Program-made: the position numbers and the translations under genes
Notes under the pieces: model-generated
What the model saw: only the letters and a program-made list of their open reading frames with translations
What the model was told of the DNA's origin: nothing
Databases searched by the model: none
Origin: a phage
Strand: one strand, 5' to 3'
Sequence record: PX670417.1
Length of the DNA: 64,000 bases
Shown here: positions 1 through 64,000 of the stretch, piece after piece
Position numbering within the stretch: position 1 is the first letter of the stretch
How the letters are laid out: every line of letters begins with the position of its first letter

Positions 1-980
1 GGTAGCCCTTAACAGCCCTGTAACATCCCCTTTGCAGAATTTTAAAATATCATTAACAATCTCTTAACAGTTATTACATCTTCTTAACATCTCTTCAGAG
101 GTCTTAACAGATTTTTAACAGAACTAACAAGGGTTTAACAGTTTTCTAACAAGTGCTGAATAGTCTTTACAGATGATTAACAGATGACTAACAAGAGCTA
201 ACAAGTTAATTTTTAAGAGTTATTTTGTTAAGATAATTAACAAGTTTCTAACAAGTGTTTAATCTTTTTAACAAGCTATTAACATGGTCACTATCTCTTT
301 CTTATCGTTCCCTTTCCCTCTTAGTGATTCTTTAAATAGCCCTCTTAAAAGCTCTCTATAGCTCCTTGTAAGCTCTTTTTAGTCTCTTTCTAGTAATTAC
401 ACCCCAACTATGTAGAAAGCTCTTTATAGGGCTTTACAGGGGCTTTAAAGACTATGTCAAAGACTCTTACAAGGCTTTTACATGGTTTTAACAGAGATTT
501 AACAAGGGGCTAACAAGTTGCTAACAAGTGTCTTAAAAGCATAACTATGTAGGGTTTGTTAAGAAATTGTTAAGAAAATGTTAAGGGGGCTAGCATTTAC
601 GTAACTTTTAAGCTACTTTTAAGCTACTTTATAGCCCCTATAACATACTTTTAAAACACTAACAAGCCCTTTCTAGTAGTTCACAAGATAGCTAACGAGA
701 TGATAAAGCTTACAACCTTATAAGATTCTTTTAAGGCTCTAGAAAGCTTTATAAAGGGCTTTTAAGGGTGAGGTAATGCAATCCCTTAAGTTGGGTTGAT
801 AAGGCTGTTATAGGGCTTTATAGAGCGTTTAAATGGTTGCCCTTCCCTTTCGGGTTATGGGCTTATATTTAAGTTGATTTAATAAAAGGCTATAGAGTAA
901 GCTATAGAGTTATTGCTTTTTAAGGTCTAGTAAGATTCTGGAAAGGAAAGGGAAAGGATTGTATAGGCATTTCATAAGAC
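1..980. repeat. Repeat-dense AT-rich noncoding region (recurring words TTAACAG, CTAACAAG, TTTTAAG, GGCTTTATA; short tandem duplications such as TGTTAAG x3 and CTTTTAAGCTA x2)
   Basis: No ORF of 60 aa or more on either strand in about 1 kb; dense degenerate direct repeats; inverted pair CCCTTTCCC (about 310-325) and GGAAAGGGAAAGG (about 940-960). Confidence 0.6.
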
Positions 981-982
981 GT

Positions 983-1005
983 AAAAAAGCCCCATATAAA
1001 GGGGC
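983..1005 (-). terminator. Intrinsic terminator closing the leftward early operon
   Basis: Minus-strand hairpin GCCCC-TTTATAT-GGGGC followed by TTTTTT; a second GGGGCT-AAATA-AGCCCC hairpin lies at about 1019-1034, just after the stop of ORF 1045-1293. Confidence 0.6.
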
Positions 1006-1044
1006 TGTAAAGGTATCTGGGGCTATTTAGCCCCGCTGCGTCGA

Positions 1045-1293
1045 TTAGTTATAATCTTGTTTGTTGTAGTACAGGGAGACGATTTTTTCTCCCCAATAGT
1101 GATATGAATAGCCCTCTTTGAGAACTTCCTGTTTTGTTTCTTTCCAGAACTCATCTGAAGGATTATAGTCTTTGATGGTCTGACTGATAAGAGCTTTCAC
1201 CATTTCAAAGGCGTTATCAGTACCCACAAGGTCGAATTTAACATCCAGAGAGTAGAAGCCAAATTCGTTAACAGTTGCGCGGATAGTTGCCAT
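1045..1293 (-). CDS. Hypothetical early protein (82 aa)
   Basis: ORF preceded by conserved cassette with RBS GGAGA. Confidence 0.55.
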   Translation of the reverse strand: MATIRATVNEFGFYSLDVKFDLVGTDNAFEMVKALISQTIKDYNPSDEFWKETKQEVLKEGYSYHYWGEKIVSLYYNKQDYN

Positions 1294-1358
1294 TTTTGAA
1301 TCTCCTAGTTTAAGGACTTTACTTAGTGGGGAGGTTATCCCTCCCGTTGATTAGTAAT
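1294..1358 (-). promoter_or_regulatory. Intergenic stem-loop + RBS cassette, class A (GGGAGG-TTATC-CCTCCC hairpin about 1328-1345, then ...AAACTAGGAGATTCAAAAATG)
   Basis: Near-identical cassette recurs upstream of at least 6 early ORFs. Confidence 0.65.
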
Positions 1359-1622
1359 TTACTGCATGTTGGCGTATGTTGCAAGCCTTTTTTCGTTGTA
1401 TTTTGTAAGAATCTCACAAGATAAAACATCGTAATTTGTAACAGCGTTGCTTTTATCAAGGTCAAAGAATCCAAACGTTTTACCATCTTTGAATCCGACA
1501 ACTTCGTAAGACTCTTTGATGATTTCACCATTGAACAAATCACTTTCGATGCGGTGAATTAATGCTACGTTTTCTTTGTCGGTTGCAATTTGTAAAAGTG
1601 TGGTTAATTCTACGTTTTCCAT
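1359..1622 (-). CDS. Hypothetical early protein (87 aa; start moved to internal ATG that follows the conserved RBS)
   Basis: Track ORF 1359-1667; the class A hairpin lies inside the 5' extension, so the ATG at 1622 after CTAGGAG is the likely start. Confidence 0.5.
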   Translation of the reverse strand: MENVELTTLLQIATDKENVALIHRIESDLFNGEIIKESYEVVGFKDGKTFGFFDLDKSNAVTNYDVLSCEILTKYNEKRLATYANMQ

Positions 1623-1687
1623 CTTGATAACTCCTAGTTTAAGGATTTTGTTTAGTAGGGAGGTCATCCCTCCCGTTGATTAGTAAT
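1623..1687 (-). promoter_or_regulatory. Stem-loop + RBS cassette, class A variant (GGGAGG-TCATC-CCTCCC, about 1658-1674)
   Basis: Conserved hairpin and CTAGGAG RBS. Confidence 0.6.
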
Positions 1688-2218
1688 TTACAGATTTTTG
1701 ATTGTCTCGTCAATATCTTTTTCAATATCTTTTAAAGTTTTTTCTAAGTTCTTGATATTGAATGATAATCCTTCACCGAGAGTCTTAGAGTAACCGCTAG
1801 GGCGTAAGTCATGCAGTTCGATTTCTTCCACATTGGATAAGTTGACCATCCCACCATTTGCAGCATAGGCTATTGACACAGTATTTTCAGGTGCGTTGTA
1901 AAACTTGTTTAAGGACTTGATAGAACGTTCATAAGCCATTTTATAACTGTTTAAAAGGTTTTTAACGTGGTTGTGAACGTTTTTACACTCATCTAAGTAA
2001 ATCTCTAAGAATAGCGGTAATAACTCTGCTACAGCTTGCATAAAATGAGAGACTACAACGGTTGCAACATTACGGCGATGAATGTAATAAGCCCCGTTTT
2101 CTGATTTGGTGATGGTTGCAAAGTGTACACCATTGCAACGAAATTCATAGGTGTCTTTAACAGGCTTTGACATTACATGGATTGAGCGAATGTAGTTGAT
2201 AGCTTGAAATTTGTTCAT
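1688..2218 (-). CDS. Hypothetical early protein (176 aa)
   Basis: ORF preceded by class A cassette. Confidence 0.6.
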   Translation of the reverse strand: MNKFQAINYIRSIHVMSKPVKDTYEFRCNGVHFATITKSENGAYYIHRRNVATVVVSHFMQAVAELLPLFLEIYLDECKNVHNHVKNLLNSYKMAYERSIKSLNKFYNAPENTVSIAYAANGGMVNLSNVEEIELHDLRPSGYSKTLGEGLSFNIKNLEKTLKDIEKDIDETIKNL

Positions 2219-2290
2219 TTTTGAATCTCCTAGTTTAAGGACTTTACTTAGTGGGGAGGTTATCCCTCCCGTTGATTAGTAATTTACTTG
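2219..2290 (-). promoter_or_regulatory. Stem-loop + RBS cassette, class A (hairpin about 2254-2270)
   Basis: Conserved hairpin and RBS. Confidence 0.65.
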
Positions 2291-2438
2291 TTTTGATAGC
2301 TGATTGCAAGCAATTTTTTAAGTTTATCTATAAAGAATCTTTTAAGTTAATCCCTTTTAGATAAATCCCCTCGAACAAAGTTACCAATGTCAAGAGGGAT
2401 TGTCAACACTTTTTTAAAAGTTTTTTGTAAGTTCTTGA

Positions 2439-2780
2439 TTAACTGATGAATATTTTTTCAGGTTTTACATAGTTCATCTTTTGGCCTTTGAGCAAATCAT
2501 CCCAGATTAAAGCGGCGATATGAGAATAACCGGATTCACGTAATAGCCTCATTGTTTTACTTCTAGTTTCGAATCTGGTTGCGTAGTATTCACTATTCAA
2601 GGCCGTTTTATTCCCTTCCTTGTCTACATGAATAATCTGCATTACTTGAAAGGGGCTGATATCCTCGCCTTTGTTCCATTGCTCAAAGTATTTTAGGCAC
2701 TGCATAGGTGACATCTTGTCACTTACTTGAGTTGACCAAGATGAGCCAGCTTTATCGGTAATTACGGTTACATAAGCCAT
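2439..2780 (-). CDS. Hypothetical early protein (113 aa)
   Basis: ORF preceded by class A cassette; followed by about 150 nt noncoding carrying two TTGACA boxes on the minus strand (about 2370-2400). Confidence 0.6.
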   Translation of the reverse strand: MAYVTVITDKAGSSWSTQVSDKMSPMQCLKYFEQWNKGEDISPFQVMQIIHVDKEGNKTALNSEYYATRFETRSKTMRLLRESGYSHIAALIWDDLLKGQKMNYVKPEKIFIS

Positions 2781-2868
2781 TTTTGAATCTCCTAGTTTAA
2801 GGATTTTACTTAGTGGGGAGGTTATCCCTCCCGTTGATTGACAATTTACAGACTTTTATCAGGCTTGT
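2781..2868 (-). promoter_or_regulatory. Stem-loop + RBS cassette, class A (hairpin about 2816-2832)
   Basis: Conserved hairpin and RBS. Confidence 0.65.
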
Positions 2869-3102
2869 CTAGTCTTTTTCAATGATAATTTCATATTGAC
2901 CATCAACGCTGTCAAAATAAACGCCGTCGCTGTCTTCTGTCTTAAAATAACACTGAATGTCATCACTGGCGGGGTAGTCTTGTCTTGCTATCTGACAGAC
3001 CTGAACGGCATTTTCTTTACTTCCTGTAAACTCCTCAAGCCCTTTAAAATCACATGAATGACTGTTACAAATAGAAAGGATGAGATAAACAGTTGTAAGC
3101 AT
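2869..3102 (-). CDS. Hypothetical small protein with hydrophobic N-terminus (77 aa; possible signal peptide)
   Basis: N-terminus MLTTVYLILSICNSHS is hydrophobic. Confidence 0.5.
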   Translation of the reverse strand: MLTTVYLILSICNSHSCDFKGLEEFTGSKENAVQVCQIARQDYPASDDIQCYFKTEDSDGVYFDSVDGQYEIIIEKD

Positions 3103-3168
3103 GATTTAAGCCTCTTAAAAGCCCCTTACAGGGGCTGAATAGTGTTTATAAGGTGATTGTATAGGTTT
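3103..3168 (-). promoter_or_regulatory. Intergenic hairpin GCCCC-TGTAA-GGGGC (about 3121-3135) followed by TTTT on the minus strand
   Basis: GC stem plus short T-run; terminator-like. Confidence 0.45.
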
Positions 3169-3711
3169 TCAGAAAAAGCTCTTTAAATCTCTTTCTATGA
3201 TGTTTCCCGTCAGTGTGTCCATGATGTCACAAAAAACTTGAATACTATCGGACTGTTGAACGCTTTTAGCGAGAAGTTCCAGAGACTCGTCAATATAGCT
3301 TAAATTCGGGTTATCTAGTGAAGGCAGACAAAATGGTGAAAACATAGCATTAAATTCAGTGGTGTAAACCTTTTTAATCCAGTTTAAATCGAAATATTCT
3401 GTAAAACTTGCCACGCCAGACATATTATCACAAGAATAATCATCGTTTAACTCATCTTCTGGAATATCAAGTTCTAAGATAACAATATTTTGGGTTTTCA
3501 TCTGGAAAGCTGCGGTGATAGCGGCATTGCCCAGAGCTTGCTGGATACCTTCAGAGATTATCTCTTCCTCATCGTCGCCATAGATTTTATTTTCTGGATA
3601 AACGTAAAAATTCCCATCCATATCCGAACAATTCCATGCACCTGATGGCTTATCACCGTTATTAATCAGGTTGATAAAATTTTCTTGAGTAGTACCGTGA
3701 AAGCATTTCAT
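3169..3711 (-). CDS. Hypothetical acidic early protein (180 aa) with N-terminal FHGT motif
   Basis: MKCFHGTTQ... then YVY and acidic stretches; motif-level only. Confidence 0.55.
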   Translation of the reverse strand: MKCFHGTTQENFINLINNGDKPSGAWNCSDMDGNFYVYPENKIYGDDEEEIISEGIQQALGNAAITAAFQMKTQNIVILELDIPEDELNDDYSCDNMSGVASFTEYFDLNWIKKVYTTEFNAMFSPFCLPSLDNPNLSYIDESLELLAKSVQQSDSIQVFCDIMDTLTGNIIERDLKSFF

Positions 3712-3803
3712 TTTTGAATCTCCTAGTTTAAGGACTTGATTTAGTGGTAAAGCTCTTTATCTGGGGCTTAAGATATCAACTTTTAAGCCCCTTGTAAAGT
3801 ACT
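3712..3803 (-). promoter_or_regulatory. Stem-loop + RBS cassette, class B (GGGGCTTAA-11 nt loop-TTAAGCCCC, about 3763-3791)
   Basis: Class B cassette recurs at 6187-6281 and 7010-7097. Confidence 0.65.
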
Positions 3804-4007
3804 TTATCGGTTATTTTTGATAACTTTTAAAACTGCGCGGTATCCTAAGCAATAAGAATCACCGAAGAGCGACCGACCCATGAATGAATCCTCTTTGATA
3901 TCCTTTGCAGTGACAGTCTTTTCTACGCCGTTAAAAAGAACTATATCGCCAACTTTGATATCTTTGATATGAGTAGTTTCAATGTTTAAACCGTTGATAA
4001 TAGCCAT
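3804..4007 (-). CDS. Hypothetical small protein (67 aa)
   Basis: ORF preceded by class A cassette. Confidence 0.5.
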   Translation of the reverse strand: MAIINGLNIETTHIKDIKVGDIVLFNGVEKTVTAKDIKEDSFMGRSLFGDSYCLGYRAVLKVIKNNR

Positions 4008-4107
4008 TCTTGAATCTCCTAGTTTAAGGACTTTACTTAGTGGGGAGGTTATCCCTCCCGTTGATTAGTAATTTACTTGTTTTAAAAATCAATGTCAACA
4101 AAATTTT
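4008..4107 (-). promoter_or_regulatory. Stem-loop + RBS cassette, class A (hairpin about 4043-4059)
   Basis: Conserved hairpin and RBS. Confidence 0.65.
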
Positions 4108-4512
4108 TTAGAGTTCTGCATAAATTGCATCGCAGATACCACGAAAATCATGATTTGTCAAATTACGTTGTAACCAAGTGGCGAAAAAGTCAGCGATTGC
4201 AAAGTTAGCGTCATACTCGACAGATAGCCACACTTTAACAGCAAACCGAAACATTTTCAAATCAAGCTCTTTATTCATTACCTTAGATTTGCCTAACATG
4301 TCGGTCATTTCATATTGTGCACCGTCTAGCGTGATACCTGCTGCAACGTCAGCCAATGAGTTTTTTACGTTTTCAACGTCTAAGATAACGCTTTGAATCT
4401 TCCCAATAATGTTGTGCAATGTTTCGTCCGGTGCTGATGACGTAATAACATTAATCCGGTTAACGGTTAAACGTGCTTTTAAGATTGATAGCTCGCGATT
4501 ATTAATAGCCAT
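4108..4512 (-). CDS. Hypothetical early protein (134 aa; start moved to ATG after conserved RBS)
   Basis: The track's MENLKMAI N-terminus is a translation of the cassette; GGAGAACTTAAAA-ATG fixes the start at 4512. Confidence 0.55.
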   Translation of the reverse strand: MAINNRELSILKARLTVNRINVITSSAPDETLHNIIGKIQSVILDVENVKNSLADVAAGITLDGAQYEMTDMLGKSKVMNKELDLKMFRFAVKVWLSVEYDANFAIADFFATWLQRNLTNHDFRGICDAIYAEL

Positions 4513-4598
4513 TTTTAAGTTCTCCAATTTAGGATTTAGTGGTAAAGCTCTTTATCTGGGGCTTACTTTATCGAACTATAAGCCCCTTGTAAAGTACT
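4513..4598 (-). promoter_or_regulatory. Stem-loop + RBS cassette, class B2 (GGGGCTTA-13 nt loop-TAAGCCCC, about 4558-4586); about 100 nt identical to 6540-6628
   Basis: Exact duplicate of the cassette at 6540-6628 including the first codons. Confidence 0.7.
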
Positions 4599-4871
4599 TT
4601 ATACTAAATGCAGCTTTTTGCCTTTTACCATGATGTAACTTGTTGCGCTATTGCTATGCACATCTTGATAAATTCTGCGCAAACGGCCTTCGTAGTATAC
4701 TTTCCAACTGGTTGGAATCTTTTTCCCGTACCCTGTAGCAGTTTTTTGGAGTCCTGCAAGTTGCCAATCTAAGATATGTTGTTCGGCTTGTAAATCCTCG
4801 AAGTGCATTACACCGTTCACATAGTGGCGCAAAGTTACATTTAGAGTACGACCGTTGTTAGTAGTATACAT
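4599..4871 (-). CDS. Hypothetical early protein (90 aa)
   Basis: ORF preceded by class A cassette. Confidence 0.55.
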   Translation of the reverse strand: MYTTNNGRTLNVTLRHYVNGVMHFEDLQAEQHILDWQLAGLQKTATGYGKKIPTSWKVYYEGRLRRIYQDVHSNSATSYIMVKGKKLHLV

Positions 4872-4958
4872 TTTCTAATCTCCTAGTTTAAGGACTTTAC
4901 TTAGTGGGGAGGTTATCCCTCCCGTTGATTAGTAATTTACTTGCTTTAAAAACCAAAA
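4872..4958 (-). promoter_or_regulatory. Stem-loop + RBS cassette, class A (hairpin about 4907-4923)
   Basis: Conserved hairpin and RBS. Confidence 0.65.
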
Positions 4959-5291
4959 TCAAGAGGAATTTTTTCGTTTGTTCAGTTCTTGGACAATTAC
5001 AGCGTAATAATCTTTTAAGTCACTGATATTTAAAGCATTTATCAGGGAGTTATAATCATCAACCAACTGAAAATCATCTTTTAAGATATCACTTATCTGA
5101 TAGGTTTTCGCTTTGAATCTGAAGCTCATTTCTAGCCGCTTTATTTGCTCATCACTTAAACGCTCCAGAAAGCTCATTACAAGGCTATTATTGACCTGTT
5201 GCGTGATTGCCTTACTTGCCAGATTGTAGGCGCTGTAAGCCTTATAAAGTGCTATAATGGCGATGATTGCAGTGATGCCCATCATTAGCAT
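4959..5291 (-). CDS. Hypothetical membrane protein (110 aa; N-terminal TM helix)
   Basis: MLMMGITAIIAIIALYKAY hydrophobic segment; overlaps upstream gene by 7 nt. Confidence 0.5.
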   Translation of the reverse strand: MLMMGITAIIAIIALYKAYSAYNLASKAITQQVNNSLVMSFLERLSDEQIKRLEMSFRFKAKTYQISDILKDDFQLVDDYNSLINALNISDLKDYYAVIVQELNKRKNSS

Positions 5292-5581
5292 GGTGTTACC
5301 TCTCTGCGTGATACTTTACCATTTACAGTTATCTCATAAGCTTCTAATAAATCACTTTCAGATTTAACAGGACTTTTAAAAGTATCATCATAAACATTAA
5401 TTTGCAATACAGGCTTTTTATACTCCCTGCAACTATTCCATAAGCAAATTACTACGCGACGGCCTTTTATTTTGCCGTGTAACCATTCCATAACATCATG
5501 ACTATTTCTTGATGTCTCGATAAAATCAATTTTATTGAGTAATTTGCTTAGATTTTCACGCACTTGATTTGATAATTTCAT
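5285..5581 (-). CDS. Hypothetical early protein (98 aa)
   Basis: ORF preceded by class B-like cassette. Confidence 0.5.
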   Translation of the reverse strand: MKLSNQVRENLSKLLNKIDFIETSRNSHDVMEWLHGKIKGRRVVICLWNSCREYKKPVLQINVYDDTFKSPVKSESDLLEAYEITVNGKVSRREVTPC

Positions 5582-5673
5582 TTTTGAATCTCCTAGTTTA
5601 AGGGCTTTATTTGATAAATCTCTTTATCTGGGGCTATCCTACCAGCTTGTTAGCCCCGTGTAAAGAAATCTAT
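5582..5673 (-). promoter_or_regulatory. Stem-loop + RBS cassette, class B variant (GGGGCTA-14 nt loop-TAGCCCC, about 5630-5657)
   Basis: Conserved RBS TAGGAGATTCAAAAATG and related hairpin. Confidence 0.6.
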
Positions 5674-6186
5674 TTAGTTCTTAAAGATATTCATCACTGA
5701 ATCTTTTAATGCTTCCAAGCGTTCTAATACTTCAGATTCTGCGTCTGCGTTGTTCACCTCTTCTTTTAGTCTATCCTCTAAATCATCGCCGTCACGATAG
5801 CACCAATCGAAAGCGTAACCAAGATAAAAACTTTCTAAAACCGTGCTACCGTTTGCATCCACAACTTTCGCGGCAAGGCTATACTCTGAAGCCTCTAAAT
5901 CTCTTTCTAGTTCTTTCTGTAAGCTTGTGTAAGCCTCTTTCGATGGATTCTCACGGCCTTGTTTTGCATAGTCACTTGAAAGCTGCTTAAGGCTGTAATG
6001 CAAAGGGATTGCATATTTAAACTCATTACGCTGACAGTTGGTGTTTTTAATAGTTACACCGCCTTGATGGTCATCTGTAAACTCCCAATTATCCATATTA
6101 TGGCTTGCTTCGTAGCAATTAACAGCCTCATAAATGATGGAAAATTTTTCTTTTACAACTTCAAAGGTAGCGTCTACAGTTTTCAT
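5674..6186 (-). CDS. Hypothetical acidic early protein (170 aa)
   Basis: Asp/Glu-rich ORF preceded by class B cassette. Confidence 0.55.
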   Translation of the reverse strand: MKTVDATFEVVKEKFSIIYEAVNCYEASHNMDNWEFTDDHQGGVTIKNTNCQRNEFKYAIPLHYSLKQLSSDYAKQGRENPSKEAYTSLQKELERDLEASEYSLAAKVVDANGSTVLESFYLGYAFDWCYRDGDDLEDRLKEEVNNADAESEVLERLEALKDSVMNIFKN

Positions 6187-6281
6187 TTTTGAATCTCCTA
6201 GTTTAAGGACTTGATTTAGTGGTAAAGCTCTTTATCTGGGGCTTAAGATATCAACTTTTAAGCCCCTTGTAAAGTACTTTA
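6187..6281 (-). promoter_or_regulatory. Stem-loop + RBS cassette, class B (hairpin about 6238-6266)
   Basis: Conserved hairpin and RBS. Confidence 0.65.
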
Positions 6282-6539
6282 TCAGATTAAATTGCCAGTT
6301 AATGATAAGTGCATTTTATAGCCTTTTTTGGTAAAAACGTTCACTTTACCGAGTGATTTTACACCTTTAAAAAGGTTGTTTGAACTGCGTTTTAAGGTTA
6401 GTTGCTTATCAGCTTTCACGCCCCACCTTACAGCAGTTTGTTTTCCGTTGTCAACCACTTTTCCGCATAACTTTTTAGCCATAACGCGAGCGTCATCACG
6501 AGTCTTTGCAGTAATTACAACGTTTTTGATAATAGCCAT
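6282..6539 (-). CDS. Hypothetical basic early protein (85 aa; start moved to ATG after conserved RBS)
   Basis: Same cassette-derived MENLKMAI artefact as ORF 4108-4527. Confidence 0.5.
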   Translation of the reverse strand: MAIIKNVVITAKTRDDARVMAKKLCGKVVDNGKQTAVRWGVKADKQLTLKRSSNNLFKGVKSLGKVNVFTKKGYKMHLSLTGNLI

Positions 6540-6628
6540 TTTTAAGTTCTCCAATTTAGGATTTAGTGGTAAAGCTCTTTATCTGGGGCTTACTTTATCG
6601 AACTATAAGCCCCTTGTAAAGTACTTTA
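6540..6628 (-). promoter_or_regulatory. Stem-loop + RBS cassette, class B2 (hairpin about 6585-6613); duplicate of 4513-4598
   Basis: About 100 nt identity with the 4.5 kb copy. Confidence 0.7.
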
Positions 6629-7009
6629 TTAGTTAATTTTGAAAATTGTCACATAACCATCGCTCCCGATGATTTGTGATACCCCAGCTTTTTCTACTTG
6701 ATAGCCCATATTTTCAAGATGGTAAACAGCATCATCGTAACCATATGCGCCACCCTGATAACGTCGCTTATCACATTTTATCAGGTTTTTACCGCGTCCA
6801 GCAAGTGCATTCAGTACGGCTTTTTCACTTGATAGTGTACCATCTATCATGGTTGCCGTGTAATGGTTGATTTTATTCCCATTAATATCATACTTAAAAT
6901 TGAATGCGTGAACAATAATCAATTTACCGTTAAATTTTTCATCAAGTGACTTCTCCAGTGCGTTGCGGAAGTTGTCTTTATTGATGAATTTCGGTGCACG
7001 ATAAGCCAT
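6629..7009 (-). CDS. Hypothetical early protein (126 aa)
   Basis: ORF preceded by class B cassette. Confidence 0.55.
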   Translation of the reverse strand: MAYRAPKFINKDNFRNALEKSLDEKFNGKLIIVHAFNFKYDINGNKINHYTATMIDGTLSSEKAVLNALAGRGKNLIKCDKRRYQGGAYGYDDAVYHLENMGYQVEKAGVSQIIGSDGYVTIFKIN

Positions 7010-7097
7010 TTTAGAATCTCCTAGTTTAAGGTAAGTTAGTAAAGCTCTTTATCTGGGGCTTAAGATATCAGCTTTTAAGCCCCTTGTAAAGTACTTT
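7010..7097 (-). promoter_or_regulatory. Stem-loop + RBS cassette, class B (hairpin about 7055-7083)
   Basis: Conserved hairpin and RBS. Confidence 0.65.
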
Positions 7098-7304
7098 TTA
7101 TATATCGTAATAGTAAACCGCTGACTGTTTTATATGTCGCTTTGTATTCTTTGTTAGGTAGCAATTAGAGTTAATTGCCGTTTCTACATAGTTGCAATAA
7201 TCAGCTTCTGATATTCTACGCCATGCGCCGCACACTTGCATATAAAAACGTTTTGCCTTTGTGTTAACGTTGGTTGTAACCATCAATTCGCGACTGTACA
7301 TCAT
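7098..7304 (-). CDS. Hypothetical early protein (68 aa); first gene of the leftward early operon
   Basis: RBS GGAGA 8 nt upstream; lies immediately downstream of the candidate early promoter. Confidence 0.45.
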   Translation of the reverse strand: MMYSRELMVTTNVNTKAKRFYMQVCGAWRRISEADYCNYVETAINSNCYLTKNTKRHIKQSAVYYYDI

Positions 7305-7344
7305 TTTGGATTCTCCAGTTTAGGAAGTGGGCTTGCTTGCCCGT

Positions 7345-7385
7345 CTGATGCAAATATTAGATAACCATACTCAAAGAGTCAATAG
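7345..7385 (-). promoter_or_regulatory. Candidate sigma70-type early promoter: TTGACT (7380-7375) - 17 nt - TAATAT (7357-7352) on the minus strand
   Basis: Near-consensus -35/-10 with 17-nt spacer, correctly oriented for the early ORF array; a short GGGC/GCCC hairpin (about 7327-7340) sits in the 5' UTR. Confidence 0.55.
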
Positions 7386-7544
7386 GAATTTTAAAAATAT
7401 TTTTGCAAGAATTGTAATGAAACGGGTGCGCGCGACTACCACAAAACAGAACTACAATCAAGAATTATTTTTCAATCCGCTACAAATTTTTCTGTTGACT
7501 TTTATTTCCAGATGTGGTAGCCTTGTGAGAAATGGCGACATCCC

Positions 7545-7770
7545 CACCTGCACCCACCTACCTGCACAATTCTAAAATGATTTTTCTTGCCCGACCTGAT
7601 TTTTCTCTGCACGTTTTGAAAATGAAAAAGCTCTTTGGAGATTACCTGCACAGTTTGAAAATGAATTTTCTCTTTGGAGTTCAAAATTCTCTCTACAGAT
7701 TTCTCTACAGAACTCTACCTGCACAATTCTAAAATGAAAAAGCCCTCCTTACCTGAAAATTTACCAGATA
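7545..7770. repeat. Imperfect direct repeats (4 copies of about ACCTGCACA(A/G)TT(C/T)(T/G)AAAATGA, including a tandem unit of about 39 bp) upstream of the early promoter
   Basis: Copies at about 7559-7580, 7605-7630, 7642-7669 and 7715-7742; CTCTTTGGAG also duplicated. Confidence 0.6.
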
Positions 7771-7809
7771 AGAAAGGCTTAGTCTATTGTGAATATTCTA
7801 CAGAGTTTC

Positions 7810-8595
7810 TTAGTTCTTTGCGTCTAAGAAGGTAACTTCCGGTGAAGAGAAAATTCCCTCAACATCCTCATCAGTTCTTGCATAGATATATGTATCTGCA
7901 TCACTGCCAAATGTTACTGCAATTCTGTGATTGCTCTTCGACAGGTGGGTAACTAGAGCGTTACTTAGAGACATCTTTTCAACCGGAGGGTTACTTTGAT
8001 GTACCTTACCTTTTCTTCGTCTGAAGAGGGTAACTGCATCGTCAGTGAACACTACTACACCTGCAAAGTATTCTGGTTCACAGTAGTTCTTCCAACCTGA
8101 GCGTAACTTGTGGTACATCTCTCCTTCGTAGACATATAGATAGACATCTACACTCTTCATCACCTGATTAATGATAACGGTGACGGCTTGAGGGTCTAGT
8201 CCACCGATACCTGCACCAATCATAGGTAAGCCAACTTTCTTCAACTGATTAACTTCACAGTATCTGTTAAGTTGCTTCAAAGATGACTCTAAAGCACTGT
8301 AACGGGCATCTTTACCAGTCTTAAGCTGAGTGTAAAGATTAGCTATACGGCCTTGTTTTAAACGCGCTACAGAGAAATTACCTAGTAAATTTTCACAGGG
8401 TTTGTGGCCTATACCACCTGCATACAGATAAACTTCTGTATCAGTCTCATATGCTTTTGGGTAAAGTTTAGAAATCTTGTCAGCGATACCTGCACCCATT
8501 AAGTTCATACAGTTGCAACCGTGACCAATAATATCAAACTTACCTTTATCAAATGCGGAGAAGATATCCCCATTGATGATTTTTACAATACCCAT
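7810..8595 (-). CDS. Macro-domain protein, TARG1/DarG-like (candidate ADP-ribose hydrolase or binder), with about 100-aa C-terminal extension
   Basis: Motif series GDIF / HGCNCMNLMGAGIA / VGLPMIGAGIGGLD / VDVYLYVY, compared by eye with TARG1 (GDLF / HCISEDCRMGAGIA / LSMPRIGCGLDRL). Confidence 0.55.
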   Translation of the reverse strand: MGIVKIINGDIFSAFDKGKFDIIGHGCNCMNLMGAGIADKISKLYPKAYETDTEVYLYAGGIGHKPCENLLGNFSVARLKQGRIANLYTQLKTGKDARYSALESSLKQLNRYCEVNQLKKVGLPMIGAGIGGLDPQAVTVIINQVMKSVDVYLYVYEGEMYHKLRSGWKNYCEPEYFAGVVVFTDDAVTLFRRRKGKVHQSNPPVEKMSLSNALVTHLSKSNHRIAVTFGSDADTYIYARTDEDVEGIFSSPEVTFLDAKN

Positions 8596-8796
8596 TTAGC
8601 ATCTCTCCCAAGATTCTTTATCTTCTGAAGGTTTTACACGTTGTCCTTCGTGGTCTACCCAGATACATCCACAACCTTCACAGATTACTGGCATTGCATA
8701 GCCAGCTTTAAAGTCATCTTCAGTGATAAGACCTTTTAAGTCACCTGTATCACGTCCGAACATTTCGATAGCACAGTCTTTGCAGAAGTCAGCCAT
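8596..8796 (-). CDS. Small Cys-rich protein (66 aa; CxxC...CxGC)
   Basis: Track ORF 8596-8874 trimmed to the internal ATG that removes the overlap with the upstream gene. Confidence 0.4.
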   Translation of the reverse strand: MADFCKDCAIEMFGRDTGDLKGLITEDDFKAGYAMPVICEGCGCIWVDHEGQRVKPSEDKESWERC

Positions 8797-9016
8797 GAAT
8801 AATTGCCTCTTGAATGATGATACCTTTACCACAGCGACTTTTAAAGTCTTCCAATGGTTCAGAGATGAAGCCACGTAAACAGTCAGTGAATACTAAGTTC
8901 TTCCGGTAAGCTATCACATCATTTGCTGTAAATGGTATGACCTCATTTCGTCCAATGAACACTGCTGACCTGATAAGTTTCCGTGTCTTTTTATCTCTGG
9001 CTAGTATTACTCTCAT
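8789..9016 (-). CDS. Hypothetical protein (75 aa)
   Basis: ORF in the leftward gene series. Confidence 0.4.
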   Translation of the reverse strand: MRVILARDKKTRKLIRSAVFIGRNEVIPFTANDVIAYRKNLVFTDCLRGFISEPLEDFKSRCGKGIIIQEAIIHG

Positions 9017-9317
9017 AGTTTACCTTCTCAGTTAGCTCGTATAAATCAACATGCTCAATGCTATCAATGTTGATACCAATCTTTTTGAAGCGTTCTATCA
9101 CTTCGTTGTCAGTCATCCATATCAGACACCAATGATTGTGGATGGATTCTTCAAGAAGGTCAACACAATCTTTAAAAGTTTTTGTATCACTTCTTGTTCC
9201 GACTACTGCGATTGTTCCATATAGCCACTTACCATTACCATAAGATACTTGTGCTACTCCAACTTCTTTATCTTTCTCGTAGTAAACGGCTACAAAGTCT
9301 CTTCCATTAATCTGCAT
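8991..9317 (-). CDS. Hypothetical protein (108 aa)
   Basis: ORF. Confidence 0.5.
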   Translation of the reverse strand: MQINGRDFVAVYYEKDKEVGVAQVSYGNGKWLYGTIAVVGTRSDTKTFKDCVDLLEESIHNHWCLIWMTDNEVIERFKKIGINIDSIEHVDLYELTEKVNYESNTSQR

Positions 9318-9319
9318 AG

Positions 9320-9589
9320 TTACTTCCTCGTTTTAAGAACTGCTAAGATTTCTTTAGAGTCTGGTAAGAACCATGTGTAGTGATTCTCTTTGATTTCTGG
9401 ATGAGTGTCAACCTTTATTTTGCACTCTTTACCAACATGCTTAAGTTGTGCTGTGACACCTTGCATAAAGATATGACACATCACATTATCCATAATGGTT
9501 GGTGAGAAATCAACCCGCATATAAGTTTCTTTTGGTCGTGGTAGCAGTAAGTACCCTTCTACATAGAACGTATCTTCATTCTCTGTCAT
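9320..9589 (-). CDS. Hypothetical protein (89 aa)
   Basis: ORF. Confidence 0.5.
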   Translation of the reverse strand: MTENEDTFYVEGYLLLPRPKETYMRVDFSPTIMDNVMCHIFMQGVTAQLKHVGKECKIKVDTHPEIKENHYTWFLPDSKEILAVLKTRK

Positions 9590-9855
9590 TGCTGTTTGTT
9601 TCCTAATAAAATCATATCAATAAGGTTATTAGCTTTGATTGTGCACTGGTAAAAACCATCACGATAAAACTCAAGGGCTGCTGCCACATCACTACCAGTA
9701 TTACCTTTGACAGTGAATCTTGACTCTTCTTGAGTGTACTTGTCACTCTCACTTACTTGGGAGTTTTTGAATGTACTGTTCACTTTGTTCGTTGAACACC
9801 CTGACATAATTATCAGTAACACAAACATTATAAAACTCTGGCTTAGTTTTTTCAT
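9586..9855 (-). CDS. Lipoprotein (89 aa); candidate o-spanin, start embedded in the upstream ORF
   Basis: Signal peptide with lipobox LIIMSG-C; 107-nt out-of-frame overlap with ORF 9749-10096. Confidence 0.45.
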   Translation of the reverse strand: MKKLSQSFIMFVLLIIMSGCSTNKVNSTFKNSQVSESDKYTQEESRFTVKGNTGSDVAAALEFYRDGFYQCTIKANNLIDMILLGNKQQ

Positions 9856-10096
9856 ATGTTAGTACCTCTTTTGTATGCTTATTCTTAGCAAGCACATCTT
9901 TCAAATCATTTTTGTAATTGGTGCTGAGTGTGGCTAAACCTTCCTGATAAGCATCTTTAGCAACACTTATTAGTTTCTCATTGTTTAGCTCAGCTTCAGC
10001 AACTTGATAGTCTCTGTAAGAGTATCCTCCCCAGACACCTGCCCCAACTAAGAAAACAATTATAAAAGTAGCTTGACAGAACTCTTTAAATGTCAT
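9749..10096 (-). CDS. Type II membrane protein (115 aa); candidate i-spanin
   Basis: N-terminal TM helix FIIVFLVGAGVWGG followed by a polar domain; overlaps the lipoprotein gene. Confidence 0.45.
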   Translation of the reverse strand: MTFKEFCQATFIIVFLVGAGVWGGYSYRDYQVAEAELNNEKLISVAKDAYQEGLATLSTNYKNDLKDVLAKNKHTKEVLTYEKTKPEFYNVCVTDNYVRVFNEQSEQYIQKLPSK

Positions 10097-10111
10097 TTAA
10101 CAATCTCCTGA

Positions 10112-10137
10112 AATGAAAAAGGCTCCCGAAGGAGCCT
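10112..10137 (-). terminator. Intrinsic terminator (GGCTCC-TTCG-GGAGCC + T-run)
   Basis: GC hairpin with T-run on the minus strand after ORF 10149-10613. Confidence 0.6.
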
Positions 10138-10148
10138 GTATCTTAACC

Positions 10149-10613
10149 TTAACCGAGGACTTTAGCAAGGACATTTGCAGCCATCGAAGAAGCTTTTGCA
10201 GCAGCAGCTACCCCAGCTTTGACGGTGCTATCCTTGATAGCAGATACCGTTGCAGCATCAGTAAAGAGATAAGTAGTTGTTTTAGAACCACTTGTAAAGG
10301 AAAGCATAAGAGCAGTTTCCAGATTGAAAGAGCGATACGGAGCACCTTCTTTAACGATACCTTCAGCACCTAACTCTGAAGCCATACCCATATCATAGAT
10401 AGTCATCAGGTTTTCTTTGTGTGCAGTCGTTGAACCAGCACCTTTGACGTGTTTCTTAACATTCAGAAGAGCACGGTATTCTCGGATGTTACCATCTGCT
10501 TTTACATTGACAGCACGGAAGATTTTACCCTCAAAGTTGCTTTTGATAATGTTACGAACTACTTCAGATTTGTTTGCCGTAACGTCCAGTGCTACCGTAA
10601 TGATATTGTTCAT
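10149..10613 (-). CDS. Hypothetical protein (154 aa; Ala/Gly/Ser-rich)
   Basis: ORF followed by an intrinsic terminator. Confidence 0.55.
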   Translation of the reverse strand: MNNIITVALDVTANKSEVVRNIIKSNFEGKIFRAVNVKADGNIREYRALLNVKKHVKGAGSTTAHKENLMTIYDMGMASELGAEGIVKEGAPYRSFNLETALMLSFTSGSKTTTYLFTDAATVSAIKDSTVKAGVAAAAKASSMAANVLAKVLG

Positions 10614-10623
10614 AAGTTTTCTC

Positions 10624-11319
10624 TCAATGTTTTACTAACATAGTTTTAATGTGCGGAAGGATTCTGTTTACCTTCTGAACATTCTTCTCTGTATCTTCTA
10701 TAAAACATACTATATCAAAGTAAGGAAGAATGCAAGACTGAATCATCCTAACTTTCAAACTTTCTGCATTTATAGAGTTAGTTCCAAAACCACGCATAAA
10801 AAGCATGTAATCGTGCTCTATGTTATGCCTTAAAAACATCTCAGTAGGTATTCTCTGAGATTCACCTCTCGCTGTCAAGAGTCCAATGGCAGCATGATTA
10901 GCAATTGCATCAATAATACTAAAAACATACGTTGGTTTTGCTCTTACAGAGTCAAGAAGATTAGTGTACTGTGAGAATGACCCATCAGTCAATTCCGTTG
11001 AGCAATCTTCGTGATTAAAATTTGTAAGAACACCATCAATATCTGCTAAGATGAGGTTACCTTTTTCTACAAGGTCTTTATTGACTATGACTAAACTGTC
11101 ACGTCTTACACCTAGAGATTGTCCAGTCTCTTTGTCCACAACGTTCACAACTGGTTCTGACGTGTGGAACTCTTCAAGTGAACATACAACTTCTCTTGCA
11201 GTGTCTTCAAAATCCCTGCACTGTTCTGGAGTCCATATACAGGAATCAAGACCTAACTCATGAGGATGCAAGTCGTAAGCATGACACAGTACTTCATCAG
11301 ACTTTCTTAATTTTTTCAT
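10624..11319 (-). CDS. HAD-superfamily hydrolase-like protein (231 aa)
   Basis: Motif ILADIDGVLT resembles HAD motif I (hhhDxDG). Confidence 0.45.
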   Translation of the reverse strand: MKKLRKSDEVLCHAYDLHPHELGLDSCIWTPEQCRDFEDTAREVVCSLEEFHTSEPVVNVVDKETGQSLGVRRDSLVIVNKDLVEKGNLILADIDGVLTNFNHEDCSTELTDGSFSQYTNLLDSVRAKPTYVFSIIDAIANHAAIGLLTARGESQRIPTEMFLRHNIEHDYMLFMRGFGTNSINAESLKVRMIQSCILPYFDIVCFIEDTEKNVQKVNRILPHIKTMLVKH

Positions 11320-11845
11320 GATTTACCTTAGAAATGTTTGTTGCAAATTCACATTGAGCGATGACTTTCATATTGTTATAGACATCTTGAGAGTATTTCT
11401 TAGCTTTAGGAATTTTGTACGAATACCCAGCATTATATGATGCTAAAACTTTTTGTAAAGTCTTCTTTGACTTTGGTTGACCGTGTACCTTAGTCCAAAA
11501 TTCAAGCTCTTTGTGTGTTTCCTTTGCAGCATAGTCAAAATCTTTTAAGAGTTTCTTTTTAGCCACATTAGGACTGATTTTGTTACGCTTTACAACAGTC
11601 TTCAAGTGATTCTGGAAGATACCATAATCATGTGTCTTTTTATTCTCTACATTCAGACCTAACTCTGACTCTTGTAAGGCTATAGCAGCTAGAGTGATAC
11701 CCCAACCTTTACCCATATTATTCTCACCATACTGGTAAGCTTTTAACATGTTTACTTTTTGGCTAATTGATAGCTCTGGGCAGTCAACTGCATAAGATAA
11801 GTGTGCTGTAAACATTAAGCACAAACCTAGAATCAACTTCTTCAT
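11297..11845 (-). CDS. Secreted lytic transglycosylase-like protein (182 aa); candidate endolysin or lysis-associated
   Basis: Signal peptide MKKLILGLCLMFTAHLSYA; AIALQESELG...YGIFQ resembles the SLT catalytic Glu region. Confidence 0.45.
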   Translation of the reverse strand: MKKLILGLCLMFTAHLSYAVDCPELSISQKVNMLKAYQYGENNMGKGWGITLAAIALQESELGLNVENKKTHDYGIFQNHLKTVVKRNKISPNVAKKKLLKDFDYAAKETHKELEFWTKVHGQPKSKKTLQKVLASYNAGYSYKIPKAKKYSQDVYNNMKVIAQCEFATNISKVNHEKIKKV

Positions 11846-11904
11846 TGGTTCTCCTGTTTAGTTTATCGTGACAACAATTATACAGCACTCTGCACAAAAT
11901 ACAA

Positions 11905-11930
11905 ATAAAAAAGGCCGCCGAAGCAGCCTT
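11905..11930. terminator. Intrinsic terminator after the rIIB-like gene (hairpin flanked by A-run and T-run)
   Basis: AAAAAA-GGCCGCCGAAGCAGCC-TTTT. Confidence 0.55.
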
Positions 11931-11945
11931 TTAAGAAATTACTTA

Positions 11946-13055
11946 TTAGATTTCACGTTTACGTTGAGAGATGAGTTCACCAGCAGTGCCAACGATGACA
12001 TGCAAAGCTTCAGTCTTACCATCCCATGCTTTCAGCACTTTACGTTGATTATCAACGATTGCTGTAACTTCATAACGGGATGAACGCATCTTCATATCGT
12101 TGTAATCAGTCGGAACAGCTACAACATCTCGTGGATGGACACGAACCTTCAGGATTGTATCACCTGAGAAGCAACGAACGTAATCCCAAGCACCAACATG
12201 AAGACCTTGAGAACAAGTTACGTTACGGTTATTATCAACCATCCAACGTGGCATTTCTACAATGTTACCCAAATCATTAGGTACTTTGTAGGTGCGGGAA
12301 TCAACCAGCTTGCCTTCATGAGTAGAGACTTTCTTCCAGCCAATGATGTAGCCTTCTTCATCAATTTCAACATCAAGGTGTGATACGAATCCCCAAAGTT
12401 GTTCTACAGAATCTTTAGATGGGTTTTCCATCAGTTTTTCGAAGAACATTACAAGTCGTTCAAAACCTTTATCACCAGTCTTCATCATGTGGAGAATACG
12501 GTCAACCAGAGTAGAACGCATCTCAACAGCACCGTAGAATAACTTGTCACCTTTGATTGTGATAGCACCCTGAGTGAAGTTTTCGATAGACTTACGAATA
12601 TTCATCAGTTCAAAGGCTTTCTTGAACTCACCTTTCACAACATGAACTACAATATCTTGATAGTTCGGATGAGTAGACTCAACAATTTCAGATTCTGAAC
12701 CGTAAGTCATAATTACAGAGTCACCAGTAATCATGTACTCAATCTTGTCATCTTTCTGCATAGCTTCATGCAGTTTATTTACTGGAGCTTTCTGTACAGA
12801 TTCCTTAACAACCTTTTCAACTGGTTTTCCAGCTTTCTTTTTAACTGATTTAGCAACTTGCTTCAAAGTCTTCGTAGCTGGTTTAGAAGTTGCCTTTTTC
12901 TTACCTTTTAAGGTTGCTTCATGACGCTCTACAGCACGACCAACTGAACGGGTTGAAGTATTGAACTTCTGTGCAATAGCTGTTTTAGTCAGCTTACCTT
13001 CTTTAACCAGTTCGTAGATTTCTGCGTCAATCTGTGCTTTAGTTTTAATAGTCAT
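11946..13055 (-). CDS. rIIB: rIIB-like protein (369 aa)
   Basis: Position immediately downstream of the rIIA-like gene; N-terminal HTH-like segment then Lys-rich linker; assignment by synteny only. Confidence 0.4.
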   Translation of the reverse strand: MTIKTKAQIDAEIYELVKEGKLTKTAIAQKFNTSTRSVGRAVERHEATLKGKKKATSKPATKTLKQVAKSVKKKAGKPVEKVVKESVQKAPVNKLHEAMQKDDKIEYMITGDSVIMTYGSESEIVESTHPNYQDIVVHVVKGEFKKAFELMNIRKSIENFTQGAITIKGDKLFYGAVEMRSTLVDRILHMMKTGDKGFERLVMFFEKLMENPSKDSVEQLWGFVSHLDVEIDEEGYIIGWKKVSTHEGKLVDSRTYKVPNDLGNIVEMPRWMVDNNRNVTCSQGLHVGAWDYVRCFSGDTILKVRVHPRDVVAVPTDYNDMKMRSSRYEVTAIVDNQRKVLKAWDGKTEALHVIVGTAGELISQRKREI

Positions 13056-13106
13056 CTTATTACTCTCTCTTGTTAGTTAATAAATCATTTTGTAAGGCTA
13101 TTCTAA

Positions 13107-13122
13107 GGGGCTTTGAAGCCCC
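13107..13122 (-). promoter_or_regulatory. GGGGCT-TTGA-AGCCCC hairpin between rIIA and rIIB (identical to the hairpin at 17880-17895)
   Basis: Perfect 6-bp GC stem; weak T-run. Confidence 0.5.
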
Positions 13123-13134
13123 TTGTCAAACACT

Positions 13135-15501
13135 TTAATCGTGAATTGTAGTCCCTTCTGGAACACACTTCACATCAAAGCCTAAGAACTTACTCACTTC
13201 GATGGGTGACACTTTATTCCAATCTAAATGAGAAAGCAAGAAGTTTTCTTGTTTTCTTTTTGAAAGATAGTTTGACACCTTAATGACCATACGGTCACCA
13301 GCTTTCTTGATTTTCTTGTACAGCTTTGTATCATTGTCAAGGCATTCTTTCAAAGTTTGCAATCTACTAATAGTGTAAGTGTATGCAAACGGTGCAGCAA
13401 CGTATTGGATTTTACCAAACATTGCCTCAACAGCATCTTCATTACCTTCTAAGAAGATAGTTTTGTTTGTATCCCGTGAATAACAATAACCACGAGAAAT
13501 CTTCCTGTTATTGAACGTAAAGTTTCTGGCAATAATCCAACTGCTTGTAAGGTCTAGGACACCATTCATATAGATACGTGTCATATACCTGTTATGATTA
13601 ATCCAGTGGACATTAGTTAAGCTGTCGTTCAAGAGCTTCTCATCTACTTCAATCCAGTCTTCTGGTATCTTTTTCCAATTTGCTTTTCGGAAAACATAGA
13701 CCGTCTTTCCAATGACATTGGCAACTGACTTAGCTACATCATCTGGAGATGAGCAAAAACATTCACCATCAACAGTATCACCAACTGCCTTAATGTAAAG
13801 TTGAGGCTCTTCAATTGTGTCTAAGTCTTCTGACACCTCTGTGTATGAAGCTACACCTTCTGCTGGAACAGCTTTCCAGAGTTTTACAACACCTCTTACA
13901 GCTTCTTTACGCTGATAATGATGTTCCTTATCAGACATCTTTACAATCTTTAACAAGCTTTTGTCAAGTTTGTGTAGATTGATTAGGTCGTCTAACTCTT
14001 TCTCAGTAGAGAATACAAAGACGATACCATTGTATCTGTGAAACAGACTTGACTCACTGGCATAGTCTCGACATGCACCACGCAAGATTTGATTGCGTCC
14101 TACAGTCTTCTCAGTACCGTTTTTATTGCGACGGTCATTTATAACAAACAAAAACTGTTCAATTTGGCTTTTACGCATTGCGCCAAAGATATTGAACATA
14201 CTTGCCTCTTGAGTGTAGGAAAGTGCTGTTGCACGAATCTTACTTTCTAAAGAGTTGAACTTAACATAAGCAACTGGGTCATAAAGATAATCTACTTTAG
14301 GAATATTGTTTCCGTTCCTGTCAACCTTAATATTACCTTTACCATCACGTTCATAAATGACTGAGCCGTCTTCTGCATAGATAATTCCACGACGAATATT
14401 TAGTAATTCTTCTTCCAGAGAATCAAGCTTAACACCTCCCCACTCTAGCTTTGGACACACAGCATTAAACATCTCTCGTGAGTTCAAACGTAACTCAGCA
14501 TAAGCCTGTGCAGCATCCATGAGTGTAGGTTGACTATTAACTTTCTTGATAACATCCTTTGTAATTGCTTCAGTTATCTTTTTAGTAGCCTCAATGATAA
14601 CATTTTTTGTTGTATCATTCATCTGCAATGCTTCACGAGAAGCTGCAATAGCAACTGAACCAATAGGCATATAGATGTTTACAAGGTCTACGCTCCTACG
14701 GAAAAACTCTGGCAAGACTTTAAAGAAATCATCACCAAGTAGTGCTTCCATGTTAACAGGGTAGGCAATGTTACCCATCACTACATTAAACTCTGTCCTG
14801 TTACCACTAGAACGCCAGCTTTGCTTATGAATCATGGCATCATAAACACCTTCTTCACGGGCAATGACATTCATATCTGCTAATACATCGTCATACTCAA
14901 TGTTACTTTCCGGTTTTACAGCAAAGTATGAGTATACGTGACCAGCCTCTTCAAAGAACTTTGAGATACGATGGTCAGCAACTGCTACACGTACAGCTAA
15001 ACCATTTGGCTCTTTTGTTGGGTTGGTGGTCAGCTTAGTTACTTGAGGAATACCATTCTCAAGATAAACAGAATACTTATTAACAACACCGTCAACATAA
15101 CTGGACACTGTGAATGACTGAGCAATTGCAAATGGGGATTTTGAGCCGATACCCATTGCACCAATGTAGTCATTAGAGTCATTCTTTGTAGAAGCCCCGT
15201 AGTTTAGATACAAACTCATAACTTTATCATGAGTCAATCCAGTTCCAAAATCACGAACTTCAAAGTAAGGCTCAAAACGAGTCGGTAAATGCACATGGAA
15301 CGGGATGTTCTCTTTTCCAGCTTCTTTCTGAGCATCTACTGCGTTACATGACAGTTCACGAATTACTGCTCGCTCTTTAAAGGTATATACACCAGAACTC
15401 AGAAGGCTGAACATTTCAGGTGTCATTGTAATCTGTGCTTGAGATGTCTCTAAAGAAGTTGAACTCTTAATCACTTCTGCGTGGTCGTTTACCATGCGCA
15501 T
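13135..15501 (-). CDS. rIIA: rIIA-like protein with N-terminal GHKL ATPase fold (788 aa)
   Basis: GHKL-like N-box ELSCNAVDA, G1 VRDFGTGL, G2 GAMGIGSKS; size and pairing with downstream gene fit rIIA/rIIB. Confidence 0.55.
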   Translation of the reverse strand: MRMVNDHAEVIKSSTSLETSQAQITMTPEMFSLLSSGVYTFKERAVIRELSCNAVDAQKEAGKENIPFHVHLPTRFEPYFEVRDFGTGLTHDKVMSLYLNYGASTKNDSNDYIGAMGIGSKSPFAIAQSFTVSSYVDGVVNKYSVYLENGIPQVTKLTTNPTKEPNGLAVRVAVADHRISKFFEEAGHVYSYFAVKPESNIEYDDVLADMNVIAREEGVYDAMIHKQSWRSSGNRTEFNVVMGNIAYPVNMEALLGDDFFKVLPEFFRRSVDLVNIYMPIGSVAIAASREALQMNDTTKNVIIEATKKITEAITKDVIKKVNSQPTLMDAAQAYAELRLNSREMFNAVCPKLEWGGVKLDSLEEELLNIRRGIIYAEDGSVIYERDGKGNIKVDRNGNNIPKVDYLYDPVAYVKFNSLESKIRATALSYTQEASMFNIFGAMRKSQIEQFLFVINDRRNKNGTEKTVGRNQILRGACRDYASESSLFHRYNGIVFVFSTEKELDDLINLHKLDKSLLKIVKMSDKEHHYQRKEAVRGVVKLWKAVPAEGVASYTEVSEDLDTIEEPQLYIKAVGDTVDGECFCSSPDDVAKSVANVIGKTVYVFRKANWKKIPEDWIEVDEKLLNDSLTNVHWINHNRYMTRIYMNGVLDLTSSWIIARNFTFNNRKISRGYCYSRDTNKTIFLEGNEDAVEAMFGKIQYVAAPFAYTYTISRLQTLKECLDNDTKLYKKIKKAGDRMVIKVSNYLSKRKQENFLLSHLDWNKVSPIEVSKFLGFDVKCVPEGTTIHD

Positions 15502-15529
15502 AATACTTTCCTCTTAGTTTACTGTTAAA

Positions 15530-15706
15530 TTACTTATTAAACATTTTACCAGAACCGCCACACATAGGGCAACAACCTGCTCTTGTATAGCCTTCTCCAT
15601 TACAGAAGTCACATTTTTTGTGTTCTGCATAGTACTTACAAAGAAGGTAAACAAATACTGCTATACTACCAAGTGACAGTAAAATTTCTATCCAATATGC
15701 TTGCAT
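15530..15706 (-). CDS. Small membrane-anchored protein with two DnaJ-type CxxCxGxG zinc-finger repeats (58 aa; not in ORF track)
   Basis: Hand translation MQAYWIEILLSLGSIAVFVYLLCKYYAEHKKCDFCNGEGYTRAGCCPMCGGSGKMFNK; fills the gap between ORF 15688-16023 and rIIA. Confidence 0.35.
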   Translation of the reverse strand: MQAYWIEILLSLGSIAVFVYLLCKYYAEHKKCDFCNGEGYTRAGCCPMCGGSGKMFNK

Positions 15707-16023
15707 GACTCACCTCTCATATTCTTGTAAAGGATAAAGCTTCTGTCATGAACGATGCTTGTAGATACTGCAAAGTTACTTTCAAGCATCTGTTTGTTTG
15801 GATTGTAGAAGCTTTCTTTAAACTCGTCAAGTGCAAATTGGTGATTGTCTGGAAGACCTTTCACACACACCTTTATTGTAATTGCTGCTGCAACCTTGCC
15901 AGTCAGTTCTTCTTTAGCCGCTACTAAGATTTTGTTGAGGAACTTATGACCATTTTCAGGCTTCTTGATGTTCTCCCAGCGTTCTTCTAAGACAATATTG
16001 ATGTTCATTTCTTTGATTTTCAT
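15688..16023 (-). CDS. Hypothetical protein (111 aa)
   Basis: ORF. Confidence 0.5.
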   Translation of the reverse strand: MKIKEMNINIVLEERWENIKKPENGHKFLNKILVAAKEELTGKVAAAITIKVCVKGLPDNHQFALDEFKESFYNPNKQMLESNFAVSTSIVHDRSFILYKNMRGESCKHIG

Positions 16024-16035
16024 AATCTTCTCCAG

Positions 16036-16062
16036 AAATTAAAAAGGCTCCCGTAGGAGCCT
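16036..16062 (-). terminator. Intrinsic terminator after the NAMPT-like gene (AGGCTCC-CGTA-GGAGCCT + T-run)
   Basis: GC hairpin and T-run on the minus strand. Confidence 0.6.
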
Positions 16063-16076
16063 CTTATCATATACTT

Positions 16077-17876
16077 TTAAAGCTGCTTGTCAATATTGTT
16101 TCGAATATCACCAAGAGTTGTGTAACCGAACTGCTCAGAGTCGCTAAAGACTAAACGTAAAGCACAAGCTGGATGTTCAAGTGCATCTGCAAAGCTCTGG
16201 AATCCATAGCCATCTACAGCTTTCAGCTTATCACCATCCCACATAGGTACTACACCACCAAAAGCAGACTTCTTAACACCACTATCTGTTTTAGGGTCTT
16301 TTGCAAGCATAATCTCTTTACCACCAATGCTTGCAAGAGTTGCTTTGACAGCAAATGCAAAGGTGTCACGAGTCATGTACTGGTAAGTGTAAGAACCTAC
16401 ACCAAACACTACGTTAGAGCTTGCAAAACCCATTTCATACAGACGCTTCAGGATTTCGTTTGCACGTTCCAGCGTGATAGAGTCGCCATAGATAAGGCCA
16501 ATGTGTTCATCTAGTACCTTAAAACCTTTAGAGTTGATAGTCCCTCCAAAGATGTTATACAGGGTCTTAATAGCCCCATCAATCTCTGCTACAGGACGTG
16601 TTACAACGTTTGCAGAGCCAACCATATAAGCATTTTTCAACATCACTGTATCAGCAACTTCAAAGTCTTCTCTGTCAACAACCATCTCGTAGCCTTCTGA
16701 CAGTAGCCATCCAGCAATACCATAACTGATGTTTTCAAGCTTCATGTTCAGAACAGCATTCAACATTGTGTCGCTTGCTTCCAGCTTGCTTAGGTGTTCG
16801 TAATAAGCTTTTTTAGCGCACTCTAAGTGGATTGCTTTATAGCCTGTGACAATATGTACAGGGTCGCCAGAGTCAGGACGAATTACCAGTTTGCCGTCAC
16901 GTTCCATAATCTCTTTACGAAGTGCTGGTAAGATTTCTGATACAGTTCTCCAGAAGTTATAAGTGTCTGAAACAACACTTGCAATACCAGTTGGGTAAGT
17001 TTCTGTTAAGAAACGACGGAAGGTTTGTAACTCACCTTTAAAGCGTCTTTCTTCTTCAATCAACTCATTACCACCTTCCCAAGCAATGTTTGCACACATT
17101 ACAGAGTGTTCAGTGGCTGGTACAGAGCTACCAATATCAGAGATTGGGTAGGACTGTCCGTAGATGCGTTTAGCTGTATATACAGCAGGGAAGCTATCAG
17201 TTCCTTTAAAGCTGGTTAAGTGTCCTACAGCGTTAAATGCGTCATCAGTAAAGCCGGACATACCACGCATAGCAAAGTCATGACACTGATAAGGCAAATG
17301 TAAGTCGTTATCACAAGTAAGGTCAGACCACTTCTTACAGATACGTTTGTAGTGCAATGCAATAGTTGCAATGGTACAAGCCTTCCAAATCTCAGCAGAG
17401 AAAGCATCTTCCAGATACCCAGCTACCCAATGGAAACCTGAAACAGTGTTCTGGAAGACAATCATTGGTACACGCATAGGAACCACTGTTCCTTCTTCTA
17501 CAGCGTATACTTCAACTGGTAGATAACCTAAATCGTGAAGTGCTTCCCAATGTTCTCGACCAATAGCATCTTTACCCAGAACACCGTTCATGACTTCTAA
17601 GATTTCGTCAATTGCTTCTTTTTTGTCACGTTCAAAGAAGGTGGCGTTCCAGTGGTCTATCAAGTAATCTTTAACAAAACGTTGAATACCAAAAGCAACT
17701 ACACCGTCAATTGCTAAAGGGCTGTTAAACCATTTATCACTACGTGGTGTCAGGTTGAACATTAGGTACTCTGTTGCACTAGGATACTGATAAATATGGC
17801 CAGACTTGTAAGCATCCGCGTTTAAACCTGCTGGTACTGCATAAAGTGATTTAGTCATCTTTTTAATCTCTCTCAA
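16077..17876 (-). CDS. Nicotinamide phosphoribosyltransferase (NAMPT/NadV) family protein (599 aa); possibly a Namat-type nicotinamide ADP-ribose transferase
   Basis: Long ORF recognised as NAMPT-family from the translation; adjacent to a Prs-family gene. Confidence 0.75.
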   Translation of the reverse strand: MREIKKMTKSLYAVPAGLNADAYKSGHIYQYPSATEYLMFNLTPRSDKWFNSPLAIDGVVAFGIQRFVKDYLIDHWNATFFERDKKEAIDEILEVMNGVLGKDAIGREHWEALHDLGYLPVEVYAVEEGTVVPMRVPMIVFQNTVSGFHWVAGYLEDAFSAEIWKACTIATIALHYKRICKKWSDLTCDNDLHLPYQCHDFAMRGMSGFTDDAFNAVGHLTSFKGTDSFPAVYTAKRIYGQSYPISDIGSSVPATEHSVMCANIAWEGGNELIEEERRFKGELQTFRRFLTETYPTGIASVVSDTYNFWRTVSEILPALRKEIMERDGKLVIRPDSGDPVHIVTGYKAIHLECAKKAYYEHLSKLEASDTMLNAVLNMKLENISYGIAGWLLSEGYEMVVDREDFEVADTVMLKNAYMVGSANVVTRPVAEIDGAIKTLYNIFGGTINSKGFKVLDEHIGLIYGDSITLERANEILKRLYEMGFASSNVVFGVGSYTYQYMTRDTFAFAVKATLASIGGKEIMLAKDPKTDSGVKKSAFGGVVPMWDGDKLKAVDGYGFQSFADALEHPACALRLVFSDSEQFGYTTLGDIRNNIDKQL

Positions 17877-17879
17877 AAT

Positions 17880-17895
17880 GGGGCTTTGAAGCCCC
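17880..17895 (-). promoter_or_regulatory. GGGGCT-TTGA-AGCCCC hairpin between the Prs-like and NAMPT-like genes
   Basis: Same 16-nt hairpin as at 13107-13122. Confidence 0.5.
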
Positions 17896-17904
17896 TATAA
17901 AGTT

Positions 17905-18801
17905 TCAATCAATGGTAATTACAGTAACTTGGGCATAATGTGTTAAGCCACGGTCTTTAGATTCCCCTAAAGAGTTTGTAGTGTAGATATGGTCAATACC
18001 ATTGTCAAGTAAGTTTTCAACACCTTTAGAGAAAATGCCATGAGTTACATAGAGTTCCACACGTTTTGCACCTGCTTCACGAAGATGTTTAGCTGCTTCT
18101 ATGAATGTTCGACCTCCATCACAAATATCATCAAGAATCATGACAGTTTTATCTGTCAAATCAACAGCATCAAGGATTCGCATACCAGTAATTTCACCAG
18201 TCTTAAGGTTGCGTACTTTAGACATTGTGATGTATGGTTTATCCACCTCTTTAGCAGCCTCTTCAGTCTTCTTAGCTGCACCTGCGTCTGGGGCTACCAA
18301 GAAATCAATGCGTGGGTCACTTGCAAAGTGTACTGCTACATCTTTTTGCTTCATGCTCTGAAAGCACTTAAATAAGTTTTCTGCAACATTACTGTGAGGG
18401 TCAAGAGCACATACTGCATCAAAACCCATTGCATTAACGAGGTTGGCAAAAGCTTTCAGTGCTGCTGAATCGCCTTTGAACATATGGCGGTCATATCGAG
18501 CATTCGGTAAGAACCCGAAAACAACGGTTTTCATCGCTGATTTATATGGAACAAGACTGTCAACGGCATCCTTAGCCAAAGCTAATGCAAACAGTGTATC
18601 TTTATCATATCCCTGCACAGTCAATATAACATTGTCAATCTTACCAGCATTACGCTCAGTAAACTTAACAAAGTCTTCAGAGAAGTTTCCACCAATTTCT
18701 CCAGATGGGAATTGGATTATATTAAATTTTTCTGTGTGGAAGAATTTCTCTTGTGCGGTGACAACGGCTTCAATAATAGTTTTCATAGTTTTCTCTCTCA
18801 A
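17905..18801 (-). CDS. Ribose-phosphate pyrophosphokinase (PRPP synthetase, Prs) family protein (298 aa); possibly an Adps-type ADP-ribose pyrophosphokinase
   Basis: Prs-like motifs, including MILDDICDGGRT resembling the PRPP-binding loop. Confidence 0.75.
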   Translation of the reverse strand: MREKTMKTIIEAVVTAQEKFFHTEKFNIIQFPSGEIGGNFSEDFVKFTERNAGKIDNVILTVQGYDKDTLFALALAKDAVDSLVPYKSAMKTVVFGFLPNARYDRHMFKGDSAALKAFANLVNAMGFDAVCALDPHSNVAENLFKCFQSMKQKDVAVHFASDPRIDFLVAPDAGAAKKTEEAAKEVDKPYITMSKVRNLKTGEITGMRILDAVDLTDKTVMILDDICDGGRTFIEAAKHLREAGAKRVELYVTHGIFSKGVENLLDNGIDHIYTTNSLGESKDRGLTHYAQVTVITID

Positions 18802-19335
18802 TCAAAAGTTACGTTTGTTACTGCCATTGTAAGTTGCCCTATAAACTGTCTCGAACTTCAACAGGAGAGATATTGCCAAATCTGTATAGTTGTTGTCAAG
18901 CACATCTGGCATATTATTTTTGATATATTTCTCTTGCTCTTCATAGGTCATCTTAGGAGTACTTAGGAGGTTATCTCCTTGCTTCTGATTATCAGCTTTA
19001 GTTTGGATAAACCAGTTTGTACAGTGATGCTCACCACCTTTTGTAACAGGCTTGTGGTGACCTAATGTGAAGGCTTGATTACCTGTGTATCTACAAAGCT
19101 TATTGAGCACTGCAATGGTGTTCTTCACAACAAAACATTCATACAGATTATCTATGGTGTAATGTGGGTAATAGCGGAATAGTGCTCTTTCACGAGTGCT
19201 GTCACGATTCCAGAGAATCATGTGATTAGAGTTAGAAGGGTCATATTGGTGGGAGTCAATGAACTCTTGACGTTCTTCAAAGCTGAGTCTTAGAACTGAC
19301 ATTGCAGCCGAACGTTTTAGATTTGACAGATACAT
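18802..19335 (-). CDS. Hypothetical protein (177 aa) abutting the Prs-like gene
   Basis: Its stop is directly adjacent to the Prs-like start codon. Confidence 0.5.
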   Translation of the reverse strand: MYLSNLKRSAAMSVLRLSFEERQEFIDSHQYDPSNSNHMILWNRDSTRERALFRYYPHYTIDNLYECFVVKNTIAVLNKLCRYTGNQAFTLGHHKPVTKGGEHHCTNWFIQTKADNQKQGDNLLSTPKMTYEEQEKYIKNNMPDVLDNNYTDLAISLLLKFETVYRATYNGSNKRNF

Positions 19336-19386
19336 TTTATCTCCAAAATAAAAAGGGAACCTTTACAGTCCCCTTATAGTATCTGT

Positions 19387-19707
19387 TTACTGAGCTACTT
19401 TCAAGATGCTTGTGAATGAAATCTCACTCTCATCCATAAACTCTTTTGCTTCCCCAGTAACTTTTACAAAGTTATCTAGGCAGATAATCTTCTTATCTTT
19501 CTTGCTGTAGGTTAGCTTAACCTTTTCAATATCTTTCTTAGAGCTTTTCTCTTCATTGAAGAGCTTTACAGCCTCTTTGAATGGGAGGTATGAACCGTCA
19601 TCATCACTAATGAATCCTGTGCCACAGTAATAAAAGTTATACTCTTTAGCCATAAACTGGCACAGTACGAAAATCTGTAATTTACGAGTGTTATAAACTT
19701 TGCTCAT
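19387..19707 (-). CDS. Hypothetical protein (106 aa)
   Basis: ORF. Confidence 0.5.
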   Translation of the reverse strand: MSKVYNTRKLQIFVLCQFMAKEYNFYYCGTGFISDDDGSYLPFKEAVKLFNEEKSSKKDIEKVKLTYSKKDKKIICLDNFVKVTGEAKEFMDESEISFTSILKVAQ

Positions 19708-19709
19708 GA

Positions 19710-19976
19710 TTATTTAGCCTTCTTGTTACGTTTACGGTTGCGAGCTTTCTTAGCTGCACGTTTAATTGCTGCTGCACCAGTTGGTCGATGTGCTTGTTTT
19801 TTACCACCCTTTCCACGTCCAACGTGGATGTAAGGCTGCTGTTCAATTTGGCTTGCAAGAACCTGTGCAACTGCTGAAGCATCTACACCAACTTGTTTTC
19901 CAGTCATAGAAACAATTGCTGCTGCTCTTGCCAGTGCCTTCAAGAAGCCAGCTTTCATATTACCTAAAATTCCCAT
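19710..19976 (-). CDS. Hypothetical protein with strongly basic C-terminal tail (88 aa)
   Basis: C-terminus KRAAKKARNRKRNKKAK. Confidence 0.5.
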   Translation of the reverse strand: MGILGNMKAGFLKALARAAAIVSMTGKQVGVDASAVAQVLASQIEQQPYIHVGRGKGGKKQAHRPTGAAAIKRAAKKARNRKRNKKAK

Positions 19977-19991
19977 TTTTAGTCTCTCTCA

Positions 19992-20267
19992 TTAAAGTTT
20001 AATACAGAACTTATGAAGTTCTTCTTCAGTGATACCTATCGGAGTGATACCTTCTCTGATATTTTGAATCCTGTAGAAGTCTCCAAACTTATCTGATTCA
20101 TGAATGACAAACGTGACATTCTTCACAATCGTTGCAAGAGCACATAATGAACGTGAACCAAACTTTTCTCTCGTATAAATCATCCAAGCATCTAACTTGT
20201 TGATGTCGTAAGTCCACTTACCAGAATAATCATTCTGCTCGCCATTGACAATCACCTTGCCACCCAT
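19992..20267 (-). CDS. Hypothetical protein (about 91 aa; start trimmed to internal ATG)
   Basis: Track ORF 19992-20348 overlaps NrdG by 119 nt; the ATG at 20267 (MGGKVIV...) leaves a 38-nt overlap. Confidence 0.35.
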   Translation of the reverse strand: MGGKVIVNGEQNDYSGKWTYDINKLDAWMIYTREKFGSRSLCALATIVKNVTFVIHESDKFGDFYRIQNIREGITPIGITEEELHKFCIKL

Positions 20268-20715
20268 ACTCTTTTCTCCAGAGGTTTTGGTTATCAGAAC
20301 CACGATATGGTTTAACTGTTGGTTTAGAAGAATCATACTTACCATCAATCACCACGTCAACATATTTCATCACATCTAGGTGAATTTTTTCGTGTAACTG
20401 AAAACCTGTCCATAGCCAGATAGATTTTTCTGGGTAAACAGTTTTAATACGTTTACATATGTTGGTGACCTCTTGAATGTTTCTGTCATCAAGAGGCTCT
20501 CCCCCAAGTATTGACAACCCACTGATGGCATTATCATCCATTAGCTTAATGATGCCGTAAAGGTTTGCATAAGTAAACTCTTTACCAGCATTAAACTTCC
20601 AAGACTCCCTGTTAAAGCAACCTTCACAGTGATGTTTACAGCCAGCTACGAAGAGGCTTACACGAACCCCTTCACCATTAGCTGTGTCAAATGGTCGAAT
20701 CTCCATGTAATTCAT
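20230..20715 (-). CDS. nrdG: Anaerobic ribonucleotide reductase activating protein (radical SAM), NrdG
   Basis: CKHHCEGC (CxxxCxxC) cluster; overall pattern similar to T4 NrdG as recalled. Confidence 0.75.
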   Translation of the reverse strand: MNYMEIRPFDTANGEGVRVSLFVAGCKHHCEGCFNRESWKFNAGKEFTYANLYGIIKLMDDNAISGLSILGGEPLDDRNIQEVTNICKRIKTVYPEKSIWLWTGFQLHEKIHLDVMKYVDVVIDGKYDSSKPTVKPYRGSDNQNLWRKEYGWQGDCQWRAE

Positions 20716-20750
20716 CTAGTTACCTCACCAATACTATTTAATTGTTTTAC

Positions 20751-21146
20751 TCATTCAAACACTACCTGGCAAGGAATCTGTTTAGTAATAAACTCTTCAC
20801 AGTGCTCTTTAATGAAGTTTTGTAATGGCACACAGTCTTGTGCACAAGTCATTAGCATAATGTACTCTGGATTCATAATATTTTCAAGACTGTAGAAGAC
20901 AACATCGTCAGATAATTCATGACCGTCTTCTTCAGACCAAGTTCCAGTGACTACAGCTAATTTGTCAAGCAATTCATTAGGCAATGCTACACCATCTTCT
21001 ACGGAATCACTTAGAACGTTGTCGCTGATGTACAATGTGAAGGTTGTATGGAATGTTGAATACCTTACGTGATTCTTTTCGCAAGAGCCACACTCTGAGG
21101 CGTAATCTTTAATCCACTCTAGCTGTTTTTTGTTCAACTTAATCAT
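20751..21146 (-). CDS. Hypothetical Cys-rich protein (131 aa)
   Basis: ORF. Confidence 0.5.
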   Translation of the reverse strand: MIKLNKKQLEWIKDYASECGSCEKNHVRYSTFHTTFTLYISDNVLSDSVEDGVALPNELLDKLAVVTGTWSEEDGHELSDDVVFYSLENIMNPEYIMLMTCAQDCVPLQNFIKEHCEEFITKQIPCQVVFE

Positions 21147-21358
21147 AATTTCACCTTAGTTGGCAATGCACTGAATGCTATAGCTAACCCTAAAAATGGT
21201 TTGAAGCATGACCATAAATCCATCTGACCATGATATGCGAAACTCCATTGTGGGTCTGAAAAACCCCATACCATAACACTAACTCCAAAGAAGAAGATTG
21301 CTATGTGTAGTATGGGTGCTAATACCCTTAAGAGTGTTGTCATTGTTAATTCCACCAT
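21143..21358 (-). CDS. Small membrane protein (71 aa)
   Basis: Two hydrophobic segments. Confidence 0.4.
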   Translation of the reverse strand: MVELTMTTLLRVLAPILHIAIFFFGVSVMVWGFSDPQWSFAYHGQMDLWSCFKPFLGLAIAFSALPTKVKL

Positions 21359-21732
21359 ATAGTTTTACCATTATCACATGTGTAAAGATACTCTACAGAA
21401 GTTTGTGGGACAAGTATAGTGGTGTTCCCACTAAGTACACTCACAAAATAAGTAACTTCACGATGTTGATGAGTTTTTACACAATTGTTTGCCTCCATCC
21501 ATATCACAGTTTTGTATGAATAGAACACCGCCAAGACACAAAGTGTAATAACCCCAACTATCATGGCAAACTCAGGCAAAAAATCTGACTGTATGATGTC
21601 TCTAAATCTCATTATTCCAAGAATAAATAAGATTATCAGACATACAATCCCACAAACTGCTACATAAAGCCACAAGTCCATGATGCAACTCCAAATAAAA
21701 AGGTGATGTAAGCCTATCAAGACCCACATCAC
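21346..21732 (-). CDS. Membrane protein (128 aa)
   Basis: Multiple hydrophobic helices. Confidence 0.45.
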   Translation of the reverse strand: MMWVLIGLHHLFIWSCIMDLWLYVAVCGIVCLIILFILGIMRFRDIIQSDFLPEFAMIVGVITLCVLAVFYSYKTVIWMEANNCVKTHQHREVTYFVSVLSGNTTILVPQTSVEYLYTCDNGKTIWWN

Positions 21733-21743
21733 CTTGTCAAGTT

Positions 21744-23888
21744 TTACATAGAAACCCTGTCACGAATCTCAGCAATTTTTGCATCATTCATTCGGGATTC
21801 ACCTTTAATCTTAGTCCATCCCAGATACCCGCACACCCTGTTAATCACAGAGATATCATGTGAATGGCAAACCTCACACTCTTCAACATCAGCCTTTGGT
21901 CTGTTACCACAATGCTCACAGATTGCTAAGTCAAAGTTAAGTCCCTGATAGAAACCTTTCAACATCCCTCTTGTAATACAACTTTTAAGTGCTGGTAAGT
22001 TTTCTGGGTTAGCTACTCTGACATACTGGATTCTACCACCTCTACAGATATGGAAGAATGGCTCTTCTAAGTCCTGCTTCTCAAATGGTGAGATGTCTGC
22101 TGCAACATTCATATGGAAACTGTTTGTAAAGTATTCCTTGTCAGAAACACCTTTGATAACGCCAAACATATCTCTGAACTGTTTTAGCTGAGTTCCACAA
22201 AGTGATTCTGCTGGAGTGCCATATACCGCATACAAGAAACCATCTTCATTCTTAAACTCTTCAGTTTTCATGTTAATGTATGCCAGAACATCGTATGCAA
22301 AGCTATAGCTTCCAACTTCATGAAGTCGTTTACCCTCAGCAAGAACAGACAACTCATCCAGAGCAGTAACCCCAAAAGAAGCTGTGAAGGACTTCACGAT
22401 ATCCCAACCAACCTTGTCAGTAGGTTTCTTAGTCCCTTTGTACAGACCACCTTGTGTGAATGCCAGAGGGTTAGAACTTGCTGGCATGTTAGCAATCATT
22501 TCGTAGCGTTTCTTGTGGAAGCTGCGAATCATCTCTAGGTACTTATCAAGCTCTTTCCAGAAATCTAAACCATTCTCTTTAGAATACTGGTAAATCATTG
22601 GTAAGTTCAAAGATACAGCACCAATGTTAGCACGACCAACATAGAACTCTTCCCCATCCTCATTAAGATATGGAGATAAGAAGGCTCTGCAACCCATCGG
22701 TGAAATTACCTTGCCAGAACGCTCAAAAGCTTCTGCTACAGCACCATGACCAGAGACGCTTAAGAAATCTGGATACATTGCTTTAGAGCAACACTCAATA
22801 GCTTTACTGTACAGTTGACCTTGACAGATATTCTCATCGTGTCTCTTCTGGTCATGAATATAAACCAGTTTAGGGAATACAACAGGCTTCTTGCTCTTAC
22901 CTTGTCCATTCATGCGAACATCAAGAATAGTGTTTGCAATCATGTATTGTAGTCGGTTGTCTTCATTAGACATATCTGAGTCAAGTAAACCAAATGTTAA
23001 AGTTGTGAATGCGAAATCACCACGGCTACAAGGTACAGTATTTAGCTTCATCTCTAGTGACTGGAAGCCTTGAGTTAATTCAATCTGTAGCTGCTCCATG
23101 ACATAGTTATGGTAATGTTCTTTAGGAATACCGTAAGATGCTGCTTTCTCAGCATGATAGCGTAGAGACTTCTTAGCATATGGTACAAGCACCTTATCAA
23201 TCTCTGCTAAAGTAAAACCACCAAATTGCTGTGCAGTTGCTGAAAGAACTACATCACCGATAACCTGTAAGGCTGACAGCACAGACTTTGGTTCACAGTA
23301 TTCGATGCCAGACATTTCAAAGCCACCTTTCAGTACTTTACCAATGTCAAACAGGCAACAGTTAATACCACCAAAAATTAGGTCTCTTAAATCATGGATA
23401 TAGATAAACCCTTTTTCAATGGCTTCAAGTTCCTCTGGTGTTAAATGGTACTGTTTAAAGATTTCTTTAGTCAGATAACCACGAATAATTGAACCTTTTG
23501 TAGAAATTAAACTGCTGTCAAAGTTAGCATTTTCACGGTCACCTAAGAAGAGTGTGTCTCTGGTCTTTTGGTAAAGCTCATCCCAATTTTGAGCAACCTC
23601 TTTACGGTAATTTCTATATGTTGAGTAAGACTCATAAATCTCGTGATTTACTTCTGCCAAAGCACCCTCAACAATGCTGTGAATATCGTTTACTGAGATG
23701 AGCAAATTATTCTGCTTAGTGGACTTTACCAGAATCCTCATAAATGCTGATTCAAGAGCTTGGGTAACATCTGGTGGCAGTTCTTTATATCCAACCCTGT
23801 TAGCTGACTTAGTTACTGCTGCTAAAACTTTTTTGATATCCGGTTCTTCAAGTGAGCCATTCTTTTTAATAATTTGTACTTTGTTCAT
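21744..23888 (-). CDS. nrdD: Anaerobic ribonucleoside-triphosphate reductase (class III), NrdD
   Basis: C-terminal glycyl-radical motif RVCGY and zinc ribbon CEHCG...CEVC. Confidence 0.85.
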   Translation of the reverse strand: MNKVQIIKKNGSLEEPDIKKVLAAVTKSANRVGYKELPPDVTQALESAFMRILVKSTKQNNLLISVNDIHSIVEGALAEVNHEIYESYSTYRNYRKEVAQNWDELYQKTRDTLFLGDRENANFDSSLISTKGSIIRGYLTKEIFKQYHLTPEELEAIEKGFIYIHDLRDLIFGGINCCLFDIGKVLKGGFEMSGIEYCEPKSVLSALQVIGDVVLSATAQQFGGFTLAEIDKVLVPYAKKSLRYHAEKAASYGIPKEHYHNYVMEQLQIELTQGFQSLEMKLNTVPCSRGDFAFTTLTFGLLDSDMSNEDNRLQYMIANTILDVRMNGQGKSKKPVVFPKLVYIHDQKRHDENICQGQLYSKAIECCSKAMYPDFLSVSGHGAVAEAFERSGKVISPMGCRAFLSPYLNEDGEEFYVGRANIGAVSLNLPMIYQYSKENGLDFWKELDKYLEMIRSFHKKRYEMIANMPASSNPLAFTQGGLYKGTKKPTDKVGWDIVKSFTASFGVTALDELSVLAEGKRLHEVGSYSFAYDVLAYINMKTEEFKNEDGFLYAVYGTPAESLCGTQLKQFRDMFGVIKGVSDKEYFTNSFHMNVAADISPFEKQDLEEPFFHICRGGRIQYVRVANPENLPALKSCITRGMLKGFYQGLNFDLAICEHCGNRPKADVEECEVCHSHDISVINRVCGYLGWTKIKGESRMNDAKIAEIRDRVSM

Positions 23889-23904
23889 TATTGCCCCTTT
23901 ACAT

Positions 23905-23928
23905 GCTAAAAAGGTCTCCGAGGAGACC
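23905..23928 (-). terminator. Intrinsic terminator (GGTCTCC-GA-GGAGACC + T-run)
   Basis: Hairpin and T-run on the minus strand between ORF 23937-24143 and nrdD. Confidence 0.5.
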
Positions 23929-23936
23929 CTTTCATT

Positions 23937-24143
23937 TTAAATCTTTTTAGAAAACTTCGAAAAGAGTTCTCTTAGTTTTTCAGTGATGCCTAACTGTATC
24001 TCTAATATTTCAAAGATAACCCATAGTAACATGGCTCCGAACAACGAACCTTGTTCAAAATCAGTAAATAGGTTAACAACAAGCATACCAATCACAATAG
24101 CTGGTGCATCAACAACCAAACCTTCCCAAAGGCGTTTAAGCAT
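23937..24143 (-). CDS. Small membrane protein (68 aa)
   Basis: Hydrophobic ORF. Confidence 0.4.
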   Translation of the reverse strand: MLKRLWEGLVVDAPAIVIGMLVVNLFTDFEQGSLFGAMLLWVIFEILEIQLGITEKLRELFSKFSKKI

Positions 24144-24378
24144 TGTTCACCTCTGCCATGAAATTCTGTAGCGTTCCAACAGGTTTTAGGTTTTGACCGT
24201 CAGTTTTCATGATGAATGGCATCTGACGAACTGGCATCTGTGCAATATCCATCAGGTCTGACAGTTCATAATCCTGCCCTAACATTCTCACAACATGGTC
24301 AATACCACGAGCTTTCGCAAAATTCTTTGCAGTCTCACACTGAGGGCATCCAGTTTTGGAGTAAATTACATAAGTCAT
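24136..24378 (-). CDS. Glutaredoxin/NrdH-like redoxin (80 aa)
   Basis: Active-site CPQC near the N-terminus. Confidence 0.7.
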   Translation of the reverse strand: MTYVIYSKTGCPQCETAKNFAKARGIDHVVRMLGQDYELSDLMDIAQMPVRQMPFIMKTDGQNLKPVGTLQNFMAEVNNA

Positions 24379-25451
24379 TAAGGAACCTCTAAAAATCCAC
24401 TATTCAAATCATCTACAACAGTATTCAATAAGTACGCACCGTTCTGTTGCTCCTGATTAGCATTCTGCTCTTTATCAATTTCCATCTTCTTAATCATATA
24501 CTTCAAAGGTGGTTCTTTAGGAGCTACAAAATCTCTGGGAATGCCAAACATATCATACAGTGGGGCAGCATTATAGTAAACCCACTCATGAAGAAGCTTT
24601 GTATTTAATCCAACTACAGCGCGTCCTTCGGAGAAGATATAATACGACCATTTCTCTTCGCTTTCAACTACTTCATCTAAGATTACTTTAATCTCTGGAA
24701 GAATTTGTTGGAAAGCTTTTTGCCACTCATCATCTCTTAAAGTTTCTTTTAAAACTTCAATATCAATTTTAGTGTGAAGGATTTCGTCAAGCATAATTTT
24801 CTGGACAGCTTGAGCAATACCTTGAAATTTATCTTGAGCATCAAGTGCAAAAGTACATGCAAAGGATGCCATAAAAGAAATACCTTCAAGTGCAGTCACT
24901 GCAAATAGACCTTTTAGAATCACTTTATGGAAGTGTAAAGGGTCTTTGTCTAGAAGCGAGTCACGGACATAACTCAGACGATAGTTTATGCCTTCATCTA
25001 GTAATTCTTCAAGAACACGATTCACAGTTTTTAATCGGTCTTGTACAGCAATGTTCTGGTTAATCTCATCTAAGATTGTTTCAGGATTTTTAATACATTG
25101 CCTTACAATCTCTGAGTAAGTAAGAGCATGTAGGTTTTCAATCTCAGACTGCTTCATAATTGCAGTTGCATAAATGTCATCAGAGATAAATGGTGCAAAG
25201 GCGAATGCTAAACTCTTAGCAACTTGGGTATCTGCTTCCCATTGCCACTTAAGAATCTCAAGCATTACACCTGACATTGATGCTGGTACACTCTCAAAAT
25301 CAAGACGTGATTGTTCAAAAGGGAACTCATCTTCTGACCAGTCTTGTGCTTTTTGTTGTTTATATAGCTCAAAGATTTTTGGGTAGTGCTTATTAAGTGA
25401 GTCAAATGTTTTTCTCTCACCACCTAAAAAGATTGGGTGTTGGTTAATCAT
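24378..25451 (-). CDS. nrdB: Ribonucleotide reductase small subunit (class Ia beta), NrdB
   Basis: Ferritin-like di-iron RNR beta pattern; start trimmed to the ATG (MINQ...) that overlaps the upstream stop as ATGA. Confidence 0.8.
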   Translation of the reverse strand: MINQHPIFLGGERKTFDSLNKHYPKIFELYKQQKAQDWSEDEFPFEQSRLDFESVPASMSGVMLEILKWQWEADTQVAKSLAFAFAPFISDDIYATAIMKQSEIENLHALTYSEIVRQCIKNPETILDEINQNIAVQDRLKTVNRVLEELLDEGINYRLSYVRDSLLDKDPLHFHKVILKGLFAVTALEGISFMASFACTFALDAQDKFQGIAQAVQKIMLDEILHTKIDIEVLKETLRDDEWQKAFQQILPEIKVILDEVVESEEKWSYYIFSEGRAVVGLNTKLLHEWVYYNAAPLYDMFGIPRDFVAPKEPPLKYMIKKMEIDKEQNANQEQQNGAYLLNTVVDDLNSGFLEVP

Positions 25452-25705
25452 AGTGTGATTTCTCCTTTCTTTATCATCTCTAAGGCTTGTTTTCTGTCTA
25501 AAACTTCCCAATTTTCTTTGTTAAACATGTCATAAGGTCTTGCATAGATTTTACCATCTGCTGTAGAGATGTAAGAGACACCAGCGACCCATGAGTCATC
25601 ATTTTGTTTTATCATCATATCTGTGCTACTCACATAGTACAGCGTTTTCCGAGGTTTATGGAGCAAATATATGGGCCACTCATGATTTGCTATTAAATCT
25701 TTCAT
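25448..25705 (-). CDS. Hypothetical protein between nrdA and nrdB (about 85 aa)
   Basis: Track ORF 25448-25789 trimmed to the ATG preceded by GGAGA. Confidence 0.4.
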   Translation of the reverse strand: MKDLIANHEWPIYLLHKPRKTLYYVSSTDMMIKQNDDSWVAGVSYISTADGKIYARPYDMFNKENWEVLDRKQALEMIKKGEITL

Positions 25706-25760
25706 AGTTTCTCCAAAGTTAATTTTAGAGGGTCTTTTACGACCCTCGTAGTTATTAAAA

Positions 25761-27995
25761 CTAAACACCACAACCCTCGCAATAAGCATCTTGCAGTGCA
25801 GATTTACCTACACCAATGCGACTGTTAAGGTAGTACATGGTTTTCATACCTACTGAGTTAGCATAAATCATGTACTTCAAAGCTTGAGCCAATGATACCT
25901 TCTTAGACTTTGCATAGTCAACATAGAAATCTGAAGAGATAGCTTGACCAGTGAACTTTTGAACAATTGCATAACAATCAATCAGGTCAAAGGTGTCAAT
26001 ATCCCAAGCAATTTCATAGACATACTTCAACTCTTCGTAATCTGGAACAATAAACAGTACGTTACCAGTTGCAGACTTTTTAGTTAAAATAAAGTCACGA
26101 ATTGGATACAAGCCGTTTGTCGTATTAGTTGCCAGTGAAGAACTCTCATTAGGCATGTAAGCTTCTAATACAGAGTTACGGATTCCACCATTTTCTTTAA
26201 TACGTTGTGCTAAGTCATCCCAATCATAACGAAGTTTTGCATCATGCTTCTCATCAATCTTCCTGTTAGCTGTCTTCGGAGGAACCCAACCTTCAGGATA
26301 CTTAGTGAACTGCATATACTCAGGCACACCACGTTCTTTAGCAAGTCTTAAAGAGGCTTCGTGTAAGTAGTAAGAGTGCATTTCAGCAAGCTCATGGAGC
26401 TTTGTCTTACCTGCTCTTGAAGAATAGTTCACGTAGTTTTTCGCAAGGTAATGAGCCACATTTGTAAGGCCAATACCAACAGAACGACGCTTCTGAACAT
26501 GGTTGCGCATCGACGGATACGGATAATCCATAAGGTCAATAACGGAGTCAACCATTGCAAGAGCATAATAAGCAACGTCAGCGTATTCATCTTCTGAAAT
26601 TCTCCCTGCAACCAAACTAGCTAGGAAGCAAAGAGCTACCTCACCATCCTCTTTCACAGCGTCATCTCTGTAAAGGTCTGTCTCTTTCTCAAAGCCGTAC
26701 ACTGGCAACACAATTTCCATACAAAGATTTGACATCTTCAAAGGCTCTTTAAATGGTGTATGTGTGTTTGCATTATTTGTGAAGAATGGATACACACGGC
26801 CTGTTGCATAACGCTGCTGGATAAACAGTTTAGCAATTTCACGAGCCTTTACTCGTCTGTGCTTAACACCTGAATGCACTGCATGACCAACTGCCATAGC
26901 AAACTCATCAGCAGATGCTGTGTAGAACATGTCATAGAGCTTTGGTGCATCCTTGTAAGAGAATAACAACCAGTCTGTATCATATTGAACACACTGCCAG
27001 AAGTAATCATTTGTACCAAATGAGTAGTCCATCTCGTTAATACGTTTCGAAGGAACCGTTGTAGGGTGCTTCAAACGCAGTAAATCTTCAATCTGCGGGT
27101 CTAGAGCAGTGTAGAAGTTGTTAGCTGAACCACCACGACTCTTCTGTTTGTTTGCCTCTACAGATGAGCGTACAAGCTTGTAATAAGGCAGTTTACCCAT
27201 GTGCTCAATAGTGTTTTGACGGATACCATCACCAATAGTGCGAGTCTCCATCAGCATACCAATACCAGCTTGCTTTGTGGTCATGTCATAGGCAACCTTT
27301 GCAGCAATACCTAGAGACTCAGCGGTATCATTTGCCTTAATCAAACAGCATGACGCATAACCTGATTTAGTAGCTCTTAAACCATTCAGATAAGGCGTAG
27401 GAGCATTAATCTTCAGGTCAGATAGGTAAGTGTACAGCTTGATAACATCTTGCAGTCTACGGTGCTTTGGTTGCTTCTCAAAGGCTTTCATAGCCATACC
27501 CATAAACATAAATTGTGGTGACTCAAAAAGTCTTCCCGTTTTAATATCACGGATACCATACTTGTCTCTGAACTGTTTCAAAACTGCATAACCGTAAGAG
27601 ATATCTTTTGAGTGCACAATGTACCCTTGCAGATATTCAAGCTCTTCCTGAGAATAGTCCATCTTCTCCCAAAGTCCTGCTCTCTCCATATTTTTAACGA
27701 AGGTAACCAGCGTAGGAACCTTAGTAAAGCCTCCAAAGGCTTCTTTGTAGATAATCCCCAGAAGTAGCCGTCCAGCCATGTCTGAGTACTCTTGAGTTTG
27801 TTTATCAACACAAACATCAATCATGGCTTGGTGCATCTCTTTTGTAGTGCAACCCTCGTAGACACGTTTCATGGCTTCCATAGTGACTTCTGACCAGATA
27901 ATTCCACGCTTATCTGCCCATGATGCCCACTTATTCAGTCTTTCTGGGTCAAAGTTTACTACTGTACCGTTTGATTTTTTAATTGTCTTAATCAT
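25761..27995 (-). CDS. nrdA: Ribonucleotide reductase large subunit (class Ia alpha) with N-terminal ATP cone, NrdA
   Basis: 744 aa; N-terminal ATP-cone-like segment; C-terminal CEGCG. Confidence 0.85.
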   Translation of the reverse strand: MIKTIKKSNGTVVNFDPERLNKWASWADKRGIIWSEVTMEAMKRVYEGCTTKEMHQAMIDVCVDKQTQEYSDMAGRLLLGIIYKEAFGGFTKVPTLVTFVKNMERAGLWEKMDYSQEELEYLQGYIVHSKDISYGYAVLKQFRDKYGIRDIKTGRLFESPQFMFMGMAMKAFEKQPKHRRLQDVIKLYTYLSDLKINAPTPYLNGLRATKSGYASCCLIKANDTAESLGIAAKVAYDMTTKQAGIGMLMETRTIGDGIRQNTIEHMGKLPYYKLVRSSVEANKQKSRGGSANNFYTALDPQIEDLLRLKHPTTVPSKRINEMDYSFGTNDYFWQCVQYDTDWLLFSYKDAPKLYDMFYTASADEFAMAVGHAVHSGVKHRRVKAREIAKLFIQQRYATGRVYPFFTNNANTHTPFKEPLKMSNLCMEIVLPVYGFEKETDLYRDDAVKEDGEVALCFLASLVAGRISEDEYADVAYYALAMVDSVIDLMDYPYPSMRNHVQKRRSVGIGLTNVAHYLAKNYVNYSSRAGKTKLHELAEMHSYYLHEASLRLAKERGVPEYMQFTKYPEGWVPPKTANRKIDEKHDAKLRYDWDDLAQRIKENGGIRNSVLEAYMPNESSSLATNTTNGLYPIRDFILTKKSATGNVLFIVPDYEELKYVYEIAWDIDTFDLIDCYAIVQKFTGQAISSDFYVDYAKSKKVSLAQALKYMIYANSVGMKTMYYLNSRIGVGKSALQDAYCEGCGV

Positions 27996-28011
27996 TTTTT
28001 AAATCCTACAG

Positions 28012-28036
28012 ATGAAAAGAGCCTCCGAAGAGGCTC
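28012..28036 (-). terminator. Intrinsic terminator (GAGCCTC-TTCG-GAGGCTC + T-run)
   Basis: Hairpin and T-run on the minus strand after ORF 28043-28381. Confidence 0.55.
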
Positions 28037-28042
28037 CCTAGT

Positions 28043-28381
28043 TTAAATCTTGAAAATTTGCTCATTCTGCCACATATCGTAAAACTTATCACTTACCTTT
28101 GTGACTGAAGATGTGTGCATACAATTCAGGGAGAACCATGATGATGTATTATTATCCATAATTGTTTCAAGTTTTTGTGTGACATTCACATCCATGTCTG
28201 CAACAACGTAATTGCCTCGCATTTTGCAAACAACTCTTCCAAACAAGATTGCACTTCTACCTCTTCGGTCATCACAGTACATAACTGTGTCTCCGTGCTT
28301 AACATCTTGTCCGATACTGTCAACACCTAACTTAGCACCTGAGATAATGTCATCATAAGATAACTTTTTTGCTTTAGACAC
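28043..28381 (-). CDS. Hypothetical protein (112 aa)
   Basis: ORF. Confidence 0.5.
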   Translation of the reverse strand: MSKAKKLSYDDIISGAKLGVDSIGQDVKHGDTVMYCDDRRGRSAILFGRVVCKMRGNYVVADMDVNVTQKLETIMDNNTSSWFSLNCMHTSSVTKVSDKFYDMWQNEQIFKI

Positions 28382-28706
28382 GGTATTTCTCCAAGTTTCT
28401 TTTTAGATATAACCAACCATAGTCAGTTCTTTCTACACCCATGAAGAGTGGAGCCATTACAACTTTACCAAAAGTATTTCTGTGTAGGCAGATTTCAAAG
28501 GAATATTCTTTCTCAATATCAATCCCATATTTGTACAGGACTGCTTTTAAAACTTGTTCATTATCCAGAAGTGTATCTGGAGTCTCACCATACTTCTCAA
28601 GTAACGGGTCATTCATAAACACCGTCATAGAAATATTGTAGTTTGAGAAGTGGCTCTTCTGAGCCACAACCTCTTTATTAATGTTCTGTGAATCCATTAT
28701 AACCAA
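28374..28706 (-). CDS. Hypothetical protein (110 aa)
   Basis: ORF. Confidence 0.5.
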   Translation of the reverse strand: MVIMDSQNINKEVVAQKSHFSNYNISMTVFMNDPLLEKYGETPDTLLDNEQVLKAVLYKYGIDIEKEYSFEICLHRNTFGKVVMAPLFMGVERTDYGWLYLKRNLEKYRV

Positions 28707-29433
28707 CCCCTTTTAACCAGCACTTCAGGTTATTAGCATCATAATTCAGTTTCGGGTATGAGGTTACATGGAACTGCTCACCATCATAGTAGACAATATC
28801 TGCAATCCATAGTCCATTCTCTTTACAGAAATCTTTATCTGCTTTAGAGGTAATTGGATTAACTTCTACAAAACCATCTACACCCAAATCCTTTAAGCTA
28901 CCTACAATACCTTTGCAGATAACGCATGTCTCAGATACTACCACAAAAAGTTCTTGGCTTTCAAGCTCTACAATGTATTCACCAAGCTGTACTTTAGGGA
29001 GATTTGATTGCTTCATAATCTTCCCATCGGCTGCACGGACAATCGCATACCACTCTTTACCATCAACCACTGACATTCTGATAATACACTCTTGACCAGT
29101 ACGCTTCTCAATATCTGCAAGACGTTTTAAAGCTTCTTCATAGTCATCTGTGTACTTCAGGTCATTATTATGGCAAACAGCTTTCATAGCACCGTTATGG
29201 TCATGTTGTGACAGGTAAATCAAACCGTCAAGAACATATTGCAAATCTGCCTGAGCATCAAGTGTCTCAATGGGGTCTTTCTCTTCAATTGCTTTCACAA
29301 GCTCTTTTGCTTCTTCCAGCATACATAAAGATTGAGACTTTAAAGATTCCCAATACTCGTCACTGTAAGGTTGCTTTTGAGTGTTCCCACAACGAAGGTT
29401 CCAGTTTTTTACTGATTCTCTTGAGTTAAACAT
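28678..29433 (-). CDS. Hypothetical protein (251 aa); N-terminal region weakly MazG-like
   Basis: LEEAKELVKAIEE ... DAQADLQYVLDGL resembles the EExxE...D motif of MazG-type NTP pyrophosphohydrolases; weak. Confidence 0.45.
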   Translation of the reverse strand: MFNSRESVKNWNLRCGNTQKQPYSDEYWESLKSQSLCMLEEAKELVKAIEEKDPIETLDAQADLQYVLDGLIYLSQHDHNGAMKAVCHNNDLKYTDDYEEALKRLADIEKRTGQECIIRMSVVDGKEWYAIVRAADGKIMKQSNLPKVQLGEYIVELESQELFVVVSETCVICKGIVGSLKDLGVDGFVEVNPITSKADKDFCKENGLWIADIVYYDGEQFHVTSYPKLNYDANNLKCWLKGVGYNGFTEH

Positions 29434-29672
29434 TCGGACTCCTTAAAATATTTGTTAACCTTTAGCTCTCGCGTTTCAATATATTCCAGATGCTCACGTA
29501 GCTCTTGACGTTTAAGCATTAGGTGCTGCATTTGAGATTCAACAGCTTCAACTTCTTTAATTATTGACTCTCTGGCATTTGCAAGAATGCGCTCAAGTTC
29601 TTCAATCTTGCTGTCAACTTTTGCTACATGACTCACAGCTTTACTTTTGTTAAACATTTTATTCTCTCTCAA
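29409..29672 (-). CDS. Hypothetical coiled-coil protein (87 aa)
   Basis: Heptad-like charged sequence. Confidence 0.45.
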   Translation of the reverse strand: MRENKMFNKSKAVSHVAKVDSKIEELERILANARESIIKEVEAVESQMQHLMLKRQELREHLEYIETRELKVNKYFKESECLTQENQ

Positions 29673-29678
29673 TAGTTA

Positions 29679-30176
29679 TCAAGCACAGTTTGCTTTCATT
29701 ACCTTATGGATTCTTTTTTCAGCATCTTCATAAGTTTCTTTAGTAATAAACTTAATTGCTGCAATATTGGCATTGTAGAAGAGTCTGAGCTTAGAGTCAA
29801 TCCTTTTTGTCATTACATCGAATTTATGTTGGAGGTTTGCTTCACCATAAACTAGGCCACCTTTCGTGTAGTAGGTTTGGATAATGTAAAAGTCAAAAAA
29901 TTCCTTTCCAAAGTTCTCGATATCTTTTTTAATATACTCAGAAGAAGTCTCATAAGTCATCCAATCACTCTCCTTAGTGACTACCTTCTTCCGAGTCTTG
30001 CCAGCAACTTTTCTTTTGGTCACACTATTAAGCTGTTTCTTTCCGATATAATATTGTCCAGTTTTCTTACAGTGTACTAAATAGACAAAACCAAAATGTT
30101 TAGTGGGGTCAACTTCCCCACATAAAGATACCCAATGTCCATAGGTGGGACAATTGCCAAATCCTTTAATCTTCAT
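29679..30176 (-). CDS. GIY-YIG family endonuclease (165 aa)
   Basis: FGFVYLVHCKKTGQYYIGKK matches the GIY...YIG motif spacing. Confidence 0.5.
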   Translation of the reverse strand: MKIKGFGNCPTYGHWVSLCGEVDPTKHFGFVYLVHCKKTGQYYIGKKQLNSVTKRKVAGKTRKKVVTKESDWMTYETSSEYIKKDIENFGKEFFDFYIIQTYYTKGGLVYGEANLQHKFDVMTKRIDSKLRLFYNANIAAIKFITKETYEDAEKRIHKVMKANCA

Positions 30177-31206
30177 TCATACACGGCTCCCAATTATATT
30201 TCTTAAAAGAGAAATTATCTTTTGGATTTCTCTCTTGATATGCTATCCAGAAATGCTGTTCCATTAACTCTAATGGTGTCTTTGTAACAGTCTGTCCATC
30301 CCATGATACATAGGTGTAAGACTCTTTTTTAGCATAGAGTTCATAGATAGCATCAAGACACTCTTTGTAGGTCTCTTTACCATCTAAAGCATTCATCACA
30401 GCTACTTTTCCAGCACCTTTAAGTCCGAAGTAGTTGTCTGCATTATCTCCAGCAACAGCCTGATAACACAAGAATTTAAAACCTACACCAACTGTTTTTG
30501 CAGCTTTTGGTTTTGATTTGATAGGGCAATCCCAGATATCACCAACATTATTGTCAGCAATAAAAATTAGTGGTGACTTTTCATAAGTCATATCAATACA
30601 GTAAGTACCTTCAGCTTGTCGAAGGTCTTTATCAATACTCATAAGAGCAGCTTTCTTACCCATCTTTTCAGCTTTAGCAATTACGATTGAATCGGCTTCG
30701 AAGCCACCCCTTAAGAGCTTGAACTCTGGTCTGGATAAAAGATATTCACGACAAGCGACTAAGTGTGTTGGTGTGACAGCATCTTTACGGTTACCTTGAT
30801 ATTGGTGCTCAAGACCTTTAATATCTTTATGTTTATGTACACCCTTCTCTGTTAAATAACCTACCCAAGTTCTTTCTTTACCAACAACCTTAAGCCATTC
30901 CTGAAGAACCTGTTGAGTCGCCATGATAGCTTCTTTTTCACTCTTAGCTTCTTTCCAAGTCTGTCTTTCCCATTCATCTTCATCAAATGTTAGGCCAAGC
31001 TCTTCTACAAGGATTCTCTGGTCTGCTAACCATCTTGCAGCATCTTTTGCATTATCAAATGGTTCAGATTCTTCTGCTGTGAGTTTATTGACATATTTAT
31101 ATTTTGCTTTCTCAACTACACAAGCACCTTTATAGGCAATACTGTCAGAGTCAATAAAGACATGTGTAACTGAATCGGGAAGTTTTGTTAGCGTATACTT
31201 CTCCAT
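30166..31206 (-). CDS. 5'-3' exonuclease / RNase H (FEN-like)
   Basis: VFIDSDSIAYKGA, SIDKDLRQ and AGDNADNYFGLKGAGKVA resemble the FEN/Pol I 5'-nuclease metal-binding and H3TH motifs. Confidence 0.6.
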   Translation of the reverse strand: MEKYTLTKLPDSVTHVFIDSDSIAYKGACVVEKAKYKYVNKLTAEESEPFDNAKDAARWLADQRILVEELGLTFDEDEWERQTWKEAKSEKEAIMATQQVLQEWLKVVGKERTWVGYLTEKGVHKHKDIKGLEHQYQGNRKDAVTPTHLVACREYLLSRPEFKLLRGGFEADSIVIAKAEKMGKKAALMSIDKDLRQAEGTYCIDMTYEKSPLIFIADNNVGDIWDCPIKSKPKAAKTVGVGFKFLCYQAVAGDNADNYFGLKGAGKVAVMNALDGKETYKECLDAIYELYAKKESYTYVSWDGQTVTKTPLELMEQHFWIAYQERNPKDNFSFKKYNWEPCMNED

Positions 31207-31268
31207 TGTGACTCTCCATATGAAAAAGCCCCATACTAAGTACAGGGCTTTAAAGTAACTTTTAGAGA

Positions 31269-32126
31269 TTAGTCTTCTGTATCGAAGTCTTCATCTTCTT
31301 CGTCATCTGGGTCTGGCAAGTCTTCATCGTCACCATCATCAGAGTTATTCGAAGGTTTGTGGTCTGTTGCGTCTTCTTCAGTGATTTCACCGTTATCTTC
31401 AACGCCGTCAAGACCAAGCATAGCCAGTTCGTCTTCATCCAGTTCAGGTTCACCGTTAGCACCGTTACCACCAGTGTAAGGTACAAGGGTATCAATGATA
31501 AACTGTTCCTGAATAGGTTTTGTCAGAACATTGTTCTCAAAAGTGTAGAAGTGAGTAGAAAGAATCACACTACCGAAAGAACCGTTACCGACTGCAATAT
31601 CTGGATGAATTACATCATAGTTCTTGTCATCTTCATGTTTATCAGATGCTTGAGCTTTGATTTTCTTCATCGGCTGTTTAACAGCTACACGCTTACCATT
31701 TACTTCTTCAATCAGCATTACAGGGAATGACTGTTTAGCTGTCCACACAGCACCATCCTTATAAGCTGCTGCACGACTTACTTTCAGGATGTAGTAAGTG
31801 TCTGCTTCAAATGGTGGTTTGCAACCAAACTTCTCTTCGAAGTCATCTGCATCAACTGCTTCAGTAGTAACTTTATCCCAACCTTCTGGGTTTTTCTTAG
31901 ACTTAGTGAACTCTTTAAACAGTTTGTTACCATCTTCTGCCAGAATTGAAACACTGTAGTTGCAGTCTTTGCCTGGGAATTTCTTATCAATGGATTTACC
32001 TTTTCCCGGACGTGGTGAAGTGTTCAGGTAATAAAACCAAACATCTTTCAGCAGGTAACGCAGAGTTTGACGTTCAGTACCGTTGTACTTCTCTACCGGA
32101 GCTTTCATTTTAACAACTTTAGACAT
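31269..32126 (-). CDS. Putative single-stranded DNA-binding protein with acidic C-terminal tail (285 aa)
   Basis: Highly acidic C-terminus ending DEDFDTED; position within the replication cluster. Confidence 0.5.
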   Translation of the reverse strand: MSKVVKMKAPVEKYNGTERQTLRYLLKDVWFYYLNTSPRPGKGKSIDKKFPGKDCNYSVSILAEDGNKLFKEFTKSKKNPEGWDKVTTEAVDADDFEEKFGCKPPFEADTYYILKVSRAAAYKDGAVWTAKQSFPVMLIEEVNGKRVAVKQPMKKIKAQASDKHEDDKNYDVIHPDIAVGNGSFGSVILSTHFYTFENNVLTKPIQEQFIIDTLVPYTGGNGANGEPELDEDELAMLGLDGVEDNGEITEEDATDHKPSNNSDDGDDEDLPDPDDEEDEDFDTED

Positions 32127-32198
32127 TATTTAAACCTCTATCTCAATTTATGAAGAGTACCAATTCTAGTTTGTTGATACTCTATTGTCAAATATTAA

Positions 32199-32348
32199 TT
32201 ACTGGAAGTTGTGCTTATCTTTAGAAGCTGCTTTACGTGCAGTTTTTCCAGTTCTTACACGTTTCTCTTCATAGTATTTTGCTGGTTTGCCAGCAGTGGC
32301 TTTTAAGGAATCCCCAAAAACTTTTTCAAATGCTTTAGAGTGTTTCAT
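32199..32348 (-). CDS. Small lysine-rich basic protein (49 aa; not in ORF track)
   Basis: Hand translation MKHSKAFEKVFGDSLKATAGKPAKYYEEKRVRTGKTARKAASKDKHNFQ; GGAGA RBS; ATG overlaps the upstream stop. Confidence 0.3.
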   Translation of the reverse strand: MKHSKAFEKVFGDSLKATAGKPAKYYEEKRVRTGKTARKAASKDKHNFQ

Positions 32349-32638
32349 GATATTCTCCGATATACTTGATATTCAAACACATTTTCTTTAATTATAAACA
32401 GCCAACTAATATTATGCTTAGGCAGTGCAATGATGACTGTAATCGTGCTTTGGTAGAAATCTTCTTTTATCTCAACCTCCCCATTGCATTTCATGAGGAG
32501 CATTTTATAGAACCTATCAATCTTTGTCAAACACTCTTCCTGAAATTTATTTAAACTTTTTTCTTCAAAGAAGGGTATAAACCCCTCTCTTTTATAACTA
32601 TCACTCAGTTTCAAACGGGCAGTCATCTGCATCCTCAC
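32345..32638 (-). CDS. Hypothetical protein (97 aa)
   Basis: ORF. Confidence 0.45.
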   Translation of the reverse strand: MRMQMTARLKLSDSYKREGFIPFFEEKSLNKFQEECLTKIDRFYKMLLMKCNGEVEIKEDFYQSTITVIIALPKHNISWLFIIKENVFEYQVYRRIS

Positions 32639-34592
32639 TTAATACAGGTGGAATCGTTGAGCTTTGACGCTGTTCTTCAGTATAGACTTCACCAGTCTCG
32701 CGGTCAAACACTTCATCCTCATAATGAGGTAAAGAGTCATCGTAATGGTCTTCAGCTTCACCAATACCAAACTGTTGGCGAATATTTTCTGCTGCACCAT
32801 CAATATCAACACCACATCCAGAAGCTTTGATAAGACGTCCTGTATCTGGATTGTACCAAGTATGACCAGCAATACCTGTTGATTTACCATGACGACGACA
32901 CTTAGTTAACTTGATTTTTGTCAAGTTTTTCTTAACAGGGTCTGGGTCAACCTTGTTACGCATTAACAAAATGTTATTCATGGAAATCTGAAAATACGCA
33001 CCAGAACCCTTGATATCCTCTTCAGAGATATCCCCACCTTCAGAGTTAGCTTTCTGACCACCTGCACTCTTACGAACGTGACATACGTTTACCTGTGCAT
33101 ACTGGTAGCGTTTGCAACGACGCAATAGCTCAGACAAGACTTCCTCTTCATCCGTATCAGAACGTGACAGAGCCAACGTAATAGGGTCAAGAATGATAAT
33201 CTTACAGTCTAAACTATTAACAAGATAGTCAACAAATTCCAGCAGGTTATCTTGGTCAATTGCCCCTTGATGGTCAACGATATGGATACGACGACCTTTA
33301 GATAGTTCTGCGTGCGCTCCCTTTAGCTCATCCCAATCACGTTCATCATAAGGAATCTCAGAAATCTGCTTGCTCAGGTGGATTGCACAGAGCATTTCCA
33401 TCAACTCTTCATAGGTATCTTCTACAGGAATTACACCGATATTATAATCAGTTTCTTTCCAAGCTGAATAAATCATCTCACGAGTGTAAGCTGACTTACC
33501 TACTGAAGATGGTGCTGCAATAGTTGTAATCTCGCCTAAACCATAACCACCATAAGTCAACCTGTTCAAATCCCCGAAAGATTCTGGGAAAGGAATCAAT
33601 GGAATCTGACCACGATTCTTCATTGCCTCAAAACCATCTGCGAAGTTCTTGATACCAGCAGGGCAGTAACGAGGTGCATTGTAGATACGCTGCTTAAATC
33701 CTTCCAGAACTGTATCTTTCTCTTTATAGAACTTTGTCCACCATTCATTAAGGTCTTTTACGCCTTCTGGATACTGGAATAAACGAACCTTCTCAATAGG
33801 AAGGATACCAGCAGCCTCTTTGGTAGCTTTAGCACCTGCTTCATCGTTATCAAAGCACAAGTAAATCTCATCAAAGGATGTGATGTACTGATAGTTGTCT
33901 TTGATAGACTTAATGTTTGCACCTGATGGAACAGATACGTGACAGTAATTCTTACGACGAGACTTATCTTTAATTGCCAGAGAAGTCATGTAGATTGCCG
34001 TGGCACACTCCATCTCACCTTCCCAGATGAATAGGCGGTTACCACCTTCTGGAGCAATCCATGAACCGAACATTGCCAGTTCACCTTTAATGTCTCCAAC
34101 ACCACCTGAAAAGTCTTTTAACTTTCCACGTAGATGTTCTTTTGGGTGGTCTTCTGGGTAACGGTGACGAACACGGTAGCCAACATGTTCTAGCTTGCCA
34201 TCTTCATTGCGTTTGTACGTTGGGTAGAAATGTGCGTCAATTTCACCGTCACTGTCAATGTCAACCTTGATACCTAAACGTTCAAGGACTTTTGCAGGAA
34301 TCTTCCTGTCTTTCAAGTCCATTGCTTCTAGGTTTTCTTTTACATCATCTAAATCCATTCCACGGAAAGTACGATTTTTATTATCTGAACCGGTAGAATA
34401 AGTGCTCACGATTTGTCCTTTATCAAAATCCCACTCTGGGAAACCTTTATTACAACTAAAGCAAGTCATCGAATAAGAATCATCGTCATGATGGTAGATT
34501 GAACCAGCATCTGATGAACCACAACGTGGACATGCACAATGACCAATAAACTGACCAGCCTCTTTCAATTTACGACCTTTAGACATTAGCAC
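32601..34592 (-). CDS. Bifunctional DNA primase-helicase (T7 gp4-like)
   Basis: N-terminal zinc ribbon CPRCGS...CFSCNKG; DnaB-type Walker A AAPSSVGKS. Confidence 0.8.
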   Translation of the reverse strand: MLMSKGRKLKEAGQFIGHCACPRCGSSDAGSIYHHDDDSYSMTCFSCNKGFPEWDFDKGQIVSTYSTGSDNKNRTFRGMDLDDVKENLEAMDLKDRKIPAKVLERLGIKVDIDSDGEIDAHFYPTYKRNEDGKLEHVGYRVRHRYPEDHPKEHLRGKLKDFSGGVGDIKGELAMFGSWIAPEGGNRLFIWEGEMECATAIYMTSLAIKDKSRRKNYCHVSVPSGANIKSIKDNYQYITSFDEIYLCFDNDEAGAKATKEAAGILPIEKVRLFQYPEGVKDLNEWWTKFYKEKDTVLEGFKQRIYNAPRYCPAGIKNFADGFEAMKNRGQIPLIPFPESFGDLNRLTYGGYGLGEITTIAAPSSVGKSAYTREMIYSAWKETDYNIGVIPVEDTYEELMEMLCAIHLSKQISEIPYDERDWDELKGAHAELSKGRRIHIVDHQGAIDQDNLLEFVDYLVNSLDCKIIILDPITLALSRSDTDEEEVLSELLRRCKRYQYAQVNVCHVRKSAGGQKANSEGGDISEEDIKGSGAYFQISMNNILLMRNKVDPDPVKKNLTKIKLTKCRRHGKSTGIAGHTWYNPDTGRLIKASGCGVDIDGAAENIRQQFGIGEAEDHYDDSLPHYEDEVFDRETGEVYTEEQRQSSTIPPVLSEDADDCPFETE

Positions 34593-34779
34593 CTCTTCGT
34601 TGTAGTTCTGCCTTCAATCCGTTTTCAATCTTGTCCAGTTCATGAATTTCGTCTGCAATCTCTTTCCTTCGTGATTCAACTCTCTTAAGACGTTCAACCA
34701 TTACCTCATCGGAAAGAGATGAGAGTTCCACTAAACGATGGTCAATAACTTTAAAATTATCTTTTACTCTCATCTTCAT
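34579..34779 (-). CDS. Hypothetical coiled-coil protein (66 aa)
   Basis: ORF. Confidence 0.4.
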   Translation of the reverse strand: MKMRVKDNFKVIDHRLVELSSLSDEVMVERLKRVESRRKEIADEIHELDKIENGLKAELQRRGANV

Positions 34780-34787
34780 TCTCTCTT

Positions 34788-35531
34788 TTAAATTTTCAGG
34801 ATAGCTCTTAGCTTGCTTTCAAGGTCTTCAAGAGTACCATTATTATGGATAATGTCACGCGCATATTTGGTAGAAATTCCATTTTCTGAAACATGTGATG
34901 AAACTTTATCCACATTGTCTCTTTTTACTTCAATAGTTTGGTGTGCAAATCTGCTCAACCACTCAGCTTCAGAGTCAAACCTTAAGTCACTGATTAAAAC
35001 AACACCTTCTTGATTTCTAAGTGAACAAGATTCAAAGAATCGAACCATCCGTTTTTCGAGGTCTTTAGACCAGAACTTGTCACCCATAACTTTACGGATA
35101 ACTTCAGTGCCCCAAATCTGTTGAATTTGCCTTGATGAGAATTTATACTTTTTACTAAACCCCAGACGTGTCAATATGGTCGGTTTAGCGACCTTCTTAA
35201 GCTCCATGATTAATCGTCCTGTTAGCTCCGACATAAGCTTAAAGTCCATATGGTAACGTTCATCTCTGAAGGTGAACTCAATAGCTTCCGTAACTTTAGG
35301 CATAAGTTCAGAGTATGCTAAATCAAAAACCTGTGGAGTCTCTTTAGTTTCGCCGTAAAGGTCATTCCATGTCAAGTCAAATATCTTTGATGCAGATAGT
35401 TTAAGATTGTCTGCATAGGCCATTACTGCAACATTGTAGCCATACTCATCTTCTAAGATATTCTTGACAATAGAACATGAGGTATCCTTTCCAGAACGTG
35501 CTTTTCCAGTAAATGCGATAATATTACTCAT
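34788..35531 (-). CDS. Deoxynucleoside monophosphate kinase-like protein
   Basis: P-loop FTGKARSGKDT, close to the T4 gp1 GVKRSGKDT motif as recalled. Confidence 0.55.
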   Translation of the reverse strand: MSNIIAFTGKARSGKDTSCSIVKNILEDEYGYNVAVMAYADNLKLSASKIFDLTWNDLYGETKETPQVFDLAYSELMPKVTEAIEFTFRDERYHMDFKLMSELTGRLIMELKKVAKPTILTRLGFSKKYKFSSRQIQQIWGTEVIRKVMGDKFWSKDLEKRMVRFFESCSLRNQEGVVLISDLRFDSEAEWLSRFAHQTIEVKRDNVDKVSSHVSENGISTKYARDIIHNNGTLEDLESKLRAILKI

Positions 35532-35591
35532 TTTATCCCCTTAATTACTAAAAAGCCCCCAATTAAGGAGGCTTGTAAGATTTATAAATGC

Positions 35592-36404
35592 TTAGTGAAG
35601 TTGTTCACTAGTAATTTGTGAGTGCTCTTTTTCAGCCATAGCTGAGACTTGCTTCACAAAATCGTCACCAAAGTGAATGCGAAGCTTCTCTTCAATGATT
35701 GAAGCACCAATGTTTACCAAAACATCATTGATTGCTTGCATACTGACACCACCAGTCATCTCCTCAACGAACTCAATGGTTACACCCAACATCTGAGCAA
35801 GTTGGATTAGTGCAACGATATTCATCATTGTAGAAATAGCTGGAATCATCAGAGCGACCTTCACCTGTAGTGGTTCTACATCAGCTACAGAATCATCTTT
35901 CACAGCTTCTGCTAAAGACTCTTTAGTTTGCTGGATAATCTCTCTGATTCGTGGGGTTAACTCTTCTACACCCCAATCAAACTTTTCATATCGTGAAAGC
36001 TTCTCTTCCATGCGCTTCTCAAGAGCAGCCATAACAGCACTTGTTGATGCAACGATTGTATCAATAAGGGAATCATTATCCTGAGTCAGCAACAGTTCTT
36101 TATTTTCGTCTGACATCCTGATATAGTCATTCTTTTGCATTTCATAAAAAATGAACTCAGCAAGTGCGTCAACACCAACAGCGATAGATGCCAGAGCTAG
36201 TGAAGTGTCTGTCAACATCATGTTAACCTGTTCTGCAAAAGCACCGTTATCAGACTTGTCTTTAGGCAAGTTATAGCTTGCAGGCATAAACCGTTCTGTG
36301 TAGTTGTTTCCACGAAGAATCATAGCCATGCTTTCTACGGCATTGATTAAGAATGCTTCGTCAATACCTTTTTCTTTAAGCATTTGGTCTACAGTAGTGT
36401 TCAT
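35592..36404 (-). CDS. Hypothetical protein (270 aa)
   Basis: ORF. Confidence 0.55.
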   Translation of the reverse strand: MNTTVDQMLKEKGIDEAFLINAVESMAMILRGNNYTERFMPASYNLPKDKSDNGAFAEQVNMMLTDTSLALASIAVGVDALAEFIFYEMQKNDYIRMSDENKELLLTQDNDSLIDTIVASTSAVMAALEKRMEEKLSRYEKFDWGVEELTPRIREIIQQTKESLAEAVKDDSVADVEPLQVKVALMIPAISTMMNIVALIQLAQMLGVTIEFVEEMTGGVSMQAINDVLVNIGASIIEEKLRIHFGDDFVKQVSAMAEKEHSQITSEQLH

Positions 36405-36405
36405 A

Positions 36406-36828
36406 TTATTTCTCTCTCAGTTGGTTAAGTTTCTTTCTAGAACATTTTAAGTTTTCTGATGAAGAAAAGTCAAGTGTCTTTTCAGAACGTGGATAGTAAT
36501 GTCTATCCCAAGAAGTTTCAACATCGTTAATCAGTGACGCTAGATTACACAGGTCTGTACCACTTTGCAACCTCTTTTTAAGAGAATCTAGTAAAGCAAC
36601 TGTGTCTTTAGCTTTACGTCTCGCTGTAGCAACATCTTTCATATGCTCAAATACAGAGCATTTTAAGTCATCTTCATAGTTTTCAGACAACTCTATCTCA
36701 TGTTGTATATCAACCATTCTCCTGTGATGGTGAGCATATTCCCGTTGAGCAGCAATGTCAAGTTCTTCCAACTTCTGCAAAGCTCTAACAAAGTCAGCTA
36801 TGTCTGGGTGAACAAACATTTTCTGCAT
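36406..36828 (-). CDS. Hypothetical protein (140 aa)
   Basis: ORF. Confidence 0.5.
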   Translation of the reverse strand: MQKMFVHPDIADFVRALQKLEELDIAAQREYAHHHRRMVDIQHEIELSENYEDDLKCSVFEHMKDVATARRKAKDTVALLDSLKKRLQSGTDLCNLASLINDVETSWDRHYYPRSEKTLDFSSSENLKCSRKKLNQLREK

Positions 36829-37006
36829 GTAAGCCTCTTTTAAGTAACTATTAAGTTTTAATCTTTTATCTTAACGTATTCTATACGTTATACTTTAAAG
36901 CTTTTTAAAAGCTATTAAATAATCTTTTAAGAGTTTTAAAGTATCTGTATAGTTAAACTGTTAAGTAACCTTTTAAGTAAAAACCCACTTCGCAAAGATT
37001 AACACC

Positions 37007-37040
37007 TTGTCAAGTGCATTGTCAACTTGCTTTTTATAAT
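37007..37040 (+). promoter_or_regulatory. Candidate promoter region for the DNA polymerase gene (perfect TATAAT at 37035-37040; TTGTCA boxes upstream at non-canonical spacing)
   Basis: TATAAT 47 nt upstream of the polymerase ATG; the -35 assignment is ambiguous. Confidence 0.3.
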
Positions 37041-37086
37041 TTTTTGCAGTAATGTATGAGGTTAATGGTTTTAGAGGGAGTAAAAA

Positions 37087-39786
37087 ATGGAAAACATAGA
37101 TTTTAAAAACTTACATTTGGTTGGTGATACAGAGACTGATGGTTTACTCCTTGAGTTCACTAAAGTTCACGTAATGGCTTTTGCAGACTATAAATCTGAC
37201 GATGAAGAGCCACCTGTATGGGTCTTTACAGATGAACCTATCCTCGGTCACAAGTATACCAAGTACATCAAGGGTGGCTTGCGTGAAGGTGTTGAGTTTG
37301 CGTTAAAGGCAAAACGTCTTTGCATCCACAATGGTCTGGGGTATGACTGGTGGGTTTTCAATCACATTGCACCTGATTTGTGGAACTTTGATAATCCAAA
37401 GTGTAAGCCGTGGAGTAATTTCTTTCAGGATTCTCTTATCCAGTCTCGTGTTCAGTGGATGGATAGACCAACTCCAAAGGGCTACAAAGGTGCTCATGGC
37501 TTGGCAGCATGGGGTGCTCGTGTTGGTGTCCGTAAACCAGAGATTGAACATTGGGGTGTGTGGAATGCAGAAATCTTCACTCGTGTTGTGGAAGATATCC
37601 GTATTAACGCCAAAACTAAACGTGCACTGGATAATGAATATCTGAAGTTAAAGAAGTGTGGCGTAGACACCTATGAAACTTACATGCGAGCTAAAGAAAC
37701 ATCTTTCTGGATGAGTCAACAAGCTATCAATGGTTGGAAAGCTGATAAAGAGCTTATGGAGTTCCATGTAAAGGAACTTGACAAGTTGACTAATGAGCTT
37801 GCTTCAGAAGTTGAACCACATCTTCCTCCAACTATTAAGACTAAAGGTAAAGTCACTGGAGAAGAATTTGCAAAAGCTTGGAATGAGTATGTTGAAACAT
37901 TTGGTCATGCAGATGGACTGAAGAGAATTACCAAGTACCCTAAGACAAAGTATCGTCAACAGGTACGTAACGGTGAGATGCAGACATATGAAATTAAACC
38001 ATTTGGTAAGCCAACTACAAAGATTTTTAACATTGAAAAGCGGAATTGCTATACACCAACAAACTCTGTAACTGGTGAAGAGTACAAGGAAGGCTTTGTA
38101 GCAATGAAGGATGCTCGTGCAATTTGCAATGAGTTGAATGCAAAGATTGGTAAGAAATGCAAAGACTGGAAGCCAGTAAAAACAGTTAAGACTGTGAAGT
38201 ACTATAACAGTCATGTTGTTAACCACTTTGAACTTGAGTCAAGTCGCTACACAGGTTTGATTGATGCGCCATATACACCAATTGAGTTCGAAGTTTCTCG
38301 TATGACTCAGGTAGCAGTTGTTAAAGACTACCTGAAATCAGTTGGTTGGATTCCAGATGACTGGAACTACAAGAAAGACTCGGATGGTCGTCCTGTCAAA
38401 GTTTGTCGTTTCAAAGACAACAAAAAGATGATTACAAAACATCCTAAGTGGCAGGAGATGGTGGAACGGTGTGGCTTGAGTTATGTTGAACACGAAGGTG
38501 TCCAGTACATTGAGCATAACTGGTCTGTGAAGAAGTACACAGATTTGCTTGAACCTTGCTTAATCCGTACTTCACCAAAACTTACTGAATCATCTTATGA
38601 TACGATTGAAGGTGAGCTTGGACAGAAGATTGCTAAGTACTATACTTTGATGCACAGACGCAGAACTATTGAGAACTCAAAGGATGATGAAAAAGGTTGG
38701 TTGAACCAGATTCGTCCTGATGGTCGCCTTAGTGCTGGTGCAATGGTGTTTGGTACTTCAACTGGACGTATGACACAATATGGTATTGTAAACGTACCGT
38801 CTGGTGCTGCTGTCTATGGGGAACCAATGAGGGCAGTGTGGATTTGTGAAGAAGGCACTAATGTTGTCTCTGTGGATATGAACTCAGCCCAGCTAGTTCT
38901 TCTTTGTAACTTTATGGGTGACAAAGACTTCACCAAAGCGGTAACACAAGGTAAAGAAGAGATTGAGTTTATTCGTCAAGAAGATGGACGCTATTACTGC
39001 AAACACTTTGATGAGTACCTCAACCCAGAGATTGATAAGTACCTTCGCTATGACTCTGAGAATGACCTTTACGTTGTCTATTCAGGGACTGATGCACACA
39101 CACTGAACAGTATTTACTTTAGCTTGAATGATGAGCAGGACATCTTGACTTGTCGAGCTACTCAGGATGAGAACCTTCTACACGAGATTAGTAAGGGTCG
39201 TAAGAAAGCTAAGAATGGTATCTATGCACTGCTGTTCGGTGCAGGTGATGAGAAGTTTGCTAAGACGATTAAAGCTGCAACTACTCAGGAAGGCGCACTG
39301 ACTAAACAGACTTACTTTATTCGTTTGCCTAAAATTAAGAAACTGCTAGATGACTTGGAAGCTGACTACAAAGCGATTAAAAAGGCACTTGAAGAGGTGT
39401 TTGGTAAGACTGCTGCAATCTCTAAAGGGGGTTTTGTAAAGGTTGCTGGAGCTTGGTTGTGGTGTAAATCTCCACACAAACTGTTGAACTATCTTTTGAT
39501 GGGTTCAGAGGCGCAGATTCAAAATGAGGCAATTAACCTTGCTTGTCGTCGTATGATTGACGAAGGTTTGATGAAGTTGAATGGTCGTCAACCAGCTATT
39601 GGTGCTCGTTTGCTCTGCGCATATCACGATGAGACGAGTTGGGAATGTCCAGAAAGTATGACGGCAGAGGTGAAAGCTGTTACTGACTGGTATTATGGAC
39701 AAGCTTCTAAGAACTTAGGTCTTAAGAAAGAAACGCTTGTTACAGGTACTGGTAAGGTTGGTAAAAGCTGGTATGAGGTACACTAA
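37087..39786 (+). CDS. DNA polymerase, family A, with 3'-5' exonuclease domain
   Basis: Exo I VGDTETDG; palm-like motifs VSVDMNSAQL, KNGIYALLFG and YHDE; strong RBS GAGGGAG. Confidence 0.85.
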   Translation: MENIDFKNLHLVGDTETDGLLLEFTKVHVMAFADYKSDDEEPPVWVFTDEPILGHKYTKYIKGGLREGVEFALKAKRLCIHNGLGYDWWVFNHIAPDLWNFDNPKCKPWSNFFQDSLIQSRVQWMDRPTPKGYKGAHGLAAWGARVGVRKPEIEHWGVWNAEIFTRVVEDIRINAKTKRALDNEYLKLKKCGVDTYETYMRAKETSFWMSQQAINGWKADKELMEFHVKELDKLTNELASEVEPHLPPTIKTKGKVTGEEFAKAWNEYVETFGHADGLKRITKYPKTKYRQQVRNGEMQTYEIKPFGKPTTKIFNIEKRNCYTPTNSVTGEEYKEGFVAMKDARAICNELNAKIGKKCKDWKPVKTVKTVKYYNSHVVNHFELESSRYTGLIDAPYTPIEFEVSRMTQVAVVKDYLKSVGWIPDDWNYKKDSDGRPVKVCRFKDNKKMITKHPKWQEMVERCGLSYVEHEGVQYIEHNWSVKKYTDLLEPCLIRTSPKLTESSYDTIEGELGQKIAKYYTLMHRRRTIENSKDDEKGWLNQIRPDGRLSAGAMVFGTSTGRMTQYGIVNVPSGAAVYGEPMRAVWICEEGTNVVSVDMNSAQLVLLCNFMGDKDFTKAVTQGKEEIEFIRQEDGRYYCKHFDEYLNPEIDKYLRYDSENDLYVVYSGTDAHTLNSIYFSLNDEQDILTCRATQDENLLHEISKGRKKAKNGIYALLFGAGDEKFAKTIKAATTQEGALTKQTYFIRLPKIKKLLDDLEADYKAIKKALEEVFGKTAAISKGGFVKVAGAWLWCKSPHKLLNYLLMGSEAQIQNEAINLACRRMIDEGLMKLNGRQPAIGARLLCAYHDETSWECPESMTAEVKAVTDWYYGQASKNLGLKKETLVTGTGKVGKSWYEVH

Positions 39787-39847
39787 TTAGTATTGACAAG
39801 GTGCTCATGGAAGAGTACCTTATACAATATCTTATATAGGAGGGCTT

Positions 39848-40057
39848 ATGAGCCACCGTGGAAGAACCCATGCAGCGATGATGAAAGGTGCTTCAAAGGA
39901 AACTATCAAGAACCGTAAGCAGAAGTTGTTTGAGAGGATGAACAGACTAATTGACAATTCATCTCTTTCAGGTTCTGAGAAGGTTTTCTTGAAAGGTAAC
40001 CTGAAAAGCATTGCACAAGAGCTTATTGATATTGAATATTGGAGACACCAAAAATGA
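39848..40057 (+). CDS. Hypothetical protein (69 aa)
   Basis: ORF with RBS AGGAGGG. Confidence 0.5.
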   Translation: MSHRGRTHAAMMKGASKETIKNRKQKLFERMNRLIDNSSLSGSEKVFLKGNLKSIAQELIDIEYWRHQK

Positions 40058-40266
40058 CACTTGCAGACGTTATCCAGCAACTTCACGACAATTGCTATAC
40101 TCCAGAGTTGATTCAGGAGATGCTTATTGTGGTGATGCCTAGCAAGTTCGTAAAAGGTTTTAATCAGGACACTTTAAGGTCTGCGCATATCATTATCGTT
40201 GACGGTAAGATTGCAAGAGACCGCACAGGAGTCCTTAAGGGTGAACGTATCAGTATTGTCCTTTGA
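40039..40266 (+). CDS. Hypothetical protein (75 aa)
   Basis: ORF with RBS GGAGA. Confidence 0.45.
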   Translation: METPKMTLADVIQQLHDNCYTPELIQEMLIVVMPSKFVKGFNQDTLRSAHIIIVDGKIARDRTGVLKGERISIVL

Positions 40267-40283
40267 GTATTGGGAACACCAAA

Positions 40284-40439
40284 ATGAAACGCAAAGTAAA
40301 ATTATTTAGTTTATATGGGAGAGTCGGTAAAGGTTTTGATTGGCAACTGCTACGTTCAGATGTTAAAAGCAACGAATTAGCACAACTCATCATAAACTAC
40401 CGGCGTACATACAGAGAAGTAGAACATCGTGAACAATAA
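40284..40439 (+). CDS. Small hypothetical protein (51 aa; not in ORF track)
   Basis: Hand translation MKRKVKLFSLYGRVGKGFDWQLLRSDVKSNELAQLIINYRRTYREVEHREQ; upstream context near-identical to that of the gene at 40039. Confidence 0.3.
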   Translation: MKRKVKLFSLYGRVGKGFDWQLLRSDVKSNELAQLIINYRRTYREVEHREQ

Positions 40440-40454
40440 AACAGGAGATGTGTT

Positions 40455-40691
40455 ATGTGGAAAGCAGTAATTGCACTTGGTGTTATTTTTCTAGCTGGCT
40501 GCAACCCTTCTTATGAGGATAAAAATGCTTCTTATAGCCTCCCACCAGAGATGCAAGATTGCAAAGTCTATAAGTTACATGGTGATGCCATAAGCAGAGA
40601 TATTGTTGTTGTCAGATGTCCAAACTCTCAAACAACAACATCTTATAGCTATGGCAAAAATGGTCAATCACATACTACGGTTATTGAGTGA
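40455..40691 (+). CDS. Small lipoprotein (78 aa)
   Basis: Signal peptide with lipobox FLAG-C; two further Cys in the mature part. Confidence 0.5.
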   Translation: MWKAVIALGVIFLAGCNPSYEDKNASYSLPPEMQDCKVYKLHGDAISRDIVVVRCPNSQTTTSYSYGKNGQSHTTVIE

Positions 40692-40701
40692 GGTTTTAAC
40701 G

Positions 40702-40908
40702 ATGGAAGTCCTAGTAAACTATATCTACTGTTATGATGTTGTTCACTCCACTACAACCGTAGCTCAACGTAACCCAATCGTTCCACGAGAAGGTGAGTTG
40801 GTTCGCATCAAGGGTTGGACTTACACTGTGGAAAGCATCATTCATAAGTTTGATGTTGCTGGTGATGTTCAAGTGATTGACGTAGAGATTGGTGGTAAGA
40901 GAAAATGA
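40702..40908 (+). CDS. Hypothetical protein (68 aa; start moved to ATG after GAGG)
   Basis: Track ORF 40603-40908 trimmed. Confidence 0.45.
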   Translation: MEVLVNYIYCYDVVHSTTTVAQRNPIVPREGELVRIKGWTYTVESIIHKFDVAGDVQVIDVEIGGKRK

Positions 40909-41123
40909 CTGTAGAAGATAAATTTAAGAACGCAGTTCTTACAGAAGATGGTGAGCTTGAAACATTCATTCTTCGTGTTGATGGTAAGCTATTCCGGTGT
41001 CGTTGTGGGTCAAACTGTTTCCATAAACCAGATAAAAATGACTTAGAGCTTTACGCATGTAATGCTTGTTACACTTGGTATCACTCAGAGGTTAAAAATG
41101 ACAATTCTGTACAAACAAAATAA
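40905..41123 (+). CDS. Small zinc-ribbon protein (72 aa)
   Basis: CRCGSNC...CNAC. Confidence 0.5.
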   Translation: MTVEDKFKNAVLTEDGELETFILRVDGKLFRCRCGSNCFHKPDKNDLELYACNACYTWYHSEVKNDNSVQTK

Positions 41124-42198
41124 AGACGGCTCTTTTAACGTCTGGTCATGCGTTGCTGTAGGTGACAAAGTTGTTACAACCTACGGTAAAGAAAATGGCA
41201 AGATGATGTTTGAAGAGTATACAGCAGAACCTAAAAACATCGGTAAAAAGAATGAGCGTAACGCTGAACAGCAAGCTCTCTTTGAAGTTGCTGCTAAGTA
41301 TAAAAAGCAAGTTGACCGCAAAGGTTATGCTTACACAAAAGAGTCTGCACATAACACTGAAAAGGTAGGTGTACAGCTTGCTCATGATGCTGCAAAAGTT
41401 AGTCATGCAAAGTATTTGATATTCCCTGCTGATGCTCAACCAAAACTTGATGGTGTTCGTTGTAGAATTTCAAGAGATGCTGATTCAGTTAGCTTCACGG
41501 CTTATTCTCGTGAAAATACTGTTTACAACGTCCCAGCAGAACTAATCCCAGATTTGCTTTTGTTGCTTAAATTGCATCCACAAGTCGAGGACTTTGATGG
41601 TGAGATTTATGCTCATGGCTGGGACTTAGAAGATATTGTATCTATGATTAAGAATGCTGACAATCCAGACCGTCACCTTCTTAAATTCTACTGGTATGAT
41701 ATCTGTGACAATTCAAGAACTTGGCCTGAGCGTCGTGAAATTATTGATAGCTCACCCATTATTGAGCTTGGTGATACCTGTAGAGTAGTTCCTGTACAGA
41801 CTATCCGTGTTAACTCTTGGGAAGAGTTTGATGAAGCTCATGATAAGTGGGTTGAAGCTAAGTTTGAAGGTGCAATGTACCGTTCAATCTCTGAAGATTC
41901 CTTCTACGAGTGTTGTCACCGTTCATACTTCTTGATTAAACATAAGAAGATGCACACTGAAGAGTTTAAAGTGACTGGTGTCAAGACCGATAAACGTGGT
42001 CATGGTAAGTTCGTTGTAGAGACTCTTCCTAACGTCTTTGTAGATGTCTCATGGAAGACTACTCATGAGAAGAAACAGTATCTTGCTGAACATCCTGAAG
42101 AGTTTATCGGGAAGCCTTTAACGGTTCAGTTCCAGAAGATGACTCGTAAGGGTTCTTTGCAGTTCCCTGTTGGGTTAGTCATACGAGATTATGAATAA
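41098..42198 (+). CDS. ATP-dependent DNA ligase
   Basis: Adenylation motif KLDGVR (KxDGxR); start moved to the ATG after GAGG. Confidence 0.75.
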   Translation: MTILYKQNKDGSFNVWSCVAVGDKVVTTYGKENGKMMFEEYTAEPKNIGKKNERNAEQQALFEVAAKYKKQVDRKGYAYTKESAHNTEKVGVQLAHDAAKVSHAKYLIFPADAQPKLDGVRCRISRDADSVSFTAYSRENTVYNVPAELIPDLLLLLKLHPQVEDFDGEIYAHGWDLEDIVSMIKNADNPDRHLLKFYWYDICDNSRTWPERREIIDSSPIIELGDTCRVVPVQTIRVNSWEEFDEAHDKWVEAKFEGAMYRSISEDSFYECCHRSYFLIKHKKMHTEEFKVTGVKTDKRGHGKFVVETLPNVFVDVSWKTTHEKKQYLAEHPEEFIGKPLTVQFQKMTRKGSLQFPVGLVIRDYE

Positions 42199-42204
42199 AA
42201 GTTG

Positions 42205-42232
42205 TTGACATAGAAAATTTGGTGAGTATACT
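42205..42232 (+). promoter_or_regulatory. Candidate sigma70-type promoter: TTGACA (42205-42210) - 16 nt - TATACT (42227-42232)
   Basis: Consensus -35 and near-consensus -10; would transcribe the downstream GT-rich structured region. Confidence 0.5.
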
Positions 42233-42239
42233 GAGCAGC

Positions 42240-43194
<955 letters not shown>

Positions 43195-43196
43195 TT

Positions 43197-43637
43197 ATGA
43201 ATACAAAAGCATTAGCAGCAAAGTTTAGTTACGGCGACACTGTATCACATTCCGAGATGGACACCTTCTTAGGTATTGTGAAGCCAACCTATCAAGGTGA
43301 CATTGTTAAGTACGAAGATGAAATGAAGGCTTATGCACTTACACGTCTAAACCGACTTGAGAAGTTTATTGAAAAGCTTCTTAAAGAAGAGAAGATTTAT
43401 CTGGTTGCTTCAATGGGTGTTGGTTATCGTGTGGTTGAACCTAAGCATCAAGCAACTATTGCAAAACGCAAAATGTCTGGTAAGATTGGTCGAGCTTTAA
43501 AGCAAGCCACTCAAGCAATTGAGAATGTGAACACTATGGCGCTTAGTCATCAAGAACGTTCACGACTGATTGAACAGCAAAACCATTTAGCTGCTATGAA
43601 AGCTAACATTAACAAGCAACGTAGAAAACCTTTCTAA
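43197..43637 (+). CDS. Hypothetical protein (146 aa; coiled-coil-like, basic C-terminus)
   Basis: ORF. Confidence 0.55.
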   Translation: MNTKALAAKFSYGDTVSHSEMDTFLGIVKPTYQGDIVKYEDEMKAYALTRLNRLEKFIEKLLKEEKIYLVASMGVGYRVVEPKHQATIAKRKMSGKIGRALKQATQAIENVNTMALSHQERSRLIEQQNHLAAMKANINKQRRKPF

Positions 43638-43646
43638 GTTGACTAG

Positions 43647-43672
43647 GTAGCCTCTTCGGAGGCTCCTTTTTA
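43647..43672 (+). terminator. Intrinsic terminator (AGCCTC-TTCG-GAGGCT + T-run)
   Basis: Hairpin and CCTTTTT on the plus strand after ORF 43197-43637. Confidence 0.55.
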
Positions 43673-44060
43673 AAAGGTCTTTTAAGAGGGTCTTTTAATG
43701 AGGTAAGGTGCGGTCTGGCAAGGCATGGTATGGTTGGGTGAGGTGAGGTATGGGTAGTTAATCGGAGCTACATTAAAATTCGATTACATCACTTAAGAGT
43801 CTTCTAAGAGGGTTTTTAAGTGATGTTCGGTAGGGTCTGGTAGGGTAAGGTCTGGTCTGGTAGGGTCTGGTAGGGTGAGGTATGGGTAGTTAGTCTCAGC
43901 TACATTAAAATGAGACTTACCTTTTTAAAAGGTCTTTAAACAGGGTGTTTTAATAAGGTGCTGTATGGTGGGGTAAGGTAGGGTTAGGCGAGGTCAGGTG
44001 AGGTTTGGTATGGAAGGATGGCAGTAGCCTTATAAAAAATCTGCCAAATAAGCTATAAAA
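43673..44060 (+). repeat. GT-rich structured noncoding region, copy 2 (Y2' hairpin 43760-43785, X2 hairpin 43786-43826, Y3 hairpin 43892-43917, Z, W2 hairpin 44020-44045)
   Basis: Same module set as copy 1; Y2' and W2 differ from Y1/Y3 and W1 by paired substitutions that preserve pairing. Confidence 0.6.
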
Positions 44061-44064
44061 TCTG

Positions 44065-44100
44065 TTGACAAGTCAGGTGTTATAGCTTATTTTTATACTC
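44065..44100 (+). promoter_or_regulatory. Candidate promoter: TTGACA (44065-44070) - 17 nt - TATTTT, with TATACT further downstream
   Basis: Consensus -35; weak -10; about 45 nt upstream of the ATG at 44138. Confidence 0.4.
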
Positions 44101-44137
44101 AACGTAATACAAAATTTAATATAACTTTGAGGTCATT

Positions 44138-44521
44138 ATGAAAAAGATTTTATTAGCTGCTGCAATGGTTATGGCAATGAATTTACCAGTCAATGCAACA
44201 GAACTCCCAAATGTGGACTTATCAGGTGTTCCAGAAGACACTTGCCAGATTGTTAAAGGTGTTTCTCTGGCTAATGGTGAGTTACTTAAACCAATCTCTG
44301 AAGAGTCTTTGACAGAGATGACTGATAAGGTAACTGACTATCAATATCGCGTTCTTGCAGAGTATTTCCTGCAATCTGCAAATATTAAAGAGAAGCACCA
44401 TGATGATATTGATGTACAGGCTATGCTCAATCATCGTATTCAGTTTAAAGAAGATTTGATGCAAAAAGCTATGTATAGTGTTGAGTATTTCTTAGAAAAC
44501 AGAAGCTGCACAGGTATTTGA
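44138..44521 (+). CDS. Secreted/periplasmic hypothetical protein (127 aa)
   Basis: Signal peptide MKKILLAAAMVMAMNLPVNA. Confidence 0.55.
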   Translation: MKKILLAAAMVMAMNLPVNATELPNVDLSGVPEDTCQIVKGVSLANGELLKPISEESLTEMTDKVTDYQYRVLAEYFLQSANIKEKHHDDIDVQAMLNHRIQFKEDLMQKAMYSVEYFLENRSCTGI

Positions 44522-44522
44522 T

Positions 44523-44735
44523 ATGGCTCTTAAAAAGTTACATCCCAGAAGCGGCTATGGTAAGATAATTGATGATGCAGATGGCTTTACAGTCTTTACA
44601 GTTATCTGTCAAGATGATTCACAGATTGAAAAGGCTCTTGATGATTATCTTAATGATGAACGTGAAAAGGTTAGGGCTACAAACATAGATTCATTGATTG
44701 ACACTTCACGTAAACGGAAGAAGAAAGATGAATGA
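44523..44735 (+). CDS. Hypothetical protein (70 aa)
   Basis: ORF. Confidence 0.45.
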   Translation: MALKKLHPRSGYGKIIDDADGFTVFTVICQDDSQIEKALDDYLNDEREKVRATNIDSLIDTSRKRKKKDE

Positions 44736-45027
44736 GGTTTTTGACCCTTATGCTCCACAAGATGATTGGGAGGCTGATAGAGAGGCTGAAATGGAGAGTT
44801 ATATTTGTCCAATGGATGTAGACGAAATGAGAGACTTCGTTGCACATCGTTTTAAGAGAGAGATTAAATCCAGAGGTCTTTCTCAAGAGCAAGTTGCTAA
44901 AATTTGTGGTATCTCTCAGGCTCGTGTATCCAACATAATCCACCTCACTGGTAATGTCTCCCTTGAGTATATGTTGGAAGTATGCGAAAAATTTGGTGTT
45001 AATTTTAATTTAAGGCTGGCAGATTAA
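44728..45027 (+). CDS. Helix-turn-helix (XRE-like) DNA-binding protein (about 99 aa)
   Basis: LSQEQVAKICGISQARVSNI is an HTH-like segment; start ATG overlaps the upstream stop (ATGAATGA). Confidence 0.5.
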   Translation: MNEVFDPYAPQDDWEADREAEMESYICPMDVDEMRDFVAHRFKREIKSRGLSQEQVAKICGISQARVSNIIHLTGNVSLEYMLEVCEKFGVNFNLRLAD

Positions 45028-45028
45028 T

Positions 45029-45388
45029 ATGAAACGTGAAAACATTATCCACTCTGAAAACTTCGCATTAGGCTTTTATGGTGTACCCACTCACCTTGAA
45101 AAGTATTATGGTGTAAAGATTCTTTCCAATCTCATTATGGCTTACAAAGATGGTAAGATTAAGCACACTGAGAAGAAACGAGTCATGGGATACATGGCTG
45201 TAGGTTCAGCAATCTCAAACATTAAGCTAGAAACCACTAGCAGCCAGATTGTGAAAGACCACTTCATCAAAGAGCTTTACCACAATCTTGATGGTGTAGA
45301 TGTTCAGGCTGTTTGGCTGGATGTTGACGGTCACAATTACACAAGTTTCGTTTTCAAAAACGACGACATTAAGTGTCTGTTCCCATAA
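45029..45388 (+). CDS. Hypothetical protein (119 aa)
   Basis: ORF. Confidence 0.55.
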   Translation: MKRENIIHSENFALGFYGVPTHLEKYYGVKILSNLIMAYKDGKIKHTEKKRVMGYMAVGSAISNIKLETTSSQIVKDHFIKELYHNLDGVDVQAVWLDVDGHNYTSFVFKNDDIKCLFP

Positions 45389-45401
45389 TAGGTGATTAAC
45401 T

Positions 45402-45917
45402 ATGATTGATATCTTCTTACAAGATGCTCATGCAGACTTCCTTAAAGTGATGCTTAAAAAGTTTATGGCTTCACAGTATGAGAATGAAGCATCTTTTAAA
45501 ATAGTTACGTGTGGCGATGAGGCGGGTTTTGTTGAGATTGAACATGAAGGTACTGGAAAGACTGTTTGCAAGTTACCTGATAGTATGTTCTCTAATACGT
45601 TCTTAACAAAGACTAGTATAAATGTGAAGCTTGTTCCTCAGATTGAAACATACTCTGGTACAGATTACCCTAAAGGTTTTAAGTCACTGATGAAGTACTT
45701 CTTAGATGACTTTGTGAGTAATCTTCTGAGGGAGGTAAAAGAGAGTCGTACAGTATTAACTGTAGAGAATATGGGAGGTACTATAAGGGTTACTTCTGAC
45801 TGCTTTGTTATGAGCCTCTTCGACTTCGTTCCTAAGAACTTTGATGGTATTCTGGATGAAGAAGATGACTGTGTAGACTTTATATTGGTTCTTGAGCCAG
45901 TTTTTGAGGTTAAATAG
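45402..45917 (+). CDS. Hypothetical protein (171 aa)
   Basis: ORF. Confidence 0.55.
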   Translation: MIDIFLQDAHADFLKVMLKKFMASQYENEASFKIVTCGDEAGFVEIEHEGTGKTVCKLPDSMFSNTFLTKTSINVKLVPQIETYSGTDYPKGFKSLMKYFLDDFVSNLLREVKESRTVLTVENMGGTIRVTSDCFVMSLFDFVPKNFDGILDEEDDCVDFILVLEPVFEVK

Positions 45918-46178
45918 ATGAAAATTGAACACTGCTATGAGTCTGATGGAACACCTATCCGTTGTCCACATTGTGGGTGTACAGACTTGCAAGGTGAAGT
46001 TCATGTGATTGTTAATGGTCATATAGCTGAAGAAAGTACTACATGTGTTGGTTGTGGTGAGCATCTATCATTCTGGGCTTATGGTTCATACCAACCTACA
46101 CCACACTTAATCTACCATAGCAATAAAGCTGTGAAGAATATTATCAACTGGTTTATTAAGAAAGGATTTATAAAATGA
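45918..46178 (+). CDS. Small zinc-ribbon protein (86 aa)
   Basis: CPHCGC...CVGCGE. Confidence 0.5.
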   Translation: MKIEHCYESDGTPIRCPHCGCTDLQGEVHVIVNGHIAEESTTCVGCGEHLSFWAYGSYQPTPHLIYHSNKAVKNIINWFIKKGFIK

Positions 46179-46720
46179 TTAAATTAATCTTTGCAAGTGG
46201 TGAAAATGGGGAGTTTGGTACTCCAACTGGTATGCCGTGGCCTCGACATAAACAGGACATGCAAGAGTTTAAGAGACTCACTAAAAATAACTTAGTAGTA
46301 ATGGGTAATGAGACTTTTAAGACTCTTGGTAGTAAACCTTTACCAGAACGTGCAAACCTCATCTTAACAAATTCTGTACCATACTTAGGCATAGACTTTG
46401 GCAAAGATGATGTAATGTATGCTAAAGCCAGTAAAGAGTCATTTGGAGCATTTTTGAAATATCTTGATAGCTCTATTGATGAAGATGTCTTTGTAATTGG
46501 TGGTGCAGGTGTCCTTGTCAATGCTTTACCGTATGCTGGTGTAGTGTTCCATACAGTTTTCCATAAAGTTACTGAAGAGGTCACTGTGCATTTACCTTTT
46601 GAAAACTTCTTTGAGAAGTTGTATGATAACCGTGTATTTACAAAGGTACAGTCAAAACCATCAGAGGATGGTAAAGCAACTTTTGAAATTTATGTTCCAC
46701 AAGTAAAAGGACACTTTTGA
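46175..46720 (+). CDS. frd: Dihydrofolate reductase
   Basis: MIKLIFA...GMPW...VVMGNETFKTL...VIGGAGVLVNALPYA fits the DHFR pattern; immediately upstream of thymidylate synthase. Confidence 0.7.
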   Translation: MIKLIFASGENGEFGTPTGMPWPRHKQDMQEFKRLTKNNLVVMGNETFKTLGSKPLPERANLILTNSVPYLGIDFGKDDVMYAKASKESFGAFLKYLDSSIDEDVFVIGGAGVLVNALPYAGVVFHTVFHKVTEEVTVHLPFENFFEKLYDNRVFTKVQSKPSEDGKATFEIYVPQVKGHF

Positions 46721-46721
46721 T

Positions 46722-47621
46722 ATGTCACAAGCAGATACAAGTTACAAAAATATCCTGAACCATGTTTTATCAGTTGGTGAACTGCGCACTACACGAACTG
46801 GGGATGTTATTTCTGCATTTGCTCCACCTCAGTTTCGTTTTGATATGCGAACTGGTTTCCCGCTCTTAACATCTAAACAGGTGTTTACACGGCAAGTTAT
46901 TGGGGAAGCTTTATGGTTCCTTAACGGAGAGAATAAGCTGGGTGAACTTCGTTACCGTACTTGGGGTGAAAATGACGGAGAACGCTGGACTATCTGGTCA
47001 GATGATTTTAAACGCTGGTTAAGCTCTAATTATTCTTCTGAACAGGATTGGTTAGAAGATGCAGGTGGAAGAATCTACGGAGTTCAGTGGAGAAACTTTG
47101 AAGGTCATAATGGTTGTGTTGTAGACCAGTTAGAGACCTTAGTAACAAAGATGAAGGGTGATATCACAGACCGTTACATGCTTGTTAATGCTTGGAATGC
47201 AGCAGATATTGCAGCAAACTCAATGGCTTTAGCACCTTGTCATGTTCTGTTTCAGATTTATATCACTAATGAAGGTGAAGTTGACTTACAATGGTATCAG
47301 CGTTCTGTAGACACCTTTTTAGGACTTCCGTTTAACATTGCATCTTATGGTTTTATTCTAGAAGTTCTTTGCAAGATGACTGGATACACTCCACGGTACT
47401 TGATAGGTGTCTTTGGGGATACTCAGATTTATCAGAACCATATGAAACAGGTTTATGAACTGATGAACAATAAAGAGTTCCATGCACCTACTTTTGAGAT
47501 TGGTGTACCACTTAACACTTTAAGTGACCTTAAACATCTCACTGCAAGTGACTTTATTGGTGGAATTAGTAACTACCAACATGCAGGAAAGATTGAAGCA
47601 CCTTTGTCAGTAGGTAAGTAG
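46722..47621 (+). CDS. thyA: Thymidylate synthase
   Basis: Catalytic-Cys motif ALAPCH and overall ThyA-like sequence. Confidence 0.85.
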   Translation: MSQADTSYKNILNHVLSVGELRTTRTGDVISAFAPPQFRFDMRTGFPLLTSKQVFTRQVIGEALWFLNGENKLGELRYRTWGENDGERWTIWSDDFKRWLSSNYSSEQDWLEDAGGRIYGVQWRNFEGHNGCVVDQLETLVTKMKGDITDRYMLVNAWNAADIAANSMALAPCHVLFQIYITNEGEVDLQWYQRSVDTFLGLPFNIASYGFILEVLCKMTGYTPRYLIGVFGDTQIYQNHMKQVYELMNNKEFHAPTFEIGVPLNTLSDLKHLTASDFIGGISNYQHAGKIEAPLSVGK

Positions 47622-47623
47622 AA

Positions 47624-47662
47624 ACAAAAAAGGCTCCTTTTTACGGGAGCCTTAAAATTTTA
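47624..47662. terminator. Bidirectional intrinsic terminator at the convergence of rightward and leftward blocks
   Basis: AAGGCTCC-TTTTTAC-GGGAGCCTT flanked by A-run and T-run on both sides. Confidence 0.6.
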
Positions 47663-48031
47663 TTTTTCAGTATTCTTTGTGTTCTTTTCAGTAATAGCTT
47701 GGAGGGCTGATACTGATTGAGCCAGATTGTTAACACTATCAGAGAATTTATCAAGAGTCTTAGTAAGTTTTGCGTTCTCTCCCTTAACATTCTCTAACTG
47801 GACTTTCTGGTTCTCCATCCCTAGCTGAAGCAGCCTCATATCAGACTGTAAATCACGAATAGCTGAATAATTGCTTTTGGAATAATTATCTAGCTGTTGC
47901 AACTTTGTTGTGATAGACACTTCTTGTTTACCATCCGAAACTTGCATGGTGGTATACATCCCAATAACACTAAAAATACCAACTACAATTGCACCAATAT
48001 TATTTTTAAAAGCTTCCTCTAGCCACTTCAT
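47660..48031 (-). CDS. Membrane-anchored coiled-coil protein (123 aa)
   Basis: N-terminal TM helix then heptad-rich sequence. Confidence 0.5.
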   Translation of the reverse strand: MKWLEEAFKNNIGAIVVGIFSVIGMYTTMQVSDGKQEVSITTKLQQLDNYSKSNYSAIRDLQSDMRLLQLGMENQKVQLENVKGENAKLTKTLDKFSDSVNNLAQSVSALQAITEKNTKNTEK

Positions 48032-48225
48032 TTATTCTCCCCCTTAAAAGCTTTTTCTAAGTTATCTACGAACTCATCATCAATAGGTGTGTCTGTCTTA
48101 CTCGCAAGGTATCTTGCAAGCCTAAAGAACACTTTCTCAATCATGTATTCACTTAGAAGGGATAAAATGAGTTTCCAGAAGAAGCTACCTAGATTTTTTA
48201 GAAGAATTGCTAGGATTGTAGGCAT
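48028..48225 (-). CDS. Small hypothetical protein (65 aa)
   Basis: ORF. Confidence 0.4.
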   Translation of the reverse strand: MPTILAILLKNLGSFFWKLILSLLSEYMIEKVFFRLARYLASKTDTPIDDEFVDNLEKAFKGENK

Positions 48226-48304
48226 TTAATCACCTCATCAGCCAAGATGGTGAGAATACCCATAAAGAATATTAACACCATCTTAACAAGCAGTCAATAA
48301 TGGA

Positions 48305-48479
48305 TTAAGCAGTTCTTACCCAAGCCATTAACTTATAGAACTGGTTAGTAACACTGAATGCTGAACCAGAACCTGTACCACCAGTGTTACCACTAACTGT
48401 GTGGGTGTGAGCACCAATAGCTATTGCGTGAGCATGCTGCGCACCGTGGTCAGTATAACCACTTACAGAGTGGGTGTGG
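48305..48479 (-). other. Out-of-frame (+1) continuation of the tail-fiber gene encoding a His-rich C-terminal module
   Basis: +1 frame reads DHTHSVSGYTDHGAQHAHAIAIGAHTHTVSGNTGGTGSGSAFSVTNQFYKLMAWVRTA, matching the C-terminus of the paralogous fiber at 50704-51852. Confidence 0.5.
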
Positions 48480-50657
48480 TCACCACCCCCCATCAGTGTA
48501 ACCCGGACCTGTACCGATTCTACCACCACCACCACCAGAATAGTGTGTAGAGTTCTGACCAATCCACGAGATAGCGTGGTTGTGGTGACCAGCAGATGAA
48601 GTAGAACCACTTACAGCGTGTGAGTGAGCACCATTGACAACAGTTTCTTTTACACCATAATCAAAAGATGAAGTGGTAGCAGAGAAACTATGAGTGTGTG
48701 ATGGTAAGTTACCAACAGCTAACGCCACAGAATCTGAACCACCAGTTGTAGCAACATCTGAACCGTTTGCTGCTGCAATTCTGATAGTTCTACCAACACC
48801 ATTGTTGAGGTACGTCCAAGTTAGACCAGGCAGTGCTGTATTAGGGTCAACATTACTGTTAAACCATGTCACAATACCCACTGGATAGATTTTATTAAGG
48901 TCTGTAGAGTCACTTACTGCCTGTGCAATCTTCTGGTCAGTCTCTGCTTTAGTGTATGCACCAATTTCTGAAGGGGTTGGTTTCTGAGCTTCGTTGTAAA
49001 CCTTAGACCATCCAGCCTCAAAACCATGTGCGTCTCTGGCTGTTCTGTACCACATCCCACCATTTTTATAATCAAACATCAATTGTGCAGCAGGTGTTGA
49101 TGCTCCCGTATTAACGAACATATGCGAGACTAAACGGCTTGCCCCACCACCCTTAATCATCTCAATATAAATTCCTGAAGGTTGATTCCAAGCTACGCCA
49201 CCATCTTCTTCTCTTACTGTGCCTCTGGCTGCTGACCAGATATACTTTGAATCGGTTGCAGATTTAACGTAGTATCTAGCATCTAAGTTAGTCCAGTCTT
49301 GTGGTTGTACCTGTCCATTAATATACAGGCTCTTATTCACACTAACCAATGCTTGCTCTAGAGAAATTTGAGTGCCTGAAAAGCTGTTATTCAAGGCTAC
49401 CACGTTAGAGCTAGCGCCTCCTACACCTAGCCACCACCTAGATACATTCGCAGTATCAACGCCACGAATATACAAACCTTGATTTTGTGTCAAATTCTTA
49501 ACAATCAACCCTTCATTGTTAGCAACAATAGTCTGTGTATTCGTGAAAGTATTAGACACATTAAGTTTAGCAAGATTACTCAGAGTTCCTGCTGGGATGT
49601 ATCTAGAGTCAATATTAGTCCAATCTGAAGGCTGAACTTGTCCAGTGATTTTTACAGTCTTGCTGAATGTAGCACCAGACGAGTCTAAGACCATCGAGGT
49701 GTTGCCCTTATAATCGTGTAATGTGGTACTATAGTTTGCACTACCCTTACCAAGATACCACAAGTTATTATTTTCACTATCTTTTGCTAGGATGAATAAA
49801 GATTCATTTGTAGATTTATTTTGCAGCATGATAGCAGCAGAATTAGAGATGATGTTAACAGCATTATTGAATGTATTTAAACCACTAAAAGTATTATTAG
49901 CAGTTAACTGTGCAAATCTCTGATTAGCTGCTGTCTGAGTAAAGTATCTAGCATCTAAGTTAGACCAATCAGAAGGCTGTACTTGACCAGTGATTGCTAA
50001 AGACTTATTAACAGAGATATTGCTTGCAACAGTCACTGCTGAGTTGTATTTGTTGTTATACAGGCTTACTGCATCATCGCCATTGCTACCAATACCAATC
50101 CACCATCTAGCTGAACCATCTAGGTTTACACCCTCAATGTATTGTGCATTATTTGCAATCTGGTTTCTAAGGCGAAGTGCGTTACCATCACTTTGAATAC
50201 TCTGATTTCTAGAGAATGTGTTTGTAACAGCAAGCCTTGCATATCTTGCATCATTCTCTTCATTAGTTCTCATCCCAAGTTCATTAGGGCTTGGCTTATT
50301 CAGAGTATGATAAACAGTTGCCGACCTTGAAGCATCTGCAATAGTCAGTTTAAGACCATTTGCATTGATTTTAAAAGTCTTTAAAACATCCCCCATAGTA
50401 ATCTCAGAAGAGTCTGTAGGGTCAAATACGGCCTTACCACCATAAAGTAACTTGACAATTCCTAAGTCACCCGTCATAGTGCTACCAGCAATCTGGACAA
50501 ATCTTTCTAGTTTAAAAGATGCTAAGAAGTCTTGATAGGTCATTCGACGGTCTTCATCACCTAACATTTCAGGTCTCTTTTTGACCCTGACATGAAGAAG
50601 GTCGTCAGAACGGATTGTGTCGATTGAGTTTAATTCACTCAACTTGTAATCTGCCAT
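48480..50657 (-). CDS. Tail fiber protein (725 aa as read; apparently interrupted at its 3' end)
   Basis: Three internal repeats ITGQVQPSDW(S/T)N(L/I)D(A/S)RY; in-frame stop TGA directly after a G6 run. Confidence 0.6.
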   Translation of the reverse strand: MADYKLSELNSIDTIRSDDLLHVRVKKRPEMLGDEDRRMTYQDFLASFKLERFVQIAGSTMTGDLGIVKLLYGGKAVFDPTDSSEITMGDVLKTFKINANGLKLTIADASRSATVYHTLNKPSPNELGMRTNEENDARYARLAVTNTFSRNQSIQSDGNALRLRNQIANNAQYIEGVNLDGSARWWIGIGSNGDDAVSLYNNKYNSAVTVASNISVNKSLAITGQVQPSDWSNLDARYFTQTAANQRFAQLTANNTFSGLNTFNNAVNIISNSAAIMLQNKSTNESLFILAKDSENNNLWYLGKGSANYSTTLHDYKGNTSMVLDSSGATFSKTVKITGQVQPSDWTNIDSRYIPAGTLSNLAKLNVSNTFTNTQTIVANNEGLIVKNLTQNQGLYIRGVDTANVSRWWLGVGGASSNVVALNNSFSGTQISLEQALVSVNKSLYINGQVQPQDWTNLDARYYVKSATDSKYIWSAARGTVREEDGGVAWNQPSGIYIEMIKGGGASRLVSHMFVNTGASTPAAQLMFDYKNGGMWYRTARDAHGFEAGWSKVYNEAQKPTPSEIGAYTKAETDQKIAQAVSDSTDLNKIYPVGIVTWFNSNVDPNTALPGLTWTYLNNGVGRTIRIAAANGSDVATTGGSDSVALAVGNLPSHTHSFSATTSSFDYGVKETVVNGAHSHAVSGSTSSAGHHNHAISWIGQNSTHYSGGGGGRIGTGPGYTDGGW

Positions 50658-50669
50658 TATAAATTTTCC

Positions 50670-50693
50670 TCTTAAAAGGGGCTATAAAGCCCC
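50670..50693 (-). promoter_or_regulatory. GGGGCT-ATAA-AGCCCC hairpin between the two fiber genes (weak terminator-like)
   Basis: GC stem followed by TTTTAAG on the minus strand. Confidence 0.4.
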
Positions 50694-50703
50694 TGTAAAG
50701 AAA

Positions 50704-51852
50704 TTAAGCTGTTCTCTGCCATACATACAATACGAAGGATGGCTGTTCAACGCTAAATGCTTGACCAGAACCAGTTGTGCCAGTTGTGCCAGAGTGAGAA
50801 TGCTCACCTGCTCCGGTTACTGTTACTGTTGCTGAGTGGTTGTGAGAACCAATTGCAACAGTGTGGCTGTGAGCACCAATCCCAACCGTGTGATTATGCG
50901 CACCAATTGCTACAGAGTGAGTGTGGTTGTTAGCTGTTGTCAACGTAGCTCTTGGGTCATAGCTTGCCCCCTCAACCGATAAACCTCTCCAGCCACCATC
51001 AGCATAGCCACGGTTAATGAATGTTGTTTGTGTTAAGCCAGCAGCACTGGTTGTTCTGTTGCCATAGTCGTAAGTAGATACGGTCTTGGTTCCGTAGTCA
51101 AACGTTGTAGTCCCTTTAGTGCCATAATCAAAAGCACTGATAGAGGCCGTTGCACCATGAGTGTGACCACCACCAGTGACGTACACTGAGTGGGTATGTG
51201 CAGGGATGTTATTAACCGTCAGTGCAGCAGTCTGTGAACCAAACGTTGAACCAACTGGCCTAGAATCACTATCATAACCTACAAGTGCTCTCCCTTTTGA
51301 GACTAACTCCCAAGTACCCCCACAAATTAAATATGTAGAGGGGTTTGCAGGATTCATAGAGAGATGGATAGTACCTACTGGATAAGAAGCCTGAACAGCC
51401 TTGTACAAGTTATTTACTGCTCTTGCTGTAGCATACTTATCTGCATCTTCATTATAAAGGTTAGATGTTGTCCAGTTCTGGACATTACTTAAACCAACCT
51501 GCGCCTTAGTTGTATTGTGTGGGTTACTCTTGTCATTAATATGCTGTTGAATAAGACTATTAACCTCTACTGAAGACATAATCTGTAGATTTTTTCTTGC
51601 CTCAGCTACATTAACAATATCTGATAAGTTATTTGCAGCAACTAACTGAAGAGCATTAATAACATTATCTAAACCAATTTGTGTTTTAGTAACACCATGA
51701 GGGTTATTTCTTAGGCTTGAGTGTGGAGCAAGTAATTGCTCAAGAGTACATCTCTTATCCTCAATACCCTGCTTAAGATGGAAGATATCACTAAGGTCAA
51801 TTGGTAAGGCTGCTTGAGGCAAGGCACTAATTTGAATTTCACCTACTGCCAT
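50704..51852 (-). CDS. Tail fiber protein with C-terminal His-x-His repeat module (382 aa)
   Basis: Repeats NPHGVTKTQIGLDNV / NPHNTTKAQVGLSNV; FDYGTK x3; C-terminal HTHSVAIGAHNHTVGIGAHSHTVAIGSHNHS. Confidence 0.6.
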   Translation of the reverse strand: MAVGEIQISALPQAALPIDLSDIFHLKQGIEDKRCTLEQLLAPHSSLRNNPHGVTKTQIGLDNVINALQLVAANNLSDIVNVAEARKNLQIMSSVEVNSLIQQHINDKSNPHNTTKAQVGLSNVQNWTTSNLYNEDADKYATARAVNNLYKAVQASYPVGTIHLSMNPANPSTYLICGGTWELVSKGRALVGYDSDSRPVGSTFGSQTAALTVNNIPAHTHSVYVTGGGHTHGATASISAFDYGTKGTTTFDYGTKTVSTYDYGNRTTSAAGLTQTTFINRGYADGGWRGLSVEGASYDPRATLTTANNHTHSVAIGAHNHTVGIGAHSHTVAIGSHNHSATVTVTGAGEHSHSGTTGTTGSGQAFSVEQPSFVLYVWQRTA

Positions 51853-51854
51853 TA

Positions 51855-59852
<7,998 letters not shown>

Positions 59853-59853
<1 letters not shown>

Positions 59854-60092
59854 TACATTTTTCCTGCTCTTCTAAGTTCGTTGTAAGCAATTTCCTCTTT
59901 ATACGACCTCTGAATTTCAAGAAATTGTCTCAATGATAATAAATCAGAGAATGTCATAGCAAAGAGTTGGTCAAGTGTTTCTTTACACCCTTCCATACCA
60001 TAAATAGCAAGCACAAATTTCATCTCGTCTGCTTCTTCATAGGTTGCCTCTACAGCAGCATCAGTCAGTGGTGTCTGTAGAGTGTTACCCAT
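59853..60092 (-). CDS. Putative tail assembly chaperone (79 aa)
   Basis: Small ORF between tube and tape measure genes. Confidence 0.4.
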
Positions 60093-60094
60093 GT

Positions 60095-60493
60095 TTACTG
60101 AGAAGTTAGGCTTTTGAAAATGCTTGCTTCGAAAAAACTTCCGAAGTTTGCCTCCAGCGCAAATGCTAAGTAGTCAATAAATTCACCATAGTTTGCTTGG
60201 AAGTATGTATCAATATTAAGTGGGAAGTCATCAACAGTCGCCCCTTGAAATAGTAATGTAGCCATTTCTTCAAGGTTAATTTCTTCAATTCTGTCAAAAC
60301 AAGCTTCAACAAGTTCTTTAAATGGAACCATTGGAGCTTCTTTCTTATCTTTATCCGTAAGACTTGATAGCATCTGTGCAAATGTTGGCACAACAATTTT
60401 ACCCAACTTCATAGACATCTTAATACCGTCTCTTGCCCCAAGCAGAATGATATTTACTTTCTTACCATTAATTACTCTAGATTCTGTTTTCAT
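60095..60493 (-). CDS. Putative tail assembly chaperone (132 aa)
   Basis: Position. Confidence 0.45.
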   Translation of the reverse strand: MKTESRVINGKKVNIILLGARDGIKMSMKLGKIVVPTFAQMLSSLTDKDKKEAPMVPFKELVEACFDRIEEINLEEMATLLFQGATVDDFPLNIDTYFQANYGEFIDYLAFALEANFGSFFEASIFKSLTSQ

Positions 60494-60519
60494 TGTGATT
60501 CCTTAATACTTTTAAAAGA

Positions 60520-60555
60520 AACAAAAAAGGGGAAGACCTTTTAAAGTCTCCCCCT
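60520..60555 (-). terminator. Intrinsic terminator after the tail tube gene
   Basis: GGGGAGAC-loop-GTCTTCCCC followed by TTTTTTG on the minus strand. Confidence 0.5.
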
Positions 60556-60566
60556 TATAGGATTTA

Positions 60567-61013
60567 TTAAACACTTGACGCTGGAATTGTAGAAGTGTAG
60601 TCTAGCTTCTCACAACCAAAAATCCAAGTTTTAGAGTTCTGGTCACGACCAAGTTCAATCTGTGGCAATTCCTGCAACCAAGCATTAATACCAGTTGCCA
60701 GAACAGAGCCTGATGGGTCGTAGATTACGAAGTTAGAAGAGATATCTTCTTCAAGTTCCATATTGTCTTGTTTAGCTTGAATTGCAGAAAGCATCTGGTT
60801 AGAGAGAGAAGTCTGCATTAGCTCAATCTCAATAGTACCTGTCTTGTCTGCATTTCTTGTCAGAGCAACCTGACCACCTGCACCTACAACTGGTGTAATA
60901 AGTGGTGATGTTCTCTGTAGACGTAAGAATGAGTCTGGGGCAAAGCCTTCAATGGCAATACCATTCCAGCTACATACAACGTCTTTAGGGGAATATTGCT
61001 GATACATAGCCAT
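60567..61013 (-). CDS. Putative tail tube protein (148 aa)
   Basis: Size and position after the sheath gene. Confidence 0.5.
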   Translation of the reverse strand: MAMYQQYSPKDVVCSWNGIAIEGFAPDSFLRLQRTSPLITPVVGAGGQVALTRNADKTGTIEIELMQTSLSNQMLSAIQAKQDNMELEEDISSNFVIYDPSGSVLATGINAWLQELPQIELGRDQNSKTWIFGCEKLDYTSTIPASSV

Positions 61014-61028
61014 TCCAATTTACCTCTA

Positions 61029-62381
61029 TTATTCGTAAGCCACTGTACCTTTCAAGTCAACATCCAAGATAGCACCTGCTAAGATACCTGCGAAGGTAAC
61101 GTCTTTCAGGATACGAGCTTTCTTGTCTGCCAAAGCAACTTGAGAGGCTTTAGGAACATTAACTGTGTAAGATGACAGGAAGTTTCTGTTAACTGCTCTT
61201 TGTAGAGAGGTTTCAATGACTTGACGAATACGGGTAATACCAGTATCATCATAAGTAATCTTACCACCCTTCTGATTAATTAGCAAGTCTCTCAGAGAAG
61301 TTTTCAGGTCTGATTCTAACCAGTCAACACCACGGATGATGTCAATCCATTCCCCACCAGAAGTAATCCCTCTACGAACCACTGGAACACCACCATCAAG
61401 GTCAATAAAGTTACAGTGACGTGCATCTAAAGCAGACTTCTGAATGCTTGTCAGAGGTCTCTGATTAGATGGCTGTAGAGAAGCAGTTACACCAGTTAAC
61501 TGTGCATTACCCCAAGCAATTGAACCTGCATCATATGGAGCGCCATAAGCAATGTATGCCATCTCTGGATAATCTTCTGCTGCTGTGTGATGCCACAAAC
61601 AAACTGTACGAGTGTACATATTCTTAGCAAGCTGTGCTGGGACATCATTTGCACTAGCCAATTCTGTACCTTGTAGTGCTGCTACATCAGAGTTAGCCGT
61701 GAAGAAGACTTTTTTACGAGCCTGAATCTCGGAAGCCATTGCTAAGACAAACTGTTGAGTTCTATCTTCTGCTGCAATGAAATACCAGTCGGTAGAGTAG
61801 GTCTCGATGGCTGCCAGAGCAGTTGATGCTGTATCAGCAGTTGTACTTGCAACATATACAGTCTGTGCTGTAGTTGTTACTTTCACAAAGTCATTATCAC
61901 CAGCTTTGGTAATAATCATTGTGGCAGAACCATTGCTACCAGTTACGTTCACAGAAACCTTATCTTTGATTGTTGGGTCAGCTTCAATCTGTGTTTTAAA
62001 CTGTTGCAACACGTTTTCAGCAGTGTCTTCAGCTTGCGCTGTATACTGATATGGTTGAGAAATTCCACCGCCAGCAGCTACAGTAATTGAGTAGTCTGTG
62101 CTTTCAGTAACGGCATTAGGAATTGATACAGTGTACTGCATAGCACGTCTACCAATATAAAGCTGAGTTACTTTAGGAGTCTGACTCCAAAGTTGTTTAG
62201 CAGCCTTATATGCAGCAGTATTCTCATCGAAATCTTCAGCAACTTCAGTTAAGGAAGTGTAACCACGAACTCTTTCTTCAAAATTATCTGTTGAAGCTAA
62301 GAATAGTGGCAAACCAAAACCTTCTCTTGTAGTTCCTGCGGTGTTCAATGTAATATCTACATTAACAATTGGATTCCACAT
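61029..62381 (-). CDS. Putative contractile tail sheath protein (450 aa)
   Basis: Size and position; N-terminal GLPLFLASTDNF resembles sheath N-termini as recalled. Confidence 0.5.
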   Translation of the reverse strand: MWNPIVNVDITLNTAGTTREGFGLPLFLASTDNFEERVRGYTSLTEVAEDFDENTAAYKAAKQLWSQTPKVTQLYIGRRAMQYTVSIPNAVTESTDYSITVAAGGGISQPYQYTAQAEDTAENVLQQFKTQIEADPTIKDKVSVNVTGSNGSATMIITKAGDNDFVKVTTTAQTVYVASTTADTASTALAAIETYSTDWYFIAAEDRTQQFVLAMASEIQARKKVFFTANSDVAALQGTELASANDVPAQLAKNMYTRTVCLWHHTAAEDYPEMAYIAYGAPYDAGSIAWGNAQLTGVTASLQPSNQRPLTSIQKSALDARHCNFIDLDGGVPVVRRGITSGGEWIDIIRGVDWLESDLKTSLRDLLINQKGGKITYDDTGITRIRQVIETSLQRAVNRNFLSSYTVNVPKASQVALADKKARILKDVTFAGILAGAILDVDLKGTVAYE

Positions 62382-62981
62382 TTATTTTACCCCTTTGGAG
62401 TCTACATCTAGATGGATAGTATATTCTGGTGGCTCTTGTCCTTCTTCATAAACTAACTCACCATCAACAATGACACGCTCAATAATACTTCCACGTTCAT
62501 CTTTCAGGACTGAGTTTTTTACAAGAGTTACAACAAGAGGTGCAGAATTTTCGAAATCTGTATTGAGATAAGTATAATCATTTGGAATTGCTCCAGTGTC
62601 TAGTACTGTAGCTCCTGTTTCTTCAAGGATTAAATCTCTTACTGAACTCATCTCTAATCGTTGTTTAAGCTCAAGCATAATACTATGAGCACCTTTACCA
62701 TTTACCGTAATTAATACAGGAATCTGAAAAGCAATTCTGTAACAAACTACATCATCCTCAACAAACTTATCAAGAACCCAACCATAAGGTGTTGCAGCAT
62801 CTTGACAGTATACGGTGATAAATGGTTGGTCAGGTTTTAAACCTTTGTCATTCGAGTTATCAGAAGGGTAAGCTCTAATTACGTTTGGCCTATTATTTTT
62901 ATCACGAGCTAGTCTGTGACCAATAACATCCACTAAGGTTCTAACTAGACCTTTTTCAAGTTCTGCTGTTTCTAACTGCAT
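62382..62981 (-). CDS. Putative neck/tail completion protein (199 aa)
   Basis: Position upstream of the sheath gene. Confidence 0.4.
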   Translation of the reverse strand: MQLETAELEKGLVRTLVDVIGHRLARDKNNRPNVIRAYPSDNSNDKGLKPDQPFITVYCQDAATPYGWVLDKFVEDDVVCYRIAFQIPVLITVNGKGAHSIMLELKQRLEMSSVRDLILEETGATVLDTGAIPNDYTYLNTDFENSAPLVVTLVKNSVLKDERGSIIERVIVDGELVYEEGQEPPEYTIHLDVDSKGVK

Positions 62982-63357
62982 TCATTTTATCCCTTCTAAT
63001 AATGATATATTCATAATGGGACGTATGGGCTAATTGTTGTGACCAATCCATAGTCATAAATACTTCATACTCATGACCATCAATCATAACAATGTCAGAC
63101 TCATTCCACTCCACATCATCTGAAGTTCTAAGTTTATATGTAGTATACAGGATTCTTGTATCGGTGAGTCTAATACCTTCCGGTAAAGCAATCTGTGTAC
63201 CGTTCTTTACAGAACCTTTGATGTATGGCTGAATATTACCTTTGCAGTTAACCTCAACAATATCTTGTGAAGATACCCAATCACCATCATCATTATAATA
63301 ACCGTCTTCAGAGACTTTACGCTTTACTACAAAGCTGTGTCTGTTTAAGAGTCTCAT
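62956..63357 (-). CDS. Putative head-tail joining protein (133 aa)
   Basis: Position. Confidence 0.4.
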   Translation of the reverse strand: MRLLNRHSFVVKRKVSEDGYYNDDGDWVSSQDIVEVNCKGNIQPYIKGSVKNGTQIALPEGIRLTDTRILYTTYKLRTSDDVEWNESDIVMIDGHEYEVFMTMDWSQQLAHTSHYEYIIIRRDKMNAVRNSRT

Positions 63358-63836
63358 TTTTTAATACCCTTCTTAGTAGAAATTTTATAAGCAAGGTTAT
63401 CCCTTAAGTCACCTGTCTCAACAAGAGGTGCGTTAAAACCTTTTTTCTTGACTGTGGAAGGTGCGTTAGGAGGGAGGATAGCAGAATTACCAAAGCCTCT
63501 TTTAATTGCCTTTTGAGCATTCTTTGCAAATACTTCTAAGGTATCTGAAGGGTCTGTGTTGAGACTGCTAAGTTGCTTATATAGATTCTTCTTAGTCTGC
63601 TCTAACAAGGTCTGTCTGTTTAGCATCATAGTGATTTCAAACAACCTACGATATACTTTACCAGAAGCTGAAGGAACTCCAATGACTTCTTGTAAATACA
63701 TTAAAGCAGGATAAGAAAAACCAGAGCTATGTTGACCTTGTTCTTGAAAATACCCAACTTGAGCATTAGCCGTTTGCAAGTTCTTCATAGCCCCGACTAA
63801 TTTTGCTCTAGCGGGGTGAATAACCCTTTTAACCAT
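63354..63836 (-). CDS. Putative head-tail connector/completion protein (160 aa)
   Basis: Position. Confidence 0.4.
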   Translation of the reverse strand: MVKRVIHPARAKLVGAMKNLQTANAQVGYFQEQGQHSSGFSYPALMYLQEVIGVPSASGKVYRRLFEITMMLNRQTLLEQTKKNLYKQLSSLNTDPSDTLEVFAKNAQKAIKRGFGNSAILPPNAPSTVKKKGFNAPLVETGDLRDNLAYKISTKKGIKK

Positions 63837-63837
63837 T

Positions 63838-64000
63838 ATTCATCTCGCTCGATAATAAATACGCCATTAACACGGTTGCAGTAATCTCTGCCTTCGTATC
63901 TGGCAGCATCACCATATTCTGTGTATTTCTTGACAGAGCAAGGATTCTGACGACGCATGTCAATATCACACTGGTTAATACCACCTGCATAGGGTAGTCC
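63838..64000 (-). CDS. 3' end of a gene that continues beyond the window (partial)
   Basis: Open frame on the minus strand to the window edge; its stop overlaps the next start as TAATG. Confidence 0.3.

Follow-up and report, generated by a model that had tools for sequence, protein, structure and literature searches.

On the minus strand of a 64-kb phage sequence (record PX670417.1; the whole stretch analyzed, 64,000 nucleotides, is called the window in the following), the list of open reading frames (ORFs) contains a Prs-family and a NAMPT-family gene, which are adjacent and co-oriented. This arrangement raises the question whether the two enzymes supply PRPP for NMN synthesis or rebuild NAD+ directly through NARP1, a pathway whose two enzymes carry out two reactions not described before and which allows about 4% of sequenced phages to reverse immunity by NAD+ depletion. 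NARP1 (Adps plus Namat) was discovered and knocked out in phage Bas63 (JohannRWettstein) as gp79-gp80 (Osterman et al., bioRxiv 10.1101/2024.02.11.579819), and the window is from a Felixounavirus genome, the same genus as Bas63. We conclude that the pair is very probably the core two-gene NARP1 operon of a Felixounavirus and rebuilds NAD+ directly. A preliminary description of the locus had favored a NARP1-type module over PRPP supply for NMN, a view that is upheld by the orthology with Bas63, the clamp signatures, and the absence of an NMN adenylyltransferase (NMNAT).

According to the proposed mechanism, a SIR2-HerA, type I Thoeris, DSR or SEFIR defence would split NAD+ into ADP-ribose (ADPR) plus nicotinamide. 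With ATP, Adps would then pyrophosphorylate ADP-ribose at its free ribose, yielding ADPR-PP, and Namat would exchange the pyrophosphate for nicotinamide and thereby regenerate NAD+ directly. Such a route would bypass the NMN intermediate, NMN adenylyltransferase, and the host salvage enzymes. For the proteins of this lineage, we infer the exact enzymatic steps from the homologs of phage SPβL1, on which the in vitro chemistry was done; from the lineage itself, Bas63 Adps and Namat “did not purify well”.

The gene pair and its surroundings

Two adjacent, co-oriented genes of the NAMPT and Prs families had been described, and both the ORFs (Table 1) and profile matches confirm them. In profile searches, the NAMPT-like protein matched PHROG 448 (E = 6e-202) and NCBIfam PRK09198 (E = 1e-139), and the Prs-like protein matched PHROG 619 (E = 4e-98) and TIGR01251 (E = 1e-38); as judged by these profiles, the family assignment of both proteins is far beyond chance. 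The previously given 599 and 298 aa hold for the maximal ORFs, which are counted from upstream TTG codons, but not for the genes. Each gene has an ATG a few codons downstream of the TTG, the same TTGAGAGAGA purine-rich stretch precedes both ATGs, and the Bas63 annotation places the starts of adps and namat at those same ATGs. Therefore, we assign 293 aa to Adps and 593 aa to Namat. A gap of 46 nt separates adps from namat, which is the next gene downstream.

Table 1 Features of the adps-namat locus, listed in the direction of transcription (positions are those of the window)
Feature	Position	Strand	Remarks
Terminator-like hairpin, 9-bp stem then T-run	19353..19375	-	-12.3 kcal/mol, z -2.3
177-aa ORF, homolog of Bas63 gp77	18802..19335	-	96% identical to bas63_0077; PHROG 3500
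adps (ADP-ribose pyrophosphate synthetase, Prs-family paralog)	17905..18786	-	293 aa; ATG 18786; TGA 17905-17907
Adps catalytic lysine K190	18217..18219	-	= SPβL1 Adps K162 / B. subtilis Prs K197; codon verified
Adps loop DDICDGGRT	18106..18132	-	position of Prs ribose-5-phosphate-binding loop (E. coli DDMIDTGGT); alignment; coordinates verified
Intercistronic hairpin GGGGCU-UCAA-AGCCCC then AUUUUG	17880..17895	-	-11.5 kcal/mol, z -2.4; between adps and namat
namat (nicotinamide ADP-ribose transferase, NAMPT-family paralog)	16077..17858	-	593 aa; ATG 17858; TAA 16077-16079
Namat selectivity-clamp loop (SCL) S40-D41-K42-W43	17730..17741	-	rule PMC12774641
Namat H251, aligned with phosphorylated catalytic histidine of Nampt	17106..17108	-	invariant column
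86-residue insertion in Namat, aa 342-427	16578..16835	-	between RPDSGDP strand and next helix
Namat selectivity-clamp helix (SCH) motif GSYTYQYMTRD, G488-D498	16365..16397	-	motif definition PMC12774641
Strong terminator-like hairpin, 10-bp stem, UACG loop, T-run	16042..16065	-	-16.6 kcal/mol, z -3.4

The hairpins that had been noticed to bracket the pair are real (z -2.3 to -3.4), but they number three rather than two, and one of them lies between the genes. The first sits upstream of the 177-aa ORF that adjoins adps; it closes the preceding gene and delimits, on the upstream side, the transcription unit with the pair. At the equivalent site of phage AYO145A, upstream of its gp77 homolog, a rho-independent terminator is annotated. 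The intercistronic hairpin may be a partial terminator, an attenuator, or an RNA-stability element, and a rho-independent terminator is annotated between the two genes also in AYO145A, a curated relative. The third hairpin, which starts 12 nt past the Namat stop, is the downstream end of the transcription unit; in AYO145A, an annotated promoter overlaps the Namat 3′ end. A plus-strand ‘terminator’ at 18692-18715 is on the wrong strand and within the coding sequence of Adps, and for this reason it was not accepted as functional.

The stop of the 177-aa ORF abuts the Adps initiation region with no terminator between them, and the ORF is probably co-transcribed with adps. It is a neighbor outside the NARP1 components, and gp77 has been reported as a counter to the Ec67 retron. 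The published GIY-YIG label of gp77 was not reproduced with Pfam, and PHROGs gave a weak HNH-endonuclease match for the homolog instead.

No NMNAT or Nudix-like ORF had been seen in the window, and tblastn and six-frame motif scans agree with this. With E. coli NadR and NadD as queries, neither the window nor the complete 87.1-kb Bas63 genome gave a match below E 0.1, and the (H/T)xGH NMNAT motif was absent from all six-frame ORFs of both sequences, with NadR and NadD as positive controls. The Nudix box was likewise absent from these ORFs, as scanned with a pattern without positive control. A weak NadD match at 37891-38091 (E 0.15) was dismissed, as it falls in the DNA polymerase gene. The window covers 64 kb and the genome has roughly 87 kb, so that for the other ~23 kb the absence of an NMNAT rests on Bas63 as a proxy; with the remainder covered in this way through the complete Bas63 genome, the genome-wide search that had been suggested as a check found no NMNAT.

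For NARP1-AP, a Macro-domain protein is expected no more than two genes away from the operon. Macro-domain profiles (PF14519, PF01661, PF20016; Adpp) had no match in the adjacent ORFs, three upstream and two downstream, even at E ≤ 1, using hmmscan, which is less sensitive than the HHpred of the NARP1-AP paper. No ORF for a RyR-domain glycosidase (RyDEP) lies between or beside the pair, and no RyR Pfam match was obtained in the flanking ORFs. By its gene content, the locus represents the core two-gene form of NARP1, without a Macro-domain phosphatase or RyR-domain glycosidase.

Signatures of Adps and Namat

Adps matched the Pfam domains PF14572 (37.3 bits vs a cut-off of 27) and PF00156, and a profile scan did not detect PF13793, the N-terminal Pribosyltran_N domain, in Adps or its close relatives. 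The generic TIGR01251 was the only Prs cut-off that the protein passed (132.6 vs 113), and it remained below every NCBIfam Prs equivalog cut-off (best 110 vs 296). Adps is 95% identical (279/293) to Bas63 gp79 and 99.7% identical to a SapYZU01 protein, which is an entry among the Adps homologs in the supplement of the original NARP1 paper. Its bit score and identity were 93 and about 33% versus SPβL1 Adps, compared with 62 and 27% for E. coli Prs (b1207). K190 is invariant in the Adps/Prs alignment and pairs with K162 of SPβL1 Adps, whose K162A mutant is inactive. In the 5-phosphate loop, the canonical Thr is replaced across the whole Adps clade (the equivalent loop of SPβL1 Adps is DDLSSFGGT), and the altered loop might give room to an ADP-linked 5′-phosphate. 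In the alignment, Adps also lacks the N- and C-terminal helices of Prs. A Namat homolog occurs within 10 genes in 97% of the Adps clade, and here it is the adjoining gene. On the evidence of its sequence, the protein belongs to the phage Adps clade and not to canonical Prs. No solved Adps structure was found, and the structural matches were only to canonical Prs (E about 1e-17).

Namat is 99% identical (585/593) to Bas63 gp80. All core residues (D15, Y17, F195, R198, D221, H251, R327, D329) are invariant in the alignment and their codons were verified; the roles of the residues of the Nampt-like core (D13, Y15, F189, R192, D215, the catalytic His, R306, D308) have been described (PMC12774641). 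Judging from its motifs, the published “selectivity clamp” for ADPR-PP, which consists of SCH and SCL, is present in Namat. In the SCH, Y490 and Y494 are aromatic, and Φ3 is Met, where Asn or Val is usual. The rule for the SCL is that its third residue is Arg, Lys or Tyr and provides or precedes the adenine-stacking residue (PMC12774641). The SCL of the window Namat is identical to that of Bas63 Namat, with Lys third and Trp next as the adenine-stacking residue, and Bas63 Namat was modelled with the fourth SCL residue stacking (PMC12774641).

A comparison of profiles and structures had been proposed to distinguish Adps/Namat from canonical Prs/NadV; Adps fails the Prs equivalog cut-offs as described above, and Namat was found nearest to the SPβL1 Namat crystals. 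With an AF2 model of Namat (pLDDT 93) as query, Foldseek ranked 9w5x and 9w5w, the SPβL1 Namat crystals, first (E 4e-53), followed at lower ranks by HdNadV (4e-47) and human NAMPT (2e-39). The TM score of the model on the Namat crystal structures as target was 0.95, and the phmmer ranking of PDB matches had the same order as Foldseek. The sequence identity to SPβL1 Namat is 37-39%, and SPβL1 Namat lacks roughly 20 aa that are inserted behind the catalytic His in the window Namat. As far as the model is concerned, the structure is nearer to Namat than to Nampt/NadV.

Orthology with Bas63 and alternative explanations

The window is collinear with Bas63, sharing the gene order with nrdG upstream and rIIA/rIIB downstream, at a genome identity of about 93-94% overall. 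The protein lengths and clamp motifs of the pair are the same in both phages, which differ by 14 (Adps) and 8 (Namat) amino-acid substitutions. The small flanking ORFs bas63_0078 and bas63_0081 are present in Bas63 but not in the window, so that the gp77 homolog directly abuts adps. The best nucleotide matches to the window were about 93% across 25 kb, with HK3 reaching 98% across the operon and no close record overall. The locus is already known: it copies the founding Bas63 NARP1 operon, the type example, almost exactly, and is not a new candidate. Near-identical SapYZU01 and AYO145A proteins were already included in the tables of the original paper as Adps homologs and ‘Adps-associated’ Namat homologs. 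Being near-identical to the founding example and having close relatives in these tables, the locus adds nothing to the discovery of NARP1.

Knockout plaquing on hosts with NAD+-depleting defences, which had been suggested as a check, has a published phenotype for the near-identical Bas63 in two independent studies. Deletion of 79-80 reduced plating on SIR2-HerA about 20-fold, NAD+ was restored by wild-type Bas63 only and not by the deletion mutant, and ADPR-PP (m/z 720.010) was seen only when wild-type phage infected cells with the defence (bioRxiv 10.1101/2024.02.11.579819). In an independent screen, single g79 or g80 knockouts lost 10^4-10^6 of plating efficiency on Sir2-HerA and were complemented.

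Pfam, PHROG, NCBIfam, and every GenBank record label the two proteins ribose-phosphate pyrophosphokinase and nicotinamide/nicotinate phosphoribosyltransferase, and these labels favor canonical salvage, in which the Prs-like protein would convert ribose-5-phosphate to PRPP, the NAMPT-like protein would convert PRPP and nicotinamide to NMN, and host NadR or PncC/NadD would finally yield NAD+. However, the effect of Bas63 on SIR2-HerA persists even in a pncC nadR double-deletion host (bioRxiv 10.1101/2024.02.11.579819). Moreover, no product of SPβL1 Adps could be measured in the canonical Prs test, but with ADPR and ATP the enzyme formed ADPR-PP, and SPβL1 Namat favors ADPR-PP over PRPP and yields only NAD+ when both donors are present. 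Together with the failed equivalog cut-offs, the altered 5-phosphate loop, and the clamp motifs in the window, these data make salvage a very improbable function of the pair. The location of the genes inside a nucleotide-metabolism block (nrdA/B/D/G), with thymidylate synthase and DNA ligase genes neighboring, would fit a role in feeding PRPP or NAD+ to phage DNA synthesis rather than in counter-defence. Yet defence-free control hosts served to propagate and titre the deletion mutants, whose plating defect was determined relative to these hosts, and ADPR-PP appeared only with a defence system present, so we give this explanation hardly any credence.

Namat could also serve two purposes, with NARP1 as the main one and PRPP-dependent NMN synthesis via host PRPP and NadR as an addition, for example against defences that leave no usable ADPR. 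SPβL1 Namat indeed makes NMN from PRPP in vitro, an activity kept in clamp mutants. The Bas63 genes g79 and g80 act against the Ec86 retron and hhe as well, neither of which is a classical NAD+-to-ADPR depleter, and on Ec86 the knockouts of g79 and g80 are unequal in strength (about 10-fold vs about 10^3-fold). However, NARP1 phages make no excess NAD+ in defence-free cells, and the aRES defence, which leaves ADPR-1''-phosphate, defeats NARP1, whereas the PRPP-based NARP2 succeeds; hence, the PRPP route of Namat is argued to be insufficient in vivo, and a dual use of this kind seems improbable.

As the core form of NARP1, the operon should enable this phage to resist SIR2-HerA, Thoeris I, and DSR-type defences. 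Sensitivity to an aRES-type defence is predicted because the Adpp phosphatase is missing, and cADPR signals would presumably not be converted by this phage, as the RyR-domain glycosidase was not found. The labels ‘ribose-phosphate pyrophosphokinase’ and ‘nicotinamide phosphoribosyltransferase’ are misleading as to function in >250 Felixounavirus records.

Related systems and the Namat insertion

The pair of the Bacillus phage SPβL1 (PDB 9w5w, 9w5x; PMC12774641) has the same operon order, Adps catalytic lysine, and Namat core as the window. Its SCH, GSFTYQYNTRD, is of the same motif type as GSYTYQYMTRD in the window; in the SCL, SPβL1 uses Arg40 directly, whereas the window has Lys42 plus Trp43, and the 5-phosphate loop of Adps reads SSFGGT in SPβL1 and CDGGRT in the window. 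Features that count against a NARP1 reading are the distance of the SPβL1 enzymes (about 33% and 37-39% identity), the lack of the 86-residue insertion in SPβL1 Namat, and Met at Φ3 of the SCH; by analogy with SPβL1 Namat in vitro, an NMN-from-PRPP side activity would also count against it.

Like the window, NARP2 of Vibrio phage KVP40 (NadV plus the bifunctional Nmnat NatV) uses a NAMPT-family enzyme for rescue from NAD+ depletion, but it starts from PRPP and needs Nmnat, whereas in the window no Nmnat was found, a Prs-family Adps is adjacent, and Namat has clamp motifs. NARP1-AP (Adps-Adpp-Namat, Vibrio phage Gary) and the RyDEP-extended NARP1 of phage DyoEdafos share the Adps/Namat core with the window, which is without Adpp and the RyR-domain glycosidase, respectively. 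Canonical E. coli Prs and Nampt/NadV have the same folds and catalytic residues as the window pair; in contrast to these enzymes, the 5-phosphate loop of the window Adps is altered and the window Namat has the adenine clamp.

The 86-residue insertion occurs neither in the crystallized SPβL1 Namat nor in Nampts; it is conserved in Ounavirinae-type phages and also present in Bas63 Namat. In the model, it forms an autonomous small α/β subdomain that is confidently folded by itself. No structural or sequence relatives of the insertion were detected elsewhere, and we found no discussion of it in the NARP1 papers considered. An origin as an intein or homing-endonuclease remnant was rejected, as such motifs are lacking and the α/β fold is compact; it is further weakened by the variable length of the site (18-101 aa across the family). 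Whether the insertion gives the Namat of this lineage a property without counterpart in the SPβL1 enzyme is doubtful. Possible roles are docking of Adps for substrate channelling, regulation, and an altered donor range; the Adps and Namat of SPβL1 show no mutual binding. If true, an altered donor range of Namat could explain why g80 of Bas63 counters the Ec86 retron and hhe.

Orthology of the gene pair to the Bas63 NARP1 operon

The window is a genome of a Felixounavirus (Felix O1-like myovirus), and it is collinear with bases 7.3–71.6 kb of the Felixounavirus Bas63 (JohannRWettstein, MZ501086) at ~93–94% identity. NARP1, in which Adps forms ADPR-pyrophosphate (ADPR-PP) from ADPR and ATP and Namat joins ADPR-PP with nicotinamide to yield NAD+, was discovered in Bas63, whose genes 79–80 were annotated as Prs and Nampt (10.1101/2024.02.11.579819). 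The Adps of the window is identical to bas63_0079 at 279/293 positions (95%) and the Namat to bas63_0080 at 585/593 (99%), both without gaps, and the pair is located between nrdG and rIIA/rIIB as in Bas63. Near-identical proteins of SapYZU01 (99.7% identity for Adps) and AYO145A are listed in the supplementary tables of the same study as Adps homologs and “Adps-associated” Namat homologs (10.1101/2024.02.11.579819). Of the 254 phage records that the pair matched, almost all belong to Felixounaviruses of Escherichia, Salmonella or Shigella, and HK3 matched best (98%). The proposal of a NARP1-type module thus receives support, and the locus, as an orthologous copy of the operon in which NARP1 was discovered, is already known.

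The two adjacent minus-strand ORFs (17905–18801 and 16077–17876) were found exactly where the preliminary description had placed them. Its lengths of 298 and 599 aa apply to ORFs read from an upstream TTG, but not to the genes. In both, an ATG lies 5–6 codons 3′ of the TTG and is preceded by the same purine-rich stretch, TTGAGAGAGA; as these ATGs are also the annotated starts in Bas63, the closest characterised relative, we adopted the shorter genes (see table). Judged from profile matches, the family membership of both proteins is unambiguous (Adps: Pfam Pribosyl_synth and Pribosyltran, PHROG 619 with E 4e-98, TIGR01251; Namat: Pfam NAPRTase and NAMPT_N, PHROG 448 with E 6e-202, NCBIfam PRK09198 with E 1e-139).

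Features of the NARP1 locus and of other regions of the window
Feature	Position	Strand	Remarks
Counter-defence cluster	11946–19375	−	Genes whose Bas63 counterparts have published counter-defence phenotypes
rIIB	11946–13055	−	Bas63 counterpart counters qatABCD, with rIIA
rIIA	13135–15501	−	Bas63 counterpart counters qatABCD, with rIIB
Hairpin	16065–16042	−	Strong; directly 3′ of namat
adps/namat	16077–18786	−	Bas63 counterparts counter Sir2-HerA, Ec86 retron, hhe
namat	16077–17858	−	593 aa, ATG start, coordinates verified
Namat insertion subdomain	16578–16835	−	aa 342–427 (86 aa), after RPDSGDP strand
Hairpin	17895–17880	−	Between adps and namat
adps	17905–18786	−	293 aa, ATG start, coordinates verified
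Adps N-terminal third	18502–18786	−	aa 1–95, mosaic within Felixounavirus
177-aa ORF (gp77 homolog)	18802–19335	−	Adjoins front of adps, no terminator between; 96% identical to Bas63 gp77, which is reported to counter Ec67 retron
Hairpin	19375–19353	−	5′ of the 177-aa ORF
Direct repeats	1279–7100		Two intergenic families of ~100–117 nt (6 and 5 copies) in a region of small early genes
Segment missing from Bas63	42488–43787	+	1.3 kb; two ORFs (PHROG 4652 and 5926), no assigned function
Divergent segment	49271–50215		Patchy or lower-identity alignment (77%, one piece) to Bas63 ~21.1–21.8 kb

Function of the pair and alternative readings

The function of the Bas63 pair has been addressed in vivo. 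Without genes 79–80, plating of Bas63 on SIR2-HerA decreased about 20-fold; NAD+ restoration was seen only with the wild-type phage, and ADPR-PP (m/z 720.010), a new metabolite, only with the wild type in the presence of the defence system (10.1101/2024.02.11.579819). In an independent genome-wide knockout study, deleting g79 or g80 singly lowered plating on Sir2-HerA by 10^4–10^6; this defect was complemented in trans, and both genes also acted against the Ec86 retron and hhe. As the Bas63 protein “did not purify well”, in vitro assays used homologs from the Bacillus phage SPβL1. SPβL1 Adps converted ADPR and ATP to ADPR-PP, from which SPβL1 Namat formed NAD+ with nicotinamide, and the pathway was lost with Adps K162A and with Namat R306G. 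We therefore infer the reaction steps in the lineage of the window from orthology to Bas63, Bas63 in vivo metabolomics, and sequence and structure signatures.

Profile or structure comparisons against Adps/Namat and Prs/NadV, which the preliminary description had proposed, placed both proteins on the NARP1 side. Adps exceeds the cut-off of the generic ribP_PPkin subfamily model alone and stays below those of all Prs equivalogs (in one case, 110 bits versus 296), and it resembles SPβL1 Adps (93 bits, 33% identity) more than host Prs (62 bits, 27% identity). The PDB contains no solved Adps structure, and the best matches were canonical Prs (about E 1e-17). K190 aligns with the essential K162 of SPβL1. 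In an alignment of 30 sequences, the Adps clade retains the Prs catalytic residues, lacks the Prs terminal helices, and has another residue in place of the canonical Thr in the loop that binds ribose-5-phosphate, so that DTGGT of Prs reads DGGRT in the window, DAGGT in bacterial homologs and SFGGT in SPβL1. In our own interpretation, the altered loop may provide space for the ADP-linked phosphate.

Namat carries both parts of the “selectivity clamp” defined in a 2026 structural paper (PMC12774641), the helix motif G488-S-Y-T-Y-Q-Y-M-T-R-D498 and the loop S40-D41-K42-W43, which has the Lys-then-stacking-residue layout described there for Bas63 Namat. Its catalytic core (D15, Y17, F195, R198, D221, H251, R327, D329) was invariant among 32 aligned sequences. 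The AlphaFold2 model (pLDDT 93, pTM 0.91) best matched the Namat crystals 9w5x and 9w5w (E 4e-53, TM 0.95 on target); bacterial NadV and human NAMPT ranked lower, and sequence searches gave the same order.

The clamp motifs and the low Prs equivalog scores contradict the database reading, according to which a PRPP synthetase and a Nampt supply host NadR/PncC. In addition, Bas63 retains the effect in a host deleted for both pncC and nadR (10.1101/2024.02.11.579819), and SPβL1 Adps yielded no measurable product when tested under the canonical Prs condition. A pure role in nucleotide metabolism is likewise contradicted, as the phenotype of the pair is conditional. Namat might additionally make NMN from host PRPP; SPβL1 Namat can make NMN from PRPP in vitro, but formed NAD+ alone when both donors were offered. 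This dual use is disfavoured, because NARP1 phages produce no excess NAD+ when no defence system is present, and because aRES defeats NARP1 whereas the PRPP-based NARP2 succeeds. The absence of NMNAT and Nudix genes noted earlier was confirmed. Searched by tblastn with NadR and NadD of E. coli, neither the window nor a complete same-genus genome gave a match below E 0.1, and motif scans, with NadR and NadD as positive controls for HxGH, found neither the NMNAT HxGH box nor a Nudix box.

According to recent preprints, some NARP1 operons are extended by Adpp, a Macro-domain ADPR-1′′-phosphate phosphatase that defeats aRES, or by RyDEP, a RyR-domain glycosidase that converts cADPR signals. Neither was found in or beside the operon, which is the core two-gene form, and the phage would thus be expected to be sensitive to aRES.

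A lineage-restricted insertion in Namat

Compared with the crystallised SPβL1 enzyme and Nampts, Namat has ~20 extra residues after the catalytic His (aa ~258–276) and an 86-aa insertion, which is confidently predicted, within the full protein as well as on its own (pLDDT 90, pTM 0.80), to form a small α/β subdomain. The length at this site varies from 18 to 101 aa across the family. The long form (about 590–610 aa) is kept in Ounavirinae-type phages down to ~46% identity, and relatives of the subdomain, by structure or by sequence, were identified only among such long-form proteins. Bas63 Namat was aligned and modelled in the structural paper without mention of the insertion (PMC12774641). 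The insertion is lineage-restricted, and it is the one feature of the locus beyond the literature examined.

Variation at the locus and elsewhere

The pair had been described as bracketed by hairpins. The flanking hairpins were recovered, but the unit carries three in all on its coding strand, one of them intercistronic. In the curated relative AYO145A, the counterparts of the intercistronic and the 5′-most hairpin are annotated as rho-independent terminators, and a promoter overlaps the Namat 3′ end. Bas63 gp77 was labelled GIY-YIG in a knockout screen; Pfam detected no such domain in the 177-aa ORF, which has a weak HNH-endonuclease match in PHROGs and an HNH-like stretch, GHHKPVTKGGEHHCTNW.

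The small ORFs flanking the Bas63 pair, bas63_0081 and bas63_0078 (the latter between gp77 and adps), are missing at window junctions 16021–16024 and 18823–18829, respectively. The NARP1 locus is an indel hotspot. Other relatives, such as BPS15Q2, VpaE1 and SapYZU01, carry an HNH homing endonuclease inserted at the NARP1 region. Many relatives are only 63–74% identical over the Adps N-terminal third, but 82–89% over its remainder and ~98% in Namat; the window and Bas63 belong to one allele group. This mosaic pattern suggests recombination inside the operon.

Two Bas63 homing endonuclease genes are absent from the window (junctions ~22691 and ~39790); one splits Bas63 nrdD, which appears uninterrupted in the window. 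The segment of Bas63 aligned to 49271–50215 falls inside bas63_0027 (20694–23048), an annotated tail fiber protein, consistent with host-range divergence. In the one D2 repeat copy inspected, a GC-rich hairpin precedes an AGGAG ribosome-binding site with its start codon, and the direct repeats are probably repeated terminator/initiation cassettes. Chromosomes of the Enterobacteriaceae Klebsiella, Cronobacter, Phytobacter and Kosakonia (homologs P0068–P0120 and P0201–P0239) encode 496-aa Namat-like proteins with the clamp GS[YF]TYQYNTRD, and the latter three genera also encode Adps-like proteins of ~285 aa whose loop reads DAGGT, which fits the reported bacterial NARP1 homologs.

Follow-up and report, generated by a model that had tools for sequence, protein, structure and literature searches.

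The long tail fibre (LTF) gene of this phage is broken in the sequence record at a run of six G. The extra G is very probably a one-off, unprogrammed insertion, from a run of five (G5) to a run of six (G6), in an ordinary Felixounavirus LTF gene. The DNA analysed here, called the window, is the whole 64,000-nucleotide stretch of the record PX670417.1. It is from a Felix O1-like myovirus of the genus Felixounavirus. The window is matched by about 230–280 Escherichia, Salmonella and Shigella phage records, the best of which shows an identity of about 94%, and none of them is the same genome. With one G removed, the whole LTF gene is located at 48305..50657 on the minus strand, encodes 783 aa and is the orthologue of Bas63 gp27 and of dune_79.

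Reading frames across the G run

In the record, the frame-0 part of the LTF gene is an ORF of 725 aa (48480..50657, minus strand), which ends with GPGYTDGGW and is followed by TGA. The G6 run is located at 48486–48491 on the minus strand (CCCCCC on the plus strand). Both features were confirmed as given in a preliminary description that a model had made from the letters of the DNA. The run is the sole G/C run of at least six bases in the 64-kb window. In the alignments and in the IMG/VR locus L005, the closest relatives with the same allele have a run that is one G shorter, an in-frame G5. The minus-strand coding sequence across the break is ...GGT TAC ACT GAT GGG GGG TGG TGA CCA CAC.... The TGA had been placed immediately after the G run, but a TGG codon intervenes.

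Past the Gly triplet, the shifted frame is open for 58 codons and ends at 48305 on the minus strand. The +1 frame had been described with this length, and it proved to be the conserved C-terminus of the orthologues in all relatives. The segment corresponds to 48305..48481 on the minus strand (DHTHSVSG...AWVRTA*, 58 codons and the stop). The minus-strand translation of 48305–48490 is GGGDHTHSVSGYTDHGAQHAHAIAIGAHTHTVSGNTGGTGSGSAFSVTNQFYKLMAWVRTA, and the end of the shifted frame reads ...SGSAFSVTNQFYKLMAWVRTA. When one G was deleted in silico, a single ORF of 783 aa with no internal stop was obtained; the loss of one G thus fuses the two frames, as had been proposed. The fused protein reads ...GPGYTDGGGDHTHSVSGYTDHGAQ... 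across the junction.

Two other accounts of the frames were considered and rejected. A second, compensating indel is ruled out; there is no change of frame between the ATG and the run, nor between the run and the stop. Separate translation of the downstream piece is also ruled out. No in-frame ATG, GTG or TTG is present in the shifted segment before a Met located five residues from its end, and therefore the downstream piece cannot be made alone.

The neighbourhood of the gene is the same as in Bas63: baseplate genes, a 382-aa fibre, the LTF, a small ORF and a holin. After the holin, thymidylate synthase and dihydrofolate reductase genes are located on the opposite strand, and this gene order is also shared with Bas63. 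The 382-aa fibre (50704..51852, minus strand) is an intact short tail fibre (STF) paralogue and the orthologue of Bas63 gp26. Directly upstream of the STF gene, a 100-aa protein is encoded at 51855..52157 on the minus strand. This protein probably corresponds to the LTF platform (Bas63 gp25), an assignment by gene order alone, and the order around this gene agrees with dune and Bas63. The next ORF (52157–53014, 285 aa) matches the length of Bas63 wedge 1. In Bas63, gp25 is the LTF platform and gp24 is the 285-residue wedge 1 (PMC12609058). In the annotations, each LTF orthologue is a single CDS of 2352–2355 nt. An exact look-up of the fibre proteins of the window among 15 billion sequences gave no match.

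The tip fold and the part beyond the break

The fused protein is aligned with the 784-aa Bas63 gp27 over residues 1–783, with an identity of 80%. In the fused LTF, the Pfam domains gp37_trimer (three copies, 6.4e-67), gp37_C (1.3e-14) and Gp10_C were detected. The last 200 residues match the tip of T4 gp37 (PDB 2xgf) with E values of 1.1e-7 and 2.2e-11. The STF paralogue also contains Gp10_C (1.9e-17), and its tip consists of a collar, an HxH needle and a head, as in the LTF. By BLASTP, the paralogue matches the C-terminus of the LTF with E=7e-14, and the alignment extends to the last residue (...WQRTA and ...WVRTA, respectively). The shared architecture and terminal motif of the two fibres, as well as the T4 gp37-like His-x-His tip, had been noticed in the preliminary description and are borne out by these searches. 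The LTF has a T4 gp37-like His-x-His tip, and the shifted frame is its true C-terminus.

The tip fold is known from cryo-EM of Bas63, in which gp27 is the 630-angstrom long tail fibre and gp26 is the short fibre (PMC12609058). In both fibre tips of Bas63, a collar is followed by a needle and a small head, at which the chain reverses and goes back to the collar; the trimeric needle is six-stranded and held by His-x-His motifs (PMC12609058). The Bas63 LTF has six HxH motifs, and the head-adjacent one is HHxH at residues 692–695 (PMC12609058). According to Bartual et al. (2010), as cited in PMC12609058, the HxH motifs bind iron.

The window LTF resembles Bas63 gp27 in many respects. Its place in the genome is the same, with the STF gene on one side and the small ORF and the holin on the other; it has six HxH motifs including the head-adjacent HHxH, an identical head and nearly the same length (783 versus 784 aa). 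The two genes differ at the run. Bas63 has G5 (GAT GGG GGT GGT GAC) and a single open frame, whereas the window has G6 and a stop. They also differ in a patch of the descending needle, which is YTDHGAQHAHAIA in the window and TAAYAGDHAHSVG in Bas63. The window LTF likewise shares the collar, needle and head with HxH repeats of the T4 gp37 tip (PDB 2XGF), and DHTHS just past the G run is aligned with the first descending NHSHT of T4 gp37. Unlike T4 gp37, the needle of the window LTF is shorter (six motifs, not seven) and the head is different. Moreover, the window fibre is one polypeptide, which also bears gp34-like rod repeats.

In the fused protein of the window, the HxH motifs are located at residues 654, 678 and 692 and at residues 727, 741 and 750, and the break is at residue 725. 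The two sets of motifs are on either side of the head, which is hypervariable among the relatives. The stop falls after residue 725, namely at the end of the receptor-binding head. The N-terminus that binds the baseplate, the rod and the initial part of the collar are all present in the frame-0 part, together with the ascending strand of the needle and the head. The shifted segment encodes the descending needle strand (HxH motifs 4–6) and the C-terminal collar strand. As a result, the truncated ORF is missing the entire descending strand, which carries three of the six HxH motifs, and also the last strand of the collar.

On the basis of the Bas63 and T4 structures, the needle of the window LTF is predicted to be a metal-binding, six-stranded trimer. 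Since such a needle is an interlocked six-stranded barrel fed by a chain that doubles back, we infer that the truncated 725-aa fibre should not fold or trimerize. By the same comparison, the lost segment would be the returning half of the needle together with a collar strand, rather than a detachable module. The preliminary description had suggested fibre isoforms with and without a tip module. This idea does not fit the fold, in which the lost segment cannot be detached (PMC12609058).

Run length and reading frame in relatives

The preliminary description had called for a comparison with orthologous fibres, and in this comparison the relatives are single-frame with the downstream segment conserved. 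Dune, Bas63 and warpig have G5 and one ORF of 783–784 aa, and their flanks are identical to those of the window over about 130 bases before the run and at least 10 bases after it. The IMG/VR loci L005 and L008 also have G5, and their aligned flanks are identical to those of the window. For LNA1 and EcF-vB, G5 was identified by exact matches of 34–43-mers. At least six relatives with the same flanks have G5, and one record, the window, is in the interrupted (OFF) state. All of the 34 records with an identity of at least 81% over the 441-base query span one base fewer than the query. A search with the fused C-terminus retrieved 23 IMG/VR relatives, and the frame is single and unbroken in all of them. 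A stop at the break site is absent from every relative checked, and all have one uninterrupted gene.

A 44-mer spanning the G6 run was found in 0 of 50,697 phage records. The 44-mer was designed so that every 28-base seed word includes the run. The corresponding 43-mer with G5, used as a control, matched five of the 50,697 records. Because the control matched, the blank with G6 cannot be attributed to low-complexity filtering. Two other searches were less useful. In a metagenome scan, the 21-mer with G6 was not found, and the four matches of the G5 20-mer control were unrelated chance matches to non-fibre sequences; the scan is uninformative. By tblastn, the 61-aa downstream peptide gave no match among the phage records despite the match at the DNA level, probably owing to the low-complexity filter and the shortness of the peptide.

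The run itself varies among the relatives. At this site, relatives with the same head but without a G run have GAT GCT AAC GGT GCT, GAT GCT GCT GGT GCG or GAT GCG GGT GGT GCG. In seven of 12 aligned relatives, there is no run of more than three G at the site. Elsewhere in the Gly-rich needle, an in-frame GCT GGG GGG CAC is present in two IMG/VR relatives (L010 and L013), compared with GGT GGA in another (L011). The G runs in the LTF look like incidental synonymous drift in Gly-Gly codons.

The shifted frame is in good condition. It contains no stop, and all three HxH motifs are kept. Compared with four relatives, the last 29 codons show 2–5 synonymous differences and no non-synonymous difference, and the same differences are non-synonymous when read in the other frames. 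A patch in the first half of the shifted segment (YTDHGAQHAHAIA) is divergent, with its best match elsewhere at about 80%, and this patch preserves the frame and the spacing of the motifs. The downstream frame is undecayed, and therefore the interruption is either very recent or not real.

The quality of the window was assessed against the complete dune genome. Of the dune ORFs with a length of 100 aa or more, 77 match the window, and a frame change was detected in one of these, the LTF. A spurious ORF that spans repeated intergenic elements was also flagged in this comparison. Apart from the G run, every coding indel has a length that is a multiple of three; the coding status of the indels was judged by hand from the annotated CDS coordinates of dune. 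No compared gene is broken at any of the 52 six-base A/T runs of the window or at its nine other five-base G/C runs. Homopolymer runs of at least seven bases are absent from the genome, where about eight are expected. The assembly as a whole is therefore not prone to homopolymer errors, which argues mildly for a real mutation. One residual error at the longest G/C run is nevertheless quite possible.

Explanations of the extra G

The one-off insertion can be pictured as follows. The real gene would be one ORF of 783 aa, with a tip built like those of T4 gp37 and Bas63 gp27. The chain at the tip would climb the needle with its HxH metal sites, make the head, descend the needle and finish in the collar. 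The insertion would hit the final codons of the head, so that the record would encode a fibre with neither the return strand nor the closing collar strand. The extra G would come from slippage at this run, the longest of G or C in the genome. Such slippage may be a sequencing error, made when bases were called or the genome was assembled, or a real mutation, made by the phage polymerase while the phage was recently propagated; we regard these two as about equally likely. The stock may also contain a stable mixture of G5 and G6. The preliminary description had offered a homopolymer error, a programmed +1 frameshift and phase variation. The error survives, and the latter two are disfavoured by the lack of G6 and of the stop in relatives. 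A plain recent slippage mutation, which was missing from that list, fits equally well as the error. Recoding and evolved phase variation are disfavoured because the run is not conserved, and nor is the stop.

Evolved slipped-strand phase variation is unlikely, though less so than the other rivals. According to this explanation, toggling between G5 and G6 would produce LTF-on and LTF-off subpopulations as bet-hedging, and the sequenced stock would be mostly OFF. The longest G/C homopolymer of the window does sit in a host-recognition gene, and an OFF state with G6 would readily revert. A second, intact fibre set (STF) with a similar tip is present, with which LTF-off particles might infect some hosts. 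However, the tract is not conserved, and relatives with the same head lack any run. The genome is depleted of long runs, with none of at least seven bases against about eight expected, and G runs in the Gly-rich LTF also appear elsewhere through synonymous drift. No second OFF allele was detected among the 50,697 phage records or the 23 IMG/VR relatives. Precedents in phages are the polyG tracts of Campylobacter phages (as cited in PMC10877375) and the runs of at least six bases in T2, T4 and other phages, which were proposed as contingency loci (preprint 10.1101/2025.10.21.683753). The functional state of the window gene is G5, below the criterion of at least six in that preprint, and the same preprint reports a deficit of such runs in genes for tail fibres. 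These tracts are like the window in that a one-base change in a coding homopolymer acts as a reversible off switch. They differ from it in being long, or at least six bases, in the ON state and in having length variants within populations, whereas the ON state of the window would be G5. The polyG tracts of Campylobacter phages contain about 9 or more G. If a G5/G6 switch were true, Felixounavirus lysates would contain a heritable and reversible mixture of LTF-on and LTF-off particles controlled by a very short tract, a case of bet-hedging at the level of fibres in a coliphage. The LTF-off particles would infect via the short fibres, and the window would represent a stock that has drifted or been selected to OFF.

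A programmed +1 ribosomal frameshift, at GGG-G or at a prfB-like UGG-UGA, would produce the 725-aa and 783-aa fibres in a set ratio, and we consider it highly improbable. The tRNA-Gly would re-pair perfectly one base on in G6, the product would be the orthologous protein, the UGA is located two codons past the first position where a slip could occur, and the run of G resembles a Shine-Dalgarno sequence. These features are outweighed by the relatives, which use one frame and lack the stop, the G6 run and often the run itself. The short product would contain half of an interlocked needle, with no plausible role. At UGG-UGA, the tRNA-Trp would re-pair poorly on GGU. No downstream RNA structure above shuffled sequences was detected (z = -0.60), a result that weighs less for +1 sites. 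At prfB-type sites, a slow codon or a stop codon is expected in the A site. A slip on GGG-G would leave GGG or UGG, not a stop, in the A site. The remaining explanation, to which we give the least credence of all, is that the truncated 725-aa fibre is functional as a stable, shortened receptor-binding variant and that the downstream segment is a dead remnant. The head sequence is indeed kept to residue 723, where it is the same as in Bas63. However, a gp37-type chain supplies both strands of the needle and returns its C-terminus to the collar, the supposed remnant is under coding constraint and undecayed, and no relative ends at the break site.

Under the one-off insertion, 48305–50657 is to be annotated as one LTF gene with a suspected frameshift. 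It should be described neither as a short fibre with an orphan ORF nor as a recoding event. The architecture of the fibre has been described before, in Bas63 and T4; the lesion belongs to a familiar class of artefacts or mutations and offers no new mechanism. If the extra G is real, the stock would be without long fibres, which is relevant to the use of the isolate in host-range studies or therapy. It would also mean that a Felixounavirus can be propagated on short fibres alone. A true G6 genome could yield some full-length fibre: if tRNA-Gly slipped by +1 on GGG-G, its pairing would again be perfect and the orthologous protein would result.

In laboratory lambda (PaPa), the frameshift in stf was reportedly established as a real mutation by Hendrix and Duda in 1992, by genetics and electron microscopy. 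As in the window, a single-base frameshift splits the side tail fibre gene in one propagated stock, and the wild relatives have one ORF. Lambda PaPa remains viable on its laboratory host despite the split stf. Unlike for lambda stf, mutation and error are rated about equal for the lesion in the window. For Bas63, positions 0 to about 21,000 are described as uniformly essential in the PhageMaP report (PMC11482910). The Bas63 LTF gene starts at 20,694, near the limit of about 21,000, and thus its essentiality is ambiguous; pooled screens also permit complementation in trans. A similar case to the window is Escherichia phage EC6 (NC_027369), in which the LTF is given as two CDSs and T6 is present where T5 restores the frame. 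The break in EC6 is about 250 codons upstream of that in the window and involves a different base.

Homopolymer runs in the LTF gene and in the genome

In the record of Escherichia phage EC6 (NC_027369; L004), the annotation divides the orthologous long tail fibre (LTF) gene into two CDSs, gp055 and gp056, at a T6 run in GGT AGT TTT TTA C (L004 about 3142–3147). When one T is removed, ...GSFYRTARDRYGFEQAW... is regained, matching ...GGMWYRTARDAHGFEAGW of the window. EC6 joins the window as the second record whose LTF gene carries a single-base insertion in a homopolymer. Two of the IMG/VR relatives, L010 and L013, have an in-frame G6 in the descending needle (about 1954–1959; GCT GGG GGG CAC, Ala-Gly-Gly-His), and other relatives have GGT GGA or GGG GGA at this site. 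This in-frame G6 shows that six-G runs arise and are tolerated in frame in the LTF gene.

The window (1–64000) contains 41 T6, 11 A6 and one C6, and no run of seven or more of any base was found in the whole window. The homopolymer cut-off is sharp at six. According to fifth-order Markov simulations of the window, about 7.9 runs of at least seven bases are expected (minimum 2 in 200 simulations). In the complete genome of the close Felixounavirus relative dune (88.5 kb; L006 and L007), the runs of seven are only two T7 and one C7. The sharp limit, the excess in the simulations and the scarcity in dune together suggest that slippage-prone runs are selected against in Felixounavirus genomes.

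Head domain and descending needle

The head domain (LTF residues about 696–725; window 48483–48572) is located between the third and fourth His-x-His motifs. Among the 23 IMG/VR relatives (L008–L030), at least five unrelated head sequences are present, one type being a T4 gp37-like head (YIEAWNGTG...), and the needle strands on either side are conserved. The head domain behaves as an exchange cassette.

In the descending needle (48400–48455, minus strand), the window has the patch SGYTDHGAQHAHAIAIGAHTH, whereas close relatives have SGTAASAGNHAHSVGIGAHSH. About nine residues differ from all of them, and no match above about 82% was found in phage records. The His-x-His spacing is kept. The patch appears to be a needle allele that is either novel or of recombinant origin.

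Intergenic elements

Beyond the end of the LTF gene, no terminator-like site was detected. A sigma-70-like promoter match (48268–48297, minus strand; TTGACT and TAATAT 17 nt apart, plus an upstream TG) is located directly past the LTF stop, and a 65-aa ORF (48028–48225) and a holin-like ORF (47660–48031) follow 3' of it.

A repeated intergenic unit was also observed in the early region (1300–7100, plus strand). AATCTCCTAGTTTAAGG occurs nine times (1299, 2224, 2786, 3717, 4013, 4877, 5587, 6192 and 7015), and the hairpin GGGGAGGTTATCCCTCCC five times (1328, 2253, 2815, 4042 and 4906). These repeats are probably terminator and promoter cassettes, repeated between small early genes. The dune copies of the hairpin have a longer stem (GGGGAAGGTCATTCCCTCCCC), indicating that both arms change together.
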